A stretch of 58,675 nucleotides of DNA from Craspedostauros australis (lineage: Eukaryota): positions 1-58,675 of the forward strand of contig JALAGF010001131.1 in the NCBI GenBank assembly GCA_030167865.1. The letters run 5' to 3'. The first letter of the stretch is position 1. Each line of letters opens with the position of its first letter. Made by a program: the position numbers and the translations under genes. This document shows positions 1-58,675 of this stretch, piece by piece. Below the pieces are notes generated by a model that was not told the DNA's origin, made no database searches, and saw nothing but the letters and a program-made list of their open reading frames with translations.

Positions 1-1250
1 GAACGATCATGTCCTGTGAAGAGCGTGGAGGACGTGGACAAGCATGCAATGAACGTATGTATACAAAGAACTGTGATGAGATGCCAGTGGCTCGATGCAT
101 CCAGGAGAAGCATTGAGCCATAGTAAACAGGAGGGCATGCCAGGACATTGAGAAATCGGAAAAAACGATATGAGGGGGGGGAAAAAGTGAGCGCGAACAA
201 ATAGTTTTAGTCGAGGTGGTCGAAGAAAATGACATCGCGATAAAACGTCGCGTTACTTGATTTTGGTCTGAGGAGACCAATTTTGGCACCCCTCGAATCT
301 GCTTGGTCTCCTGAGACAATTTTGGACTTTTATCGTGGACGAATTTCTTTATGGATATCATCACTTGTGTGACGAATCTGTCCGTTGTTGTGACAGCTCA
401 GACCAATGCACATAAAGTCTAAGATCTCCACTTTACCGCAACTTTATAATACTCCAGTCGTGTACCATCGAGATTGTTTGCGAATCGCGGGACGAAGCAA
501 GCGTGTTGGGGAGGATCAAGAAAAGCCCAAAAAGAAGATGGCCACAACCCGAGTGGAAGTGGTGGGAGCGTGGTGCTCCCATGGGGTGTTGGCGAGGTCA
601 GGGCGATGGCTGAATGCGTACTGCTGCCGCTCGTCTTGGAGCGGTGATGTCTGTCGTGTGTTTGAATGAAGAAAGATCCTTCTTGTGTTGCGATTTGACC
701 GTTGGGTTCATCGATTCGCAGCGAGTCCTCTGCGCAAAGTATTATATGTCCTCCATGTGCTCCATCGAGATGCAAAGGGATCAAGGAGCTCGACTTCGCT
801 GGAGTTCTTCTGTTGCCAGTTCGGCTAAGAATGGGCTGCTGCTTTGGAGAGCAGCGGGTGCGGCTGGAGGCCTCCACCTCCGAAGGATTTACACTTGCTC
901 TCTCTCTCTCTCTCTCTCGTTTGCTCGGATTCCATGTTCAATGGAGACGCTGGCTGTCCAAGCTCGTTGTCTCATGCATTTCGAAGGGTGTTGGAGTCAT
1001 CAAAATTGGTCGTTACTAATCATAGAATACTTACAAGTAGTTTGTCAAATGTTATGAATGCTGTTTTGGATTCAGCGAAATAGATAGAAAGTGAGTTGGT
1101 AAGTGAGGGCGGAACACCAACCGCCCGCCTCACACACAGCCACCGCCACTGCCGCAAATGCACGGATACATAGAGTATGTACATAGAGTATGCGCACACC
1201 GTCAAAGTTGGTAGCGTATATCTTCACTGCGCTGCACCGCACTGCCCAAG

Positions 1251-2306
1251 CTAGCAGCTCATGTGCCTCGCTGCGATGACGGCGTCGCCATGCGCCAAGA
1301 GCTTGGCGAACGATCGAAATGGCTTGGACAGCTTCGTGGAGTGGACGGCCAGCACGCGCTGCCTTTGCTGCAACGTCAACGCCGGCTTGGCGGAGAGCTT
1401 CCTGTGGGCCATCACCATCATCCGTATGTACCGCGACTTCTCGATGCCCAGCATGCCATGCATCTGACGTTCGAGTCCCCTGTACGCGTGGTACTTAATG
1501 ATGTGATGCAGGAACTCCGTCTTGTGCTGCTTCTGGCCCTCCTGCGACGACAAGAACTCCTTGAAGCGCTCGTCGATGCTCGCGTCCACTTGCTCGTGCT
1601 CCTGTATGGATCGCTGGTAGTGCCTGCCGTACTTCTTGGCGTGCCACACGAAGTTGTCGCGTTCCTCCCGGCTGTACCACATGCGCGCGCACTCGTCGTC
1701 CTCCAGATACGGCAAGGGAGGGTCGATGTACGTGTTGCGCTCTTCGCGGATGCAGACGGCTCGCTTGGCGGTGGTGGGTGGTGGCGGAGGCTTTAGCTGC
1801 GTGCTCGCAGGTGGGGCAGCGGCGCTGTTTGTCACGCCAGTCTCATGGTTCTGTGGGAAGATCTGGAATTCCTCCATCATCTGCCTCTGAAGGCAGACGG
1901 GCGACTCCCTGCGTTCCAAGGGGCTGCAGCTCCTGTCGCCGTGACCTCCTTCGTCCTTTGTGTTGTGACCATCGGCAGCGCGGTTGCAGGATGCGAATGG
2001 ATCCCGAATGCCGTCGATCTTGCAGCTGGCGTTCGCTCCGGCCAACAGCATCGGCGCGAGTTGTTGCAACAATGACTGCCCATTGTGGGCATCGGCGACG
2101 AGCTTTTCGTGAGCCTTGGAGTGCAGCATCGACGCTGACGCCTGTCCCGGCGTTGCCGATGAGCATCCAGCGGACTTCTCGTTGTGGATAGCATGTGCCG
2201 ACGGTGGAAATCGACGCAGCGCCCTTGTGGCATTCTCGGCCTCGGCATCATCGACGCTCATTGCACTGCTGTGCCTGCCGATCAATTCCATCGCATTCGA
2301 CTCCAT
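1251..2306 (-). CDS. Uncharacterised diatom-type protein (~351 aa) with WYS..E and RGLE motifs
   Basis: Long ORF 1251..2477. The first plausible ATG is 2306 (MESNAMELIG), downstream of a microsatellite-rich leader. C-terminal motifs MWYSREE and YRGLERQ resemble a widespread diatom-specific family. Confidence 0.75.
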   Translation of the reverse strand: MESNAMELIGRHSSAMSVDDAEAENATRALRRFPPSAHAIHNEKSAGCSSATPGQASASMLHSKAHEKLVADAHNGQSLLQQLAPMLLAGANASCKIDGIRDPFASCNRAADGHNTKDEGGHGDRSCSPLERRESPVCLQRQMMEEFQIFPQNHETGVTNSAAAPPASTQLKPPPPPTTAKRAVCIREERNTYIDPPLPYLEDDECARMWYSREERDNFVWHAKKYGRHYQRSIQEHEQVDASIDERFKEFLSSQEGQKQHKTEFLHHIIKYHAYRGLERQMHGMLGIEKSRYIRMMVMAHRKLSAKPALTLQQRQRVLAVHSTKLSKPFRSFAKLLAHGDAVIAARHMSC

Positions 2307-2400
2307 CGTATTGTGAATTACGCGCAGGTGCGGGGATGCACTGATGATACTCTGTTGTGTCTTGTGTCTTGTATTGAAGTAATGGAATGGAACGAAACGG

Positions 2401-2455
2401 TTGAGTGAGCCAGTGAGTGAGTGAGTGAGTGAATGAGTGAATGAATGAGTGAGGG
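2401..2455. repeat. (GAGT/GAAT)n tetranucleotide microsatellite
   Basis: gagtgagtgagtgagtgaatgagtgaatgaatgagtgag read directly; lies in the probable 5' leader of the minus-strand gene. Confidence 0.85.
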
Positions 2456-4300
2456 TGGGCTGAGCTTCTTCACACACTCAGAGTACCATTATGTCGTTGT
2501 GTGTGCAAGTACGAGTGCAAGCCTCCACGAGTCTGTATGAGTCCATTTCGTCCTCGTCCTCGTACAGAGCGATGACCATGGAGTTTCAGTGCTCCACACT
2601 GCCTCACGGCTGTTCTGCATGGTTCCAAGACCATCGAAGGAGATGGAGTCGCAGCTCAGAGCGAACGTTTTGTGGGTTTTCTGTTGAGAGCCTTTTCCAT
2701 CCTTCTTTACTCCGTGTTCGACCTTCGGCGTATTCGTGTGGTACGTGTACGAGTTACATCCACGCAGAGCAAAGCACGCCTTCTTGTTGTTCCTGTTGCT
2801 GTCGTTGCTCTGTTGGTCTTTGTGGGTGAGAAAAATGAGAGGCCGTTGCCTCCCGAGAAAGTCAAAAAAGTGTAAACGGGCTTAGACCAAGACACGCATT
2901 TAACATCTCGATTTCGTTCGGGACTCAGGCCAAGAGCACTGTTGCTGGTTGCGAATGGCCGTTTGGGGCTTGTGTGGTCATTCAATCACAAGATGATAAA
3001 TGCCTAGCGACGCCAAACCAACCTCCAGATACGTGCCAGTCGCCCATGGATCACAAACGCATATGCAAATGGCGCATACGACGTGCGCACATATAGTAGA
3101 CATAAGGCAGTCTTGTCGGGCATACTACACTTATGCCAGCGATCAGCCACAGCATCGCCATGATTCGTTCGTAGCTCACCTAAGGAACCCTCACAGTTCC
3201 TCCGAATGCTGTGTTCATGCTCACCAGAGTGTTTCAATGCGTGTGTCTGGACACTGCCCATCGGGCTTCTTGGGAGGAATTGGGCTTCCACAAATGTCAA
3301 CTTGAGCGCATCGTGTCACGGAGACAAAGATCAGACAGAGAAACGGGCGAAGTGATGATGACAAGGGAGAACACGAAGGAAGGAAACAGACCTCTGCAAT
3401 TTCTCCACACAAAGCGAGGCGAAGAGATTTGTTCTCTCGTTGCTCATACTCCTATCTTCGTTGGATAGTGTGAATCGCGCCAGCGTCGGAGCGCGCTAGT
3501 CTTCTTGGTGCAGATGGATAATACATAGTAAAGCATGGATAGGGGCATCATGCCAACACAACGAATGGCAAGGTTTTCAAACAAGACCAGCTGCGGCTCA
3601 CTTTCGATCGGATTGGTCAACACAGCACTGTTGGCTCAGTGTTGCCTTGAGGTGTCGCAACTTAGCGCAATAACACAGAGTACTCCATGATGCTCTCATG
3701 TCCTATTCTCTGGAGTGCCATGCCATTTGGGATAGCTCGTGCCAATACTTTGAGCAGTACGAATCTCTGTCTCTGTCTCTGGACTGGCGCGGTGTGATAC
3801 GTTGTGGTCCTGATCTTGTCTTGCCTTGTGTGTATTCGAGCGGGAAGGGAATTTGGAATTCAACGCGACCGGAATGAAAAATCCAGAAAAGGTATCTTCC
3901 GTCTGTCGCAGAAAGCAAGCAAGAAAGATACTATGAGCAAGAAACAAGACAGAAACACTCAGTGATGATGGCAGCAGGAGCCGATCAAACTTCTTGGTGT
4001 TCTTCATTGGCGTTGTCGTGCCGTGTGGCGGACTGCCAGTTGGCGTGGATGGATGCTCGTTTGTTCTGCCATAGTAGTACGACTACAAGTCCCCGCATTA
4101 CGAAGAGAGAACTGGCAAGAACACAAACATCGACGGCACCACGACGCCGTCAACAGCAACAGGACCAATTCTCAGCACCATCAAAAGCAGTTCACCACAA
4201 TCGCCATCGCCATCATCGTCAGCCCCAACAAGTAGCAAGACCAAACGTTCGTTCGATTATACGTTCATTCGTTTGTTCGTGCGTGCCCCAAGAGTTCACC

Positions 4301-6544
4301 ATGGCTGTCAAGGTCGGAGCACAGCATTCAGAGAACGGAGACGGCGGAATTCCCGATAAGTGCGTAGATCTTGCTCCTCGCGCTCGCGATCGTGCTGAGA
4401 GTGACGAAGATGTAGACTGGCTGACGCAATCCGAGGAGTCGTACCTGAAGAGCGCCTTGGCACTCGTTCTCATCAAGCAACGATTGCAGCACTCGAAAGG
4501 GGCGGCCGAAGGCAACGCTTCACGCAAGAGATCAGCACGTGCACTGGATTCGCAGCAGGAGCAAGAACCTTCACGCGATGGCGATGCGCCAGAAACTAGC
4601 GGCACCTTCGTGGAATCGATGTTTCCTGGCGACTTGAGGAAGACAGGTCGTCAAAAGCTCACCACGTCGCACATGCTCCAGTCGAGCGCATCATCCAAGC
4701 ATGTTCACTCGATGATGCGCGTCGCGATCGCGATGGCGTCGACTGCATTGGCATCTCACCAGGCGGAGTCTGAAACCAACGGCGGGCAACCCACGACGAC
4801 AGGGGGTCATGATGAGGTCTGCAACAACCGTCCACGCGTCGAACATCATCATCATCATCATCATCTGGATGCCGAGCACGAGAGCCAAACTCCGAGAGGA
4901 CGCAGCATGGCCATTCCTGCACCGGATGTCGACGAGAACCACGGCTTCATGGGCTGGTTGAAGTTCCCGCCGGCATGGGATGGCATCGTGTCTCACTTAG
5001 CCGGTCAGTTGGACTGCTACATGAGAGAGAAGCAGCAGGAAAATCGCGGCGGTGACAACAGCGATGGTCGTGGTGTTGTTGATGTGGGCGATGTCGGTAT
5101 TGGCGTTGGGAAACATTCCTCTTCTGATGATGCCCAACGGGGGCTTCCTGTGAGAGCAGGCGACGACCATCATGTCGGCACCATGGGCAAGAAGCCGAAC
5201 GTCGTCAGAATCGACAATAGCAATGACAACAGCATTGGCGACAGAAATGACACCAACGATGACATCAACAGCACCAATATCAACAAGAACCCATCATTCG
5301 CAACTGGCAACACGCATATCCATTCCCCAAACAACCACGACAGCAAGATCAGCGATGCTGATGGGAATGCCGGCGCCCAACTGGAGGAGGGAGATCCAGA
5401 GAACGTCATCGATGCAAGCGTGCAGGAGATACATGGTTGGATATTGCAGTCCATGCTAGCATCACAAGTCCCAGCTTCCGTCGCAGCGGTTCACATGGGG
5501 ATGCTGCAAGCCCATCACGCAGCATCGTTGACGCAATCGCGCACGAATGTCGATAGCACAGGGACTCGCGGCACCAATGGAAACAGTGAGACTCCATCTC
5601 CGCCGTCGGCGTTGCACCCTCGCTATCACAGCCAAGATGCCCATCATCATCAACACTCTCGATATGGCCAATATGAATACAGCCAATGCAGTCAGCCCAG
5701 TCAATTCAACCAGGAGTCCTTCTTCGATCCTCAGTTCAATGACAGCCAGCACCATGATATTTACAACGGTTTCATCCCACACGGCAGCAACGACCAGAAT
5801 GATGGATTCGCCAAGGACGGGACCGCAATCGGTCCCTACCCACCGGAAGGTCTTCTGGCGTACACTCATTTCGGTGTCGTCACGGAGCTCATCCACTCCA
5901 TCTATCATGGCACCGCCACCTTTCATTCCAACAATGAGCAGCACGATGGTCCGGCCACAGGATGGATGTCGTCAGCGCCGACAGAAGTGCCCACAGAAGC
6001 GCCACGTACAGCCACAACGGTAGCCAAATCGCGGCATCGGGCAACATCGATGGCGGTCTCCTCGAGCCAATTCCACTGGCTGCTCGCGTGCTGCTTGGAA
6101 TGGCTGGATTTCATCGTGACTCACGCTGCACCACCGTTGAGAGAGTCGTTGGCCTTCCGACTGGGGAATCTCGTCGTGCCCATCAGCCCATCGCATCTGT
6201 CCGACGAAGGTGATCGGTTCGGAATGGATACCAACCATGAACGGATGCACGATTCTGCAACGCAAGATGAAGACGGCGTGCTTCACCATGCTGCGCCATC
6301 GCAGGCGTCCAAGTACGCTCGCATCGTACCCAACTCGAGACTGCACGAAGGTGACGCAGATGCAGCGCAATGGAATGGAGCAGGTGAGTTGGTGGACACG
6401 AATGATGGAATGGGAGAGCATCACGGAGACTTCTGCGGAGCCACAAGCGTGGTGTCTCCCGGCGGTGGTGGCCATCATCTCGATGACGATACGAAGCAGC
6501 TGGTGAGAGTTGCCCTGTTTCGCATGCTCCCGGCACACGACTAA
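4301..6544 (+). CDS. Uncharacterised low-complexity protein (~747 aa; His/Asn/Asp-rich)
   Basis: 860-codon open frame with an ACCATGG start at 4301 (MAVKVGAQ). It has a poly-His tract and short helical-looking blocks (VQEIHGWILQSML, FHWLLACCLEWLDFIV). No family recognised. Confidence 0.7.
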   Translation: MAVKVGAQHSENGDGGIPDKCVDLAPRARDRAESDEDVDWLTQSEESYLKSALALVLIKQRLQHSKGAAEGNASRKRSARALDSQQEQEPSRDGDAPETSGTFVESMFPGDLRKTGRQKLTTSHMLQSSASSKHVHSMMRVAIAMASTALASHQAESETNGGQPTTTGGHDEVCNNRPRVEHHHHHHHLDAEHESQTPRGRSMAIPAPDVDENHGFMGWLKFPPAWDGIVSHLAGQLDCYMREKQQENRGGDNSDGRGVVDVGDVGIGVGKHSSSDDAQRGLPVRAGDDHHVGTMGKKPNVVRIDNSNDNSIGDRNDTNDDINSTNINKNPSFATGNTHIHSPNNHDSKISDADGNAGAQLEEGDPENVIDASVQEIHGWILQSMLASQVPASVAAVHMGMLQAHHAASLTQSRTNVDSTGTRGTNGNSETPSPPSALHPRYHSQDAHHHQHSRYGQYEYSQCSQPSQFNQESFFDPQFNDSQHHDIYNGFIPHGSNDQNDGFAKDGTAIGPYPPEGLLAYTHFGVVTELIHSIYHGTATFHSNNEQHDGPATGWMSSAPTEVPTEAPRTATTVAKSRHRATSMAVSSSQFHWLLACCLEWLDFIVTHAAPPLRESLAFRLGNLVVPISPSHLSDEGDRFGMDTNHERMHDSATQDEDGVLHHAAPSQASKYARIVPNSRLHEGDADAAQWNGAGELVDTNDGMGEHHGDFCGATSVVSPGGGGHHLDDDTKQLVRVALFRMLPAHD

Positions 6545-7221
6545 TCCAGATTCGATGTCAGCCCACCCGAGCCGGTCTGGCTTCGCATTGCATCAAATGG
6601 CTGCAAAAGGAACGTTTGGGGATATCACTGGGCCCTCCGGCGAACGAAGATGTTGGCATTGGTATTGCAAGTCTATGGGACGGATGGCAACACTCACACT
6701 AGTAGTACTTCGGTCTAAAATAAAGACTTGGTCTGCAAGGGCAGCTCCGCCAAAATTGAAGTCGACGTCACGCGGGTCGCGAGGAACTTGTTTTACAAAA
6801 AGCTCACCATACTGGGATCGAACCAGTGGCCTTGCGATTAACAGTCGCACGCTCTGCCAACTGAGCTAAAGGTGATCACTGCCATTAGCTGCGAGGTAGG
6901 TACACACTACAATTTATACTGATATTTTTGGTTTGTTGGGCATCCACGTGGAAGAATGAAATCAGGAGGACGAAAACAACAGCGACGCCCACATCCGCAC
7001 AACCACAGAACCACCGCCAACATCACCAACATCAAGACCAAGGATACCTGAGAAGCCGACAGCCTTTGGACGTCGTCTCCACTCACCGAACCACCTCAAG
7101 CAAGCATCCAGAGCACCACCGACCTGCGCTGGCGACGACCAAATACCGACCCCTTGGAGCACCATTATCATCCTATTCCTCTCTGCCAACACTCCAGTAC
7201 ACAACAGATAAAACAGCCACC

Positions 7222-8519
7222 ATGATCAAGGACATGATCGACAAGCAGGTCCTGGAGCTCAAGAAGCTCTGGGCCAACAAGAGACAGCTGCTGTTCCAGC
7301 TCCTGAACCTTGCAATGATCGTCTTCTCTGCACTCATGATCTGGAAGGGACTGATGTTCATGACGAAGGTGTGTACTGTATCTGGAGCTATGTCTGTGTT
7401 GGTGTTTGTGGCAGACGTTGGATGCTTCCGCGGGCACATGCATACAAAACAAACATGCTGGATGCGACTCCTTGGTACCCATCCACGCAGGCTGGCACGA
7501 GAATGCCTCTTCCCCTCGCCGGCTTCGATGCGCTCCGTGTTCGACGCACGCAGCACATTAGTGTCAAGCATGCATGCATGCATGCATGCATACTTGCATG
7601 CATACTTGCATTCTATTTCGTTTCATTTGTTGTGATTGACTTCCGTTAGCTCGGTTCATCTTTGGTATCGACTGACCGACACCAATCCTCATACTCGGGC
7701 GGATGGCACATTCCTGCCTCATCATACGTTCCGCCGCTAACTACTGTTCCCTTTCTCTTTCTCTTTCGCGTCTTCGTTTGCTTCCAACAAATGCATTGCC
7801 GTCCTGGACACACAACGCACATGGACCATGGAACTGGTCGATGCGTCTACGAATCCGTGCATACATTCATGCATACATGCATGCATTCATTGATCGGGCT
7901 CTGGATGACTCTGCTCTCCACTCCACCTCTTTCCAACCTGGATGCAACCTTGAATCTAATGAATGCTACGTTACCCGACGCAACACAACGCAATGCGACC
8001 CAACGTTCACCGGACCACATACACATCATCGCGCAATGAACCTTCATCCATCCGTAACGTGGTGGTTTGGCTGTGATGATGCCAACACAAAAAAATGTCT
8101 TCTCGCCGCAGTCCGAATCACCAGTCGTCGTTGTGTTGTCAGGAAGCATGGAGCCCGCATTCCAGAGGGGGGACATCCTGTTCCTGAACAACGCCGTCGA
8201 AGAAGTCGGCATCGGCGACGTCGTTGTCTTCAAAATCCGGGACCGCGACATCCCCATCGTCCATCGCATACTGAAGGTGCACGAAGATACGAATGGTCAC
8301 GTGGAGCTGCTGACAAAGGGTGACAACAACAGAGTAGACGATCGTGGACTGTACGCACCAGGCCAGCTCTGGTTGGAGCGGGAGGATATTCTGGGCAAGG
8401 CCGTCGGGACGCTGCGGTATGTTGGCATGGTCACGATCGCGCTGAATGACTACCCAGTTCTGAAGTACGTCCTGGTCGGAATGATGGGGCTGTTTGTGCT
8501 GACGAGTAAAGAAGGATAG
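7222..8519 (+). CDS. SEC11: Signal peptidase complex catalytic subunit SEC11; exons 7222-7368 and 8112-8519 (184 aa)
   Basis: Exon 1 reads MIKDM...[24 protein letters not shown]. Exon 2 reads [24 protein letters not shown]...DIPIVHR...TKGDNN..DDRGLY, the SEC11 Ser/His/Asp signatures. The phase-0 join keeps the frame. Confidence 0.97.
7566..7611. repeat. (GCAT)n / GCATACTT microsatellite within the SEC11 intron
   Basis: gcatgcatgcatgcatgcatgcatacttgcatgcatacttgca read directly. Confidence 0.85.
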
Positions 8520-9436
8520 AGATACGTTGGCATTGCCATTGCCAATATCATTAACATTGGCCGGTGGGTGAGTGTCCATCCGTATTGTGATTGGCGGTAT
8601 CAATGCATAGGCGCAAAAAGACACCGTCAATCACAATGTTGCAACGCAGCGGAAGAATGGCGGAGACAAAAGACTAGGGCCAAAGAGAGCGGCCAGGGAT
8701 CACGTGAAGGTTACGAACCCAAAAGTTGATGGGAACGTAACCTGGCTGCGAGCCACGACTCATCACCCAGAGACAGGGTCAGCGAAACCGACACTCTCGG
8801 GTAAAGATCAACAAAGCGGAAAGAGCCATGGGCGAAGATCCAGGCTGTCACCCAACAACATGCGAGACCAACTTTGCGCGGCGTGCGAGCAGGTGCGGCC
8901 ACTGGTACCTTGTGACAACGCCGAAACCGCCCATCTCTCTTCAACCACACTCTTCCAGTCGTACGACTATCGATGCTGTAGACACCGACCCTCTTTGTGC
9001 TGGCGGTATCAGTGCAGCGGCAACGAGCAGGATCCTGGCGCTAATTGTGTCCCTGGCGATGCCGACAGTTCTGGTGGAGGTGCTGCTTCCGCCCTTGTGG
9101 CGGCCACAGCGAATAAAGGTCGACCCAGTATACCATACCTGTTCTCTTCCCCGTATAATACCTTTGGTGCGTGCCATAATCATTCATGAGCAAGGGTTGG
9201 TGCGGCTATTTGCGCGCGTTCCCGTGTGTCTTTCCGGTCCATGGATCGTATTATACCTGTCATCCACATCGCATAGTTACGCGGACGTAAGCACAAGTAG
9301 TCGGAGGTACGTAGCACTGCCATGGTCTGAGAAGCGAGCAGAGTGCTCGATGGAGTATTGTGGGTGTTGGTCAATACAACAGTTCGCACCCATGGGGCCT
9401 CCACACCTGCACCGACGATGAGTACGCATGGTGTCG

Positions 9437-9484
<48 letters not shown>
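9437..9484. repeat. (GTT)~16 trinucleotide microsatellite
   Basis: Perfect gttgttgtt run; it explains the poly-N/T/L/V ORFs seen here in several frames. Confidence 0.9.
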
Positions 9485-11967
9485 CTTGCCCTTTGTGTTC
9501 GTCATCATCATTACCATCATCATTATCATCATCTCTGTGTATGGTAAGTTCGCGTACGAGTGAGAAAAGGCACGCAAAGAAGGAAGGAAGGAAGGAAGGA
9601 AGCGCCTGTCTCCTGCAAATCGATCCCTCGCCACTGTTCCTGTAGCCGCGGGCAGTGACCAAACGAACAGAGAAAGGTTGCCAACATCAAACAACCTTGA
9701 CCGGTATCATTGTCGTTTCGTCATTGTTCCTGTGGATGTCGTCACCGCCGTCGCCACTGATGGAGACAACAAAGTCTCCAAGTCCTTCTTGCTGCCGTAA
9801 TTGAGGACGTACGCCATTTCAGCCCCACTCTCATCCCAGAGGTTACGAGTAGTTTACAAATACTCGCGCACGAGCTATTGGATTTGTGGACCATTTGCCC
9901 TCCTTCAGTTCTGTTGGTTTTGGGATAGCGTTAGATTTCGCAGCCGCATGATGCGCTCACCTTCCCCACTGGTACACCTTGGTGTGTTGTTGCCTTCGCC
10001 CCTGGGTCTCGTTTCGTGGGAGACCTTGGCAACAAGCTGCTTTTGGTACCGCTTTCGGTTCACGGTGGTGCCACGTTGTCACCAATCGAACATGAAACCG
10101 CCGTGAATTTTGAATTGGTAAGGGCAGAGCAGAGTGGAGGAGAACAGAGACCTCTCCTCTCCTCTGGAATGCAGCAGAGGACGAGGTGCAATGGCATTCT
10201 CTCGGCAGCTCGTACAATATTATATTATATGTATTCTATTAGTATGGTACAGGCACTAAATCGTATTCTATTACATGAAACAGCAATAAAGGAAGACAGC
10301 ATTTGATCTGCCGCTCTTGCTAGTGGATGCAGATGGCTGGCGCCAGCCATCAGGTTCACACGGCCGCTCAGGAGCCAATGTCTGACCTGCGAGTATGATG
10401 CCAGAAGTGAACGTGTGGTCATTGCCAATCCCCACCCACACCAAGAAGGTATCAGATGGTCTGCTGCGCTGATGCATGGGACCATACGAGTTGCGGATAC
10501 GCTCCTGCATCCGTACTATGCCTCGGGGACCACATCCACTCACATGTGTTCAAAGCCACGGTATCAGTAGCAGAATGAGCAACAGCGCCAACACCGGTGT
10601 GCGTGGATGTTCGTGCCTGAATTGGTGGGTAGAAAAGTTCGTACTTGTGACTCCTCGAACAGACTTTTCGTGGGAAAAGGAACCATGGTTGTTGTTGTTG
10701 TTGTGGGTGGGGTTGGCTGTCGTCCGTTTCGTGGTCACACGAGGCTTTTCCCGTCACGGCATTTCTGATAGCTCGAGATTTCGCAGGCATAATTGTGCGC
10801 AACAACGAATGGCCGAGGAAGAGGAGAGAAGGGTTAGAGTTTGCGCGGTACCATCGCCTTGAAATGCCCGCCGCTTCCGCGCTTCTGCCTCGAACCAGAT
10901 CGTGAATTTCTGATTCACTCGCCATGGATCACCCTTGCGTCCTCGCTGGGCAAGCCAAATGGCACCATCCACCACTTTGGCGTGTCGGTACGACAACAGC
11001 CTCTCGCAAAGAAAACCAGCGACGCTTGCCCCAAACAGTCACAAAGGGGTACAACGTGATCCAGATGACCTCAGATACTTAACGGTATTTCTGTGCGTTG
11101 TTCACAACATGGGGTTCGCACAGGGGTGGCAGCGATTAGGAACACCACCGGTCATCGTCGGTTTTTGCTTTGTTCTTTGTGATTCACGGTGCGGAACCCT
11201 ACTGGTGCTGGTTGTCTCCTGCCTTTGTTCTTTGTGTTGTGCGATTTCTCCTTCATGTGCCACGGCTGATTGCAATTGCACCACATACTCCGCGCTACAT
11301 GTCACAAACCGCCACGAAAGTTTCCCTTCCGCGTCCACCAACAACGACGCCTCCGCTATACATACGGGTACCGTGTTTGGGAAACCGTTTGGCACGCAAG
11401 AGTGACCCTGCTGCTACTTTCCTTTTGTGCACTCGTGGCTCGTACTCGTCCTCCCACCACGAGAGGAGTGCTTGTGGCGTACTATCATACATTTTTAGTA
11501 CGCATGCAACCACGAAGGGCTCATCAATCGACCCTCGCATTGGCCCGCCATTCGATTGCCATGTAGAATAGTCGTACAGGCACGATCGACTCGACAAGCT
11601 ACTACCCCCACCAACAACGAATGTGATAAGAAAAATCGCGGCCATGTTGGTGTCGCCAATGATCACATGCGAGCGCGAAGTGGCAGGCACAGTTCAACCA
11701 ACATCAACATCGATACCAATACCAATACCAATACCAATACCGGTATCAACATCACAAACAACAACAAGCAGCAGTATCAACACAACGAACAACACAAGCA
11801 CAAACTAAACACAACGCTGCCAGCAACATCCAGCCAAGCGCGACTCTGCCCCAACAGAGCTGACCCTGGTGTCAGGTTCGAGAGAGAGAGACATCAGTCA
11901 TTTCGACCGCCACATTTGAGGTTGCGCACAACTGATCCCAAAGCAAAGGGACCACGCAGACGGGAGA

Positions 11968-14365
11968 ATGTGTTCCAATGATGGCGATGTCAGCAAGAAT
12001 CCACCGTTGCAACCACACGCAGTCACCATCGGCAGAGAATATAGTACACCATGTCCAACCGCACCGACACAAATGATAGGGCAACTAAGCATGATACAAC
12101 ACCACTATGAGTCTGGAGAGACGCGCGGTCATCACCCACAGCATCGGCGTCAGCACCAGCATCAGCAACGGCACGTCAAGCAGAAGATGATGCTGGGTCA
12201 ATATCGCTTTGACTCGGGCCATCCCAACCGTGGCGATAGCAGCAGCAGCAGGAAACATGCGGATGGCCCGAGACTGGATAGAGAGGATGCCGATACCGAC
12301 AGCACAGACGGCGTACATGATGCGGAACGCGATGCTGAGCGCCTCGAAGCCGGTGAGTCAAGACAAGTATCATCAACGGGCGAAGAGCCACACTTGGAGA
12401 AGGAGCTCCTAGCAGACCCTTACGCTCTCCTCGAGGAGACGGAGGAGAAGATAGCCAAGAGTCTGGACTTCCTCGAAAGAACGCTAACCGGAATCCGGAA
12501 GAAGAATGCCTACGACCGGGCTGTCTTCTTGCGCCCAACCTACGTTCGAAGCAGAGCGTTCCGTCTCATGTTCCTTCGAGCCGACCGATTCAACGTGTCT
12601 CAAACGGCCAAGCGGATCATCCACCACTTCGAGGTCAAGCAGGAACTGTTCGGCATCAACAAGCTCGTGAGGGACATCACGTGGTCTGACCTCAGCGTTG
12701 ACGACCAAGACTCGTGCGTCACTGGGACGGTTCAGATGTTCCCCAACGTCAAGGACAGTCACGGCAGGCTACTGCTCCAGCAGGTCTGCCCCGCGCGACA
12801 GTACGGGAGGGTCGAGAATCGGATCAGAGCGCTGTGGTGGATGACGATGGCTTCACTCAGACAAGATGAGGAAGGTCAGATGAAGGGCGTCGTCTCCGTC
12901 ATTCACGCTCGCAAAATTACCCCGGAGAATTTGGATGATGTGGCTCGACGAACTTGGTCAGGCAAGATCGAACGCGCTCTGCCGATGCGCACCATCATCG
13001 TGCACCTGTGCTTCAACGATCGTAGCCTCGCCAAGCCATTGGAAACCAAACTGAGCGAAGAGCTGCCTCTTCACATTCGAAAGCGGGTACAATGCCACTC
13101 TGGTGCGTATCATGTGGTGCCGTGCCGTGCCGTGCTGTGCCTTGTCGTGCTCAGCCATTCTCATCCGCCGTATCAATGGATGCATGCATTGATACATTCA
13201 CTGATGCGTGCATCGATGGTTAGCGACTTGCTATCTTGCTGTCATATTTTCTTGCAACCAAGCTTCTGCCGAATCCCAAGACAGACGCTGAGCTTTTTCA
13301 CGATGGTGTTGCAATCCTGGTTTATCTGTCACATTCTCATTCTGCGAGCATGAGGCAGATACTGGATCAGAGTTGTGGTCCCCGCGGCTGTACTAGTCGA
13401 CGGTATGGCTCAATGAATTGCTATGATCATCAAACGCAAAAGCCTTCCAGCTCTCCCCATACCAATGACCCAAACATACTCGTACTCGTACGACCCTCGC
13501 GACGTTACCCGAAACAAGAACACCGCGGCGATAACAGTTTTGGTTCTTGCACTGACAATGGACGCAACGATCGTGGCGACAGTGACATCCACAACGCATC
13601 CCACATTATATATCACTCACCGTACACTCGCCATACACTCGCCATACCCTTCCATTCATATGCACGCACTACTGGCGTGAATCTTTCAACAACGGTCGGG
13701 CTTTTTGTTCACGCCAAATCTCGTCTTCTGACACAAACTCCACAGGGTCGCACACGAAGTGTCAGAATGCTCTTGCAACATATGGGATTTCGGATGAAGT
13801 GACACTAATAGACGAAGCATCCCTGATACGCATGGGCCCCTTCACGCATCAACTTGGCCATCTGCTTTCGTTCGAAGGGCGGGCAATGGATGCGCATATG
13901 GAAGCACCAGCACAGACAGCAAGATCCGAGGCATCGACAGGCCCGGAAACAGCATCAACAGCAGCAAAAGCGCCAACGGCAACGGCAGCAGTAGCATCCG
14001 CACTTGCCCATTTGAATTGCAGAGATGACGGTATCCCAAGCCAGCCTTCGGGACGGATCGAACACCCTCTCGCGAACGATGTCTTGCTTGGTCGTGGATA
14101 CCCCTTCCAGCAGTTCCCAGGCAACATGAAGATGCTTGATCTCGTCAAGCTGCACAAGCCACGACACGACGCGGCTTCGATGAACCGCAAGAACAAGACA
14201 GCGATCGCCACGATGGTCGTGGACGGGATCAAGCAGAACGGAGGCCGATTTCTGAAACGCAGCGACTCGGGAAGCGCCTGGGTTGAGGTGGACGATGCCG
14301 TGGCCCGGGAAAAGGCGGCCATGGGATTCAGGAACCTCTCCAGGAAATCGAACTCGGCAAGATGA
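11968..14365 (+). CDS. Diatom CRAL-TRIO-like + DUF6824 domain protein; exons 11968-13102 and 13746-14365 (~584 aa)
   Basis: N-terminal AYDRA...FRLMFLRADRFN...AKRIIHHFEVKQELFG. The splice G|GTGCGT ... CACAG|GG restores CHSGSHTKCQNALATYGI. C-terminal NDVLLGRG..FQQFPGN...GGRFLKR..W.EVDD..AREK...FRN is DUF6824-like. Start codon uncertain. Confidence 0.85.
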
Positions 14366-15850
14366 TAGATCAAAAGTGATCGATAAAAGGCGATGGGAGC
14401 CCCGGCACCAGCTTCGAGCCGCACAGTTCGGACCCACCGCAGAGCTGAGAAAGCGACTTGAGTGGCCCAAGCCAGGCCGAGTTGTGTTCTATCACGGGTC
14501 ATTAACTTTGATAGAGCATGGGAGGATACTCGGCTGTATAATAAGCACATTGCTCGGACGGTACATAAACATAGTAGTTGAGGATAATGCTTCGGTGCTC
14601 ATAGCCACGCTCCTCGTGCACACCAAATGGAACGATGAATCGGCCCACGTTCCATAAGTAAGGCATTCCAGGATATCGAAACGAGCACTGACTGTATGGC
14701 AAGGCATTGTCCTCTATCATCATTCGTATCAAGTTTGTGGCAGTGATGACTGTCGTTGCAGCAGCCATCGAGGCCATGAAAACGACTGGAGTTATTGGAG
14801 CCCCAGGTTATCGGGAGCGCATCCTCGCATACTGTTGGAGTATTGGTATGCTGAAGTATTGTATTCTATAACATAACAGTACGTACCGAACATGGATCAT
14901 GCTCGTAGTCGGAGCCAGCTGAGGGCAATCCCAAGCACACCCTGCAGACAACCAGCCCACAGAAGCGTCGTCATAGATCTGCCACCAGCGCCACCCAATG
15001 CCGTCAACGCCACCTGTTATCACTCCATGATCCCGCGTTTCTCCAGACATTTCGATCGTGTCATTTCGGATTCGTCTCGTACTCGTTGAGCATGGTATCA
15101 ATACTATTCGCGAAAAAGAGGTTCCTGAATTTCGGTATCGATGTCATGAACTTTTTCGACATTTGTTGTGCTCGTACTTGTCGAGTGTCGGAATTTGAGG
15201 AGCGCGACGCCAGAGAAGGAGACACAAAATTGGTGGCTGTAGCATTCGTGCTGGTCCAAAGTAGCTTTCGACCGGTGCGCTGAGAGACCAAATACTGCCG
15301 GAAAGCAACGCAGCCACGCACGCAGTAGTTGTGATTCACGAAGTTGGTGGGTTCTGATTTTGCAATCTTCTTGCATTCTTCAATACGGCACGCGAGTCTG
15401 ATTGGCGGAGGAGCAGGCGCTGTCTCGTGGATCCGAACCTTTGTGGTGCGACACCACCGTCACAATGCGATCTTTCAGGAATCTCGCGAAGGGGGAGAGG
15501 TTGGGTTGTCGACGGTGTCGATGATCGAGAAGCAGCGTTGTGAGCAACACTACACATCGATGACGACGCGTTTCTCGTTTGTGCTCCCTTCAACAACAGA
15601 GAGGAACAACTCCAGAAGCAGAAACGAAAGTGGAAGCAAAACGAACCACCCACCAACGCTGCGCAAGCACCCATGACACCATCCAAACCAACAGCGTGAG
15701 ACGACGCGACACGACACGAACGCACCAACCCGAAGACGAAGAAACGACACCATCCGGCCACAAAAACAATTCCACACTTGTTGATTCCCAACATCACCTC
15801 GATCATCCAAGCTATAACATCACCAACCAAGCAACAAAGCATCAGAAACA

Positions 15851-18015
15851 ATGGTCGCCCAAGCCGGAGATAAGCAATGTGAAGTCGTCCTCGTCGGATG
15901 CGGAACCCCAAAGCGCGGAATGGGATGGTACGAAGACTTATGGAGTAGCGGAGCACTCCCCAGCACCCTGCAGCACTCTCCACACGCAGAGGACACATCG
16001 TCAAGATCCTTCGCCGCCATTTGATTCTGTCCTGTGACGGATCGCAGTCCCTCCATCTCTGCCTCTGCGCGGAATCGATTGCTCCCCCTTGCGATTTCCT
16101 TGATTGCCTGCCCCTCGAACGAAACAAGAGATGGAGAGATGCGGAGAGAAAGAGAGAGTGAAGACATCAGCCAATGTCACCCAGATCTGTATTGCCAACA
16201 TGCTCACACTACTGCCGTTATTCTTCATGCACACCTTCCCATCTTTCAATGCACTCATTCATTCACTCATACACTCAACAATATGCCTACGCCAACCATG
16301 CAGGTACCACGCCGTTCAGATGATCAAGAACAAGTGCCCCTCCGCCAAGCTTTGCTACATCATCGAGCCATGGTTCATGGGACCAGGTACGTCATTTCAT
16401 TTGCGTCTTTTTATCGATGGAACACGCGACCCGATACCAATCGAGCAAGGATCGTCATGTGCTCGCAGTCGCATCGATCGCAAGGAAAGGCATCCTGACG
16501 GATGGAGCAATGCGAGCACTGGCACGAATTCCGCACCGCGTAGTGCCACAGGCAAGGCTGCGAGAAAGGGCAGTACGCATCTATTTTTCTCTTGTGCTTC
16601 TGCCACGACAGGCAACCCGGGCTATTTCTGGGCACACATCCATGGAGATCATGGAAACAGCAGCATGAATTACACGCGTCATTCCATTCCACCCCACCCC
16701 CTCTCATCTTGAATGCTTCTTCTCTTTCTCTTCACAACTTGCATGTCACACACGGTACGGTTTGCGTCAATGGCTATCGGATCGATGTCCGAAACAAAAC
16801 AAACATTCCACAATCACGCCTCCACTTTGATGGCTCTGATTGACTGGATGTTCTGTCGACGAACAAAAACGAACCCCGCAATCACCAACTCCTACGAAAT
16901 CCAAAACGTCACACACAAATCCGCAACAACAATTTACAATTGCCACGAATTACCATCTGATTCGACGCCATGCTGCCTGCTCCAATCTACGCTCTGTCCG
17001 ATTCCCCCATTGTGCTCTTCCTGCAACTCCGACCCGAACGAAATAAAAAACGACGACGACGGCATGAACAGGAGCCACCGGTCCAGGAGGCGCTGACTTC
17101 GGCGAGTTCCAGAAGGAGACCGAGGAGAAGGAGGGAATCCAGTTCTTGAAGGCGGTCTCCGAACTTCCAGCCGTCCCAGAGGGCAAGAAGCGTCTGGCCC
17201 TCATCTCTGGCCGCACTGCCGACAATCCACGTCTGCTCAAGGAGTGCATCGATGCCGGATGCACCAGCATCTACCTCGAGAAGCCAGGTGCCCCAACCGT
17301 CGGCGAGCTCGAGGTCATGCGCGACCAGGGCAAGGCTGCCGGCGTCGCCGTCCTCATGGGATACAACAAGAATGTCTGCAAGTACGTCTCCAAGGCACGT
17401 GATTACGCCGCCGCCAACGCGGGATCCCACGTCACCTTCGTCTCCAACAACGCTTACGAGAACAACAAGGAGTCTCTCGGTGAGTGCTTCGAGCGCAACC
17501 GCGAGGGTATGCTCAAGAACATGGCCATCCACGAGCTGGCGCTCCTGGTCAGCTTCTTCGATGTCAGCGTCGAGAACATCGAGAAGTGCGTTGTCGACAA
17601 GGAATTCTCCTCCATGCAGACCCTCCCAGGACCATCCGGCGCCGACTTCACCGACTTCGACAAGATCAAGTTCACAATCACCACCAAGACCGGAAAGTCC
17701 GTCAGCGTCCAGGCCGACCGATGCGGAGGCGACACATCGTACGCCAAGGTCGATGTCGACGGCAAGGAGGTCTTCCGTCACTCCATGCCAGACGAGGAGG
17801 ACAAGGCCAACGTGACCACCCTGGAGAAGGAATACCCAGGTGCCATGCCATACTTCTTCTCCCAGGACCCAGACTACATCACCGTCAAGGAGCGCGTGGC
17901 CAACAACTGCGCCAACGGAGCCGAGGCCACCGGTATCGCCACCATCGACATCGCCGTCGAGACTCTGCGTGTCGCGGAATACCTCACACCGACCATCAAG
18001 GAGCAGTTGGCCTAA
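15851..18015 (+). CDS. Gfo/Idh/MocA-like NAD(P)-binding oxidoreductase; exons 15851-15927, 16304-16386, 17072-18015 (367 aa)
   Basis: Reconstructed MVAQ...VVLVGCGTPKRGMGW|YHAVQM...IIEPWFMGPG|ATGPGG. It has a Rossmann GxGxxxxG start, a YLEKP motif, MGYNK and NMAIHE. All junctions are GT-AG and phases add up (77+83+944=1104 nt). Strong C/G-ending codon bias. Confidence 0.88.
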
Positions 18016-21000
18016 ATTTTGCACCATCACATGCAATCTCCGGATGCTGTGGCAGACTGACGCCGCATGCTTCCAAGTAACGCAGCACGCCATGACGCAT
18101 CCACAATGGTGCCGCGCCGTGCTGCGACGGCCGATGGAACCTCTGTGCAAGCTAAGAGCACAAAATGCGCCAACCAACAGCCGGCATGGGGAACACACGC
18201 ACTTCCTCCTCGTCTTCCTTTCCCAATGAGCCACACAATTGACTCGGCTGACAACTAACTGTACACAAGGAACAAAGAACGACAAACCACCAAGCGCAAC
18301 TGCAATCGTGGCAAGTGCTTCATTCGGCTCCAAATCGAAGCAAACGAAGGGGTGAGGTTGGCAATACTGCCGTTGCCGATCCACCTCCGTACATACATAA
18401 CGTGGGGGAGTATGTCGTTATCAATACAAGTAGTAACACCTCCCAGATGATCTTTTCTTTTCGAAGATGCCAACAATGTGTACGCGTAGAGCAGTGAGGG
18501 TCGCCTTCCATACAAGTACGACTCTCCTCGTATAGTAGTTGGATCGCATTCCAAATGGCCAATCGTCCGTGTTCGTATGGCAGAGTACTGGACGAGGCCA
18601 TGTACTATGCCTGCCATCCATCCATGTTGGGGGTGTTGTACGAGCATCTCGCATGGATCAGGTACAACGCACATACGCGCAGCGCGTGTCTTCATGTGTC
18701 CGTTCGTCATGGAAGAAGACATGGCCATGTGGTTCTTCGTACTCGTACAAGTACTATACTCTATTGTTGTTGTGCCTGCCATGGTATGGGATGGTGCCAA
18801 TACGCTAAAATGACGACTCATCAACGTCATGCTCTCAGGACGGAGTACGTACTCGACTCTGCTCACCACACAATGTACAACCGGGTATTCTCCACAAAAA
18901 GGTTGACGTCCTCCGATGTGGCTCTCCTCTCTGGGCTTGTGGCAACAACGGACGTGGAAGGACGAAAAAATGAGTGTGGAAGTGACACCGACCACGCAAA
19001 ATATCTGCTTCTTGTTGGCTGAATAGTCGTACTTGCGTGGCTGGGCACGATCTGGTCGTAGAGCGCCCGCACTTCTGCTCGCAGGGGTGCTTCGCAGGGG
19101 AACGCGAGGATGACCACCTTCCACTCTTTACTACTCTCTGGACAAAGATACACACGCACGCACAGTTCGCACACGCACGTGACCCATAGGCATGTGACGT
19201 GGCTTCTTCAGTGTTGATAGTGGCGGAGCTTCTTTCAAGTACAGTAATGGCAACTTGTTGTCTGACGGTTATTTTCGGTTGTCCGCATGATAACAAGTGC
19301 CATCCACTTTGTGAACTTGTACCGGAACCGAAAGACTCATGGCCACGTTCCACATGTCATGCTGTGTCAATCGACTCGCTATTGATGTCGAACTCCTTAA
19401 GTGCAGGTGAAGCAAGGTGCGCGTCGAAGATAAAAACAAACACCCCCTACCATCTGTCACGACACGAACATGGAAAAATCTCCGAAGACGCCTCGCTCTT
19501 CTTCGAGCGTGTCGATTGGTTTCTATGTGTTCTCCCGCAACGGTTTGCCCAATTGACGAACTTGCAAATTTTGGGCAACAACCCAGTCAGCGATGCTGTT
19601 TCTTCAATTGTCTGCGTTTGTTGCTACCGCGATGCCAGTCTTTTTTCTATTACCGCGTTGCTGTTTGTGGCAAGGAGGGAACGAGCGTCTTCGTCATCAC
19701 TACTCTATCCGTACCGCCGGGTTGCGTCATCTGTGTGCGGACTGAGACGAGATCAAAAAGGCGTGATCTGCTCTGTGTGCGGTGACAGCAGAGGGATGAG
19801 CAAGAACGAAACAAGGAAGAAGGTAGGGGAAAGAGCGTTGCACAAGCGCGTGAAGAGAGGAAAAGGTCAACCGGCAACCATCAAACGAGCGAGCGAGCGA
19901 GCGAAGGAGCGAACGAACGAACCAACTAATCGAGAGGGATCGAAGCGAGCAAGAAAGAGGAGGCAATCCAACGTCATCCGGTGGTCAATTGCACAAACAT
20001 TACCACAACCACAACCACAAGAGAGAGAGAGAGACTGCTTCCAGTCACCCTCGCTACCACTTCGTCGAGCCAAGCGAGCCTCACACACTTTCGAGGAGGG
20101 AAAGCCAGCATCGCGACTCCATCTGCTGCGTGTTCTCCCCAAAATCAAGCCATCATTGGGCAAGTGTCACAGCTTTAATCAAAGGTCGTGAACTTGTCGC
20201 CCCTCTCTTTTGGTACGTCTGCTGCACACACAAGGACGATCCCATCCCATCCTCACCAAAGCCCCCTGTTGCGCTCCCCACAAAGCAAAGACGGCGGGCT
20301 CCATCACCTGCATCCTCTCCTCGTCATTGCCATTGTCATACCTGTCATACTTGCAGTGTTGCAACCAACCAAGACGCGCGGAAGAAGCCTCCTTGTGCCC
20401 TGTCACATCACGAAACCAAGCAGAGAGAGAGAGAAAGTTGGGAGAAACGTCCCTGTGAGCAATAACGAACCAACAGACGATCCAGCGAACACACGTGCAC
20501 ACAGAGAGATGCACATGCACATGCACAACCGAATCATGAGAAGTCGTGCGGAATCTTCTTCGTCTATGTCATTGCTCACACATCCTCTCTTTCGAACACT
20601 TCCTTTCGCCTCTTCTCACAAAAAACAGAGTGTCAACCGCGCTCTTCATTTTTTCAAACCTGCAACCACCGACGGAAACAAGAATCTGAGGTGCGTTGTG
20701 CTGCGTTGTGCTACGTTGTGTTGTGTTTCGCGAAATCAGCCGCAATGGTGGGAGTGGGTGCAGCCCATCTTGTTCCTCCTCCCCGAGAGGTGCACAAATG
20801 ATGATGTCGTGTACTCCACGAGTGCTACCACTCCGCTACCTTGCGCTTCGGATGAGTTTGGCTGAGCACGGCGATTATATGGTCGACGGGGGGTGGTGAG
20901 ATGAAAACCGCTGGTGTTGGTGTTGGCGTTGACATTGGTGTTGGTGTCATCGCAACAAGTGGTCGTCATGGAAAGAAGCGGACGCTGCGATGCAAGTGCA

Positions 21001-21628
21001 CGTGAGATCATGGGGTGCAACGACAAGGGATGCACACGCATGTGTACATCTTCATGTTCATGTGCACATGGCGACGTGCAAGTCAACGATGGTGCCATTG
21101 GGGCATGGGCATACATATGATGCAGCGGCTCATACAATATGTACTCTGGCACATACATCAGCCTCGTCCAGAGCAACCACGTTGCGTGTTCATCTTCATG
21201 ATGGTCACCCTCCTTACCAGACACAACCACGACCACGATCACCATGTTCACCAGACGCGGAAAGACGCATTTATGTGGAACATCTCGCCGCGCTTATTCT
21301 GTGCGAACAAGAGATCGACCAGAAAGCCCGTCGCGGTGTGTGCCTCAAACACTGACCATGTCCATGGCCGCCAAATCACCGAGCAACCCTGCTGCCGCCT
21401 GCTCAGCTATGATTGCGTGGCGCTTTCCCGACATTCGACGACGAGTATGCCACTTGCACTCATGATCAATCAATGTCCATCGCCTGCTCGTGTTTCTCAT
21501 CAACTTCCCATCACTTTCTGCACCTCTTGCTTCCAAACACCACTCTCCTCCCTTCGACTCATTTCATCTACCAGAACAATCCACTGGGCCATCATACAGC
21601 CTTTCTAGCCAGTGCATACACCCAGCAG

Positions 21629-21659
<31 letters not shown>
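21629..21659. repeat. (CAA)n microsatellite in a probable 5' UTR
   Basis: aacaacaacaacaacaacaacaacaacaac about 60 nt upstream of ATG 21717. Confidence 0.85.
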
Positions 21660-21716
21660 TGAGGGAGAGACTCATCCCAGCATACACCGCGTTCGGGCTG
21701 CCCATTGCATGACAGA

Positions 21717-24590
21717 ATGCCCGCGATGGACTGCACTGAGATGGCGCCGGCAACCTGCGACTCTCCACGATCTGGCTGCTCCGAGGTACTGCCCCAATCG
21801 GTAGCTACTGGCACGCCAGTCCGTACCACCAGTATCGCAAACGGAGACGGAAGCAGATCCGGGCATGAGACCAACGACGGACCAACACTCTCCCACCAGA
21901 ACCACCATCGCCTTCTTAAGCGCAGGTCCGACGATGGCAAGGATTGTGAGAACTCTCCTTGTCAACCGATGGCGCCATCACCGATCGGCATGGTCATCGT
22001 TAGAAAGCCGATGTTGGACCTGGGATCCGCCTTCGTGGCTTCCAAAGATGCCTCTGTTTCAGCTTCTGCGCTCAGGATGGACAGCGACAACGCCAATGAC
22101 ATTGATAATGACAATGACGATGCCCTCCCGAGCATTACGTCCACGAATCGTCAAACAGAGAAGCAGCATGACGAACACAAACAGCGACGCCGTCGCAGCA
22201 TGTCTGACCCTGCAGCCCTGCCGTCGTTTCATCAACATCCCATGATTCCGCCAACAAATGACAAGCATGCCAGGTACTCAAAGCCCAGTGTTCATCTCAA
22301 CTTCAGCCAACCGCGTCGGTCACAGGCCCAGGCCTGCACGCCATCTCCACGCCCGCAACAGGCAAGCAGGGGCCGCAAGCGCAATTCGCAATGTCTCGCT
22401 CCCACGCCGTTGAGCCGCCACCTAGCCACCCAGGCGACCATTCAGAACCACGCAGACAGTTTCAGGCACGCAGCCGTAAAGCCCGTGGCCCACTCTTCCC
22501 TATCCACATCCACGCCTCCGCGCCATTCGAGAGACTCGTCGAAGGACAGCGCATTCTTCAAGACGGAGCCGCTCAAGCAGAGGACGCCGCTCCGCAACTA
22601 CGACGCAATGAATCGCACCACCATCGACATGCTGAATCCCCAGCAAACCCCCACCGGGGTGTACAGCGCATTCCAAGGCATGTCGTTGCAGTCTCCCGCA
22701 AGAAGCATCACATCGCGACAGTCCATGGGATCCTCGTTTTCCGCCTTCCAAAGCAGCGGTCGACGATCACCAGCACTCCATTCGTTGTCGTCGCCACCAC
22801 GCAGATCCGTGTTCGCCAGCACCGCGACTACCGCCACTGCCTACAGCACCACGCCAAGCACCAATAACGATGTCGGTCGCAACCCAGGACCGGCCCAACT
22901 GCCGTTGCCGTTCCAGTCAAGGGGGATTCACGACGATAGCCCGATGTCTCAGTCGATGGGCCTGCCGGGCAGCCGAAGTCATCTCCTCCCAAGCTCTCGC
23001 CTGCCGATCAGAACGACCCAATCGAACTCAATACAGTCCATTTCGCATCGGTCCCCAGCCCCAACATCCAGTCAGCGAATGGAAAGTTCGCGGATGATGC
23101 GGATCGAACAAACCGGGGCCATCAATCAAGATGATGTGCTGCAGCAGACACCAACAATGACACCATACTCGCACCGCTCCACGCATGGTGGTCTGCATGT
23201 GGACACGGTTCACAAGGAGCATGAGCGGGATCCTGACGGCTGGGTCCTCCCAACTCCGAAGACGGTTGATGTCAACCGCAGAAGCCAGCACCCTCCAACG
23301 CCGTTATCCGCACAGCAGGGATCCATCATGTCAGATGCCACGTCCACACCATTGCCCAGGCTCAGCCTGGCCCCCAGGGATCCATCGACCACGCCTGCAC
23401 TCAGTCTTCCATCGAGATCAGGTCTTTCTGTCCCGTCGCATCCAACAAGCCGGATTTTTGGCGCGCAGACTGGACGCGCTCACTTCTTTCCATCTTTCGC
23501 GGACGTCGACGCAAACCAAGCCACCGACACGACGGCGCTCCCCACAACCACGCTGTCCTTCCACGCACCTAGCCAGCGAACAGGGATTCCTATCCTTGGA
23601 GGTGAAAGGGGGAATGCTGGGTCTTCCGCGGCACCCATGTCGGATACGTCACCCATTCCAAACACCGCCAATCTGCACTTCGGGAGGAGACGTGCAGGTT
23701 CTTTGTCGTCCTATCCAATGCAAAGCCCCGGCCAGAGATCGACCGTCTCGCCGCACTTCAACAATAGCTTGAATCCATCTGCTTCATCGTCGCCGTGGGG
23801 GAAGCAGCAGCAGCAGCCTGCGATCCGCACCCAATCTCTTCTGACACCATCCAGATCAAACAGCGTGCTGAAGGCTTTGGCCTCCGCACGCGAGCGAGAG
23901 AAGGCCGAGACTGCCGATATTGACTCCCTCACCGACTCTGACGATGATGGTGACGACTTTGTCCTGTCGACGCCCAACCAGCTTGGGATGTGCTCCGTCG
24001 CTGACTCCGGTGCCGACGCCAGCAGAGGCGTGCTGTTCATCCCACGCTCAGCCTCTCGCAACGATGGTGCAGTTGTCGCCGACTACGGCATGCGGATGCC
24101 TCTCAACCGAGGCAGGACATCGTGCGCAAGCCTGATCGGCACGGATTTCGTCCACGATCCGGCGGGTGGCGCAACGGATGAGAGCATGGCGGAGACAAGA
24201 ACCGCGAATGCTCCTTCCTTTGTGCGAGATTCATCCGGCTCCCCCACGAACCCGCAGCCCATGGACGATTCCGACCGCAACCGCGAACACTCCATCGGAC
24301 TGGCTATCGAGACCGACGGCGGCCAGGACGTTGATGACGAGATGGATGCCATCGGCGGCGACGGATATCCCCGAGATCACCTCTCCATGCGAGACCTGGT
24401 GACGCCACCGGCAGTCCTGCCTGCGGGAGGCGTGGTGGAATCGCCGCCTGCTCGGCCGGGACCGCAGCCGGAACCGTCCCAATCGTCTGTGTACATATCG
24501 CGTGCGAATGCCAGCGCCGTCAATCTGACCATTGCCCAGATGGCCTTCGACGCCCACCGGCACGAAGCAGCATCGAGTGAGGGAGCCTGA
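21717..24590 (+). CDS. Uncharacterised Ser/Pro/Thr-rich, probably disordered protein (~957 aa)
   Basis: 961-codon open frame with first ATG at 21717. Many TP/SP sites, an acidic DSDDDGDDFVL block and RDLVTPP. No globular domain recognised. Confidence 0.75.
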   Translation: MPAMDCTEMAPATCDSPRSGCSEVLPQSVATGTPVRTTSIANGDGSRSGHETNDGPTLSHQNHHRLLKRRSDDGKDCENSPCQPMAPSPIGMVIVRKPMLDLGSAFVASKDASVSASALRMDSDNANDIDNDNDDALPSITSTNRQTEKQHDEHKQRRRRSMSDPAALPSFHQHPMIPPTNDKHARYSKPSVHLNFSQPRRSQAQACTPSPRPQQASRGRKRNSQCLAPTPLSRHLATQATIQNHADSFRHAAVKPVAHSSLSTSTPPRHSRDSSKDSAFFKTEPLKQRTPLRNYDAMNRTTIDMLNPQQTPTGVYSAFQGMSLQSPARSITSRQSMGSSFSAFQSSGRRSPALHSLSSPPRRSVFASTATTATAYSTTPSTNNDVGRNPGPAQLPLPFQSRGIHDDSPMSQSMGLPGSRSHLLPSSRLPIRTTQSNSIQSISHRSPAPTSSQRMESSRMMRIEQTGAINQDDVLQQTPTMTPYSHRSTHGGLHVDTVHKEHERDPDGWVLPTPKTVDVNRRSQHPPTPLSAQQGSIMSDATSTPLPRLSLAPRDPSTTPALSLPSRSGLSVPSHPTSRIFGAQTGRAHFFPSFADVDANQATDTTALPTTTLSFHAPSQRTGIPILGGERGNAGSSAAPMSDTSPIPNTANLHFGRRRAGSLSSYPMQSPGQRSTVSPHFNNSLNPSASSSPWGKQQQQPAIRTQSLLTPSRSNSVLKALASAREREKAETADIDSLTDSDDDGDDFVLSTPNQLGMCSVADSGADASRGVLFIPRSASRNDGAVVADYGMRMPLNRGRTSCASLIGTDFVHDPAGGATDESMAETRTANAPSFVRDSSGSPTNPQPMDDSDRNREHSIGLAIETDGGQDVDDEMDAIGGDGYPRDHLSMRDLVTPPAVLPAGGVVESPPARPGPQPEPSQSSVYISRANASAVNLTIAQMAFDAHRHEAASSEGA

Positions 24591-25371
24591 TTCATGGGCG
24601 GTATCCAAGCAAGAGTTCAGACAAGGGGGAAGGAACAAGGGAGAATCATTTTGCCAGGAGCCGACGCCGTTGCGGCATGGGCCCCGACTACTGCTACTCT
24701 ATGTTTGTTTGTTGTTTGCATGGTACACCAGCATGCGGATGGAGAAGGCATCTTTTGAGGCAGGGTGTGCCATATGGTCATGCCTTCTCCGAATGTCCGT
24801 GTGCCCTGTGTCAAGACTTCGTCGTCGATTCCAATGACTCCACGTCACGAGGATGACAGAGGAATACTTTGTTGTTTACAAAGTAAAGCTAAAGAGAAAC
24901 GTAGAATTTGTATTAGAGTGGTATACCATACAATTCGTTCCGAGTCGAACCAGCCTTTGCAGTAGACGCGCACACGAAACGGAGTCCTCGTTGAATGTCG
25001 TCCATAGCATCATTTGCGGGTCCAAATCATTGTTACCCATGATGGCAAACTGCATTTGAATCGATACTCTTGTTGTACACCGTCGTTGTAGCAGCAGCAG
25101 CAGCCGAAGCATGAGGCCGGCGAGAGTGTGGTTGGAGTGGATGTTTCTGTTTTTTGTTTTATGGTAGCTTATGGTTGTGACTTGCAGCCGTTAATGGAAA
25201 TCCATCGCGGCACGGTGGCCCTTCTGTGTTGCTTGGTGACGCATCTGTCCGTGAAACTCAGTATCATTATGCGAGAATGAAGTTCAGGGTGAGCATGCTG
25301 TGTAGAGCACAATCGAGTACTCTGATATAGAGTGCTGTACTCAAGTGCATGCGCTTTGCGGTGCTCCGCCC

Positions 25372-26453
25372 TTAGTTGGCGAAAGCGAGGTATTCATCGA
25401 ACGATTTCTGAAGCTTGGCGATCTTTGCCAGGAGGTTGTTGATTCTGCGCTCACTTCGCTCGATGCCTTCCTTCTGCTTGTTGGCGACTTCGATTTCGGT
25501 GAGGTCCTGGAGGATGACGCGGATGAGACGGTCGGTTCCGAGCTGCGTCTCCTCATCGAAGGCCGAATTCAGTGTGTTGAGGGATGCTCTCAGCTTGGCG
25601 AAATCGAACTGCTTGCGCAGGGCTGGTCCAAGATCGGCCTGACCGTTGGCATCGAGGGCCTTCTTCAATTCATCGACGAGCGCTCTGTACGCCTTGGCCT
25701 CCTTGAGGGCGCTCTGGACGGCATCGGTGGCGAAGATCTCATCATCGATGATGGCACTCTTTGGGTCCAACACAGAAGGCGATCCGGCTCCGAATCCACC
25801 GTACTTGGCGGCGTTGGCAGCACCTGGGAAAGCGCTGGCGACCGCGACGGCACCAGCAAGCTGTCCGAAGAATTCACCGCGCGTCGATGTGGCCTGCAGG
25901 GCGTCGGCTGTTTTGGGGTTGATGTGGTTTGTCGGGTGATGTATGACATCGGCGGAGCGAGGCAAATGGGTGAGATGTCGTCCAAAGTAGAATACGCAAA
26001 ACACAGTGGAATAGAAGCAAAGGCACCATCCAAAACCGTGGGGACGGAATGCCAAGCTGCCGGGCCAGTCGGCCGAGCACTGAAATGGACGATTGATCGC
26101 CCGCAATGCTCGAGGAGTTGGCTTGCGGACGCGGTGGTTCCCATCGTTGCGATAACGAGCTCTGCGCACATCCTATGGGTTGAACTGAATTCTGAATTGC
26201 TCTGTTTTGCTCTGCATCGCACATGAGATCATGCGGTCTGAAGTCGGGCATCAGCATCGGCTGAATGCGAACCATCGATCGCATGCGGCGTGCCATGGCG
26301 GTAGGAATCTGCACACATGGAAGGGGAGTTGGAATGTGCGTAGCGTGTTGCAATAGAGGTTTGGTACATACTTCGTGTGAAAGCTGGCTTGCTTGGGGCA
26401 AACGCGGATGCCGAAGCAACGACAAGGGCGCAGGAGATGGCAGTGAACTTCAT
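25372..26453 (-). CDS. Plastid thylakoid-lumen protein, helical, PsbQ-like fold candidate; exons 26453-26372 and 25907-25372 (205 aa)
   Basis: Signal peptide MKFTAISCALVVASASAFAP (ASAFAP motif) and a phase-1 intron A|GTATGT...ACAG|CC. A thylakoid transfer domain TRGEFFGQLAGAVAVASAFPGAANA ends in an AxA site, followed by the mature AKYGGFGAGSP... helical region. Confidence 0.85.
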
Positions 26454-27452
26454 GATGTCGGGTGGATGGATTGATGTGGATGAACGGATGGATCGAGGCG
26501 TTGAGTTGTGATGCGGTTCTTGTTGTGACCGATGTGATGGCGGAAGAGCAACGCGACCTTGTTGGAACAGAACGCAAGGCGATCGTCGTGATGGGACACA
26601 CGACGCGATGTGATGGCAGAAACGAATGATTCGGATCGTCGGCGGTCAAGTGTCACCACTATGATGTGGTTGCGTTGTGTTGTTGCGTGAGACGAAGATA
26701 CGGCGACAACCAGCCACAAACAACAGCTCACCGATCCATGTCTTGCGGAGTCAGATTTATCGACTGACGTACGCGTTGCATGCTTCGCGAATCTAGAGAG
26801 AGAGAGAGAAAGAGCACGAGAGATACTCCTCTTTCCGTAAATGAAGTGGAGGGACATGCACAAGCAACAATGTTCAAGATATCTTCCGAAGATGGAGTAT
26901 GTAAGTTAGAAATTGATCTGCTTGTTCGATACGATGCCTGTATTGGTGGATCCATCGTATTCGTCGCATTCATAGCACACGTACGAGGATGATCCAATCC
27001 TGCCAATTCTACATTAGATAGAAGTCTACGAATGCTGATGCGAATGCATGGCGTCACAACAATAACACGAACACGAAAACCAACACAACATCACACACGA
27101 ACGCGAAGACAACGCACCGAAAGATGCCAACGCAACTCCCCAAAATGACACCAACAACAACGAAACAGGTCACCAAAGCCACGTGATGACCCCTCCATGT
27201 GGGTGACCCCACAGATTGATGGAGGAGTCAGCACTACGATCCTCAACTTGCATCCTCGCGATCTGGATGAAACATCGACAAGATCGCTGCATTGACCGCT
27301 GAATGCCTCCCTCTTGACCGTTCCCACCAGTACTTCGACATTCCAAGCCCCATTGCCATCAAGGACACCTTGCACCCGTATGGTACAATCGCGACTGTTC
27401 TGCCATTCCCATCACCATCACCATCAACACCAACGACAACGACAACAATCTC

Positions 27453-29546
27453 ATGGCTCCACAAAAATCCACGCGGAGAGCGCGATCGGCACTCTCATTT
27501 GAGTCCCTACCGCTACCGCTACTGCTACTGCTACTAGTATTGCTACTGTCGTTCCAGCAAGAAAGCAACAACGGTGGCACAGTCCAAGCATTCTCTGCGA
27601 CGCAAGTGCCGTCTCCTCTATTTCTGCAGCAATCCGCACACGCAGCTCCCTCCACATCCACCCAACTCTTCGCTGTCGACAACGCGTCATCACAATCGTC
27701 GCCGGACTCTGAGGTGGACATCGCCATTGTGGGAGCAGGTTTGGGCGGCCTCTGCGCCGGTGCCATCCTCAACACGCTGTACAACAAGAGGGTGGGCATT
27801 TATGAATCCCATTACCTGGCTGGCGGCTGCGCGCACGCCTTCGACCGCAAGGCCAGCAACGGGGAGACCTTCACATTCGATTCCGGCCCGACGATCCTCC
27901 TGGGATGTTCCCAGCAACCCTTCAGTGCGCTGCGGCAGGTTCTCGATGCGGTGGACGCGCCCGTCGAGTGGATCCGCTACGACGGATGGGGCATGATCGA
28001 ACATCCCACACGCAGCAACGAGCTGCGATGGAAATGCGAATTGGGAGACGACGTGTTCCAGAAAGGACCGTTAACGCGGTTCGGCGGTGAAGGCGTGCTG
28101 GAAGAATTCGAAGCACTGCGGGAACTGACGAAGGGACTCGTCGTCGGCGCCGGAATCCCCGCCATGGCGATGCGACCCGGCAACAGCGCGTTGGTGCCGC
28201 TGCTCAGGTACTTCCCCACGCTCATCGAGCTCATCCAGCAAGGCGAAGCCTTGACGGGGACCTTCGAATCGTACATGGACGGACCCGACTTCGTCGTAAA
28301 GGATCCCTGGCTGCGCGATTGGTTGGACGCGCTGGCATTTTCGTTGTCGGGGTTGCCGGCCTCCAGAACCTCCGCCGCCGCCATGGCCTTCGTGCTCGAC
28401 GACATGCATCGCGACGGTGCGGCGCTGGATTATCCAAAGGGTGGGCTCGGCACGGTCATCGATGCGCTGGTCAAGGCGGTCGAATCGGGCGCGAACAAGT
28501 CCAAGCTTCATCTGCGACAGACCGTCCAATCGATCGATTTCGACGAACAATCCAAGCGGGCGGCGGGCGTCACGTTGGCCAGCGGCCAAAAGATCAAGGC
28601 ACGCGAGGGCGTGATTTGTAACGCCCCGGTGTGGTCATTGCGAGGGCTGGTGCACGACGCAGATGCGTTGTCGCAGCTGAACGACTGCCTGCCTGTCCCA
28701 TCTACTGTGAGCACGCCGCCGCAGACATGGAGCGGATCATCGAATGGAAAGTCGCAAATCAAGCTGCAACGGACGGCTGTCGATGATGACCATGATGCAG
28801 ATACAAAAGCCACAGAGGCGGAATCGCAGTCACCCACGTCGTCGTTGTTGAATGATTGCGATACGGCCGAAATGACAGGCTCCTTCCTTCACCTGCACGT
28901 CGCCATCGATGCCAAAGATCTGGACGTGTCCAAGATGGAGGCGCATTACACCGTCATGGATCGTGGCTTGTCCGGCGACAAGGCAACGGCCTCGCCATCA
29001 TCGTCAGACGGAACAGCAAACACCGTCGAGAATGATGACTCGATACCTGAGTACTCGTACGATGGACCGTGCGGAGAATTGAACATGATCGCTGTCTCCA
29101 ACCCGTGCGTCATCGATCCCACGCTCGCACCGGAAGGGTACATGGTGCTGCATGCCTACGGGGCCGGCAACGAACCGTACCATGTCTGGGAAGGCATGAA
29201 GCGCAACGATCCCAAGTACGAGTCGCTGAAACAGGAACGAGCGGACGTTCTGTGGAGGGCTATGGAAAGCGTGATACCGGACATACGCCAGAGGGTGGTG
29301 CTGGACCTCGTCGGATCTCCTCTCACTCACGAACGATTCCTGCGTCGGCCGAGGGGCACGTACGGTGCGGCCACGGAGGACTACCTGAAGGATGGCAAGA
29401 CACCCATCGAGAACCTGATCCTCGCCGGCGACTCCATCTTTCCTGGCATCGGCGTTCCAGCCGTCGCAATTTCTGGGGCCAGCGCCGCGAACGCCTTCGT
29501 CTCTCCCATTCGTCAATGGCAGTGCCTGAATCAACTGAACTTGTAG
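27453..29546 (+). CDS. Carotenoid isomerase (CRTISO/CrtH)-like FAD oxidoreductase, probably plastid-targeted (697 aa)
   Basis: IVGAGLGGL FAD-binding motif, ESHYLAGGCAHAF, FDSGPT, DYPKGG, GSPLTHERFLRR..GTYG and GDSIFPGIGVPAVA.SG. Hydrophobic signal ending VQA-F. Confidence 0.9.
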   Translation: MAPQKSTRRARSALSFESLPLPLLLLLLVLLLSFQQESNNGGTVQAFSATQVPSPLFLQQSAHAAPSTSTQLFAVDNASSQSSPDSEVDIAIVGAGLGGLCAGAILNTLYNKRVGIYESHYLAGGCAHAFDRKASNGETFTFDSGPTILLGCSQQPFSALRQVLDAVDAPVEWIRYDGWGMIEHPTRSNELRWKCELGDDVFQKGPLTRFGGEGVLEEFEALRELTKGLVVGAGIPAMAMRPGNSALVPLLRYFPTLIELIQQGEALTGTFESYMDGPDFVVKDPWLRDWLDALAFSLSGLPASRTSAAAMAFVLDDMHRDGAALDYPKGGLGTVIDALVKAVESGANKSKLHLRQTVQSIDFDEQSKRAAGVTLASGQKIKAREGVICNAPVWSLRGLVHDADALSQLNDCLPVPSTVSTPPQTWSGSSNGKSQIKLQRTAVDDDHDADTKATEAESQSPTSSLLNDCDTAEMTGSFLHLHVAIDAKDLDVSKMEAHYTVMDRGLSGDKATASPSSSDGTANTVENDDSIPEYSYDGPCGELNMIAVSNPCVIDPTLAPEGYMVLHAYGAGNEPYHVWEGMKRNDPKYESLKQERADVLWRAMESVIPDIRQRVVLDLVGSPLTHERFLRRPRGTYGAATEDYLKDGKTPIENLILAGDSIFPGIGVPAVAISGASAANAFVSPIRQWQCLNQLNL

Positions 29547-30115
29547 CTCGTCTGTGTGGAGCTGCGCCATACCGTATCATACCATACCATGCTAACCGGA
29601 ATAGTCAATGTAGAAGTCACAGTGATAGAAGTAGTACGTAATGGCGATACATTACGTAATATTGATTGATGCGAAGAAGAATGCGAGAGCCCTCTCTATT
29701 GAGTACTGTCCGAGTAATAGGTTTGGACAACACTTGCCAAATGCCGATGTCTCTGCTCGCACCGCCAATCGCAGCCTACAAAAATGAACAAGGCGCCGAC
29801 GGTTGGAAAGCGTTACTTCGTGTGCTTCCTTGTTGCGTGGGTTTTGTTTCTGCGCTGTTCGTTCTGCTTCCGACACATCATCACACCTCTTCTCATGTTG
29901 CGCCCTCCGTCACAGCTCGTAACCCATCACTGTCGTGCCAGTATAACACCATAGTCGTACATACTCTGCACAACCTCTCGATCCAACCGCTCAGCCCCTC
30001 TCACACAAACACAACGCATCCAGACGCGATCTCACTTTTCGTTGACCCGAACAACTGCGTACACACGAGCGTGTAGCTCGTACGTTGGTGTGCAAAGTTC
30101 AGATTCAGCAACACC

Positions 30116-31336
30116 ATGACTCGGATGCCGCAGATCAAACGGCGGCATTTCTGCGCCTCTTTCCTCTCGTTCGTGCTCCTCAACAGCCCCGCCAGCTCGT
30201 CGGCATTTGGCTGGTTGGATCGTCCGCAAAGAATGGCAGCACACGTGCTATCAGACTACGGACAAAGGCCACGCGGCAACCAGCAACAGTCCACATTGCG
30301 TACGACCAGGAGCGAGGGTGAAAGCACCACCGCCAACACAAACACGAGTACAGCCATTGGCAGCAACAAGAGCAACAGCGACGGCGGGCGCGCGAGCAAC
30401 ATCCCATTCCAATTGAAACGAATCGACCACATCGTCATCCGTTGCCGTGAATTCCAGGGCATGATTGATTTCTACGTCAACGTCTTGGGTTGCACGATCG
30501 ATCATCCTGACGATGTCGAGCGCTTTGATGGTGCTCTCACTCATTTGAGAGCTGGAGATGCCTACATCGATTTGCTGTCCTACGATCCCAATCACCTGAA
30601 CGAAGCAGGCCAATGCGCCATCATCGCGATGCACAATGGCGGCCAAGGCAGCGATGCGAACAGCGTCCAGGATATAGTCTTTGAAGCATCCACGTCCACC
30701 ATGGACCATCTGTGTATCCGCGTGGATCCTTTCGACGAGGTCGCCATCATGGAACACTTATCGCAACATGGCGTCGAAATTGTGAGCAGCGGCCAGCGCA
30801 AGGGCGCAGAGGGAACTGGGCCATCTATTTACGTTGCCGACCCCGAAGGCAATGTAATTGAACTGAAAGGTCCCTCTGGGCCTTCGCCAAATTCGCAATC
30901 ATCTTCCTCTTCTCCAATCGGAGTAGATTCTCCATCGAGTCCAATCCATGACTCCGCAACTGGCGGTATGGATCAAACAACGGAATCGCGACAGGACGGA
31001 ACGCCTGGTGACGAGACGGAAAATACTGGAAGCAACAATGGCCAACGGCAGCAGGCATCAGACGATTCTATCAGCATCACACCTTGCAACCGGATCTGCC
31101 GCTACAATGCAAATTTCTTGGATGGCCAAGTGTGCATCGGCTGCTTCCGCGAGACGTACGAAATCAGCAGCTGGAGCGGCATGTCCGATGAGGATCGATA
31201 CTACGCCGTGCTCGATGCCAAGGACAGGGCGGTTGCCGGGGCTGATATGGATTTGGAAGGCTCGGTTTCTCTGCAAGACTTAGAACGCCAGGCGCAATTT
31301 TGGAAACAGCGATCGATGGCGAGCAAGACTGGCTGA
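30116..31336 (+). CDS. VOC/glyoxalase-family protein fused to a C-terminal DUF1289-like Cys domain (406 aa)
   Basis: VOC motifs IDHIVIR..FYVNVLG, MDHLCIRVDPFD and GAEGTGPSIYVADPEGNVIELKG. Then ITPCNRICRYN...CIGCFRETYEISSWSGMSDEDR. N-terminal signal ending SSA-F. Confidence 0.85.
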   Translation: MTRMPQIKRRHFCASFLSFVLLNSPASSSAFGWLDRPQRMAAHVLSDYGQRPRGNQQQSTLRTTRSEGESTTANTNTSTAIGSNKSNSDGGRASNIPFQLKRIDHIVIRCREFQGMIDFYVNVLGCTIDHPDDVERFDGALTHLRAGDAYIDLLSYDPNHLNEAGQCAIIAMHNGGQGSDANSVQDIVFEASTSTMDHLCIRVDPFDEVAIMEHLSQHGVEIVSSGQRKGAEGTGPSIYVADPEGNVIELKGPSGPSPNSQSSSSSPIGVDSPSSPIHDSATGGMDQTTESRQDGTPGDETENTGSNNGQRQQASDDSISITPCNRICRYNANFLDGQVCIGCFRETYEISSWSGMSDEDRYYAVLDAKDRAVAGADMDLEGSVSLQDLERQAQFWKQRSMASKTG

Positions 31337-31909
31337 ACACAAGGCACACGGTAATACGAGAACGGCTGAAGCCACAAGATCCATGTCAACTGTTGGACCC
31401 AAGGATAACGATTCAATTTTGGAATGAACATCTGAAAGACTCGACGCAAGTATGCGAGCAGAGTCGCAGAGGAAGCGTCGCCCTCGCATCGACCCCCCAT
31501 CGATTCGACTATTTAGATCGTCTTTGCATGCCATCGAGTGGAGTAGCTCGCACGGAGCATGTACGTGCTTCCAAAAGAAAATGCGTTTCGACTTCGTTTG
31601 CGTGTTGTGAATGTAGCTTGTATCGATGCGATTCTGAATACAGTGGCACATATCACATGTAGTCCTCGTATCGTACAAGTACCGTACTCGTACGCCTACT
31701 ACAGTGTTATGGTAGTGCATCCGAGTACGAGCTATGCAACATCTATCTGTTCCACATCCTGCGGCGAGCCACTCGTGCCATGCCAGGTTGAGAGCGTGTC
31801 TTGTCCGCGCAGTTTGTATTCGATGTGCGTGCATGGGCACTTCATCGCACCAGTCACTACCATGTTTGTGAAAGCACACGCTTCGTCAGTTCTTTTCCTC
31901 TCCATCTCT

Positions 31910-34900
31910 CTAAACAGGCGAAATCGTTTCGCACTTTGGACAAAACACCAGAGCGTAGGATACAGGTGCTTGCAGACGTCCGCTGCATCCACGACAAATG
32001 ACGATGTGCGCCTTGCCGCTGCTGATGGCTCTCTGCGTTTCGACTGTTCCGCGCTCCACCAATTCTCGACGTCGTTCCATGGACTCGACACTGACGATGG
32101 ACTTGGAGGACATGGCGCGCGTGATCGGCGGCCTTGTGGCAGATGTGACCGGTGCTGTGTTTCTATCTCGATGGTTGTGATACTGTTGCTGCTGCTGGGG
32201 ATGGTGGTGGTGCTGCTGCTGCTGTAGATGTTGATGCTGTTGTTGGAGATGGTGCATCTGGGACGCTTGATGGTCACTCATGGCCCCACCGCCTCCATTC
32301 ATGTCGCTCGAATATGCCCATTTCTCCATCGCTTGCTGTTGGATGAGCAAGTATTCTTCCTGTGTTGACCTGGTGGAAAATACGGGATCCGCCGTCTGCT
32401 TCGACACTTGCAATGCCAACGATAGCTCCTTCCGCTCTTGTTCTTCCCGGATTTGTTCCAATATCTGCCACTGCTCGGTGGACTGCGAGGACGGATCTGT
32501 CGAGATACCGGCGGCCACACGGTCCGTCGCCCTTTCGTTGGCATTCAGCAATCCGTTCCGTGACATTGCACCCTGCATTTCATATGCCAAGAAATCTTCA
32601 AGATTGATTGACGGTCTGCGGGGATCGTTCGAAGTCTGTCCATTCGCCGGCTGCGGCGGATGTCCAAGCATGGGACCGGTGGGCTGGAGTGGCGAAGCAC
32701 TCGTGGGAGGAGATCTCATGGCGGCTCCATGGCCGTAGGCATCAGCGTTGGGCGTGCTGTCCTCCTCCGACAGCCGCAGAGCCAGGAGGATATCCTGCAA
32801 GCTGCTCACGCTCTGATCATCGAAATTTGCTGTGCCGTAGCCACCTTCGGTTGCTGCGTTGTGCGATCGCTGGTTGGAATACGGTGGCGGCGATCCGTAC
32901 ATACCCCTCGGAGGCTGCGGGTTCCTGGGAGATGGAGGCGGACGCGACATGGGCGGCTTGCCTTGGCTTCGTGGAGCCGGCGGTACGTGCTGATGCGAAT
33001 GACCGTGCTGCGATGCGCTCAGCGCAGCAGCCTCGTTGGCCTCCTGACGGGACAGTTCCAACGCCAGGAGCAGATCGGCATCCATGTCACCTTCGCTGGA
33101 TATCGGAATCGCCGTTTGCGTATTGGCCGAAGTGGGCTGGACGGATGGTGGTGGAGACTCTGGATATCCGCCAAGTGCTGCAGCCTGGAAGTCCGATTGT
33201 TGCAGACGCGTCGGTGCATCGAACTCCGTTGCTGCCGCTGAGTGCGCGTGATCTGCTCCATTCATCAAGTGGCCATCAGTACCACCGTATCCAAGATCGC
33301 CAAATGCGTTCGCCGTGCGTTGATGTGACGATCCCGATTTGGATGGCGGTGACGTGCTGGGTCCTTCCTGATAGCGCAAGGGCCTGGGCGGGGAGCCAGC
33401 GGATGCAGTTCCGGTGGTGGAAGCCGTCGGGGCTGTGGTTGACGAGTGAGATATTGCCTCGTTGCCGAAATTGGAATCTTGACTCGCTGTTCGCGAGCGC
33501 ATTCCGCCTGCCTCATTCTTGCCTCTGGTCTTCCCTCTACCTCTGCCTCTGGTCTTGGTCTTGCCTTTGCTGTTGCTACTGCCGCCATCCGCCTCGTCGT
33601 TGGAATGCGACGATGGTAGAGGCGGTTGCTTGAGTTTGGAGGGCGGAGAATGCTTTGTCTTGCCAGGTGCGGTTGATGCGGCCTTGTCGTTGCTGTTGTT
33701 GGGCGACTTCCCCCGCTTCTTCGACGACGATTCTTTACCCGATGACGGAGATGCTTTACGCAGAAACTTTGGAACACGCATGCCGGATTTTGGTTTGGCG
33801 GGTCGTTTGACTTCCTGAGGCTCCGGGATAGGCATGACCTGTACTTTGACGGGAGTAGATGATGGCAGCGATCGATGTTTGGCGGGTTGGGCCGTGGACG
33901 TCTTTTGGTGATGCGGTTCCTTCGGACGGCGTTTGGCCCGTGCATCGTCATTGTGCATGGCGTCGCTGTCCACGCCGTTGTACTCGTAATTGTATTGAGC
34001 ATCGTCGTTGCCCCCATCAGTGACCAGCTCGATGCTTCCACCCGCCAATTCCGCATCGCCTTTGTCGATGGGTTGCGCGACCGGCAGCGTGGACGTGCGA
34101 GCGCTGTCCTTCGCGGCCATTTCCTGCTTGGATGCCTTCCTTTGCTGCTTGAGGGCTTCGATCATCTGCTGCGTTTCCGTGACGCCCATGGGTGCGGGCA
34201 CATTGATGGAGTTCCCCACCGATCGAGCTTTGGGCGCCTCACCGAAGGCTTGGCGGTACATGAGCGAATCTGGCAGAATCGCTGGCTCATCCACATGCTG
34301 CGCACCTGGGTTCGTCGCACGGTTGCTTTTCGGCGGCGTGTCTCCCCTGGCACGTCCTGCTGCGGTCGTTTGGAACAGGTCGCCATCGTTGCTGACGGCG
34401 CGCGGGCGATTGGAGATCAAGCCTGGTCTTCCAGGGCGACGCGGCGGGTTGGTTTGCATTTGCAAAGCCTCTGTTGCAGCGTTGGTGGCGAGGCTCGCGT
34501 TTGCGGTCTCCAACGCCGACGCGTAGAAGGATGATTGTTGCTTATCCTTCGGGGCAATGTTCGACACAACCCTGGCCGTGTTCTGTTGCTGCTGCTGACG
34601 CTGAGGTTTTTTTGCGTGATGGAATCCATTCTCGTTCTGCATTTCGGTTGGCGATGGAGCAGATGCTGCCGCTGCTGTGGCAGATTGTTGTGGTGCCGGC
34701 AAACTAGCAGACGCCTCCGCGTGGGATGATGGCGGTGGTGGTTTCTTCATTGAGGTTGGTGCTGATGCTGCTGCTGCTGTTGGTGCTATTGATGGTATCG
34801 GTGCAACAGCAACCGCAGTAGCTGCAGCTGCCGATGTTGAATTTGCGTATGACCCAGGCGGCGGCGGCTTCAGGTTGGATCCTGGCGGTGGCGGTTTGAG

Positions 34901-35380
34901 GCCCGCGGTGGCCGATCCGGCGGCGTACGAGGAGGGAGGAGGTTTGGCATAGCGGTTGTCGAGGTTTTGGCCCGGTGGCTGTTTGAGGTTGGCCTGTGCC
35001 ATCTGTTCCTCCTCTTCGTAATCCTCATCGCGCTTCAGCCGTTCTCTTGGCGGCGGCGGCACCTGCATGGTGCTCCCATCCAGCGTCGTCTCATCATCGT
35101 TGTCGTCCTGATATCGAATCATTGCTTCGTACAGAGTTTCACCCTTGTGAGCTGAGGCAACTCCAGCTGCAGCAGCCGCAGCCGCCGCTGCAGGTGGTAT
35201 CGACGCAGGCACGGACGCCGAAGCGGCCGCAGTGGACGCGAAGGTATCTGATTCATAGCTGTGCAACGGCGCATGGTTCTGCTGCTCGTATTGCTGTTGT
35301 TGTTGTTGCTGCTGTTGTTGCTGCTGTTGTTGCTGCTGTTGTTGCTGTTGCGGGAGCTTCGCGCTCATCTTCGAGTCCAT
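31910..35380 (-). CDS. PolyQ, low-complexity protein with three UIM-like motifs and a C-terminal C4 (LSD1-type) zinc finger (1156 aa)
   Basis: Single long ORF with ~20 Q at the N-terminus. UIM-like DADLLLALELSRQE, QDILLALRLSEED and KELSLALQVSKQT. Ends CRGC-x14-CPKC. Confidence 0.8.
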   Translation of the reverse strand: MDSKMSAKLPQQQQQQQQQQQQQQQQQQQQYEQQNHAPLHSYESDTFASTAAASASVPASIPPAAAAAAAAAGVASAHKGETLYEAMIRYQDDNDDETTLDGSTMQVPPPPRERLKRDEDYEEEEQMAQANLKQPPGQNLDNRYAKPPPSSYAAGSATAGLKPPPPGSNLKPPPPGSYANSTSAAAATAVAVAPIPSIAPTAAAASAPTSMKKPPPPSSHAEASASLPAPQQSATAAAASAPSPTEMQNENGFHHAKKPQRQQQQQNTARVVSNIAPKDKQQSSFYASALETANASLATNAATEALQMQTNPPRRPGRPGLISNRPRAVSNDGDLFQTTAAGRARGDTPPKSNRATNPGAQHVDEPAILPDSLMYRQAFGEAPKARSVGNSINVPAPMGVTETQQMIEALKQQRKASKQEMAAKDSARTSTLPVAQPIDKGDAELAGGSIELVTDGGNDDAQYNYEYNGVDSDAMHNDDARAKRRPKEPHHQKTSTAQPAKHRSLPSSTPVKVQVMPIPEPQEVKRPAKPKSGMRVPKFLRKASPSSGKESSSKKRGKSPNNSNDKAASTAPGKTKHSPPSKLKQPPLPSSHSNDEADGGSSNSKGKTKTRGRGRGKTRGKNEAGGMRSRTASQDSNFGNEAISHSSTTAPTASTTGTASAGSPPRPLRYQEGPSTSPPSKSGSSHQRTANAFGDLGYGGTDGHLMNGADHAHSAAATEFDAPTRLQQSDFQAAALGGYPESPPPSVQPTSANTQTAIPISSEGDMDADLLLALELSRQEANEAAALSASQHGHSHQHVPPAPRSQGKPPMSRPPPSPRNPQPPRGMYGSPPPYSNQRSHNAATEGGYGTANFDDQSVSSLQDILLALRLSEEDSTPNADAYGHGAAMRSPPTSASPLQPTGPMLGHPPQPANGQTSNDPRRPSINLEDFLAYEMQGAMSRNGLLNANERATDRVAAGISTDPSSQSTEQWQILEQIREEQERKELSLALQVSKQTADPVFSTRSTQEEYLLIQQQAMEKWAYSSDMNGGGGAMSDHQASQMHHLQQQHQHLQQQQHHHHPQQQQQYHNHRDRNTAPVTSATRPPITRAMSSKSIVSVESMERRRELVERGTVETQRAISSGKAHIVICRGCSGRLQAPVSYALVFCPKCETISPV

Positions 35381-37220
35381 TCTGCCACACTTTTCGAGGT
35401 CGTCTCGAGGTTGTGGATAGACTGCGCTGGGTGGATTTCAGGATCACACCAGTTCTGCTGGTAGTGCTGTTTGCGTGGGTGTCCGTCGTCGTTCTACCAC
35501 TGTTCTGTGTGACACCCTCACAGCCCAACCAGCCGCAGTGCAGCTCAGACCTGCGCTCTTCTCTTTTCGCTTTCTTCACCGGTCTTTTGCCTGGTTCTTA
35601 TCGTTGATGTTGTTGGTTGATGTTGGTTGCCGTTGGTTGATGTTGTTGGTTGATGTTGCGATCGCCTTCGAGTGCTGCGCCGCACATGCGAGGATGCAGG
35701 AAACGATCGTTGCAGATTCCTTGCTTTCTCCGCTCTCTCTCTCAAGTATAATATAATGTAATGGTATTATATACTGTCTTGATGCAACCAGTGTTTGGCT
35801 TCTCGTGTTCGTTCGTTGGTTTGGTTGTTGGGTTGGTTTGGTTGTCTCTGATACTGGTACGACAACGACAACGACTACGACTAGCCGTATCAATGCGGCT
35901 CTCGGAACGGCCGAAGATGCGGAGATGGACACGAACAAAGACCCAAGCAGCGTTCGCCACACTCCGAAGCAAAGCGGTCAACGACCAGGTCCGTCTCCCT
36001 TCCCAGGTAGTTCGACCTCTCTTGCGGCTTCAACTTTGTGATGGCCTCGTCGTCGTCGTTGCTGCCGCTGTTCCTCGCGCGAGTATTCGATGCTCTGTGT
36101 TTCGCTCTCCCTCTCTGTCTCTCTATTTCTTGGTGTGCGGCGTTGGTCATCGGGGATGTCCAAGACGTGAAATCACGCAGTCCAGCAAAACAACAACAAC
36201 AACAACAACAACAGCGAGCACCACCTGCACAACACAAACAAGCGAACAAACACCAAAGGAGACGGAGAAGACCAAGACAACACGCGCTATCTCACTGGTT
36301 GTGATTTTGTGTGTTTGTCTTCGAGAAGTCCAAACAAGACCGTGACACCTTTCCGCGATTAGTCTACTCTCGAACATAGAATGAATTATGAGCACTGTGG
36401 ACCGTTCGAATTATTTGTAGATTTAGGCATTTATTAGATCTGATATTGTCATACTACTGCGTTGGTTCGAAAACCGAACTGCGCAAATAGACGATTTTAA
36501 CGGACTTGAACAGATCACGAACAATCGAAAGTTCATCAAATGAGTTATTCGAAAGACGGCGCACATTTTTCGCTGCAAGACGCCACGAAGTTGATGTTTT
36601 GGAACGAGAACTACTCATTATTACAATAATATATGAAAATGAGAAGGATTGATGTTGCATTGAGCATTTATTGACATAGCGAACTGTCATTTGTTGCTCT
36701 TTTTGTTGTCGTCGCCGTTTGTGGCGTTTTCTGTTGTTTGGATCGATTGGTGACGATAGCGAGATATCTTTGTCACAACCACAGACACCAACCGCCTTCC
36801 TTCCAGTTCTATTTATTGCGTGTCTTGATGTGACAAATGAGACAGAACCTGAAAGACGACAAAGCGAATTGGCACAAATGGTGCTCTGGCAGCGACGCTG
36901 GCCACCAACGTTTCTTGTTCTGTGTGTTGAACGGAAACGCGCAGTAGCGCGCAGTACCACGTTGTCATGGGTGCCGATCCATCCCATTCCCCTCTCTCTC
37001 TGTGACATCTGCGTGTGCCCCAGTCCACAGACACATCCGCTTCAGCGGGATTGCACACTTGTTCCACAAACACACGCGCTGTTCCATTTCATTTCTTTTC
37101 TTGCTCCATCTCTCTCTTCCTCTTCCTCTCTGCTGGTTCATCGATCTCGCAACCGCAGGGATACAAGATCGCGTATCCGCACCATACAACGATAACCACG
37201 ACAATAGCAACAGCGGCACC

Positions 37221-38063
37221 ATGTCTGTTCTTCACAACGAATACACGCTCAACATGGACAACCGCATCCATTGCAATGGAAACAACGACGGCCACATGAT
37301 CATGATGCACGAAGAAATGTCGCGAGAATGGGACGTCGATATCTTCCGCTTCACCGAGAGTCATGGATGGCAGCAACAGGTGCCATTGGCCGGCGATGAT
37401 GATGATGATGGTGATGATGAGTACGTTCATGATGATGGCAACAGAAGAAGACCGCGCCTGAGGGTTGCGCCAAGAAGAAACTGCATCGTCATCCCAGCGC
37501 TGCGCCAGAAGTTCACTCTGAACAACGACAACGTCAATGGCAGTCACAACAACAACAACAATGGCAACAACAATGGCAACGACGATGATGGCAAGAGCAC
37601 CAAGAAAACAACAGACAAAACGACCATGATCCAACGCGGCGACTGCATCTTGCTTGTCTCCAATTCATCGCAGCAGCGGCAAACGCGCGCCATGGTGCTG
37701 CGCTTTCGCTCTCGCCAAGAATGCCATGGCTTCTCGGCGGCTTTCTTGCGATACAATCCACCGAAGCGATCGTTGGCTGCGCCTTCATCGTCGCGTCACA
37801 AGCAAAACGTCATCACGCGACAGCATCGCGCAAACAAGCGGCAGCACAAGGATGCCGTCATGTCCTACGTCACGCGGTTGCTGCATGATCCCAGCTTCCT
37901 CAGCTTCGTTTCCAACTTGGAATCGCACATTGTCAACTCCGACGATGGTTCCAAGATGATGGAGGGATTGATGCCGACTGCTTCCGACAATAACGTTGGG
38001 GCAGCTTCCAATTCCAACTCCAGCCAGCAACAGCAAGATACACGTCGCAACACATCATCCTGA
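37221..38063 (+). CDS. REC114/PHS1-like meiotic double-strand-break protein candidate (~280 aa)
   Basis: ACCATG start at 37221. PH-like strands plus helix (IQRGDCILLV...RAMVLRFRSRQECHGFSAAF) and C-terminal YVTRLLHDPSFLSFVSNLESHI, resembling the REC114 C-terminal signature. Confidence 0.6.
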   Translation: MSVLHNEYTLNMDNRIHCNGNNDGHMIMMHEEMSREWDVDIFRFTESHGWQQQVPLAGDDDDDGDDEYVHDDGNRRRPRLRVAPRRNCIVIPALRQKFTLNNDNVNGSHNNNNNGNNNGNDDDGKSTKKTTDKTTMIQRGDCILLVSNSSQQRQTRAMVLRFRSRQECHGFSAAFLRYNPPKRSLAAPSSSRHKQNVITRQHRANKRQHKDAVMSYVTRLLHDPSFLSFVSNLESHIVNSDDGSKMMEGLMPTASDNNVGAASNSNSSQQQQDTRRNTSS

Positions 38064-38455
38064 GCGGCGCCAGCCATACACAGGATGAAACGATGTCGTC
38101 ACCATTGTACCATGCCGTACCAACATTCTACACTTCTTTCACCATACTATACCATGCACCATGCATCATGCACTTCCCTGTCTCGTTCCAACTCACCACC
38201 AACATCAGGCATTCCCGTGTCAACTGCCGAACCTACGTATACTACTGCACTTTCCACAGAGGCGGGCACTCATATCGTGCAATCGTCCAATCGCACGGCA
38301 GGACCGCACTTTAGCGCCATCGACCTCATACTGTACCAAACTCAGACTCCCTACAACTGTATATCTATGCAACATATAGTATTATATAATGTACATGTAA
38401 TCCATTCATACTACGAGTACACGTCATGCGATGCTCTGCGCTCGTACGTCCTATT

Positions 38456-41400
38456 CTATCCATGCCGCCGCAACCGCCTGGTTGGGGATTGGAATAGATC
38501 GCCCTCGCTGAACAGGTCCGTGTATCCATCCACTCCGACCACATTCGCACGATTCGGAAGACACATGTCCAGCTCCTCCTCCTGGTCCACGCCCATCCAC
38601 TGACACACGGAGTTCCAAACACAATCCCAGCTCGTGGTGGGCAGGATGCGACCGCGTCCGATGTTCAGGGAGCCCTCCGGCGTGATGTTGTCGGGGTACG
38701 TGCCGTACACCTGCCCGCCCTTCACGCTGCCACCGAACATCATGTAGTGCCCACCCCACGCGTGGTCGGTCCCGCCTCCGCTGTTGGGTGTGATGGTGCG
38801 GGCGAATTCCGATGCCACCACCGTCGTCACATCCTCAAAGCGCTCCTGGATCTTCAATTCCTGCGCGAACGTGGCGAGCGCCGCGTTCAGTGCGGAGAAC
38901 TTGATCTGCAAATTCTCCTTCACGAGGCGGTGATGATCCCAACCGCCGAGGCCGACGAAGAACAGGTCACGATCCGTGCCGCGCTGTTCGTGGGTTTGGA
39001 TCATGCGAGACACGATGCTCAGCTTCTGCGTCAGCTCCTCGACGTCCGTATCCGGCCAGTGATCTCCCAGCGAGGCGGATTCCAGCTGCGCCTTGATCTG
39101 CTCGGCCTCATCGACGCCCTTGAGGAAGGCATCGGACCACGCCTCGCCGAAGATGCTGGAGTACTCGCCGCTGAGGCTGTTCATCGACTTGCCTGCAGCA
39201 CTGTGGACGTCGAAGGTCTCGTCGTCGGGTCTGCGGTTGAACGACTGCGCTCCGAACCGACTCACGATGATCGGATCGGGTGCCTGGCCGTCACTCGCGG
39301 ACTCCACGGCTTCCGTCGGATTGTCGATGGTGACGGAGTTGGTCCTGTAGTCCTTGGCGGTCAGCACATCGGAGAGCCTGCCCAGCACTCCGGACCCGGA
39401 AACTTCGCTGAACACATCGATGGTCTTCGCCTCACGCTGCATCGAATTGTGGGCGAAGAGCTGGATGGGAGTGTATCCGAAGTAGTTGGACTTGTCCATC
39501 TTGGCATTGGCGAAGACGCCCGTGTTCGCGAAGAACGCCAGATGACCGTCGTCGTACATCTCCTTGACGATGGGAAGCTCGGGATGCAGTGCGAATTCGG
39601 TGCATGGCTGGCCAGAGGTTGCGGCGTTGACCACCAGGTCACGCTCTGCGTCCGTCAAGCCCACCGCTCCACGCTGATCATGGTACTGCTGGACCAGATC
39701 GCCGGAGCATGTGTGAGGGACCAGCATGTTGAACGAATCGTACCCACCCTCCAACAGCAAGTACACGACGGCCTTGTACTTTTTGCTGGATGACTGGGGT
39801 GGCTCAGGAGAGGGTCTCTGATCGTTTTTGTTTTCGGAGAGCGTGTTCGTGTGGAATTCGGGGCTCGTGATGATGGCCTGCTGCACGTTGATGAGCGCCA
39901 TCTGCGCATCGTCGGATTCGGCCATGGTCGATTCGTAGATCTGCTTCAACATCGCGAGCTTTGCGTCGTTCAGCCGACCGCTTGTCAGCAACATCGACAA
40001 CTCGTTGACGATTGTGGCAGCGTCTCCTGCGGCTTGGGCTGGAAGGAACATATTGTGCCCACGTGCGAATCTCTCGAAATTTCCAATGGCTCTCTGCTCT
40101 TCTCGTCCGGTTTGGGGGCCGAATCCACCGTACACGCCATCAAAGCCGAACTTGAGGAGACTGAGCATCCCGTTCATCAAGGCGATGACCTTTGGGCCAG
40201 TCAAGGCCTGGCACTCGGGACAGGCGAGGTCGGTGGTGCCGAAATCGTCCTTGAGGAGCAACTCCGGCAAGAAGAAGGAGAAGACGCTTGGCAGCTGGTA
40301 TGGCTCCTGCCCGATCAGCGACTGCAAGTCCCGCGAAAATGAAATATCCGGCGTCTGTTCCTTCATCTCGAATTGCAGAGATCTCATGAGCTTCAGATAC
40401 CGCAGGAATGGCTCGAACATGGACCCATGCGTGGGATCTTTGTCCAAGACATACGATCGTGTCTCGCGGTCAAGCAGCATGGCGGCCACAAGAGCTCCCA
40501 TGTCACCGTACTTACTGCTGCCGTACGTTCTGCCGCTGTCAGCGTGAGCGTATTTACCGCTGCGGAATGCAAGCGACATGGTCTCGACGTATCGTGGGGA
40601 TGGATTGGAGATTCCAAACCGCTGCGCCATGCGGTACGAGAGGAACGGTGCCATGTTGGGGTGATAAAAGTAATGGTCCAGCGCGGCATCGATTTCGTTG
40701 TTCACATCTCGTTGTTCTGGATGCGTCAACGAGATCATGTGTGGAGCATTCCGGAATTCCAGGAGCAAAGATGCGTCGCCGTTGTTATTCCCCACTTGTA
40801 CCGTGGAACGGATATTCCTCCTAAGTTGCTTGATGCCATTCTGATCCATAACTTCGAAAATGGAATCCTTGGTGATGGTTTGATCCGTGGCATGCATCTT
40901 CACGCCATTGCCCAGGTTGGTGGTGACCATGCCATTTGCGATTTGAAACTCGAAGGCCCCGATGTGCAGCTTCACGATCTCGTCGATGGTCGGAGAAGCA
41001 CCTTGCGGGATTGCCTGGCTGTCAACCCGCTTCGTCGCGCACAGGCAGAGGTTGTCGCTGCTATCCCGTCCACAACCCAGCGTGTCACACTGCGCTTCAT
41101 AATCAGCGAGGAAGTCCGCGATGGGGGCGTTGGCTCCATCATCCTGCGTGGATCCTGCCCACTCGACACGGAAGAAGCTCTTCGTGTCTTGTCGGATGTT
41201 TTGGTGAATCCCACCCTCGGGGACTTGCACCGGCAACGAATGGACTAATGCAACGCGTCCCTCAACATCGATCTTGGCTTGCACCGAGCATGCGCCTCTC
41301 GTCCACCGTCCGATGGAGGAATCGCAGGAGTTGGACACGGCACAATCGGTCGGAAGTTCGTTGCAGACGGACAGCGAATTTGCCTCGCATGTGGCAACCG

Positions 41401-44400
41401 CATCTGCAAACGAGACGCGCTCACCGCTGAACTCTTGGAACGTTTGGACGGCGCCGTTTGTTTGGCAGCAGCTTGTTGCGCCTTCGACGGCGGTCGGGTC
41501 CTCGCAATAGAACTGATTCGCATGCGTCCTCATGACCTTGCCGTCGTCATAGAAGCTCAACCGTGAGCATGGCGGCTGCACGTACTCGTAGAACACGCCC
41601 GTGCTACCGATCTCCAGCACTCGAGGAGCCTTCACGGAGCACAGGCCAGTATCGCCCGTGTTCGTGCCGCATGCGATATCCTCGGTCAGCGCAACGACGC
41701 CCTTGAAGCTGCACGACCCGCCGTTTGCGTTGCATAACTTGTCGTACAAGGGTGAACCGGCACCGACATTCAATCGAGTGACGGCATCCCGAGCAGATTC
41801 AGTCATTGACCATGCCATTGGTTCGTTGAGCATCTGTGGGTACGGATGTTTGCCAAGCAATCTGTATGTCGCCCCCGCCTTGAGGAAGTGCTGCGTGGTA
41901 TCGAGAGCGCTGCACAGTGGCAGGCCATCACCGACGTACCACCGATTCAGCCCCAGCTTCGGCATGAGATCGTGGGTGGCGATATCAAGCTTCATGGGAT
42001 CGATGGGATTCATGTTGCTTTGTGGCATCTTGTCTTCCACATTGCCACGCCGTTCTCGGGGCACGAAGCCTGTGTAGATCTTGGCGTATTCGCTGATTTC
42101 GTCATTGGTGTAGGTGCGGACGAATGCGTCAGAGTCCTCGGCGAGCACCCTGGTTCCGTTGGTGTGCATCTGGTGCAGACCGATGCTGAATAGCTGCATG
42201 ACCTCGCGAGCGAAGTTCTCATCGGCATACTCCAGCCGCTTCTCCTGTTGCCAGATGTAAGCAGTGCTCTTGCTGTTGACGTAGGAAAGCATCTCCCCCA
42301 TGAGCGGAGAGAAGGCCACCTCTTTGAGCACGTCACGGTAGTTGCCAAAGGCATGTCGCAGAAAAATGTCCGTGTAGGCCAGGAACGTCTCGGTCATGCG
42401 ACGGCCCGTTGCAGCGACGGCATCGGGCGATATGACGAGAAGTTGGGCGAGCGCCCATGCCACGCGCTGGCGAAGCTGGTCGGGCGAATACAGAGCCTGG
42501 TTCATCCAAATGTTGATGATCTGGTCTTCGAGGTTGGCATTGGAAGCCGTTTGGCCACGGAAAGTGACCGCGTCGAATGAGCCGCGGCCACCTGCGCTGC
42601 CACCCAACGTCCAATCCGAGGCAACCTCATTGGGGCTGCCGCACATGACGCCCCGTCGCAAAGCGAGCGCCGATGACGGGTCAATGTCGTCAACGATCTC
42701 GGTTCCCAGAGATTCCGCCATCGATCGTGATAGCTGCATCGCCACAGTATCGCCTCGCTTGCCTATGTTCCTGCGGCCACCGTTGTTCTCCCAGCGGTCC
42801 ATGCCGTGATTGGAGGGGAAGCTGAGCTGGAACGGAGCATTGTTGCCCATCGAGAATTGGAGAATTTGTGGTCTGCCCCCGGGATGTTCGTTGACCCAGG
42901 CCGAGAAGTCGAAGACCTGCCCTTCGTTGGGATGCACGTTCTGGTAGCAATCGCCATTGACCTGCACTTGGAAGTTGTACGATTGTACATCGCTGCTGTC
43001 GCAGATGGTGCCGATGGCTTGTGTGAAGACGTCGAATACATCTGTCGTTGCGTCATTCGAAGTCGCACCACGGATCAGAGTACGGAACGTGCCAATGGTC
43101 GTGGTGCCTGGCGAACCTTGATTGCAGCTGTTGCTGTTATCGAGACGTTGCCAACGAGACACTGTGCTGGGCGAACATGGCGGAGGCACTGTGTTCGGCC
43201 CGGAGTATTCCCCCTGCCGCAATCCCGTCACCGAATATATGATGGTTGCTCCTCGGGTGAAGTCGTACACGCCCTTCATGATGTCACGAGTTAATGGCAC
43301 AATGGTAGTGACAATACTGTCGCCGCCGCCGCCCCTGCCGCCACCGGATTGGAGGCTGGAAATATCATCGGCAGGCGTGCAGGAATCGTCAACGTCGTCC
43401 ACCAGCATGCAGTCTCTTTCATTGACGAAATTCATGGGGACGTTGGAGCACACCATCTGCCGACTAGCCAACCCCAACGTCGATTGCGGAACGTTCTTTT
43501 CCAACTCGTCGGAAATGATCTGAAGCACATCGGTGCCGCTGTCGGGGTTCGATAGGGTGTTCTCATGGACATTCCAGCGTGGATCATGGATGTAGAATTC
43601 ATTTCGGAACGACGCGACAACGTCGAACGTCTTGTGTGCGTTGGTGAGCGACGGGATGGCGCCGTTGGTGCACTGGGCATTCGTAAGCGCTTGTGTGACG
43701 ACGATCTCCTGTGGTCCGTCCTGGTTGTTGTAGAACTGTTCGTCTATAGGTCGTGCGTTGGCATTGTTGAGTCGGAGCAGAGGACGGATATCGTTCGGGT
43801 CGTTTGCATCGTAAGTGACGGCCGGATTGTCAATGTCCTCGCCTTCCGTCGTGACGATTGGTGAGCAACGGCCCGGCCCGGATGAGATTGTGAATCGTCC
43901 ACCGATGCGGTTGTCTCGCGCGAAGCAGACTTCGTAGCTGGGGGTTGAGAATGGATGGCGTGTGGGTGGATGAATGGATTGGAAGAAGGGATGAACGGAT
44001 GGAAGAATGAGTTTGAATGAATGAATGGATGGATGGATGGATGAATGAATATGAAAGTGACCAAACAAGATCTAAGAAGCGTAGAGCCCAAGAAGATTGC
44101 ACACCGAGCTCGCGCACCGAACTTACATCCCGTCTGGCACGACTTCGCCAATCGTGTTGCGATTGTTGTTGGTGATGCGATTCCCGTAATGGATGGTGGC
44201 GTAGGGCAGTACGACCTTCAATGCGTTGGCATTTGGTGGCTGATCAGCACTCGCGGTGCGATCTGGAAAGCCGATGGTGTAAATGTACTTCTTCGAATCC
44301 CGTGTGACAATCTGCAAAAATCTGGTGCGATCCTTATCTGTGAAAGCGTACTTGCGGTACCGGGTGCCCACCTGACATGGGTGCGTCGGGATGGACTCGA

Positions 44401-45280
44401 GCGTGCTGAGGGTCTTGCGGTGGTTGAGTCTGGCACGGTAGTAGGCGCGGTGGTATCCAGGCTTGACGGCTGCAGGGTTGTACATCTGATCGTGGATCCA
44501 ATTCGGAATGTTGGAAACCGATTTGAGATCCTGGTTCAGCTCAGTTGTTGTCGTGCCGAACGTCGCCTGTTCCATGAAGCGGGCCATTTGGCTGGTCTCC
44601 TCCAAAGAATCGTAGGTGGTGGATACGAGTTCGTACTTGACTGTCGTGATTGTGGTTGCTGCGGCCGCAGCGGCAGACGAAGACGCAATTGTGTCATGCC
44701 TCAGCATGATGGAGCACTTGGCAGAGTCAGAGTTAATCGCGCTGACAGTGTTCCCGCTGTGGCTGCAGCGGAAGCTGGATCCCTCAGCGATGCGATTCGA
44801 ATACGTCTCCCAATCATGGCCGTTGTAACTGCGGCCAACCGCAACGCGGTCCGTCTTGGGGCTGGCGCCTGCATCGCTGGCTGCAGTGGACGAATCTGCG
44901 GTGGTCGTGATGCGCCACAGCATGCACAGGGTATCATCCGCAGCAACGATTGGAATGGTGAACTCGACAGAAGCTTCTGTGGTGTTGGAGTACACTTCCT
45001 CCGCAGCAAAGGAAGACGAGGAGTCGTTGCCGCTGCTGGACTGGGATGGATCGGGACACGAAATGCTCTTGAGCACAATGATCGGCGGAGGCCCGCTGTC
45101 ATCGCTGTCGACGCTGCTTCCATCGTTGCTGTTTCCGACATCAGAGTTGTCTCTACCGCCGGCCGAAGACTTGCTGGAGCTGGACTTGTTGTTGAGAGTG
45201 AGAATGACGACCGTCGGGATGGCGATCACCAAGAGCAAAATGGCGACGCCCGTGGCGATGAGCATATGAAGGCGCTTCAT
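38456..45280 (-). CDS. DUF1800 + DUF1501 fusion protein with N-terminal membrane anchor; exons 45280-44127 and 43937-38456 (~2211 aa)
   Basis: DUF1800 motifs ARFMEQATFG, DQLRQRVAWAL, DENFAREVMQLFSIGL, HPNMAPF..SNPSPRYV and PSVFSFF. DUF1501 motifs VYLLLEGGYDSFNMLVP, LFAHN, GGWDHH and SEFARTITPNSGGGTDHAWGG. Intron AT|GTAAGT...CCCAG|C keeps the frame. Confidence 0.9.
43952..44052. repeat. (GGAT/GAAT)n microsatellite filling the DUF1800-DUF1501 intron
   Basis: gaatgaatgaatggatggatggatggatgaatgaat read directly. Confidence 0.85.
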
Positions 45281-46502
45281 CGTGAGTAGCGTACTCTGAT
45301 CCGCTGTCCGGCGCAAGTCTGCTCGATCTGCTTGTTGCGTTTGTGGTAGTTCTGTTCGTCTAGTGCGTGTGTGTGTGGGTGTGTGGGCGTGCTGTTGAGT
45401 GGAGGGTGGGGGAAGGAAGGGATCTCGCCATTTTTGTGAGGTGAGTTGCTGTTGGTCGCGTTGCTGTGCCAAAGAGTGATGGCGGGAGCGAAGATGGTGA
45501 TGGTGCCCTTCGTGCGGGAGAAGGAGTCATTGTGTGCGGCTTTTCTGTCGTCACGATTCGTGGATAAAGCAGTTTGATTACGTACATCCACGTACTTGCG
45601 GTACTGATTCACCGGTCAGTTTGCAACGATTGCTTGAAGGATCCGCCTCCCACCAAGAGAAGAGAAGAGAAGACGGCGACTGCCTGCCTTCTTCCCCCGA
45701 ACAAACAAGAACAAAGGGGATTGTATCTTCTAACCCGCAAGCGTAGTGTAACACCAGGTGGCAATATGTTATATTTCATTCTGTTATTAGATATTATGTG
45801 ACAATGTGGTCGGTCCGAGGAGATCGATGGACTCTGTCTTGGTTTGTGGACAGCAGCGTTGAATGGATGGGCTGTTCTGCACATGCTCTGCGAACATCCT
45901 CCCTGCGATGATGCTCGAGAGATAGTTGCAGCAGTTGGTCAAGAGGCGCACTCCGAGGCATTGATGGGCCAAGAAAGATGATGAATGCAGCCAATAGTTT
46001 GATCCTTCTTGCCTTATGTGCAAGACATTGTCGAACAATGCTATGCTCTCTGTGGAGAGCGAGAGAGAGAGATGAGGCCTATAGCAATGTACGCTTCATA
46101 TGGTACCTATCAAGTACTATGAAGGTCTCTGACGTCTTTGGATACGACGAACGAGGAAACAAGATTCAACCAAGATTTTCACACGTGTCAATAGATCTTC
46201 TTTGACGTTCTATTCCCCAAACTACCACAGAACAAAAAACGTGGACACCCCCATCCTCTCCCGCCACCACAGCGAGAGATGACTCTCCCACAACACCGAG
46301 ATCACAACATGAGGCCTCTCTGTCGTGGGGAATGATCAGTCGTACTTCTATCCGCACTGGCAGATCGCACGAGTGGATGCCGTGTGGCAATTCCCAACTC
46401 TCATAAATCCGAGGACGCTGGTCTGCTCGGACTCGTTCATCAACATCGACAACTGCATTTTAACCAGTTGGAATCATCACCCCTGCTCCGACAACCAACA
46501 CC

Positions 46503-47966
46503 ATGACACGCTCTACCTTCATCCAGTTCGCCTCCACCATTGGGCTCTACTGGCTCATCGTTGCGCAGCACTTCACAACCGCACACGCTCGCATTGGTCA
46601 CGACAACAAAGGAGATGACAACTCTCCCAATACCCCTTCGTCGTCTTCCCGTCCGTCATCGCCATCCTCCACCCATGCGTCTGCTTTCGCCAAAGGACCA
46701 TCCCCGATCGTGCTAATCCCAGGCGACGGTGGCTCCGCGTTGGAGGCCAAGTACGACATCAAGACACCGCGACCGCATTGGTGGTGCCGCAAGTCTTCGA
46801 AAGGGAAGTGGGAGCGTCTTTGGATTCCCAAACTGACCGACCTTGCGCCTCTGAACATTGCCTGCTGGACGCAGAAGGTCCAGTTACACTACGACCTCAA
46901 CGCCACCACGATCGTTCCCAAGAACGCTCCAGGCGTCGAAGTCCGCACAGTGCCGGGCAAGGAGGGGCTGAACTTGGTCCCCCATGATAAGAGTGCGAAT
47001 GTGTACGATGCGCTGGTTCAGTCCTTTGAACGCGACACGGACGCGGATGGCCCTGGCGACGGGGTATACGTCGCCACGTACGACTTTCGTTTGGCACCGA
47101 CTGGCAACGACCGTGATGATGCCATCTTCCAGAACATCCAGAACACCGTCGAACAGGCATTTGAGGAGAATGAAGGGACCCCGGTCGTGCTCGTCACGCA
47201 TTCCATGGGCGCCCTGTGGACTCACTACTTCCTCACACATATGCCATGCGAATGGAAGAAGAAGTACGTGCATGCATGGGTGCCGATCTCGCCTGCATAT
47301 GGTGGCGTCGTGATAGATTTAAAGCAATTGATCAGCGGGGACAGCGCCGACGTGCCGTTGGTGAAACCCTCCACGTTGCGTACCGAGCAACGATCCTACG
47401 GAAGCAGTCTGTGGCTGATTCCACCGAAGCAGCTGTACAGCGATGATTACATCCTCGTGAAGTACGAAAAGGAGGGCATGCAGTTCTCCTCGAGGAATTT
47501 GACGGATCTCATGAAGATGGTCGATTTCAACGATTACGAGGTGCGATACGGCGCCATCTCTCCGTTGACACCTTGGGAAACGACGACAGTCAGCGCCGGT
47601 GATACCGCCGGATACTCCCACCACCACGAGCAGCTCGCAGACCCCAAGGTGGTCGTCTATCCGATCTATGGCACCAACGTGAAAACGCCGTACCAGCTGC
47701 AATACAAGTTATCGTTGAGCGAAGAACCGACGGTGATCAATTCTGTGGAAGGTGATGGAACCGTGCTGTACAAGAGCCTGAAGGCTGGGGATGGATGGAA
47801 GCTATCGCAGCCACCTAAGATCGGTGATCAGTTGAGTCACTCTGCGATCCTGTCGGATCCGGAGATCCTGGAGTACATTCGCAACATCACCCTGACGTCC
47901 GTGATGCAGACTGGTGATGTTGCAGAGGAGCAAGGAACGGTGACGGCGACGGTGACAACAGAGTGA
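46503..47966 (+). CDS. LCAT / group XV phospholipase A2-like alpha/beta hydrolase, secreted or luminal (487 aa)
   Basis: IVLIPGDGGSALEA, WWC/CW lid cysteines, YDFRLAP, nucleophile elbow THSMG, GDGTV and SHSAIL (catalytic His). N-terminal signal peptide. Confidence 0.92.
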   Translation: MTRSTFIQFASTIGLYWLIVAQHFTTAHARIGHDNKGDDNSPNTPSSSSRPSSPSSTHASAFAKGPSPIVLIPGDGGSALEAKYDIKTPRPHWWCRKSSKGKWERLWIPKLTDLAPLNIACWTQKVQLHYDLNATTIVPKNAPGVEVRTVPGKEGLNLVPHDKSANVYDALVQSFERDTDADGPGDGVYVATYDFRLAPTGNDRDDAIFQNIQNTVEQAFEENEGTPVVLVTHSMGALWTHYFLTHMPCEWKKKYVHAWVPISPAYGGVVIDLKQLISGDSADVPLVKPSTLRTEQRSYGSSLWLIPPKQLYSDDYILVKYEKEGMQFSSRNLTDLMKMVDFNDYEVRYGAISPLTPWETTTVSAGDTAGYSHHHEQLADPKVVVYPIYGTNVKTPYQLQYKLSLSEEPTVINSVEGDGTVLYKSLKAGDGWKLSQPPKIGDQLSHSAILSDPEILEYIRNITLTSVMQTGDVAEEQGTVTATVTTE

Positions 47967-48762
47967 TCATGAAGGTGAACGAAAGATCGTGTTTACATAC
48001 ATGCATACATGCATGCATACGTACATATACTGATAGATTCTTGTTCTTGTTAGTCCGCTCGTTTGTATACCTGGCGCTGTTTGGAGCAAGATTGCCACGT
48101 GGCATTTTGTGCGATGGATTGGTATGCTTTGACAATTGCTGTCGAGACTTCGTGATTCGTTTCGTTGCTGCCCTATGGTCCTCTGTACTCGTATGCTGAT
48201 GTGCGCCATTCTCACAAGCACACACAATGAGTCAGCCAACATCGAATGCAGAGTTTGGTTGGAATCATGTCATGTGCCCATGGTGTCCTTTCCATGATCT
48301 ACGGTTCTGGATGCTGGATGATGCTTCATTCAACTATTATACATACGTACGAGTTTGGCATGTATGGTGTATCGTGATTGCTAATCATCTGTCTGGTCTC
48401 AATACGCACATTGCGCTTGACCATCCCTTGCCTTCGTCCGTGAGGTCAATGGTTGCCACCCGTGTCTCGTCTGCAGGAGTCCATGCGGGCCAAAACGTAG
48501 GTAGACGCAAAACTTCAATCCTTCGACGCATCATCTCATCATCCTTGCTTTGGGGAAGAGCAATACTCCATGCCTCTGGTGGTTCTGTCGTAGCCACCGT
48601 CGCACGGTGTTGGTGCAGCTGTGCTTGCCATGCATCCATGTGTTTGAACATGCTTGCAGAATAGAATGGAGTGTACTCTCCAGAGTATAATACGATACTC
48701 GTGCCCTATCCCATTCTCTGCATACACGCATACATGCGCACATCCACGCACCATCACGAAGT

Positions 48763-49083
48763 CTACGACTCGCCGCCTTCGCTCTCGTTCTTCGGTTTCA
48801 TTTTCTGCGCCGAGTACTTGGATGGTGGCGGCGGCAGAATGCCGAACTTGCCCAGCAACCATGACACGCGATCCGACGGCTGCGCACCGACACCCAGCCA
48901 GTACTTGAGACGGTCCGTCTTGAGACGGATCTCCTTCATGCCGGCGCGGTTGGGAATGGGGTTGTAGGTCCCCACGATCTCCAGGAACTTGCCATCGCGT
49001 GGAGCTCTCGCGTTGGCAGCCACCATGCGGTAGAAGGGACGGTGCGTGCGTCCGAATCGTTGCAGACGCAATCGAACAACCAT
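48763..49083 (-). CDS. rps16: Ribosomal protein bS16, probably mitochondrial (106 aa)
   Basis: MVVRLRLQRFGRTHRPFYRMVAANARAPRDGKFLEIVGTYNP...YWLGVGAQPSDRV. No plastid presequence. Confidence 0.96.
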   Translation of the reverse strand: MVVRLRLQRFGRTHRPFYRMVAANARAPRDGKFLEIVGTYNPIPNRAGMKEIRLKTDRLKYWLGVGAQPSDRVSWLLGKFGILPPPPSKYSAQKMKPKNESEGGES

Positions 49084-50094
49084 TGTGGCAGTGAGTGTGG
49101 AGGTCGTGCTGTGTGCACTATTCGTATTCTCCTTGGTATCCGTGCGTCGAAATGGATCTGTTCAGGCTTGCTGCTCTCGGAAACGACCTTGCATGCAAAT
49201 GGTGGTCGCAATGTGCGAGATCTGTTCTTGTGAGGAGACGTGATGGGAGGGATGATGTCTTCATCGATGTGCGGAGTTCGCGAAGCGTCCGTATCCACGC
49301 CAGCACGTGTATTCGTCATGTTGTCTTTGTCGTGATGGAAAAGGGCAAAGAAGATGATTCGATTTGGGTGATTGTGATCGTACTATCGACTCATTCGAAT
49401 CAACTGAGGCCACGCTCTACCGCACGTACTAACATTCTCATGCCACGTACAATTGTGTACCAGTTCTACGGGGCGAGCGCGAACTGCAGGAAGAAATCAA
49501 AATTGAGCAGCAACAACAGCCACCAACAACAGACAAACTTCGAGCAAGGTACGACGACGACCATGGCGGAGACGATGAACGGCACCATGGAAAACGGGGA
49601 GGGAACGGCAGGACGATGACGCGACGCTGGAAAATGAGAGCGTGAAGCGCACGCCATGCGTTGTGTCGTTCGCCGTTCTCCGTGGAGGAATCGACGGCAG
49701 TTGGCGCAAGAACGAGGACTTTCACCTGTTGGCGTCGTAGCCAGCACCATGATGGCGCATGTTTGGATGAAAATGGCAATACGGGACACGCCCGCACATC
49801 CGCGCCCTCAGCATGCTGCAATCACTGACGCAATCTCCTGCCATTCTTCTTCCTTTCATGATGCTTTCGAATCGATGATGTGAACTTGAACACTCTGGAC
49901 AACAAACAAACAAACATTTGATCGACTTCATCAATCGATTGGTGGACCATTGCGCAACAAATGCAACAACCACACGCTGAATCGACCCGCAATGGAAACA
50001 CAAATACGAATACCTTATCGTATCGTGCTGTTGGACAACGAACAGTCGCAAACACTCTCAGTACACCAACACCAACACACACATACTATTAAAG

Positions 50095-50298
50095 ATGGGA
50101 AAGGTACACGGATCTTTGGCACGCGCCGGTAAGGTGAAGGGACAGACACCAAAGGTGGAAGCACAGGACGACAAGAAGAAGATGCCACGAGGCAGAGCCA
50201 AGAAGCGTCTTCAATACAACCGCCGATATGTCAATGTTGTCACCGGACTCGGAGGCAAGCGCGTTGGACCAAACTCGAATGCTGACAAGACCGCCTAA
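50095..50298 (+). CDS. RPS30: 40S ribosomal protein eS30 (67 aa, no ubiquitin-like leader)
   Basis: [21 protein letters not shown]...[19 protein letters not shown]...GPNSN. Confidence 0.98.
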
Positions 50299-50893
50299 AC
50301 AATAAACATCCCGAATAAAGTAAAGCAATCAAATCAGACCATCATCCAACTGTACCATACTCCCATCAAACGCGGAAGCCTGTGGCGTTGTGGTGCGTTG
50401 CCGAGAGCTTGATCTTTGTCAGTATTGAGAAGTCGGTAAGAACGGGGCTCCAAAGCTTTGCGCCAAAGTTGAGTAGTGGGTGGTGGGCGCATTGTGTGGA
50501 CCCCAGTCGTGTACATGGTTGATACTGACTTTCATCAGCGCTGCTGATTGCTCTCTCTCTCTGGAGAGGAGATTGCGTCTTCGACTTCCAACACCAAGTA
50601 GTCCTGCAATACGCACTCCTTTAGATCATGCGGATTCATCTTACTGGGAACTGTCCGGGTCATGTATGGTAGAATACCATGCGAAGAACAGATAACCAAC
50701 CATTGGTCAGAGTGGTATGATAGTCCAGGACAACTAAAGTACGACGACGTATGTCGTCTTCAATCACAACACCAACCTCACCACCAATAGCTTCATAGCA
50801 AAGAACAATCTATTATAACACTCAACGAGTTGTACGGATAGTCACGATGATAACTATGGCCACCAACCACAATCACACCATCGTGGCGCCACT

Positions 50894-52552
50894 TCACGTC
50901 GGCGACTTCTTGTCATCGGCAGGCGCCGCACACTGGATGCGACGAATCAATTCGCTGGTGGACAGACCCTCCGTACGCGGCAGAGGCCAGGCGATGCCCA
51001 TCTCTCGCGGCACGCGGTAATAGGGATCGTCCTTGGGGTTGGGATACCGTTCCAGGTACTCCATGCCGTAGGCCACGACATGGATCTGATGCTCATCGAG
51101 GAACTCCTTCGTGAGGCCGAAGCAGGGGCAGTTGGGTATGACCTTGGTGACGGCCTTGCAGGCATTGACCTCGGCGCAACGTTCGTCGTGCGTCATGATG
51201 GGCGGGCGCTTGTAGGCCTGGGCGTCGGCATCGCCCACGACGCCGACGAAGAGACGGTTGCCGTGCTGCAGGGCCTTTTGGAAGAGATTCTTGTGGCCGA
51301 CGTGGCACAGATCGTAAACGCCGTCGCAGTAGACGTTGCGACACGTGGTGAGCAAGGGCATGTTGAGGTAGGCGCTGAGGTCGGCAAACACGGCGATGTA
51401 GTACACCACGCAGAGGGTGAGGATGGTGGTGTGGCTGAGGACCGTGGCCATGGACATGAGGCAGACCCAGGGGTGGAGCTCGCGGCCCGCCATCTTGGAT
51501 AACGTGACGTCGGAGGTGAGGACGGCAAGGAAGAATCCATCGCAGATGACATCTCCAACCGTGCTCGTCGATGCGATGCCGAGATGGAAGAGCACTGCCG
51601 GCACGAATCGCATGAGCAGACTGGCGCTGAGACCGAACCGCGACCAACCGTGCGGACTCTGCAGCATGAGACACCTGGTGACGGCGATGATGTAGATGGT
51701 GTAGTACGTGTACATAGCCAGCAGATGCTCCTCGCTGCGGAAGAGATCCAGCTGGGACGACAGCGTGGACGTCGACGTCGCCAATGACGCGGGTATTATG
51801 AGATTGACCAGCGTCATGATGGCATTGATGCAATGCTGCAGGACCGCAGCGTAGATGTCCTGCAGCCAATCCAACCCCAGAGTGGCACGCACGGCCAGCA
51901 GCGCGACGGCCATGAGAATGACCTCGCCAGGCCCTGCGAGGACGTTGTACCGCAGCCCCGCATGCCGATGGAAGGCGCTGAGGTGCTTGAGGAAGAGCAC
52001 CAGCTGCGAGATCTGAACGGAGTACCACTGCGTCTCGACCGACACCCCACCCAGGCAGTAGACCGTGAGGATGGAGAGGAAGACGGTGGCGCCGGCATCG
52101 CAGGAGTACTTGAAGAGCTCCCCCAAAGCCGTTCGCTGCCTCATGTTGTCGGCATGGATGTTGCAGATGGAATTGGCGATCCAGAACGTGATGATGCTAA
52201 CCACGGCCAGCCACGTGCAGGCGGTGGGATAGTCATCGCCGTACGCGTTGACGAGGTACCATGCATGGCCCAATGACAGCGGACCGTAGAGCGCCACCAC
52301 GTTGGGTGCCACCGTGTGTGGCAGGAAGGTGGCCAGGTACTGGAACAAGGGGTCCATGAGCTGGTTCGTCAACGACCGATTCTTCACATCTTCGCGCCAA
52401 TTGGAGAACGTGAGCTTTTCTGGTGTTGTGAGGAACAGCTCCAACCAGCCCTCCGTCGTGCGGTTCATCGCGTTGGGGCCGCCATGGTCGCTCATGCTGC
52501 GGATGCTGCCGCTGCTTGAGTAGGCGGATACGATGGAGTCCTGCGGAGGCAT
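50894..52552 (-). CDS. Fusion of a degenerate CDP-alcohol phosphotransferase (CPT/EPT-like) domain and a choline/ethanolamine-phosphate cytidylyltransferase domain (552 aa)
   Basis: N-terminal LPHTVAPNVVALYG, ...TALGELFKYSCD and many transmembrane segments. C-terminal VYCDGVYDLCHVGH, YKRPPIMTHDER and RTEGLSTSELIRRI. Confidence 0.9.
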   Translation of the reverse strand: MPPQDSIVSAYSSSGSIRSMSDHGGPNAMNRTTEGWLELFLTTPEKLTFSNWREDVKNRSLTNQLMDPLFQYLATFLPHTVAPNVVALYGPLSLGHAWYLVNAYGDDYPTACTWLAVVSIITFWIANSICNIHADNMRQRTALGELFKYSCDAGATVFLSILTVYCLGGVSVETQWYSVQISQLVLFLKHLSAFHRHAGLRYNVLAGPGEVILMAVALLAVRATLGLDWLQDIYAAVLQHCINAIMTLVNLIIPASLATSTSTLSSQLDLFRSEEHLLAMYTYYTIYIIAVTRCLMLQSPHGWSRFGLSASLLMRFVPAVLFHLGIASTSTVGDVICDGFFLAVLTSDVTLSKMAGRELHPWVCLMSMATVLSHTTILTLCVVYYIAVFADLSAYLNMPLLTTCRNVYCDGVYDLCHVGHKNLFQKALQHGNRLFVGVVGDADAQAYKRPPIMTHDERCAEVNACKAVTKVIPNCPCFGLTKEFLDEHQIHVVAYGMEYLERYPNPKDDPYYRVPREMGIAWPLPRTEGLSTSELIRRIQCAAPADDKKSPT

Positions 52553-52619
52553 GTCGTCAGAGTCAATTGCCGATGGCAGGTTCTCTGGTTGTTGCCAGTT
52601 TTGTGACTGCTCTGCGTCT

Positions 52620-52653
52620 CTATTCTGTGCCTATTCTGTGCCTATTCTGTGCC
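52620..52653. repeat. 11-bp tandem repeat CTATTCTGTGC x3
   Basis: ctattctgtgc ctattctgtgc ctattctgtgc about 70 nt upstream of the ATG at 52552. Confidence 0.85.
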
Positions 52654-53390
52654 TGTGGATGTGTTTGCGGTCGTAACGGGAGTTGCAGTTGCATCTTTGA
52701 GTTTTGCGTTCTGTATTGGGGCATTGGGATCCCCTTTTTGCTCGTCTCTCTGTGACGATACTCGTGCTTTGTTGTTCCTTCTTCACTCACCTCATCTCCC
52801 ACTCACTTGGACAAACCAGGAAGCAGTCATTTGTTGCTGAGATTATTGGTGGCGTCGAGTACCGCGTCGTTCTGTTCCGTGAGATCACGATTTTTGAAAC
52901 ATGCGAATTGACCACATCGACTCCATTTGCACCCAACGGCTCTGCTACGGTTACGGCAGTTATTATTCTCGCGAAATTGGGACATCGCGGACCTGTGACC
53001 ATGTGTATCGTCATTCATTCACATGCCAATGATCGTGCATGCCTTGTAACACCAACACACACAAACATGTCACCAAGCCAGTTTTGGACCCTCGTGTGCG
53101 AAGCCGAACAATGACGCAAACAACACCAACACCAACACCAACAACGTCAATGTCAACAACACATGATTTGGTTGTGCTCCTCCCTTAATTCGATCTTTGC
53201 AGACCACACAGATCGAATCCAATCCAGCCATCGACGTCAACAGCAGCCCAGAAACGACTGCATACCACACTCGTTGAGCAGAACATCGCGAGTTTCTTCA
53301 TTCAACAACAACAACAGCAACGGCAACAGCAACAACACATCACTCTACCAAAACTCTACTGCCTATTATACAACTTAGGAACAAGCAAAA

Positions 53391-54837
53391 ATGACAGTGG
53401 AACAATCCAAGATCCTGACGGCCGAAACCGTCCCAGCGTACTTGAAGCCATTCCTGGCCAAGGAACTCAAGGACGTCTTCCCACCAACAGCCAACAGCGG
53501 CAGCAGCAGCGATGGAGACGACGCCGCCAGCACGCAGCTCACGGCCACCGCCATCCAAGGCGGCAACGTCAATTACGCCTTCTGCATCACATCCTCCGCC
53601 CATCCCGACACGAAGGTCTTCATCAAGCAGGCCCCGGAATTCGTTGCCATCTTCGGGCCTGATGGATTCCCCTTGACGTCCGAACGCATGCAACAGGAGA
53701 TGGACGTGTACGACGAATGGAGGCAATTGCTGGGAGCCAAGGCCTCCACGTACTTGCCCACCATCCACTTCTTCGATCGTTCCAATATGGTACGTTCCAA
53801 GCATGCTGCAATTGGACGACGGTGATCGCAAAACGTACATGCGTGTATATTGGTACATGCATGATCAATCGCAACAACTCATTTTTCTGTGTTCATTTTC
53901 ACATTCATGGCGAATCCGCGGCACTCATTTGCTCACTGTGATCACATCGTATCACATCACATCGCAGGTAGTCTGCATGGAATTCTTTGATGGATTCGAA
54001 CTGCTGGACCACGTCCTGGTGGATCCCAGCATGTCCACAATGGTCACACCCGAATGCGATCTCAAGATTGCCGAGGGGCTGGGCGAGTTCATGGGCCTCA
54101 CCCATGCCAAGACGCATTGCGACAAATTGCCATCCGACGAACGCAAGCAGTACCTCGTCCAGCATTACGAGAACCGTGCCATGCGGGATGTGCAGCTGGA
54201 GTTCGTCTTCACCAAATGCTACAAGGAGGCCACTGATGAACAACGCGCCGGACTCACGCTGACGGATGAATTCATGAAGGAGGTGGAGCTGCTCAAGCAA
54301 CAGTACGATGGAAAGTCGGTTGAGGGGCACGCGCAGAATCTCGTCCTGTGTCACGGCGACCTGCATCCAGGATCCGTCATGGTAGACAAGAGCACGGGCA
54401 CCGTCAAGGTCATCGATCCGGAATTCACCGTGTACGGGCCACCGGGATTGGATGTCGGTTCGCTGTTGTCGGGATATTGTCTGGGCGCGATCCATCAGGC
54501 CTATTCCGACAACCCCGATGCAGTGCAGCGCATCGTGGATAGCGCCAGAGCTATTTGGGATGCATACGTCGTCGGATTGAAGGCAGGTGGAATGGACAAG
54601 GACGACGATGCTATCAAGGCGATTGAGATCGAGACGGTCGGTTTCACCGTCGCGGAAGTGTGCCGCACGGCGTTGGAGTTTGCCGGTGGACGCAAGTGGC
54701 TGCAATTCGAGGATTCCGACGTCAAGGCTACCGCGAACAAGGCGGCGTTGATTTTGGTGGAAAAGTGCATGATCGCACGCCATCAAGGCGGTATCGAATT
54801 GATGTTCCAAGAGCTGGTCAGTGTCGCCAAGAAATAA
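53391..54837 (+). CDS. 5-methylthioribose-kinase-like (APH/choline-kinase fold) kinase; exons 53391-53789 and 53968-54837 (422 aa)
   Basis: GGNVNYAF, IKQAPEF, FPLTSERM..E, HGDLHPGS and VIDPEF..YGPPG.DVG. Phase-0 intron ATG|GTACGT...CGCAG|GTA. Confidence 0.88.
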
Positions 54838-55173
54838 GAGTGAAACATCGACGATGTATCAGCCGAATAGCGGTTACGGTGACATCTCCGACGAGTGTAG
54901 CAATCCTGTGATGCACGTGTCATAGAACATTGTTGGTTTCACAACTCCCTTCCTGGCGTTACCCCAAACGAGCATGCTATCATCAGAACCAATGCGACAT
55001 TGTTCATACATGCAGCAAACCATACCGCGCCGTGCCGCGCCATACTGTATTAGTGCATACTTGTCCGACCGAACAAGAGCAGCTGCATATCGCCAGACAC
55101 CAATGCAAGCAACGACGCAGGCACGGCTTTCGCCACCATAATAATCCATCTATATGTGGTACTCAATTCTTGC

Positions 55174-58100
55174 TTACTTCCGCAGCAGCATCTCAACCTT
55201 CTTGTTCGCTCCCCATTCTTTGTACAGACCGATGGACGCTTTCAGATGCTTCGCTGCCTTCTCTTCCTCTCCTCTGCTCGCATAGAACGCGGAGTACCTC
55301 TCGTTCGCGAGGGCTTGGTCGTGGGTATACTTTCGTCGCTGCATCTCCTTAATACCCGCTTCGTAACGCTCGATCGCTTTCTTACCTCTCTTCTTCAGGA
55401 AGCTCTCTTCCGCCTCCAGCAGCGTAATGTAGTGCGAGCAGTTTGGATTGCCTTTCTTCTTCCACCTCTTCAATATCTTCATGAACTTGCGGGCGTGCTT
55501 GGTGTAGTACGATGGTTTGCATTCGTGGGCCATGCACAAGCAGCAAAACGCACATCGGAATAGTATTGGATACAGCAGACCACTGGATGGCATTTCTTTG
55601 AGCCACTCGAGGCCGGATTGGATTGCGATCTGAGATCCCAGCTCATACTCACCAAAGCATGTCGCAAGGTACAGCTGGAAAATGCTCTTCATCCGATTCT
55701 GCGCGCTTTTCATTGAATGGTCGTCCTCGTACACCTCCTTTGTTTCATCGTATGCATCCCCAATAAGTTTCGTCGTGTGGTTGGAGGCACCTCGAAGGTT
55801 CAAGACGGCCTGCCAGATGATCAAAGATAAATGATATTGAGCGTTTTGCTGGTAGTCTCTCATTGTGTTGGTATGCAACAACGCCTCGTTGTCAAGCGGG
55901 GCGAGCGGCTTCCCTACCAGCGTACCTGTCGCAAGGCGAGCGTACAAGCTCCAAGTTGCTGATTCCACATCGCCAGTCGACATTCCTATTCTGGACACCT
56001 CCACAACTGCCTCAAGAGAATCCTCAAGCGGATGCCTCCACGGGTACAGCAATGTGTGGTAGAACAGTTGAATCTTCGCATCCAGACTGCGATCATCCGA
56101 TGCCTTGGCAATCCTGATGGCCAGCCTCCCGCATCTATATGCCAAGTCAATATCCTCGAGAAGGAAAGCAACGAGAATACCCTGAAAGGCTAAAGTGGGT
56201 GCGGAATATATCGTGATTCCTTGCTTCGAGCTCACCTTCAATGCTTTCGCTGTGATCACAGGGATCAACTCTGGGGCATTCACGTATGATGTCATGCTCA
56301 ACTTGTCCAATGTCTTCATGATGGCTTGGTGATGCTCGTCATTCGACAACGAGAGGCTGTGCTCCATCTCTGCTTCCAACCGTCGGATTGTGCTCTTCGC
56401 TCTCATCAAGCCTCGGAGGATGTACATCGCTCGACCAAGGCTCGATGTCGGAAAAGTGCAACCAAGCTGCGACAGCAGGTCCAGGCACCTATCCACAGGC
56501 CCTTCTCCGCTGGTACCATTCGTTTCAGCAGAGGCCACACCAATCAGCACGTGGTGTGCTCGCACTTTCATCAGCATGTCGCAGTCCTGATTGATGATGA
56601 TCTTGCAGTACGATTGTGCCTTGGCGAAGCTGGTGGTCATGAAATGGATCTCTGCTGCCGATGAATACAGCTCGAGGCTCTGTTCCGATGAGGTTTCCCA
56701 GTGATCATCTGGAAGGAGATTGATCGCCATGTCGAAGTATGAAGATGCCAGATGGAAGGCTGATGCATTGGCGGCCTGTTGGCCCGCCTTGTGATTGAGC
56801 AGGATGATCTTCATGCGACGATCCAGCTTCCGATGGGTGGGCATGAGATCGGGTCTTGTGTTGAGGAGATTCGTGATCATGAAGATCTTGTCATTGAGCT
56901 CGTCATCCGACAGCGCGTACAGCAGGATCTCGCCAACACGATACTTGAGCTCCGAGAGCTGGTCTTCGGTTGGGATCATGGACAGCGCGGCTTCTTGGAC
57001 CTTGTCGTGGATGAAGGAGTATTGGAGGGATTTGGATCGCTTCGTGTTGGCGTTTGCGTTTGCGGTTGCGTTTGCAGTCGTGCTCTTGTTTGTGCTGGAC
57101 ATCCTGCGGGAGCCATCATCGGTTGAGGTGAGGCTGCTTGTACGAGCACGTGATGATTTGACCTTCTCGATCAATGCTTCCGAGCAGAATGTCTTGAGCA
57201 TGCTCATGATCTCTGTCTCCTTCGTCATCTTGGTGACTTGGAACACCTTGCGGAAGAACTTGGAGTGACTGGAATGGATGAAGAGGCCCATGGTGACAGC
57301 GCAGACATGCGAAGCAGAGAACGTGGCTCCTAGACAAGCTGCGATGGACAGCACCCAGTGCTTGGAGGCGGACTTTCGAAGTCTCATCTTCATGAGGTCT
57401 ATGATGGTGTCACCCAAAACCTCTGAGTCGGAAGTGATTGTATTGATGTCCCAGATCCAAGCTGGTGGGCGACTGGCATCGTTCGCTGCTGCTCCTGCTG
57501 TTGCTCCTGCCGACGGGAGTATGGTCTGGACGATGAGACCGTCCATGACGAGCGAGTCGAGGTACTGCTGGATGAAGAACATGTTGCCTCCAGTCTTGGC
57601 ATGTACGATCTGCGCCAGCGGCATCAAGTGCGCAAGCGATGGTTCAGCTTCGGAATGGTCGGTGTCAATATGCATTTGACAGTCGGGATGATCACCTTCA
57701 TCTTCCTGGTGCGAAGATACCTGAAAGAGTCGCTGTAGGTACGCAGCCACTTCATCCACGCTCAAGTCCTCAACAGAGAGCTTGATGATCCGGATGGACC
57801 GCTCTCTTTTGGATTCCTCCAATGATACCAGCGTCGCCTTGAGAGCCTGATTCACATCCAACATGTTGGAGCGATACAGGCCGATGATGATCAATGAGGC
57901 ACTGCAGCTATCCAGCAGCCAGGACTGGATGAGATCGAGTGATGTTCGATCGGTCCACTGCAGATCATCGATGACCATCACGACTGGACAGTAGCTGCAC
58001 AGTATCTGCATGAACCTGCGCAGTACGTAGGTGACTCGTTGTGTGTGGCTCTTGTAGTCGATGGAAGATCTTCCCCCTGCAGAAAGGCTGAAGGTTGAGA

Positions 58101-58675
58101 CAGAGATAGACTCGTTGTGGACATCTTGGTGTGATGTGGACGGGTTGGATGATTTTGCGAGCCCGACGTTGATACCTCCACCAACCTGCTGGGATGGTGT
58201 CACTGTTTTTATCATCTCGATGTTTGGGATGACGTGAGAAAGCAGTTCCGTCTCCGTTGCTGTCAATCCTTTCGACACCAACGATGCAAGCGTCTCTTGC
58301 TTGACTTCGGAGCCCTGCCTGCTTGGATGACAGTCTGTTGAGGTGTCGAGTTCTTCCTGAATCCTGCCGGCCACTTGCTCACAGAGTTCCATCATGGCTG
58401 GTTGGATGCCGGAGTACGGGACGCCCTCCTTCTTGGTCGATAGTTCACATTTTCCTGTCGCGAAGAAGCCACGAAAGGGTGTGTTCGTATCCACACCACC
58501 ATGGTTGCCCTCGTGTGGATTATCGAGGCTGTCCGTGCGGCCCAGCAGACGTTTGCGCGCTTCCTCGATGAGGGCCGACTTGCCGCTTCCCGATTGGCCA
58601 GAGACCAACACCAAGGATCGGATCTGGGCTCGGATACCATCTGGTGATGGTGATATTGTTGCTAGTTCTGAAGAT
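55174..58675 (-). CDS. STAND/AAA_16 P-loop ATPase with C-terminal helical (TPR-like) repeats; 5' end lies outside the window
   Basis: Walker A GQSGSGKS, FFATGK, Walker B VMVIDDLQWTD, TGGNMFF, YSFIHDKVQEAA, and C-terminal GNPNC...HDQALANER...YKEWGA..KV. The frame stays open to the window edge. Confidence 0.9.
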   Translation of the reverse strand, partial: SSELATISPSPDGIRAQIRSLVLVSGQSGSGKSALIEEARKRLLGRTDSLDNPHEGNHGGVDTNTPFRGFFATGKCELSTKKEGVPYSGIQPAMMELCEQVAGRIQEELDTSTDCHPSRQGSEVKQETLASLVSKGLTATETELLSHVIPNIEMIKTVTPSQQVGGGINVGLAKSSNPSTSHQDVHNESISVSTFSLSAGGRSSIDYKSHTQRVTYVLRRFMQILCSYCPVVMVIDDLQWTDRTSLDLIQSWLLDSCSASLIIIGLYRSNMLDVNQALKATLVSLEESKRERSIRIIKLSVEDLSVDEVAAYLQRLFQVSSHQEDEGDHPDCQMHIDTDHSEAEPSLAHLMPLAQIVHAKTGGNMFFIQQYLDSLVMDGLIVQTILPSAGATAGAAANDASRPPAWIWDINTITSDSEVLGDTIIDLMKMRLRKSASKHWVLSIAACLGATFSASHVCAVTMGLFIHSSHSKFFRKVFQVTKMTKETEIMSMLKTFCSEALIEKVKSSRARTSSLTSTDDGSRRMSSTNKSTTANATANANANTKRSKSLQYSFIHDKVQEAALSMIPTEDQLSELKYRVGEILLYALSDDELNDKIFMITNLLNTRPDLMPTHRKLDRRMKIILLNHKAGQQAANASAFHLASSYFDMAINLLPDDHWETSSEQSLELYSSAAEIHFMTTSFAKAQSYCKIIINQDCDMLMKVRAHHVLIGVASAETNGTSGEGPVDRCLDLLSQLGCTFPTSSLGRAMYILRGLMRAKSTIRRLEAEMEHSLSLSNDEHHQAIMKTLDKLSMTSYVNAPELIPVITAKALKVSSKQGITIYSAPTLAFQGILVAFLLEDIDLAYRCGRLAIRIAKASDDRSLDAKIQLFYHTLLYPWRHPLEDSLEAVVEVSRIGMSTGDVESATWSLYARLATGTLVGKPLAPLDNEALLHTNTMRDYQQNAQYHLSLIIWQAVLNLRGASNHTTKLIGDAYDETKEVYEDDHSMKSAQNRMKSIFQLYLATCFGEYELGSQIAIQSGLEWLKEMPSSGLLYPILFRCAFCCLCMAHECKPSYYTKHARKFMKILKRWKKKGNPNCSHYITLLEAEESFLKKRGKKAIERYEAGIKEMQRRKYTHDQALANERYSAFYASRGEEEKAAKHLKASIGLYKEWGANKKVEMLLRK

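Follow-up and report, generated by a model that had tools for sequence, protein, structure and literature searches.

A diatom protein with a PH-like domain and an SSM7-like helical tail is probably a REC114 orthologue

Known Rec114 orthologues are described as having an N-terminal PH domain, a central IDR, and between two and four helices at the C terminus, and sequence identity between orthologues from distant species is well under 10% (PMC10393190, in the part of the text available). The C-terminal residues 224-255 of mouse REC114 are reported to bind MEI4. MEI4/PRD2-like proteins carry HEAT-like repeats behind a hydrophobic helix-turn-helix at the N terminus. In S. cerevisiae Rec114 the SSM7 region, which comprises helices 2 and 3 (residues 399-426), is described as part of a 2:1 Rec114-Mei4 trimer. 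The PH domain of the mouse protein contacts TOPOVIBL through V97, R99, C102, and L104, and the available text of the same study reports no conservation of this face in yeast (PMC9671922). Pfam covers REC114-type proteins with three separate models, PF15165, PF03525, and PF25349.

The window analysed here, the whole 58,675-nucleotide stretch of Craspedostauros australis DNA, contains a coding sequence whose product resembles these proteins in fold and layout.

37221..38063, + strand: single-exon coding sequence of 280 amino acids plus stop, from the ORF list and translation

The frame runs uninterrupted on the + strand from an ATG at 37221 to a stop codon ending at 38063, with an in-frame TAG five codons 5' of the ATG. 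A phmmer search of 1.84 billion representative sequences returned 128 homologues at E ≤ 1e-3, counted as clusters or representatives, of which 37 reached E ≤ 1e-10 and three reached E ≤ 1e-30. The top match, a 273-residue product of an MMETSP1442 transcript labeled 'Craspedostau...', is collinear with 95% of the length of the query at 74% identity. One other homologue is transcript-derived, also from an MMETSP transcript. The possibility of a chance ORF or a mis-called gene without a product, which might be suggested by two low-complexity stretches and the lack of a Pfam match, is already refuted by the 128 homologue clusters and the confident fold described below. The two transcript-derived homologues and the presence of conserved blocks with invariant residues also argue against it, and we consider its probability negligible. 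The gene is genuine as well as conserved. Its neighbours gave no functional hint.

All 20 family representatives that were looked up came from metagenome, JGI, or Logan sources, and only the one homologue carries an organism label, which makes the family at most putatively diatom-wide. Both transcript-derived homologues are from culture transcriptomes with no known sexual stage. Finding homologues in such transcriptomes either has no bearing on strictly meiotic expression or speaks slightly against it.

The structure of the full-length protein was modeled by AlphaFold2 with a 133-sequence alignment (A2). The model has two confidently predicted modules separated by a linker.

37320..37760, + strand: PH-like domain, residues 34-180, eight β-strands then a helix at 165-178, from AlphaFold2 and fold searches
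37761..37832, + strand: variable, probably disordered linker, residues 181-204, pLDDT 50-65
37833..37970, + strand: C-terminal helical module, helices 205-222, 224-239, and 241-250, candidate SSM7/MEI4-binding and dimerisation region, pLDDT 88-95 over residues 211-250

This layout, in which a variable linker joins a PH domain to two or three C-terminal helices, fits that of the Rec114 orthologues, and the tail module and the PH block occur together in 122 of the 133 family members. An earlier note, made from the sequence of this DNA, had described a β-rich block at the N terminus followed by a linker and C-terminal helices, in agreement with the secondary structure of the AlphaFold2 model. The strings it quoted are present in the translation: IQRGDCILLV at residues 137-146, RAMVLRFRSRQECHGF at 156-171, and YVTRLLHDPSFLSFVSNLESHI at 216-237. 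Mouse REC114 is of similar build, with 259 residues compared with 280 here and, in both, an eight-stranded N-terminal PH domain with its helix, then a linker and a pair of C-terminal helices. Yeast Rec114 is longer than the diatom protein, as shown by the position of its SSM7 near residue 400. Plant PHS1 (POOR HOMOLOGOUS SYNAPSIS 1; Pfam PF25349, PH_PHS1) has the same PH-plus-tail layout, although the representatives of the PHS1 clusters in the ESM Atlas are longer (about 325-353 residues) and hmmscan gave no match of the diatom protein to PF25349.

The β-strands of the PH-like domain are predicted at residues 37-45, 49-53, 80-85, 88-91, 96-99, 133-139, 142-148, and 156-162. The strands and the following helix lie in blocks with pLDDT values of 81-97. 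Two loops of the domain are expanded.

37389..37451, + strand: Asp-rich low-complexity insertion in the β2-β3 loop, residues 57-77, pLDDT 60-74
37521..37613, + strand: Asn-rich low-complexity insertion in the β5-β6 loop, residues 101-131, pLDDT 49-67

Alignment A1 shows that the Asp-rich stretch is absent from eight shorter homologues (P0004-P0011) and that the Asn-rich stretch is absent or much shorter in the shorter homologues, at least in P0005-P0011. Judged from these sequences, the poly-Asp and poly-Asn stretches are lineage-specific loop insertions. The two long insertions distinguish the protein from mouse REC114, to which it also has no similarity detectable by HMMER.

A VIA-align search of 48,161 chains placed the PH domain of mouse REC114 (PDB 6nxf_A) at rank 2, with a Z-score of 10.1 and a root mean square deviation of 3.5 over 105 aligned residues at 14% identity. 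The second mouse REC114 structure, 7qwv_A (Z-score 9.4), has the highest sequence identity (19%) among the best 50 structural matches. The earlier note had named the lack of a predicted PH fold, or of conservation of the tail motif, as grounds for refuting the REC114 assignment. The assignment survives the first of these tests, as the fold is predicted at high confidence. The N-terminal domain of CARM1, which Kumar 2018 likens to the REC114 PH domain in the portion of that paper available, was at rank 7 of the same 48,161 chains. Foldseek gave the REC114 chains the top target-normalised TM scores (0.55-0.56) among the matches listed.

The structural scores do not single out REC114. In the VIA-align search the Homer3 EVH1 domain (2p8v_A) had a Z-score of 10.4, and among the best 50 matches SPRED1 (6v65_A), 1qc6_A, and 1ddv_A scored 11.2, 10.6, and 10.5, respectively. 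Overall, EVH1 domains gave Z-scores of 10.2-11.2 over 91-101 aligned residues, and EVH1, RanBD, Dcp1, and FERM-F3 domains lie within 1 Z unit of the REC114 PH domain. The best Foldseek E-value also belongs to a Ran-binding domain (8.4e-4, as against 6.2e-3 for REC114), but with a root mean square deviation of 11 and a target-normalised TM score of 0.45. EVH1/WH1 domains (Homer, SPRED1, and Ena/VASP) have the same PH-like superfold as the diatom protein, and Ran-binding domains appear to, with equal or slightly higher structural scores. Because the fold is common to EVH1, RanBD, and Dcp1, a PH domain is necessary for membership of the REC114 family but does not discriminate it. The full-length protein was used as the query in the fold searches, which therefore barely probed the C-terminal module.

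An alternative in keeping with the high EVH1 Z-scores and the Ran-binding Foldseek E-values is that the protein is a stramenopile-specific, non-meiotic adaptor, with an EVH1/RanBD/Dcp1-type PH-like domain and a C-terminal helical oligomerisation module in a Homer-like layout. The likeness of its tail to SSM7 would then reflect convergence of amphipathic helices. The occurrence of homologue transcripts in ordinary culture transcriptomes also fits such an adaptor. We regard this alternative as unlikely but not remote.

37896..37931, + strand: core motif F226-L-S-F-V-S-N-L-E234-S-H-I237, right after the inter-helix turn, from conservation and literature mapping

SSM motifs were reportedly defined by Kumar et al. 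in 2010. The motif was mapped by means of the residue numbers published for the mouse and yeast proteins rather than by sequence alignment. With a single ungapped offset, the mouse MEI4-contact residues F230, L231, L235, F240, F243, V244, and V247 fall on Y216, V217, L221, F226, F229, V230, and L233, such that mouse F240-x-x-F243-V244-x-x-V247 recurs as F226-x-x-F229-V230-x-x-L233. A single ungapped offset likewise places yeast I402, L406, F411, I412, V415, V418, E419, and L422 on V217, L221, F226, L227, V230, L233, E234, and I237. The two offsets are consistent with each other, because mouse F240 is given as the equivalent of yeast F411 in the available text of PMC10393190. Two residues fit poorly: yeast K405 falls on L220, and the mouse dimer contact I254 falls on S240, a Ser/Thr position in the family. 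The yeast SSM7 and the predicted tail of the diatom protein are both helix-turn-helix structures in which a near-invariant Phe, third after the turn, leads into a ladder of hydrophobic residues and then a Glu; F226 is the third residue of helix 224-239.

The best conserved positions of the tail are those that map to REC114 contacts. Phe-226 is found in 129 of 131 homologues, Glu-234 in 122, and Val-230 in 103, with an aliphatic residue at position 233 in all 131 and at position 237 in 129. The L..D..F..FV..VE motif that the earlier note gave for the family agrees with the residue numbers published for mouse and yeast Rec114, and these counts show that the C-terminal motif is strongly conserved in the homologues; the assignment survives the second of the note's tests too. 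A pattern defined from the literature, F-[hydrophobic]-x-x-[VIC]-x-x-[LIVM]-E-x-x-[LIVM], matches only once in the 117,346 six-frame residues of the window, inside this ORF, and is present in 87 of the 133 family members. The matching in register of six to eight named REC114 contact positions, including the near-invariant Phe and Glu, argues against a Homer-like adaptor. The literature consulted attributes no SSM7-type tail to EVH1/WH1 or Ran-binding proteins. The basic residues with which yeast Rec114 binds DNA (R395, K396, K399, and R400) have no conserved counterpart in the family; in alignment A1 the region preceding the C-terminal helix is basic in the query and acidic in most homologues.

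A second conserved surface is located in the PH-like domain, at the β6-β7 hairpin.

37629..37655, + strand: hairpin motif I137-Q-R139-G-D-C142-I-L144-L, candidate partner-binding face, from conservation and spacing

The TOPOVIBL contacts V97, R99, C102, and L104 of mouse REC114 correspond with identical spacing to I137, R139, C142, and L144; no counterpart of mouse R117 was placed. Arg-139 is invariant (124/124 family members). Position 138 is Arg in 109 of the 124 and position 137 is Val, Ile, or Thr in 111, Leu-144 is present in 100, and Cys-142 is variable (Cys in only 35 of 123). The fit of the invariant Arg and its neighbours to the spacing of the mouse partner face may count as a further point against an adaptor of EVH1 type.

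No match to PF15165, PF03525, or PF25349 was found by hmmscan at E ≤ 10 for the query or 105 homologues. Neither the query nor profiles A1 and A2 (the latter built from 133 sequences and run against 177,635 PDB sequences at E ≤ 10) found the REC114 entries of the PDB. Database searches gave 17 matches with profile A2 and 22 at E ≤ 10 with profile A3, all to the same family and none to a named REC114 or PHS1. The earlier note's proposal of a REC114 orthologue stands as regards the PH fold and the conserved tail motif, but is without a significant sequence or profile link to REC114 families. This lack of a REC114 match favors the adaptor alternative, as do the few weak Pfam matches of family members, which involve generic families of PH-like type: PH_35 (6 of 133 members, best E-value 1.3e-4), VID27_PH (two), and Rpn13_Pru and PH_FT_C (one each). 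However, no member matches Pfam WH1/EVH1, Ran_BP1, or DCP1 either, whether among the 105 homologues at E ≤ 10 or the 133 members.

Language-model comparison in the ESM Atlas places two members of the family nearest to REC114. The nearest cluster is REC114-like, with a score of 0.92 and shared features of 192/256 for the 280-residue protein itself (P0001) and 187/256 for P0009, a 41%-identical homologue; PF15165 is found on 15% of the members of this cluster. Both proteins also have as neighbours three clusters of PHS1/Rec114 type (0.86-0.88) and one of Rec7 (0.79), the PHS1 clusters being at ranks 2-4 for P0001 and ranks 2, 3, and 5 for P0009. The 'recognition' value of 1698 is below the tool's level for strong evidence. 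Four to five REC114-type clusters precede any EVH1/Dcp1 cluster for both proteins. Diatom DCP1 proteins fall in separate clusters that score 0.75-0.77 against this family, and for P0009 an EVH1_PP4R3 cluster comes no higher than rank 12 (0.79). EVH1/WH1 and Ran-binding domains, although structurally equal to REC114 as matches, have no sequence or Pfam link to the diatom protein and rank below the REC114-type clusters, an order that counts against the adaptor.

With support from fold and motif, and in spite of the lack of a significant sequence link, the best reading is that the product of 37221..38063 is a diatom REC114 orthologue, the counterpart of yeast Rec114, S. pombe Rec7, and plant PHS1. 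We consider this identification probable.

A true descendant of REC114 need not act in break formation. Arabidopsis PHS1 is described as dispensable for double-strand breaks yet able to bind its partners (PMC11511760 and PMC10393190, in the parts available), and the diatom protein could similarly have been kept for another meiotic or nuclear function. Its linker would be compatible with such a history. At 24 residues it is shorter than the 'long central IDR' attributed to known REC114 orthologues in the accessible part of PMC10393190; across the family the linker has a median length of 39 residues, is rich in Ser, Ala, Thr, and Gln, and is unconserved. ATM/ATR-type [ST]Q sites are not enriched in the family, either in the linker (59 observed against 81.9 expected) or in whole proteins (170 against 259.9), and [ST]Q clustering, considered as a Rec114-like feature, was dropped on account of these low counts. 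The shortness of the linker and the [ST]Q counts also weigh against the REC114 identification itself. Conversely, the PH domain of Arabidopsis PHS1 is predicted to be incomplete (PMC10393190, available part), whereas that of the diatom protein is complete and confidently predicted. Moreover, conservation within the family is highest on the two candidate interaction surfaces, the pattern that selection for the canonical partners would produce. We consider loss of the break-formation role improbable.

As a REC114 orthologue, the protein would assist SPO11 in meiosis as an accessory factor of its double-strand-break machinery. The mouse and yeast proteins suggest by analogy that two copies would interlock via their C-terminal helix-turn-helix (at about residues 213-250), and that a ring of hydrophobic residues, in which F226, F229, V230, and L233 point inward, would clasp an N-terminal helix of a MEI4-like protein, with E234 forming the conserved salt bridge. 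The PH domain may offer its β1/β2/β6-β8 sheet, which carries the invariant R139, for the docking of a short helix of a TOPOVIBL-like SPO11 partner and/or for a Mer2/IHO1-like axis protein, as suggested by the same analogy. Together, the PH face and the tail contacts are proposed to tie break formation to the chromosome axis. ANKRD31 is described as vertebrate-specific in the available text of PMC10666023 and so is not expected as a partner in diatoms. From the fold, the layout, and the motif we infer homology to REC114, and with it the binding partners and the meiotic role; a full RMM module in diatoms would follow by the same reasoning.

Inventories of meiotic genes in diatoms and other SAR lineages list SPO11 and, in the parts available, omit REC114 or report it missing. 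The diatom meiosis toolkit of Patil 2015 has no mention of REC114, MEI4, PHS1, MER2, or PRD3. Literature joining REC114 and diatoms contains no report of a diatom REC114, as judged by titles and the opening lines of abstracts, and none was found that joins 'poor homologous synapsis' and diatoms. The earlier note's statement that REC114 is missing from diatom inventories holds to this extent. In the text available from the respective reports, none of 18 chrysophyte transcriptomes yielded REC114, and it was neither recovered in Symbiodiniaceae nor detected in the rhizarian Fisculla. Tesse 2017 has no mention of diatom, stramenopile, Phaeodactylum, Thalassiosira, or Phytophthora, and the available part of Brinkmeier 2022 is confined to metazoans in its account of REC114 and MEI4. 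The absence of REC114 from inventories could be read as the mark of a lineage with different regulation of meiotic breaks. The conserved REC114-like family instead argues that the gene was missed, because its divergence exceeds the range of BLAST and HMMER.

On balance, we favor the view that this is the first REC114 to be recognised in diatoms and, by the literature searched, in the whole SAR supergroup, with both interaction surfaces strongly constrained. If so, partners of MEI4, Mer2/IHO1, and TOPOVIBL type would have gone unrecognised in diatoms, and the complete REC114-MEI4-Mer2 break-control module would date from the last eukaryotic common ancestor. Specialists already assume that REC114 is widespread, and a diatom REC114 is in that sense a useful extension rather than a surprise. 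It would suggest that the break-control machinery is the one common to yeast, plants, and animals, and would add one observation in favour of placing the RMM module in the ancestor of eukaryotes. The conserved family gives a practical starting point in the search for its partner proteins, and can serve as a marker when diatom transcriptomes are screened for sexual stages. If the identification is true, the family would also be a marker of meiotic competence in diatoms for which sex has not been observed.

The REC114-like gene is a single open reading frame encoding a 280-residue product, P0001. Its coding sequence and two low-complexity insertions are located as follows.

37221-38063, forward strand: REC114-like coding sequence, one open frame of 280 codons from the ATG at 37221 to the stop ending at 38063
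37389-37451, forward strand: poly-Asp-coding, Asp-rich insertion within a PH-domain loop (P0001 residues ~57-77)
37521-37613, forward strand: poly-Asn-coding, Asn-rich insertion within a PH-domain loop (P0001 residues ~101-131)

An in-frame TAG lies five codons 5' of the ATG. The peptide strings quoted in the earlier note were all found at their positions in P0001. A word-indexed search returned 10 homologues, the closest being a 273-residue protein encoded by an MMETSP1442 transcript with the label 'Craspedostau...' (74% identity, 95% of the query covered). This match suggests a diatom related to that genus as the source of the window. When 1.84 billion cluster representatives were scanned exhaustively with phmmer, 128 homologues passed E ≤ 1e-3, of which 37 reached E ≤ 1e-10 and 3 reached E ≤ 1e-30. 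The observation of a genuine gene was thus borne out by the single frame, the homologues and a confident fold (below); the 128 homologues and the AlphaFold2 model exclude a spurious ORF.

The query, all 128 phmmer matches and four further word-indexed matches were combined in a 133-row alignment, A2. Both A2 and a smaller 11-sequence alignment, A1, showed four conserved blocks with variable loops between them. A2 column counts in the N-terminal blocks were W37 (98/108), R43 (112/114), W50 (107/112), P84 (100/117), R139 (124/124), L144 (100/124), F162 (130/130), C168 (126/130), F171 (129/131), D173 (120/131) and N179 (122/132). Those of the tail were L220 (125/131), F226 (129/131), V230 (103/131), E234 (122/131) and D242 (113/130), with aliphatic residues at 233 in 131/131 and at 237 in 129/131. 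N-terminal block and tail occurred together in 122 of the 133 members. No Rec114-like enrichment of [ST]Q sites was found across the 133-member family. The poly-Asp and poly-Asn stretches are present in P0001 and its closest homologue and missing from the shorter members of A1, which suggests that low-complexity sequence expanded recently and is tolerated in surface loops.

AlphaFold2 gave a weak model of P0001 with A1 (mean pLDDT 58) and a better one with A2 (mean pLDDT 74; 107 residues at 90 or above). The latter has eight predicted strands (37-45, 49-53, 80-85, 88-91, 96-99, 133-139, 142-148 and 156-162) followed by a helix at 165-178, with pLDDT of 81-97 in these blocks, a low-confidence linker (181-204) and a tail of three helices (205-222, 224-239 and 241-250; pLDDT 88-95). 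The PH fold proposed from the sequence is predicted in this model. A VIA-align run against 48,161 representative chains placed Homer3 EVH1 first (Z 10.4), the mouse REC114 PH domain 6nxf_A second (Z 10.1, 105 aligned, rmsd 3.5, 14% identity) and the CARM1 N-terminal domain, which Kumar 2018 likened to the REC114 PH domain, seventh (Z 9.6). When the best 997 Foldseek chains were re-scored, SPRED1 EVH1 ranked first (Z 11.2), 6nxf_A 14th (Z 10.1) and the REC114-TOPOVIBL chain 7qwv_A 46th (Z 9.4), its 19% identity being the highest among the best 50. Foldseek itself ranked Ran-binding domains first (E 8.4e-4) and REC114 16th (E 6.2e-3), REC114 chains having the best target-normalised TM scores among the matches listed (0.55-0.56); the A1-based model gave the same ranking picture. 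In these models a PH-like fold is established with REC114 among its best matches, but the predicted fold alone has no power to separate REC114 from EVH1, RanBD, Dcp1 and FERM-F3 domains. The slightly higher EVH1 Z scores fit the main rival explanation, a non-meiotic adaptor combining an EVH1/RanBD-type PH-like domain with a helical oligomerisation tail, which we consider unlikely.

An hmmscan of P0001 against Pfam gave nothing relevant, and 105 homologues scanned singly had no match to PF15165, PF03525 or PF25349 (E ≤ 10). REC114-type families were absent from the family tallies across all 133 A2 rows, where the recurrent weak matches were to generic PH-like models (PH_35 in 6/133 members, best E 1.3e-4). 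PDB sequence searches with the query and with profiles of A1 and A2 did not recover REC114. At the sequence level this is a real weakness of the REC114 assignment, and it fits an adaptor; however, no family member matches EVH1, RanBD or DCP1 Pfam models either. The literature, too, leads one to expect negative sequence tests for the REC114 family: identity between distant orthologues falls well under 10% (PMC10393190, available text), and Pfam covers the fungal, animal and plant branches with three models rather than one.

The tail provided a sharper comparison with SSM7, the helix-turn-helix motif of REC114/Rec114 that binds MEI4 in known systems. In the accessible text of Laroussi et al. 2023 (PMC10425845), mouse REC114 touches MEI4 through F230, L231, L235, F240, F243, V244 and V247. 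By published residue numbers rather than alignment, a single ungapped offset of 14 places these on Y216, V217, L221, F226, F229, V230 and L233 of P0001. Yeast Rec114, in the part of Liu et al. consulted, has a near-invariant F411 directly after the turn, contacts at I412, V415, V418 and L422, and E419 in a salt bridge with Mei4 R29; at an offset of 185 between published numbers, F411, I412, V415, V418, L422 and E419 fall on F226, L227, V230, L233, I237 and E234. The two mappings are mutually consistent, since an excerpt of Daccache et al. 2023 equates mouse F240 with yeast F411. In the model the post-turn helix has F226 as its third residue, as it has F411 in yeast, and the mapped positions are exactly the best conserved of the tail in A2. 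Two positions do not fit: the mouse dimer contact I254 falls on a Ser/Thr position (240) in the diatom family, and yeast K405 falls on L220. The literature-based pattern F-[hydrophobic]-x-x-[VIC]-x-x-[LIVM]-E-x-x-[LIVM] matched once in 117,346 six-frame residues of the window, at F226, and in 87/133 family members; looser family-derived patterns matched 119/133 members against 3 background matches. The C-terminal motif noticed earlier is hence conserved in homologues and in register with the mouse and yeast contacts, a match that the adaptor explanation leaves unaccounted for.

The available text of Nore et al. 2022 (PMC9671922) describes TOPOVIBL binding to the beta1/beta2/beta6-beta8 sheet of mouse REC114 via V97, R99, M100, C102, L104, M115 and R117. 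The V97-R99-C102-L104 spacing reappears as I137-R139-C142-L144 in the predicted beta6-beta7 hairpin of P0001, R139 being the sole fully invariant Arg of the family. This resemblance is suggestive only, because C142 is variable across the family and a counterpart of R117 could not be placed.

The nearest ESM Atlas cluster to P0001 was REC114-like (score 0.92, 192/256 features), in which 15% of the 61 members carry PF15165 and Rotifera is the commonest phylum. Three PHS1/Rec114 clusters (0.86-0.88) and one Rec7 cluster (0.79) followed, and the REC114-type clusters outranked Inp1 and DCP1 clusters. The order was unchanged for P0009, a homologue with 41% identity. The recognition value of 1698 is low and such matches are leads, so we take these neighbours as one supporting line, not proof; an adaptor would leave the ranking unexplained.

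Architecture and fold support the identification as REC114/PHS1, as do the two in-register interaction motifs and the language-model neighbours; the missing significant sequence or profile match weakens it. On balance, P0001 is probably REC114, which we regard as the best explanation. A REC114 descendant with an altered role, comparable to Arabidopsis PHS1, seems quite improbable.

Tail-to-tail with this gene, with 392 bases between the stop codons, lies a 1666-residue ORF (38456-43456, reverse strand) whose single product carries both DUF1800 (E 4e-48, residues 280-474) and DUF1501 (E 1e-33, residues 1227-1588). In bacteria the two domains usually belong to separate, neighbouring genes, and the fused eukaryotic form may be noteworthy. 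A 406-residue ORF (30116-31336, forward) combines a Glyoxalase/dioxygenase-superfamily domain (102-250) with a C-terminal DUF1289 (322-365). Three lipid-metabolism-type genes within ~8 kb, encoding an LCAT-family acyltransferase (46503-47966, forward), a cytidylyltransferase-like protein (50894-52552, reverse) and a choline/ethanolamine-kinase-like protein (53803-54837, forward), may be a loosely grouped set for the metabolism of phospholipid head groups. ORFs at 3965-6544 (forward, 859 residues), 21717-24590 (forward, 957), 31910-35380 (reverse, 1156) and 55174-58395 (reverse, 1073) had no Pfam match at E ≤ 1e-5.

By analogy with mouse and yeast, the tail of a diatom REC114 would dimerise, interlocking as a ring that clasps a MEI4-like protein by its N-terminal helix. 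A short helix from the SPO11 partner, an axis protein of Mer2/IHO1 type, or both, would dock on the PH sheet, and the formation of double-strand breaks would in this way be linked to the chromosome axis.

In line with the earlier note, the main text of the diatom meiotic toolkit paper (PMC4647503) contains no occurrence of REC114, MEI4, PHS1, MER2 or PRD3. Titles and abstract openings of the literature matches for REC114 and diatoms reported no diatom REC114, and no literature match joined 'poor homologous synapsis' with diatoms. In the excerpts available, REC114 was found in 0/18 chrysophyte transcriptomes, Symbiodiniaceae yielded none, and the gene was not detected in the rhizarian Fisculla; the excerpts of Tesse 2017 and Brinkmeier 2022 cover fungi, plants and animals. 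A stramenopile orthologue may have been listed before. What is new here is likely a diatom representative of an already known family, one that specialists already expect to be widespread. The finding closes a gap in the meiotic inventories of SAR lineages and opens the hunt for MEI4, Mer2 and TOPOVIBL partners in diatoms to direct testing.
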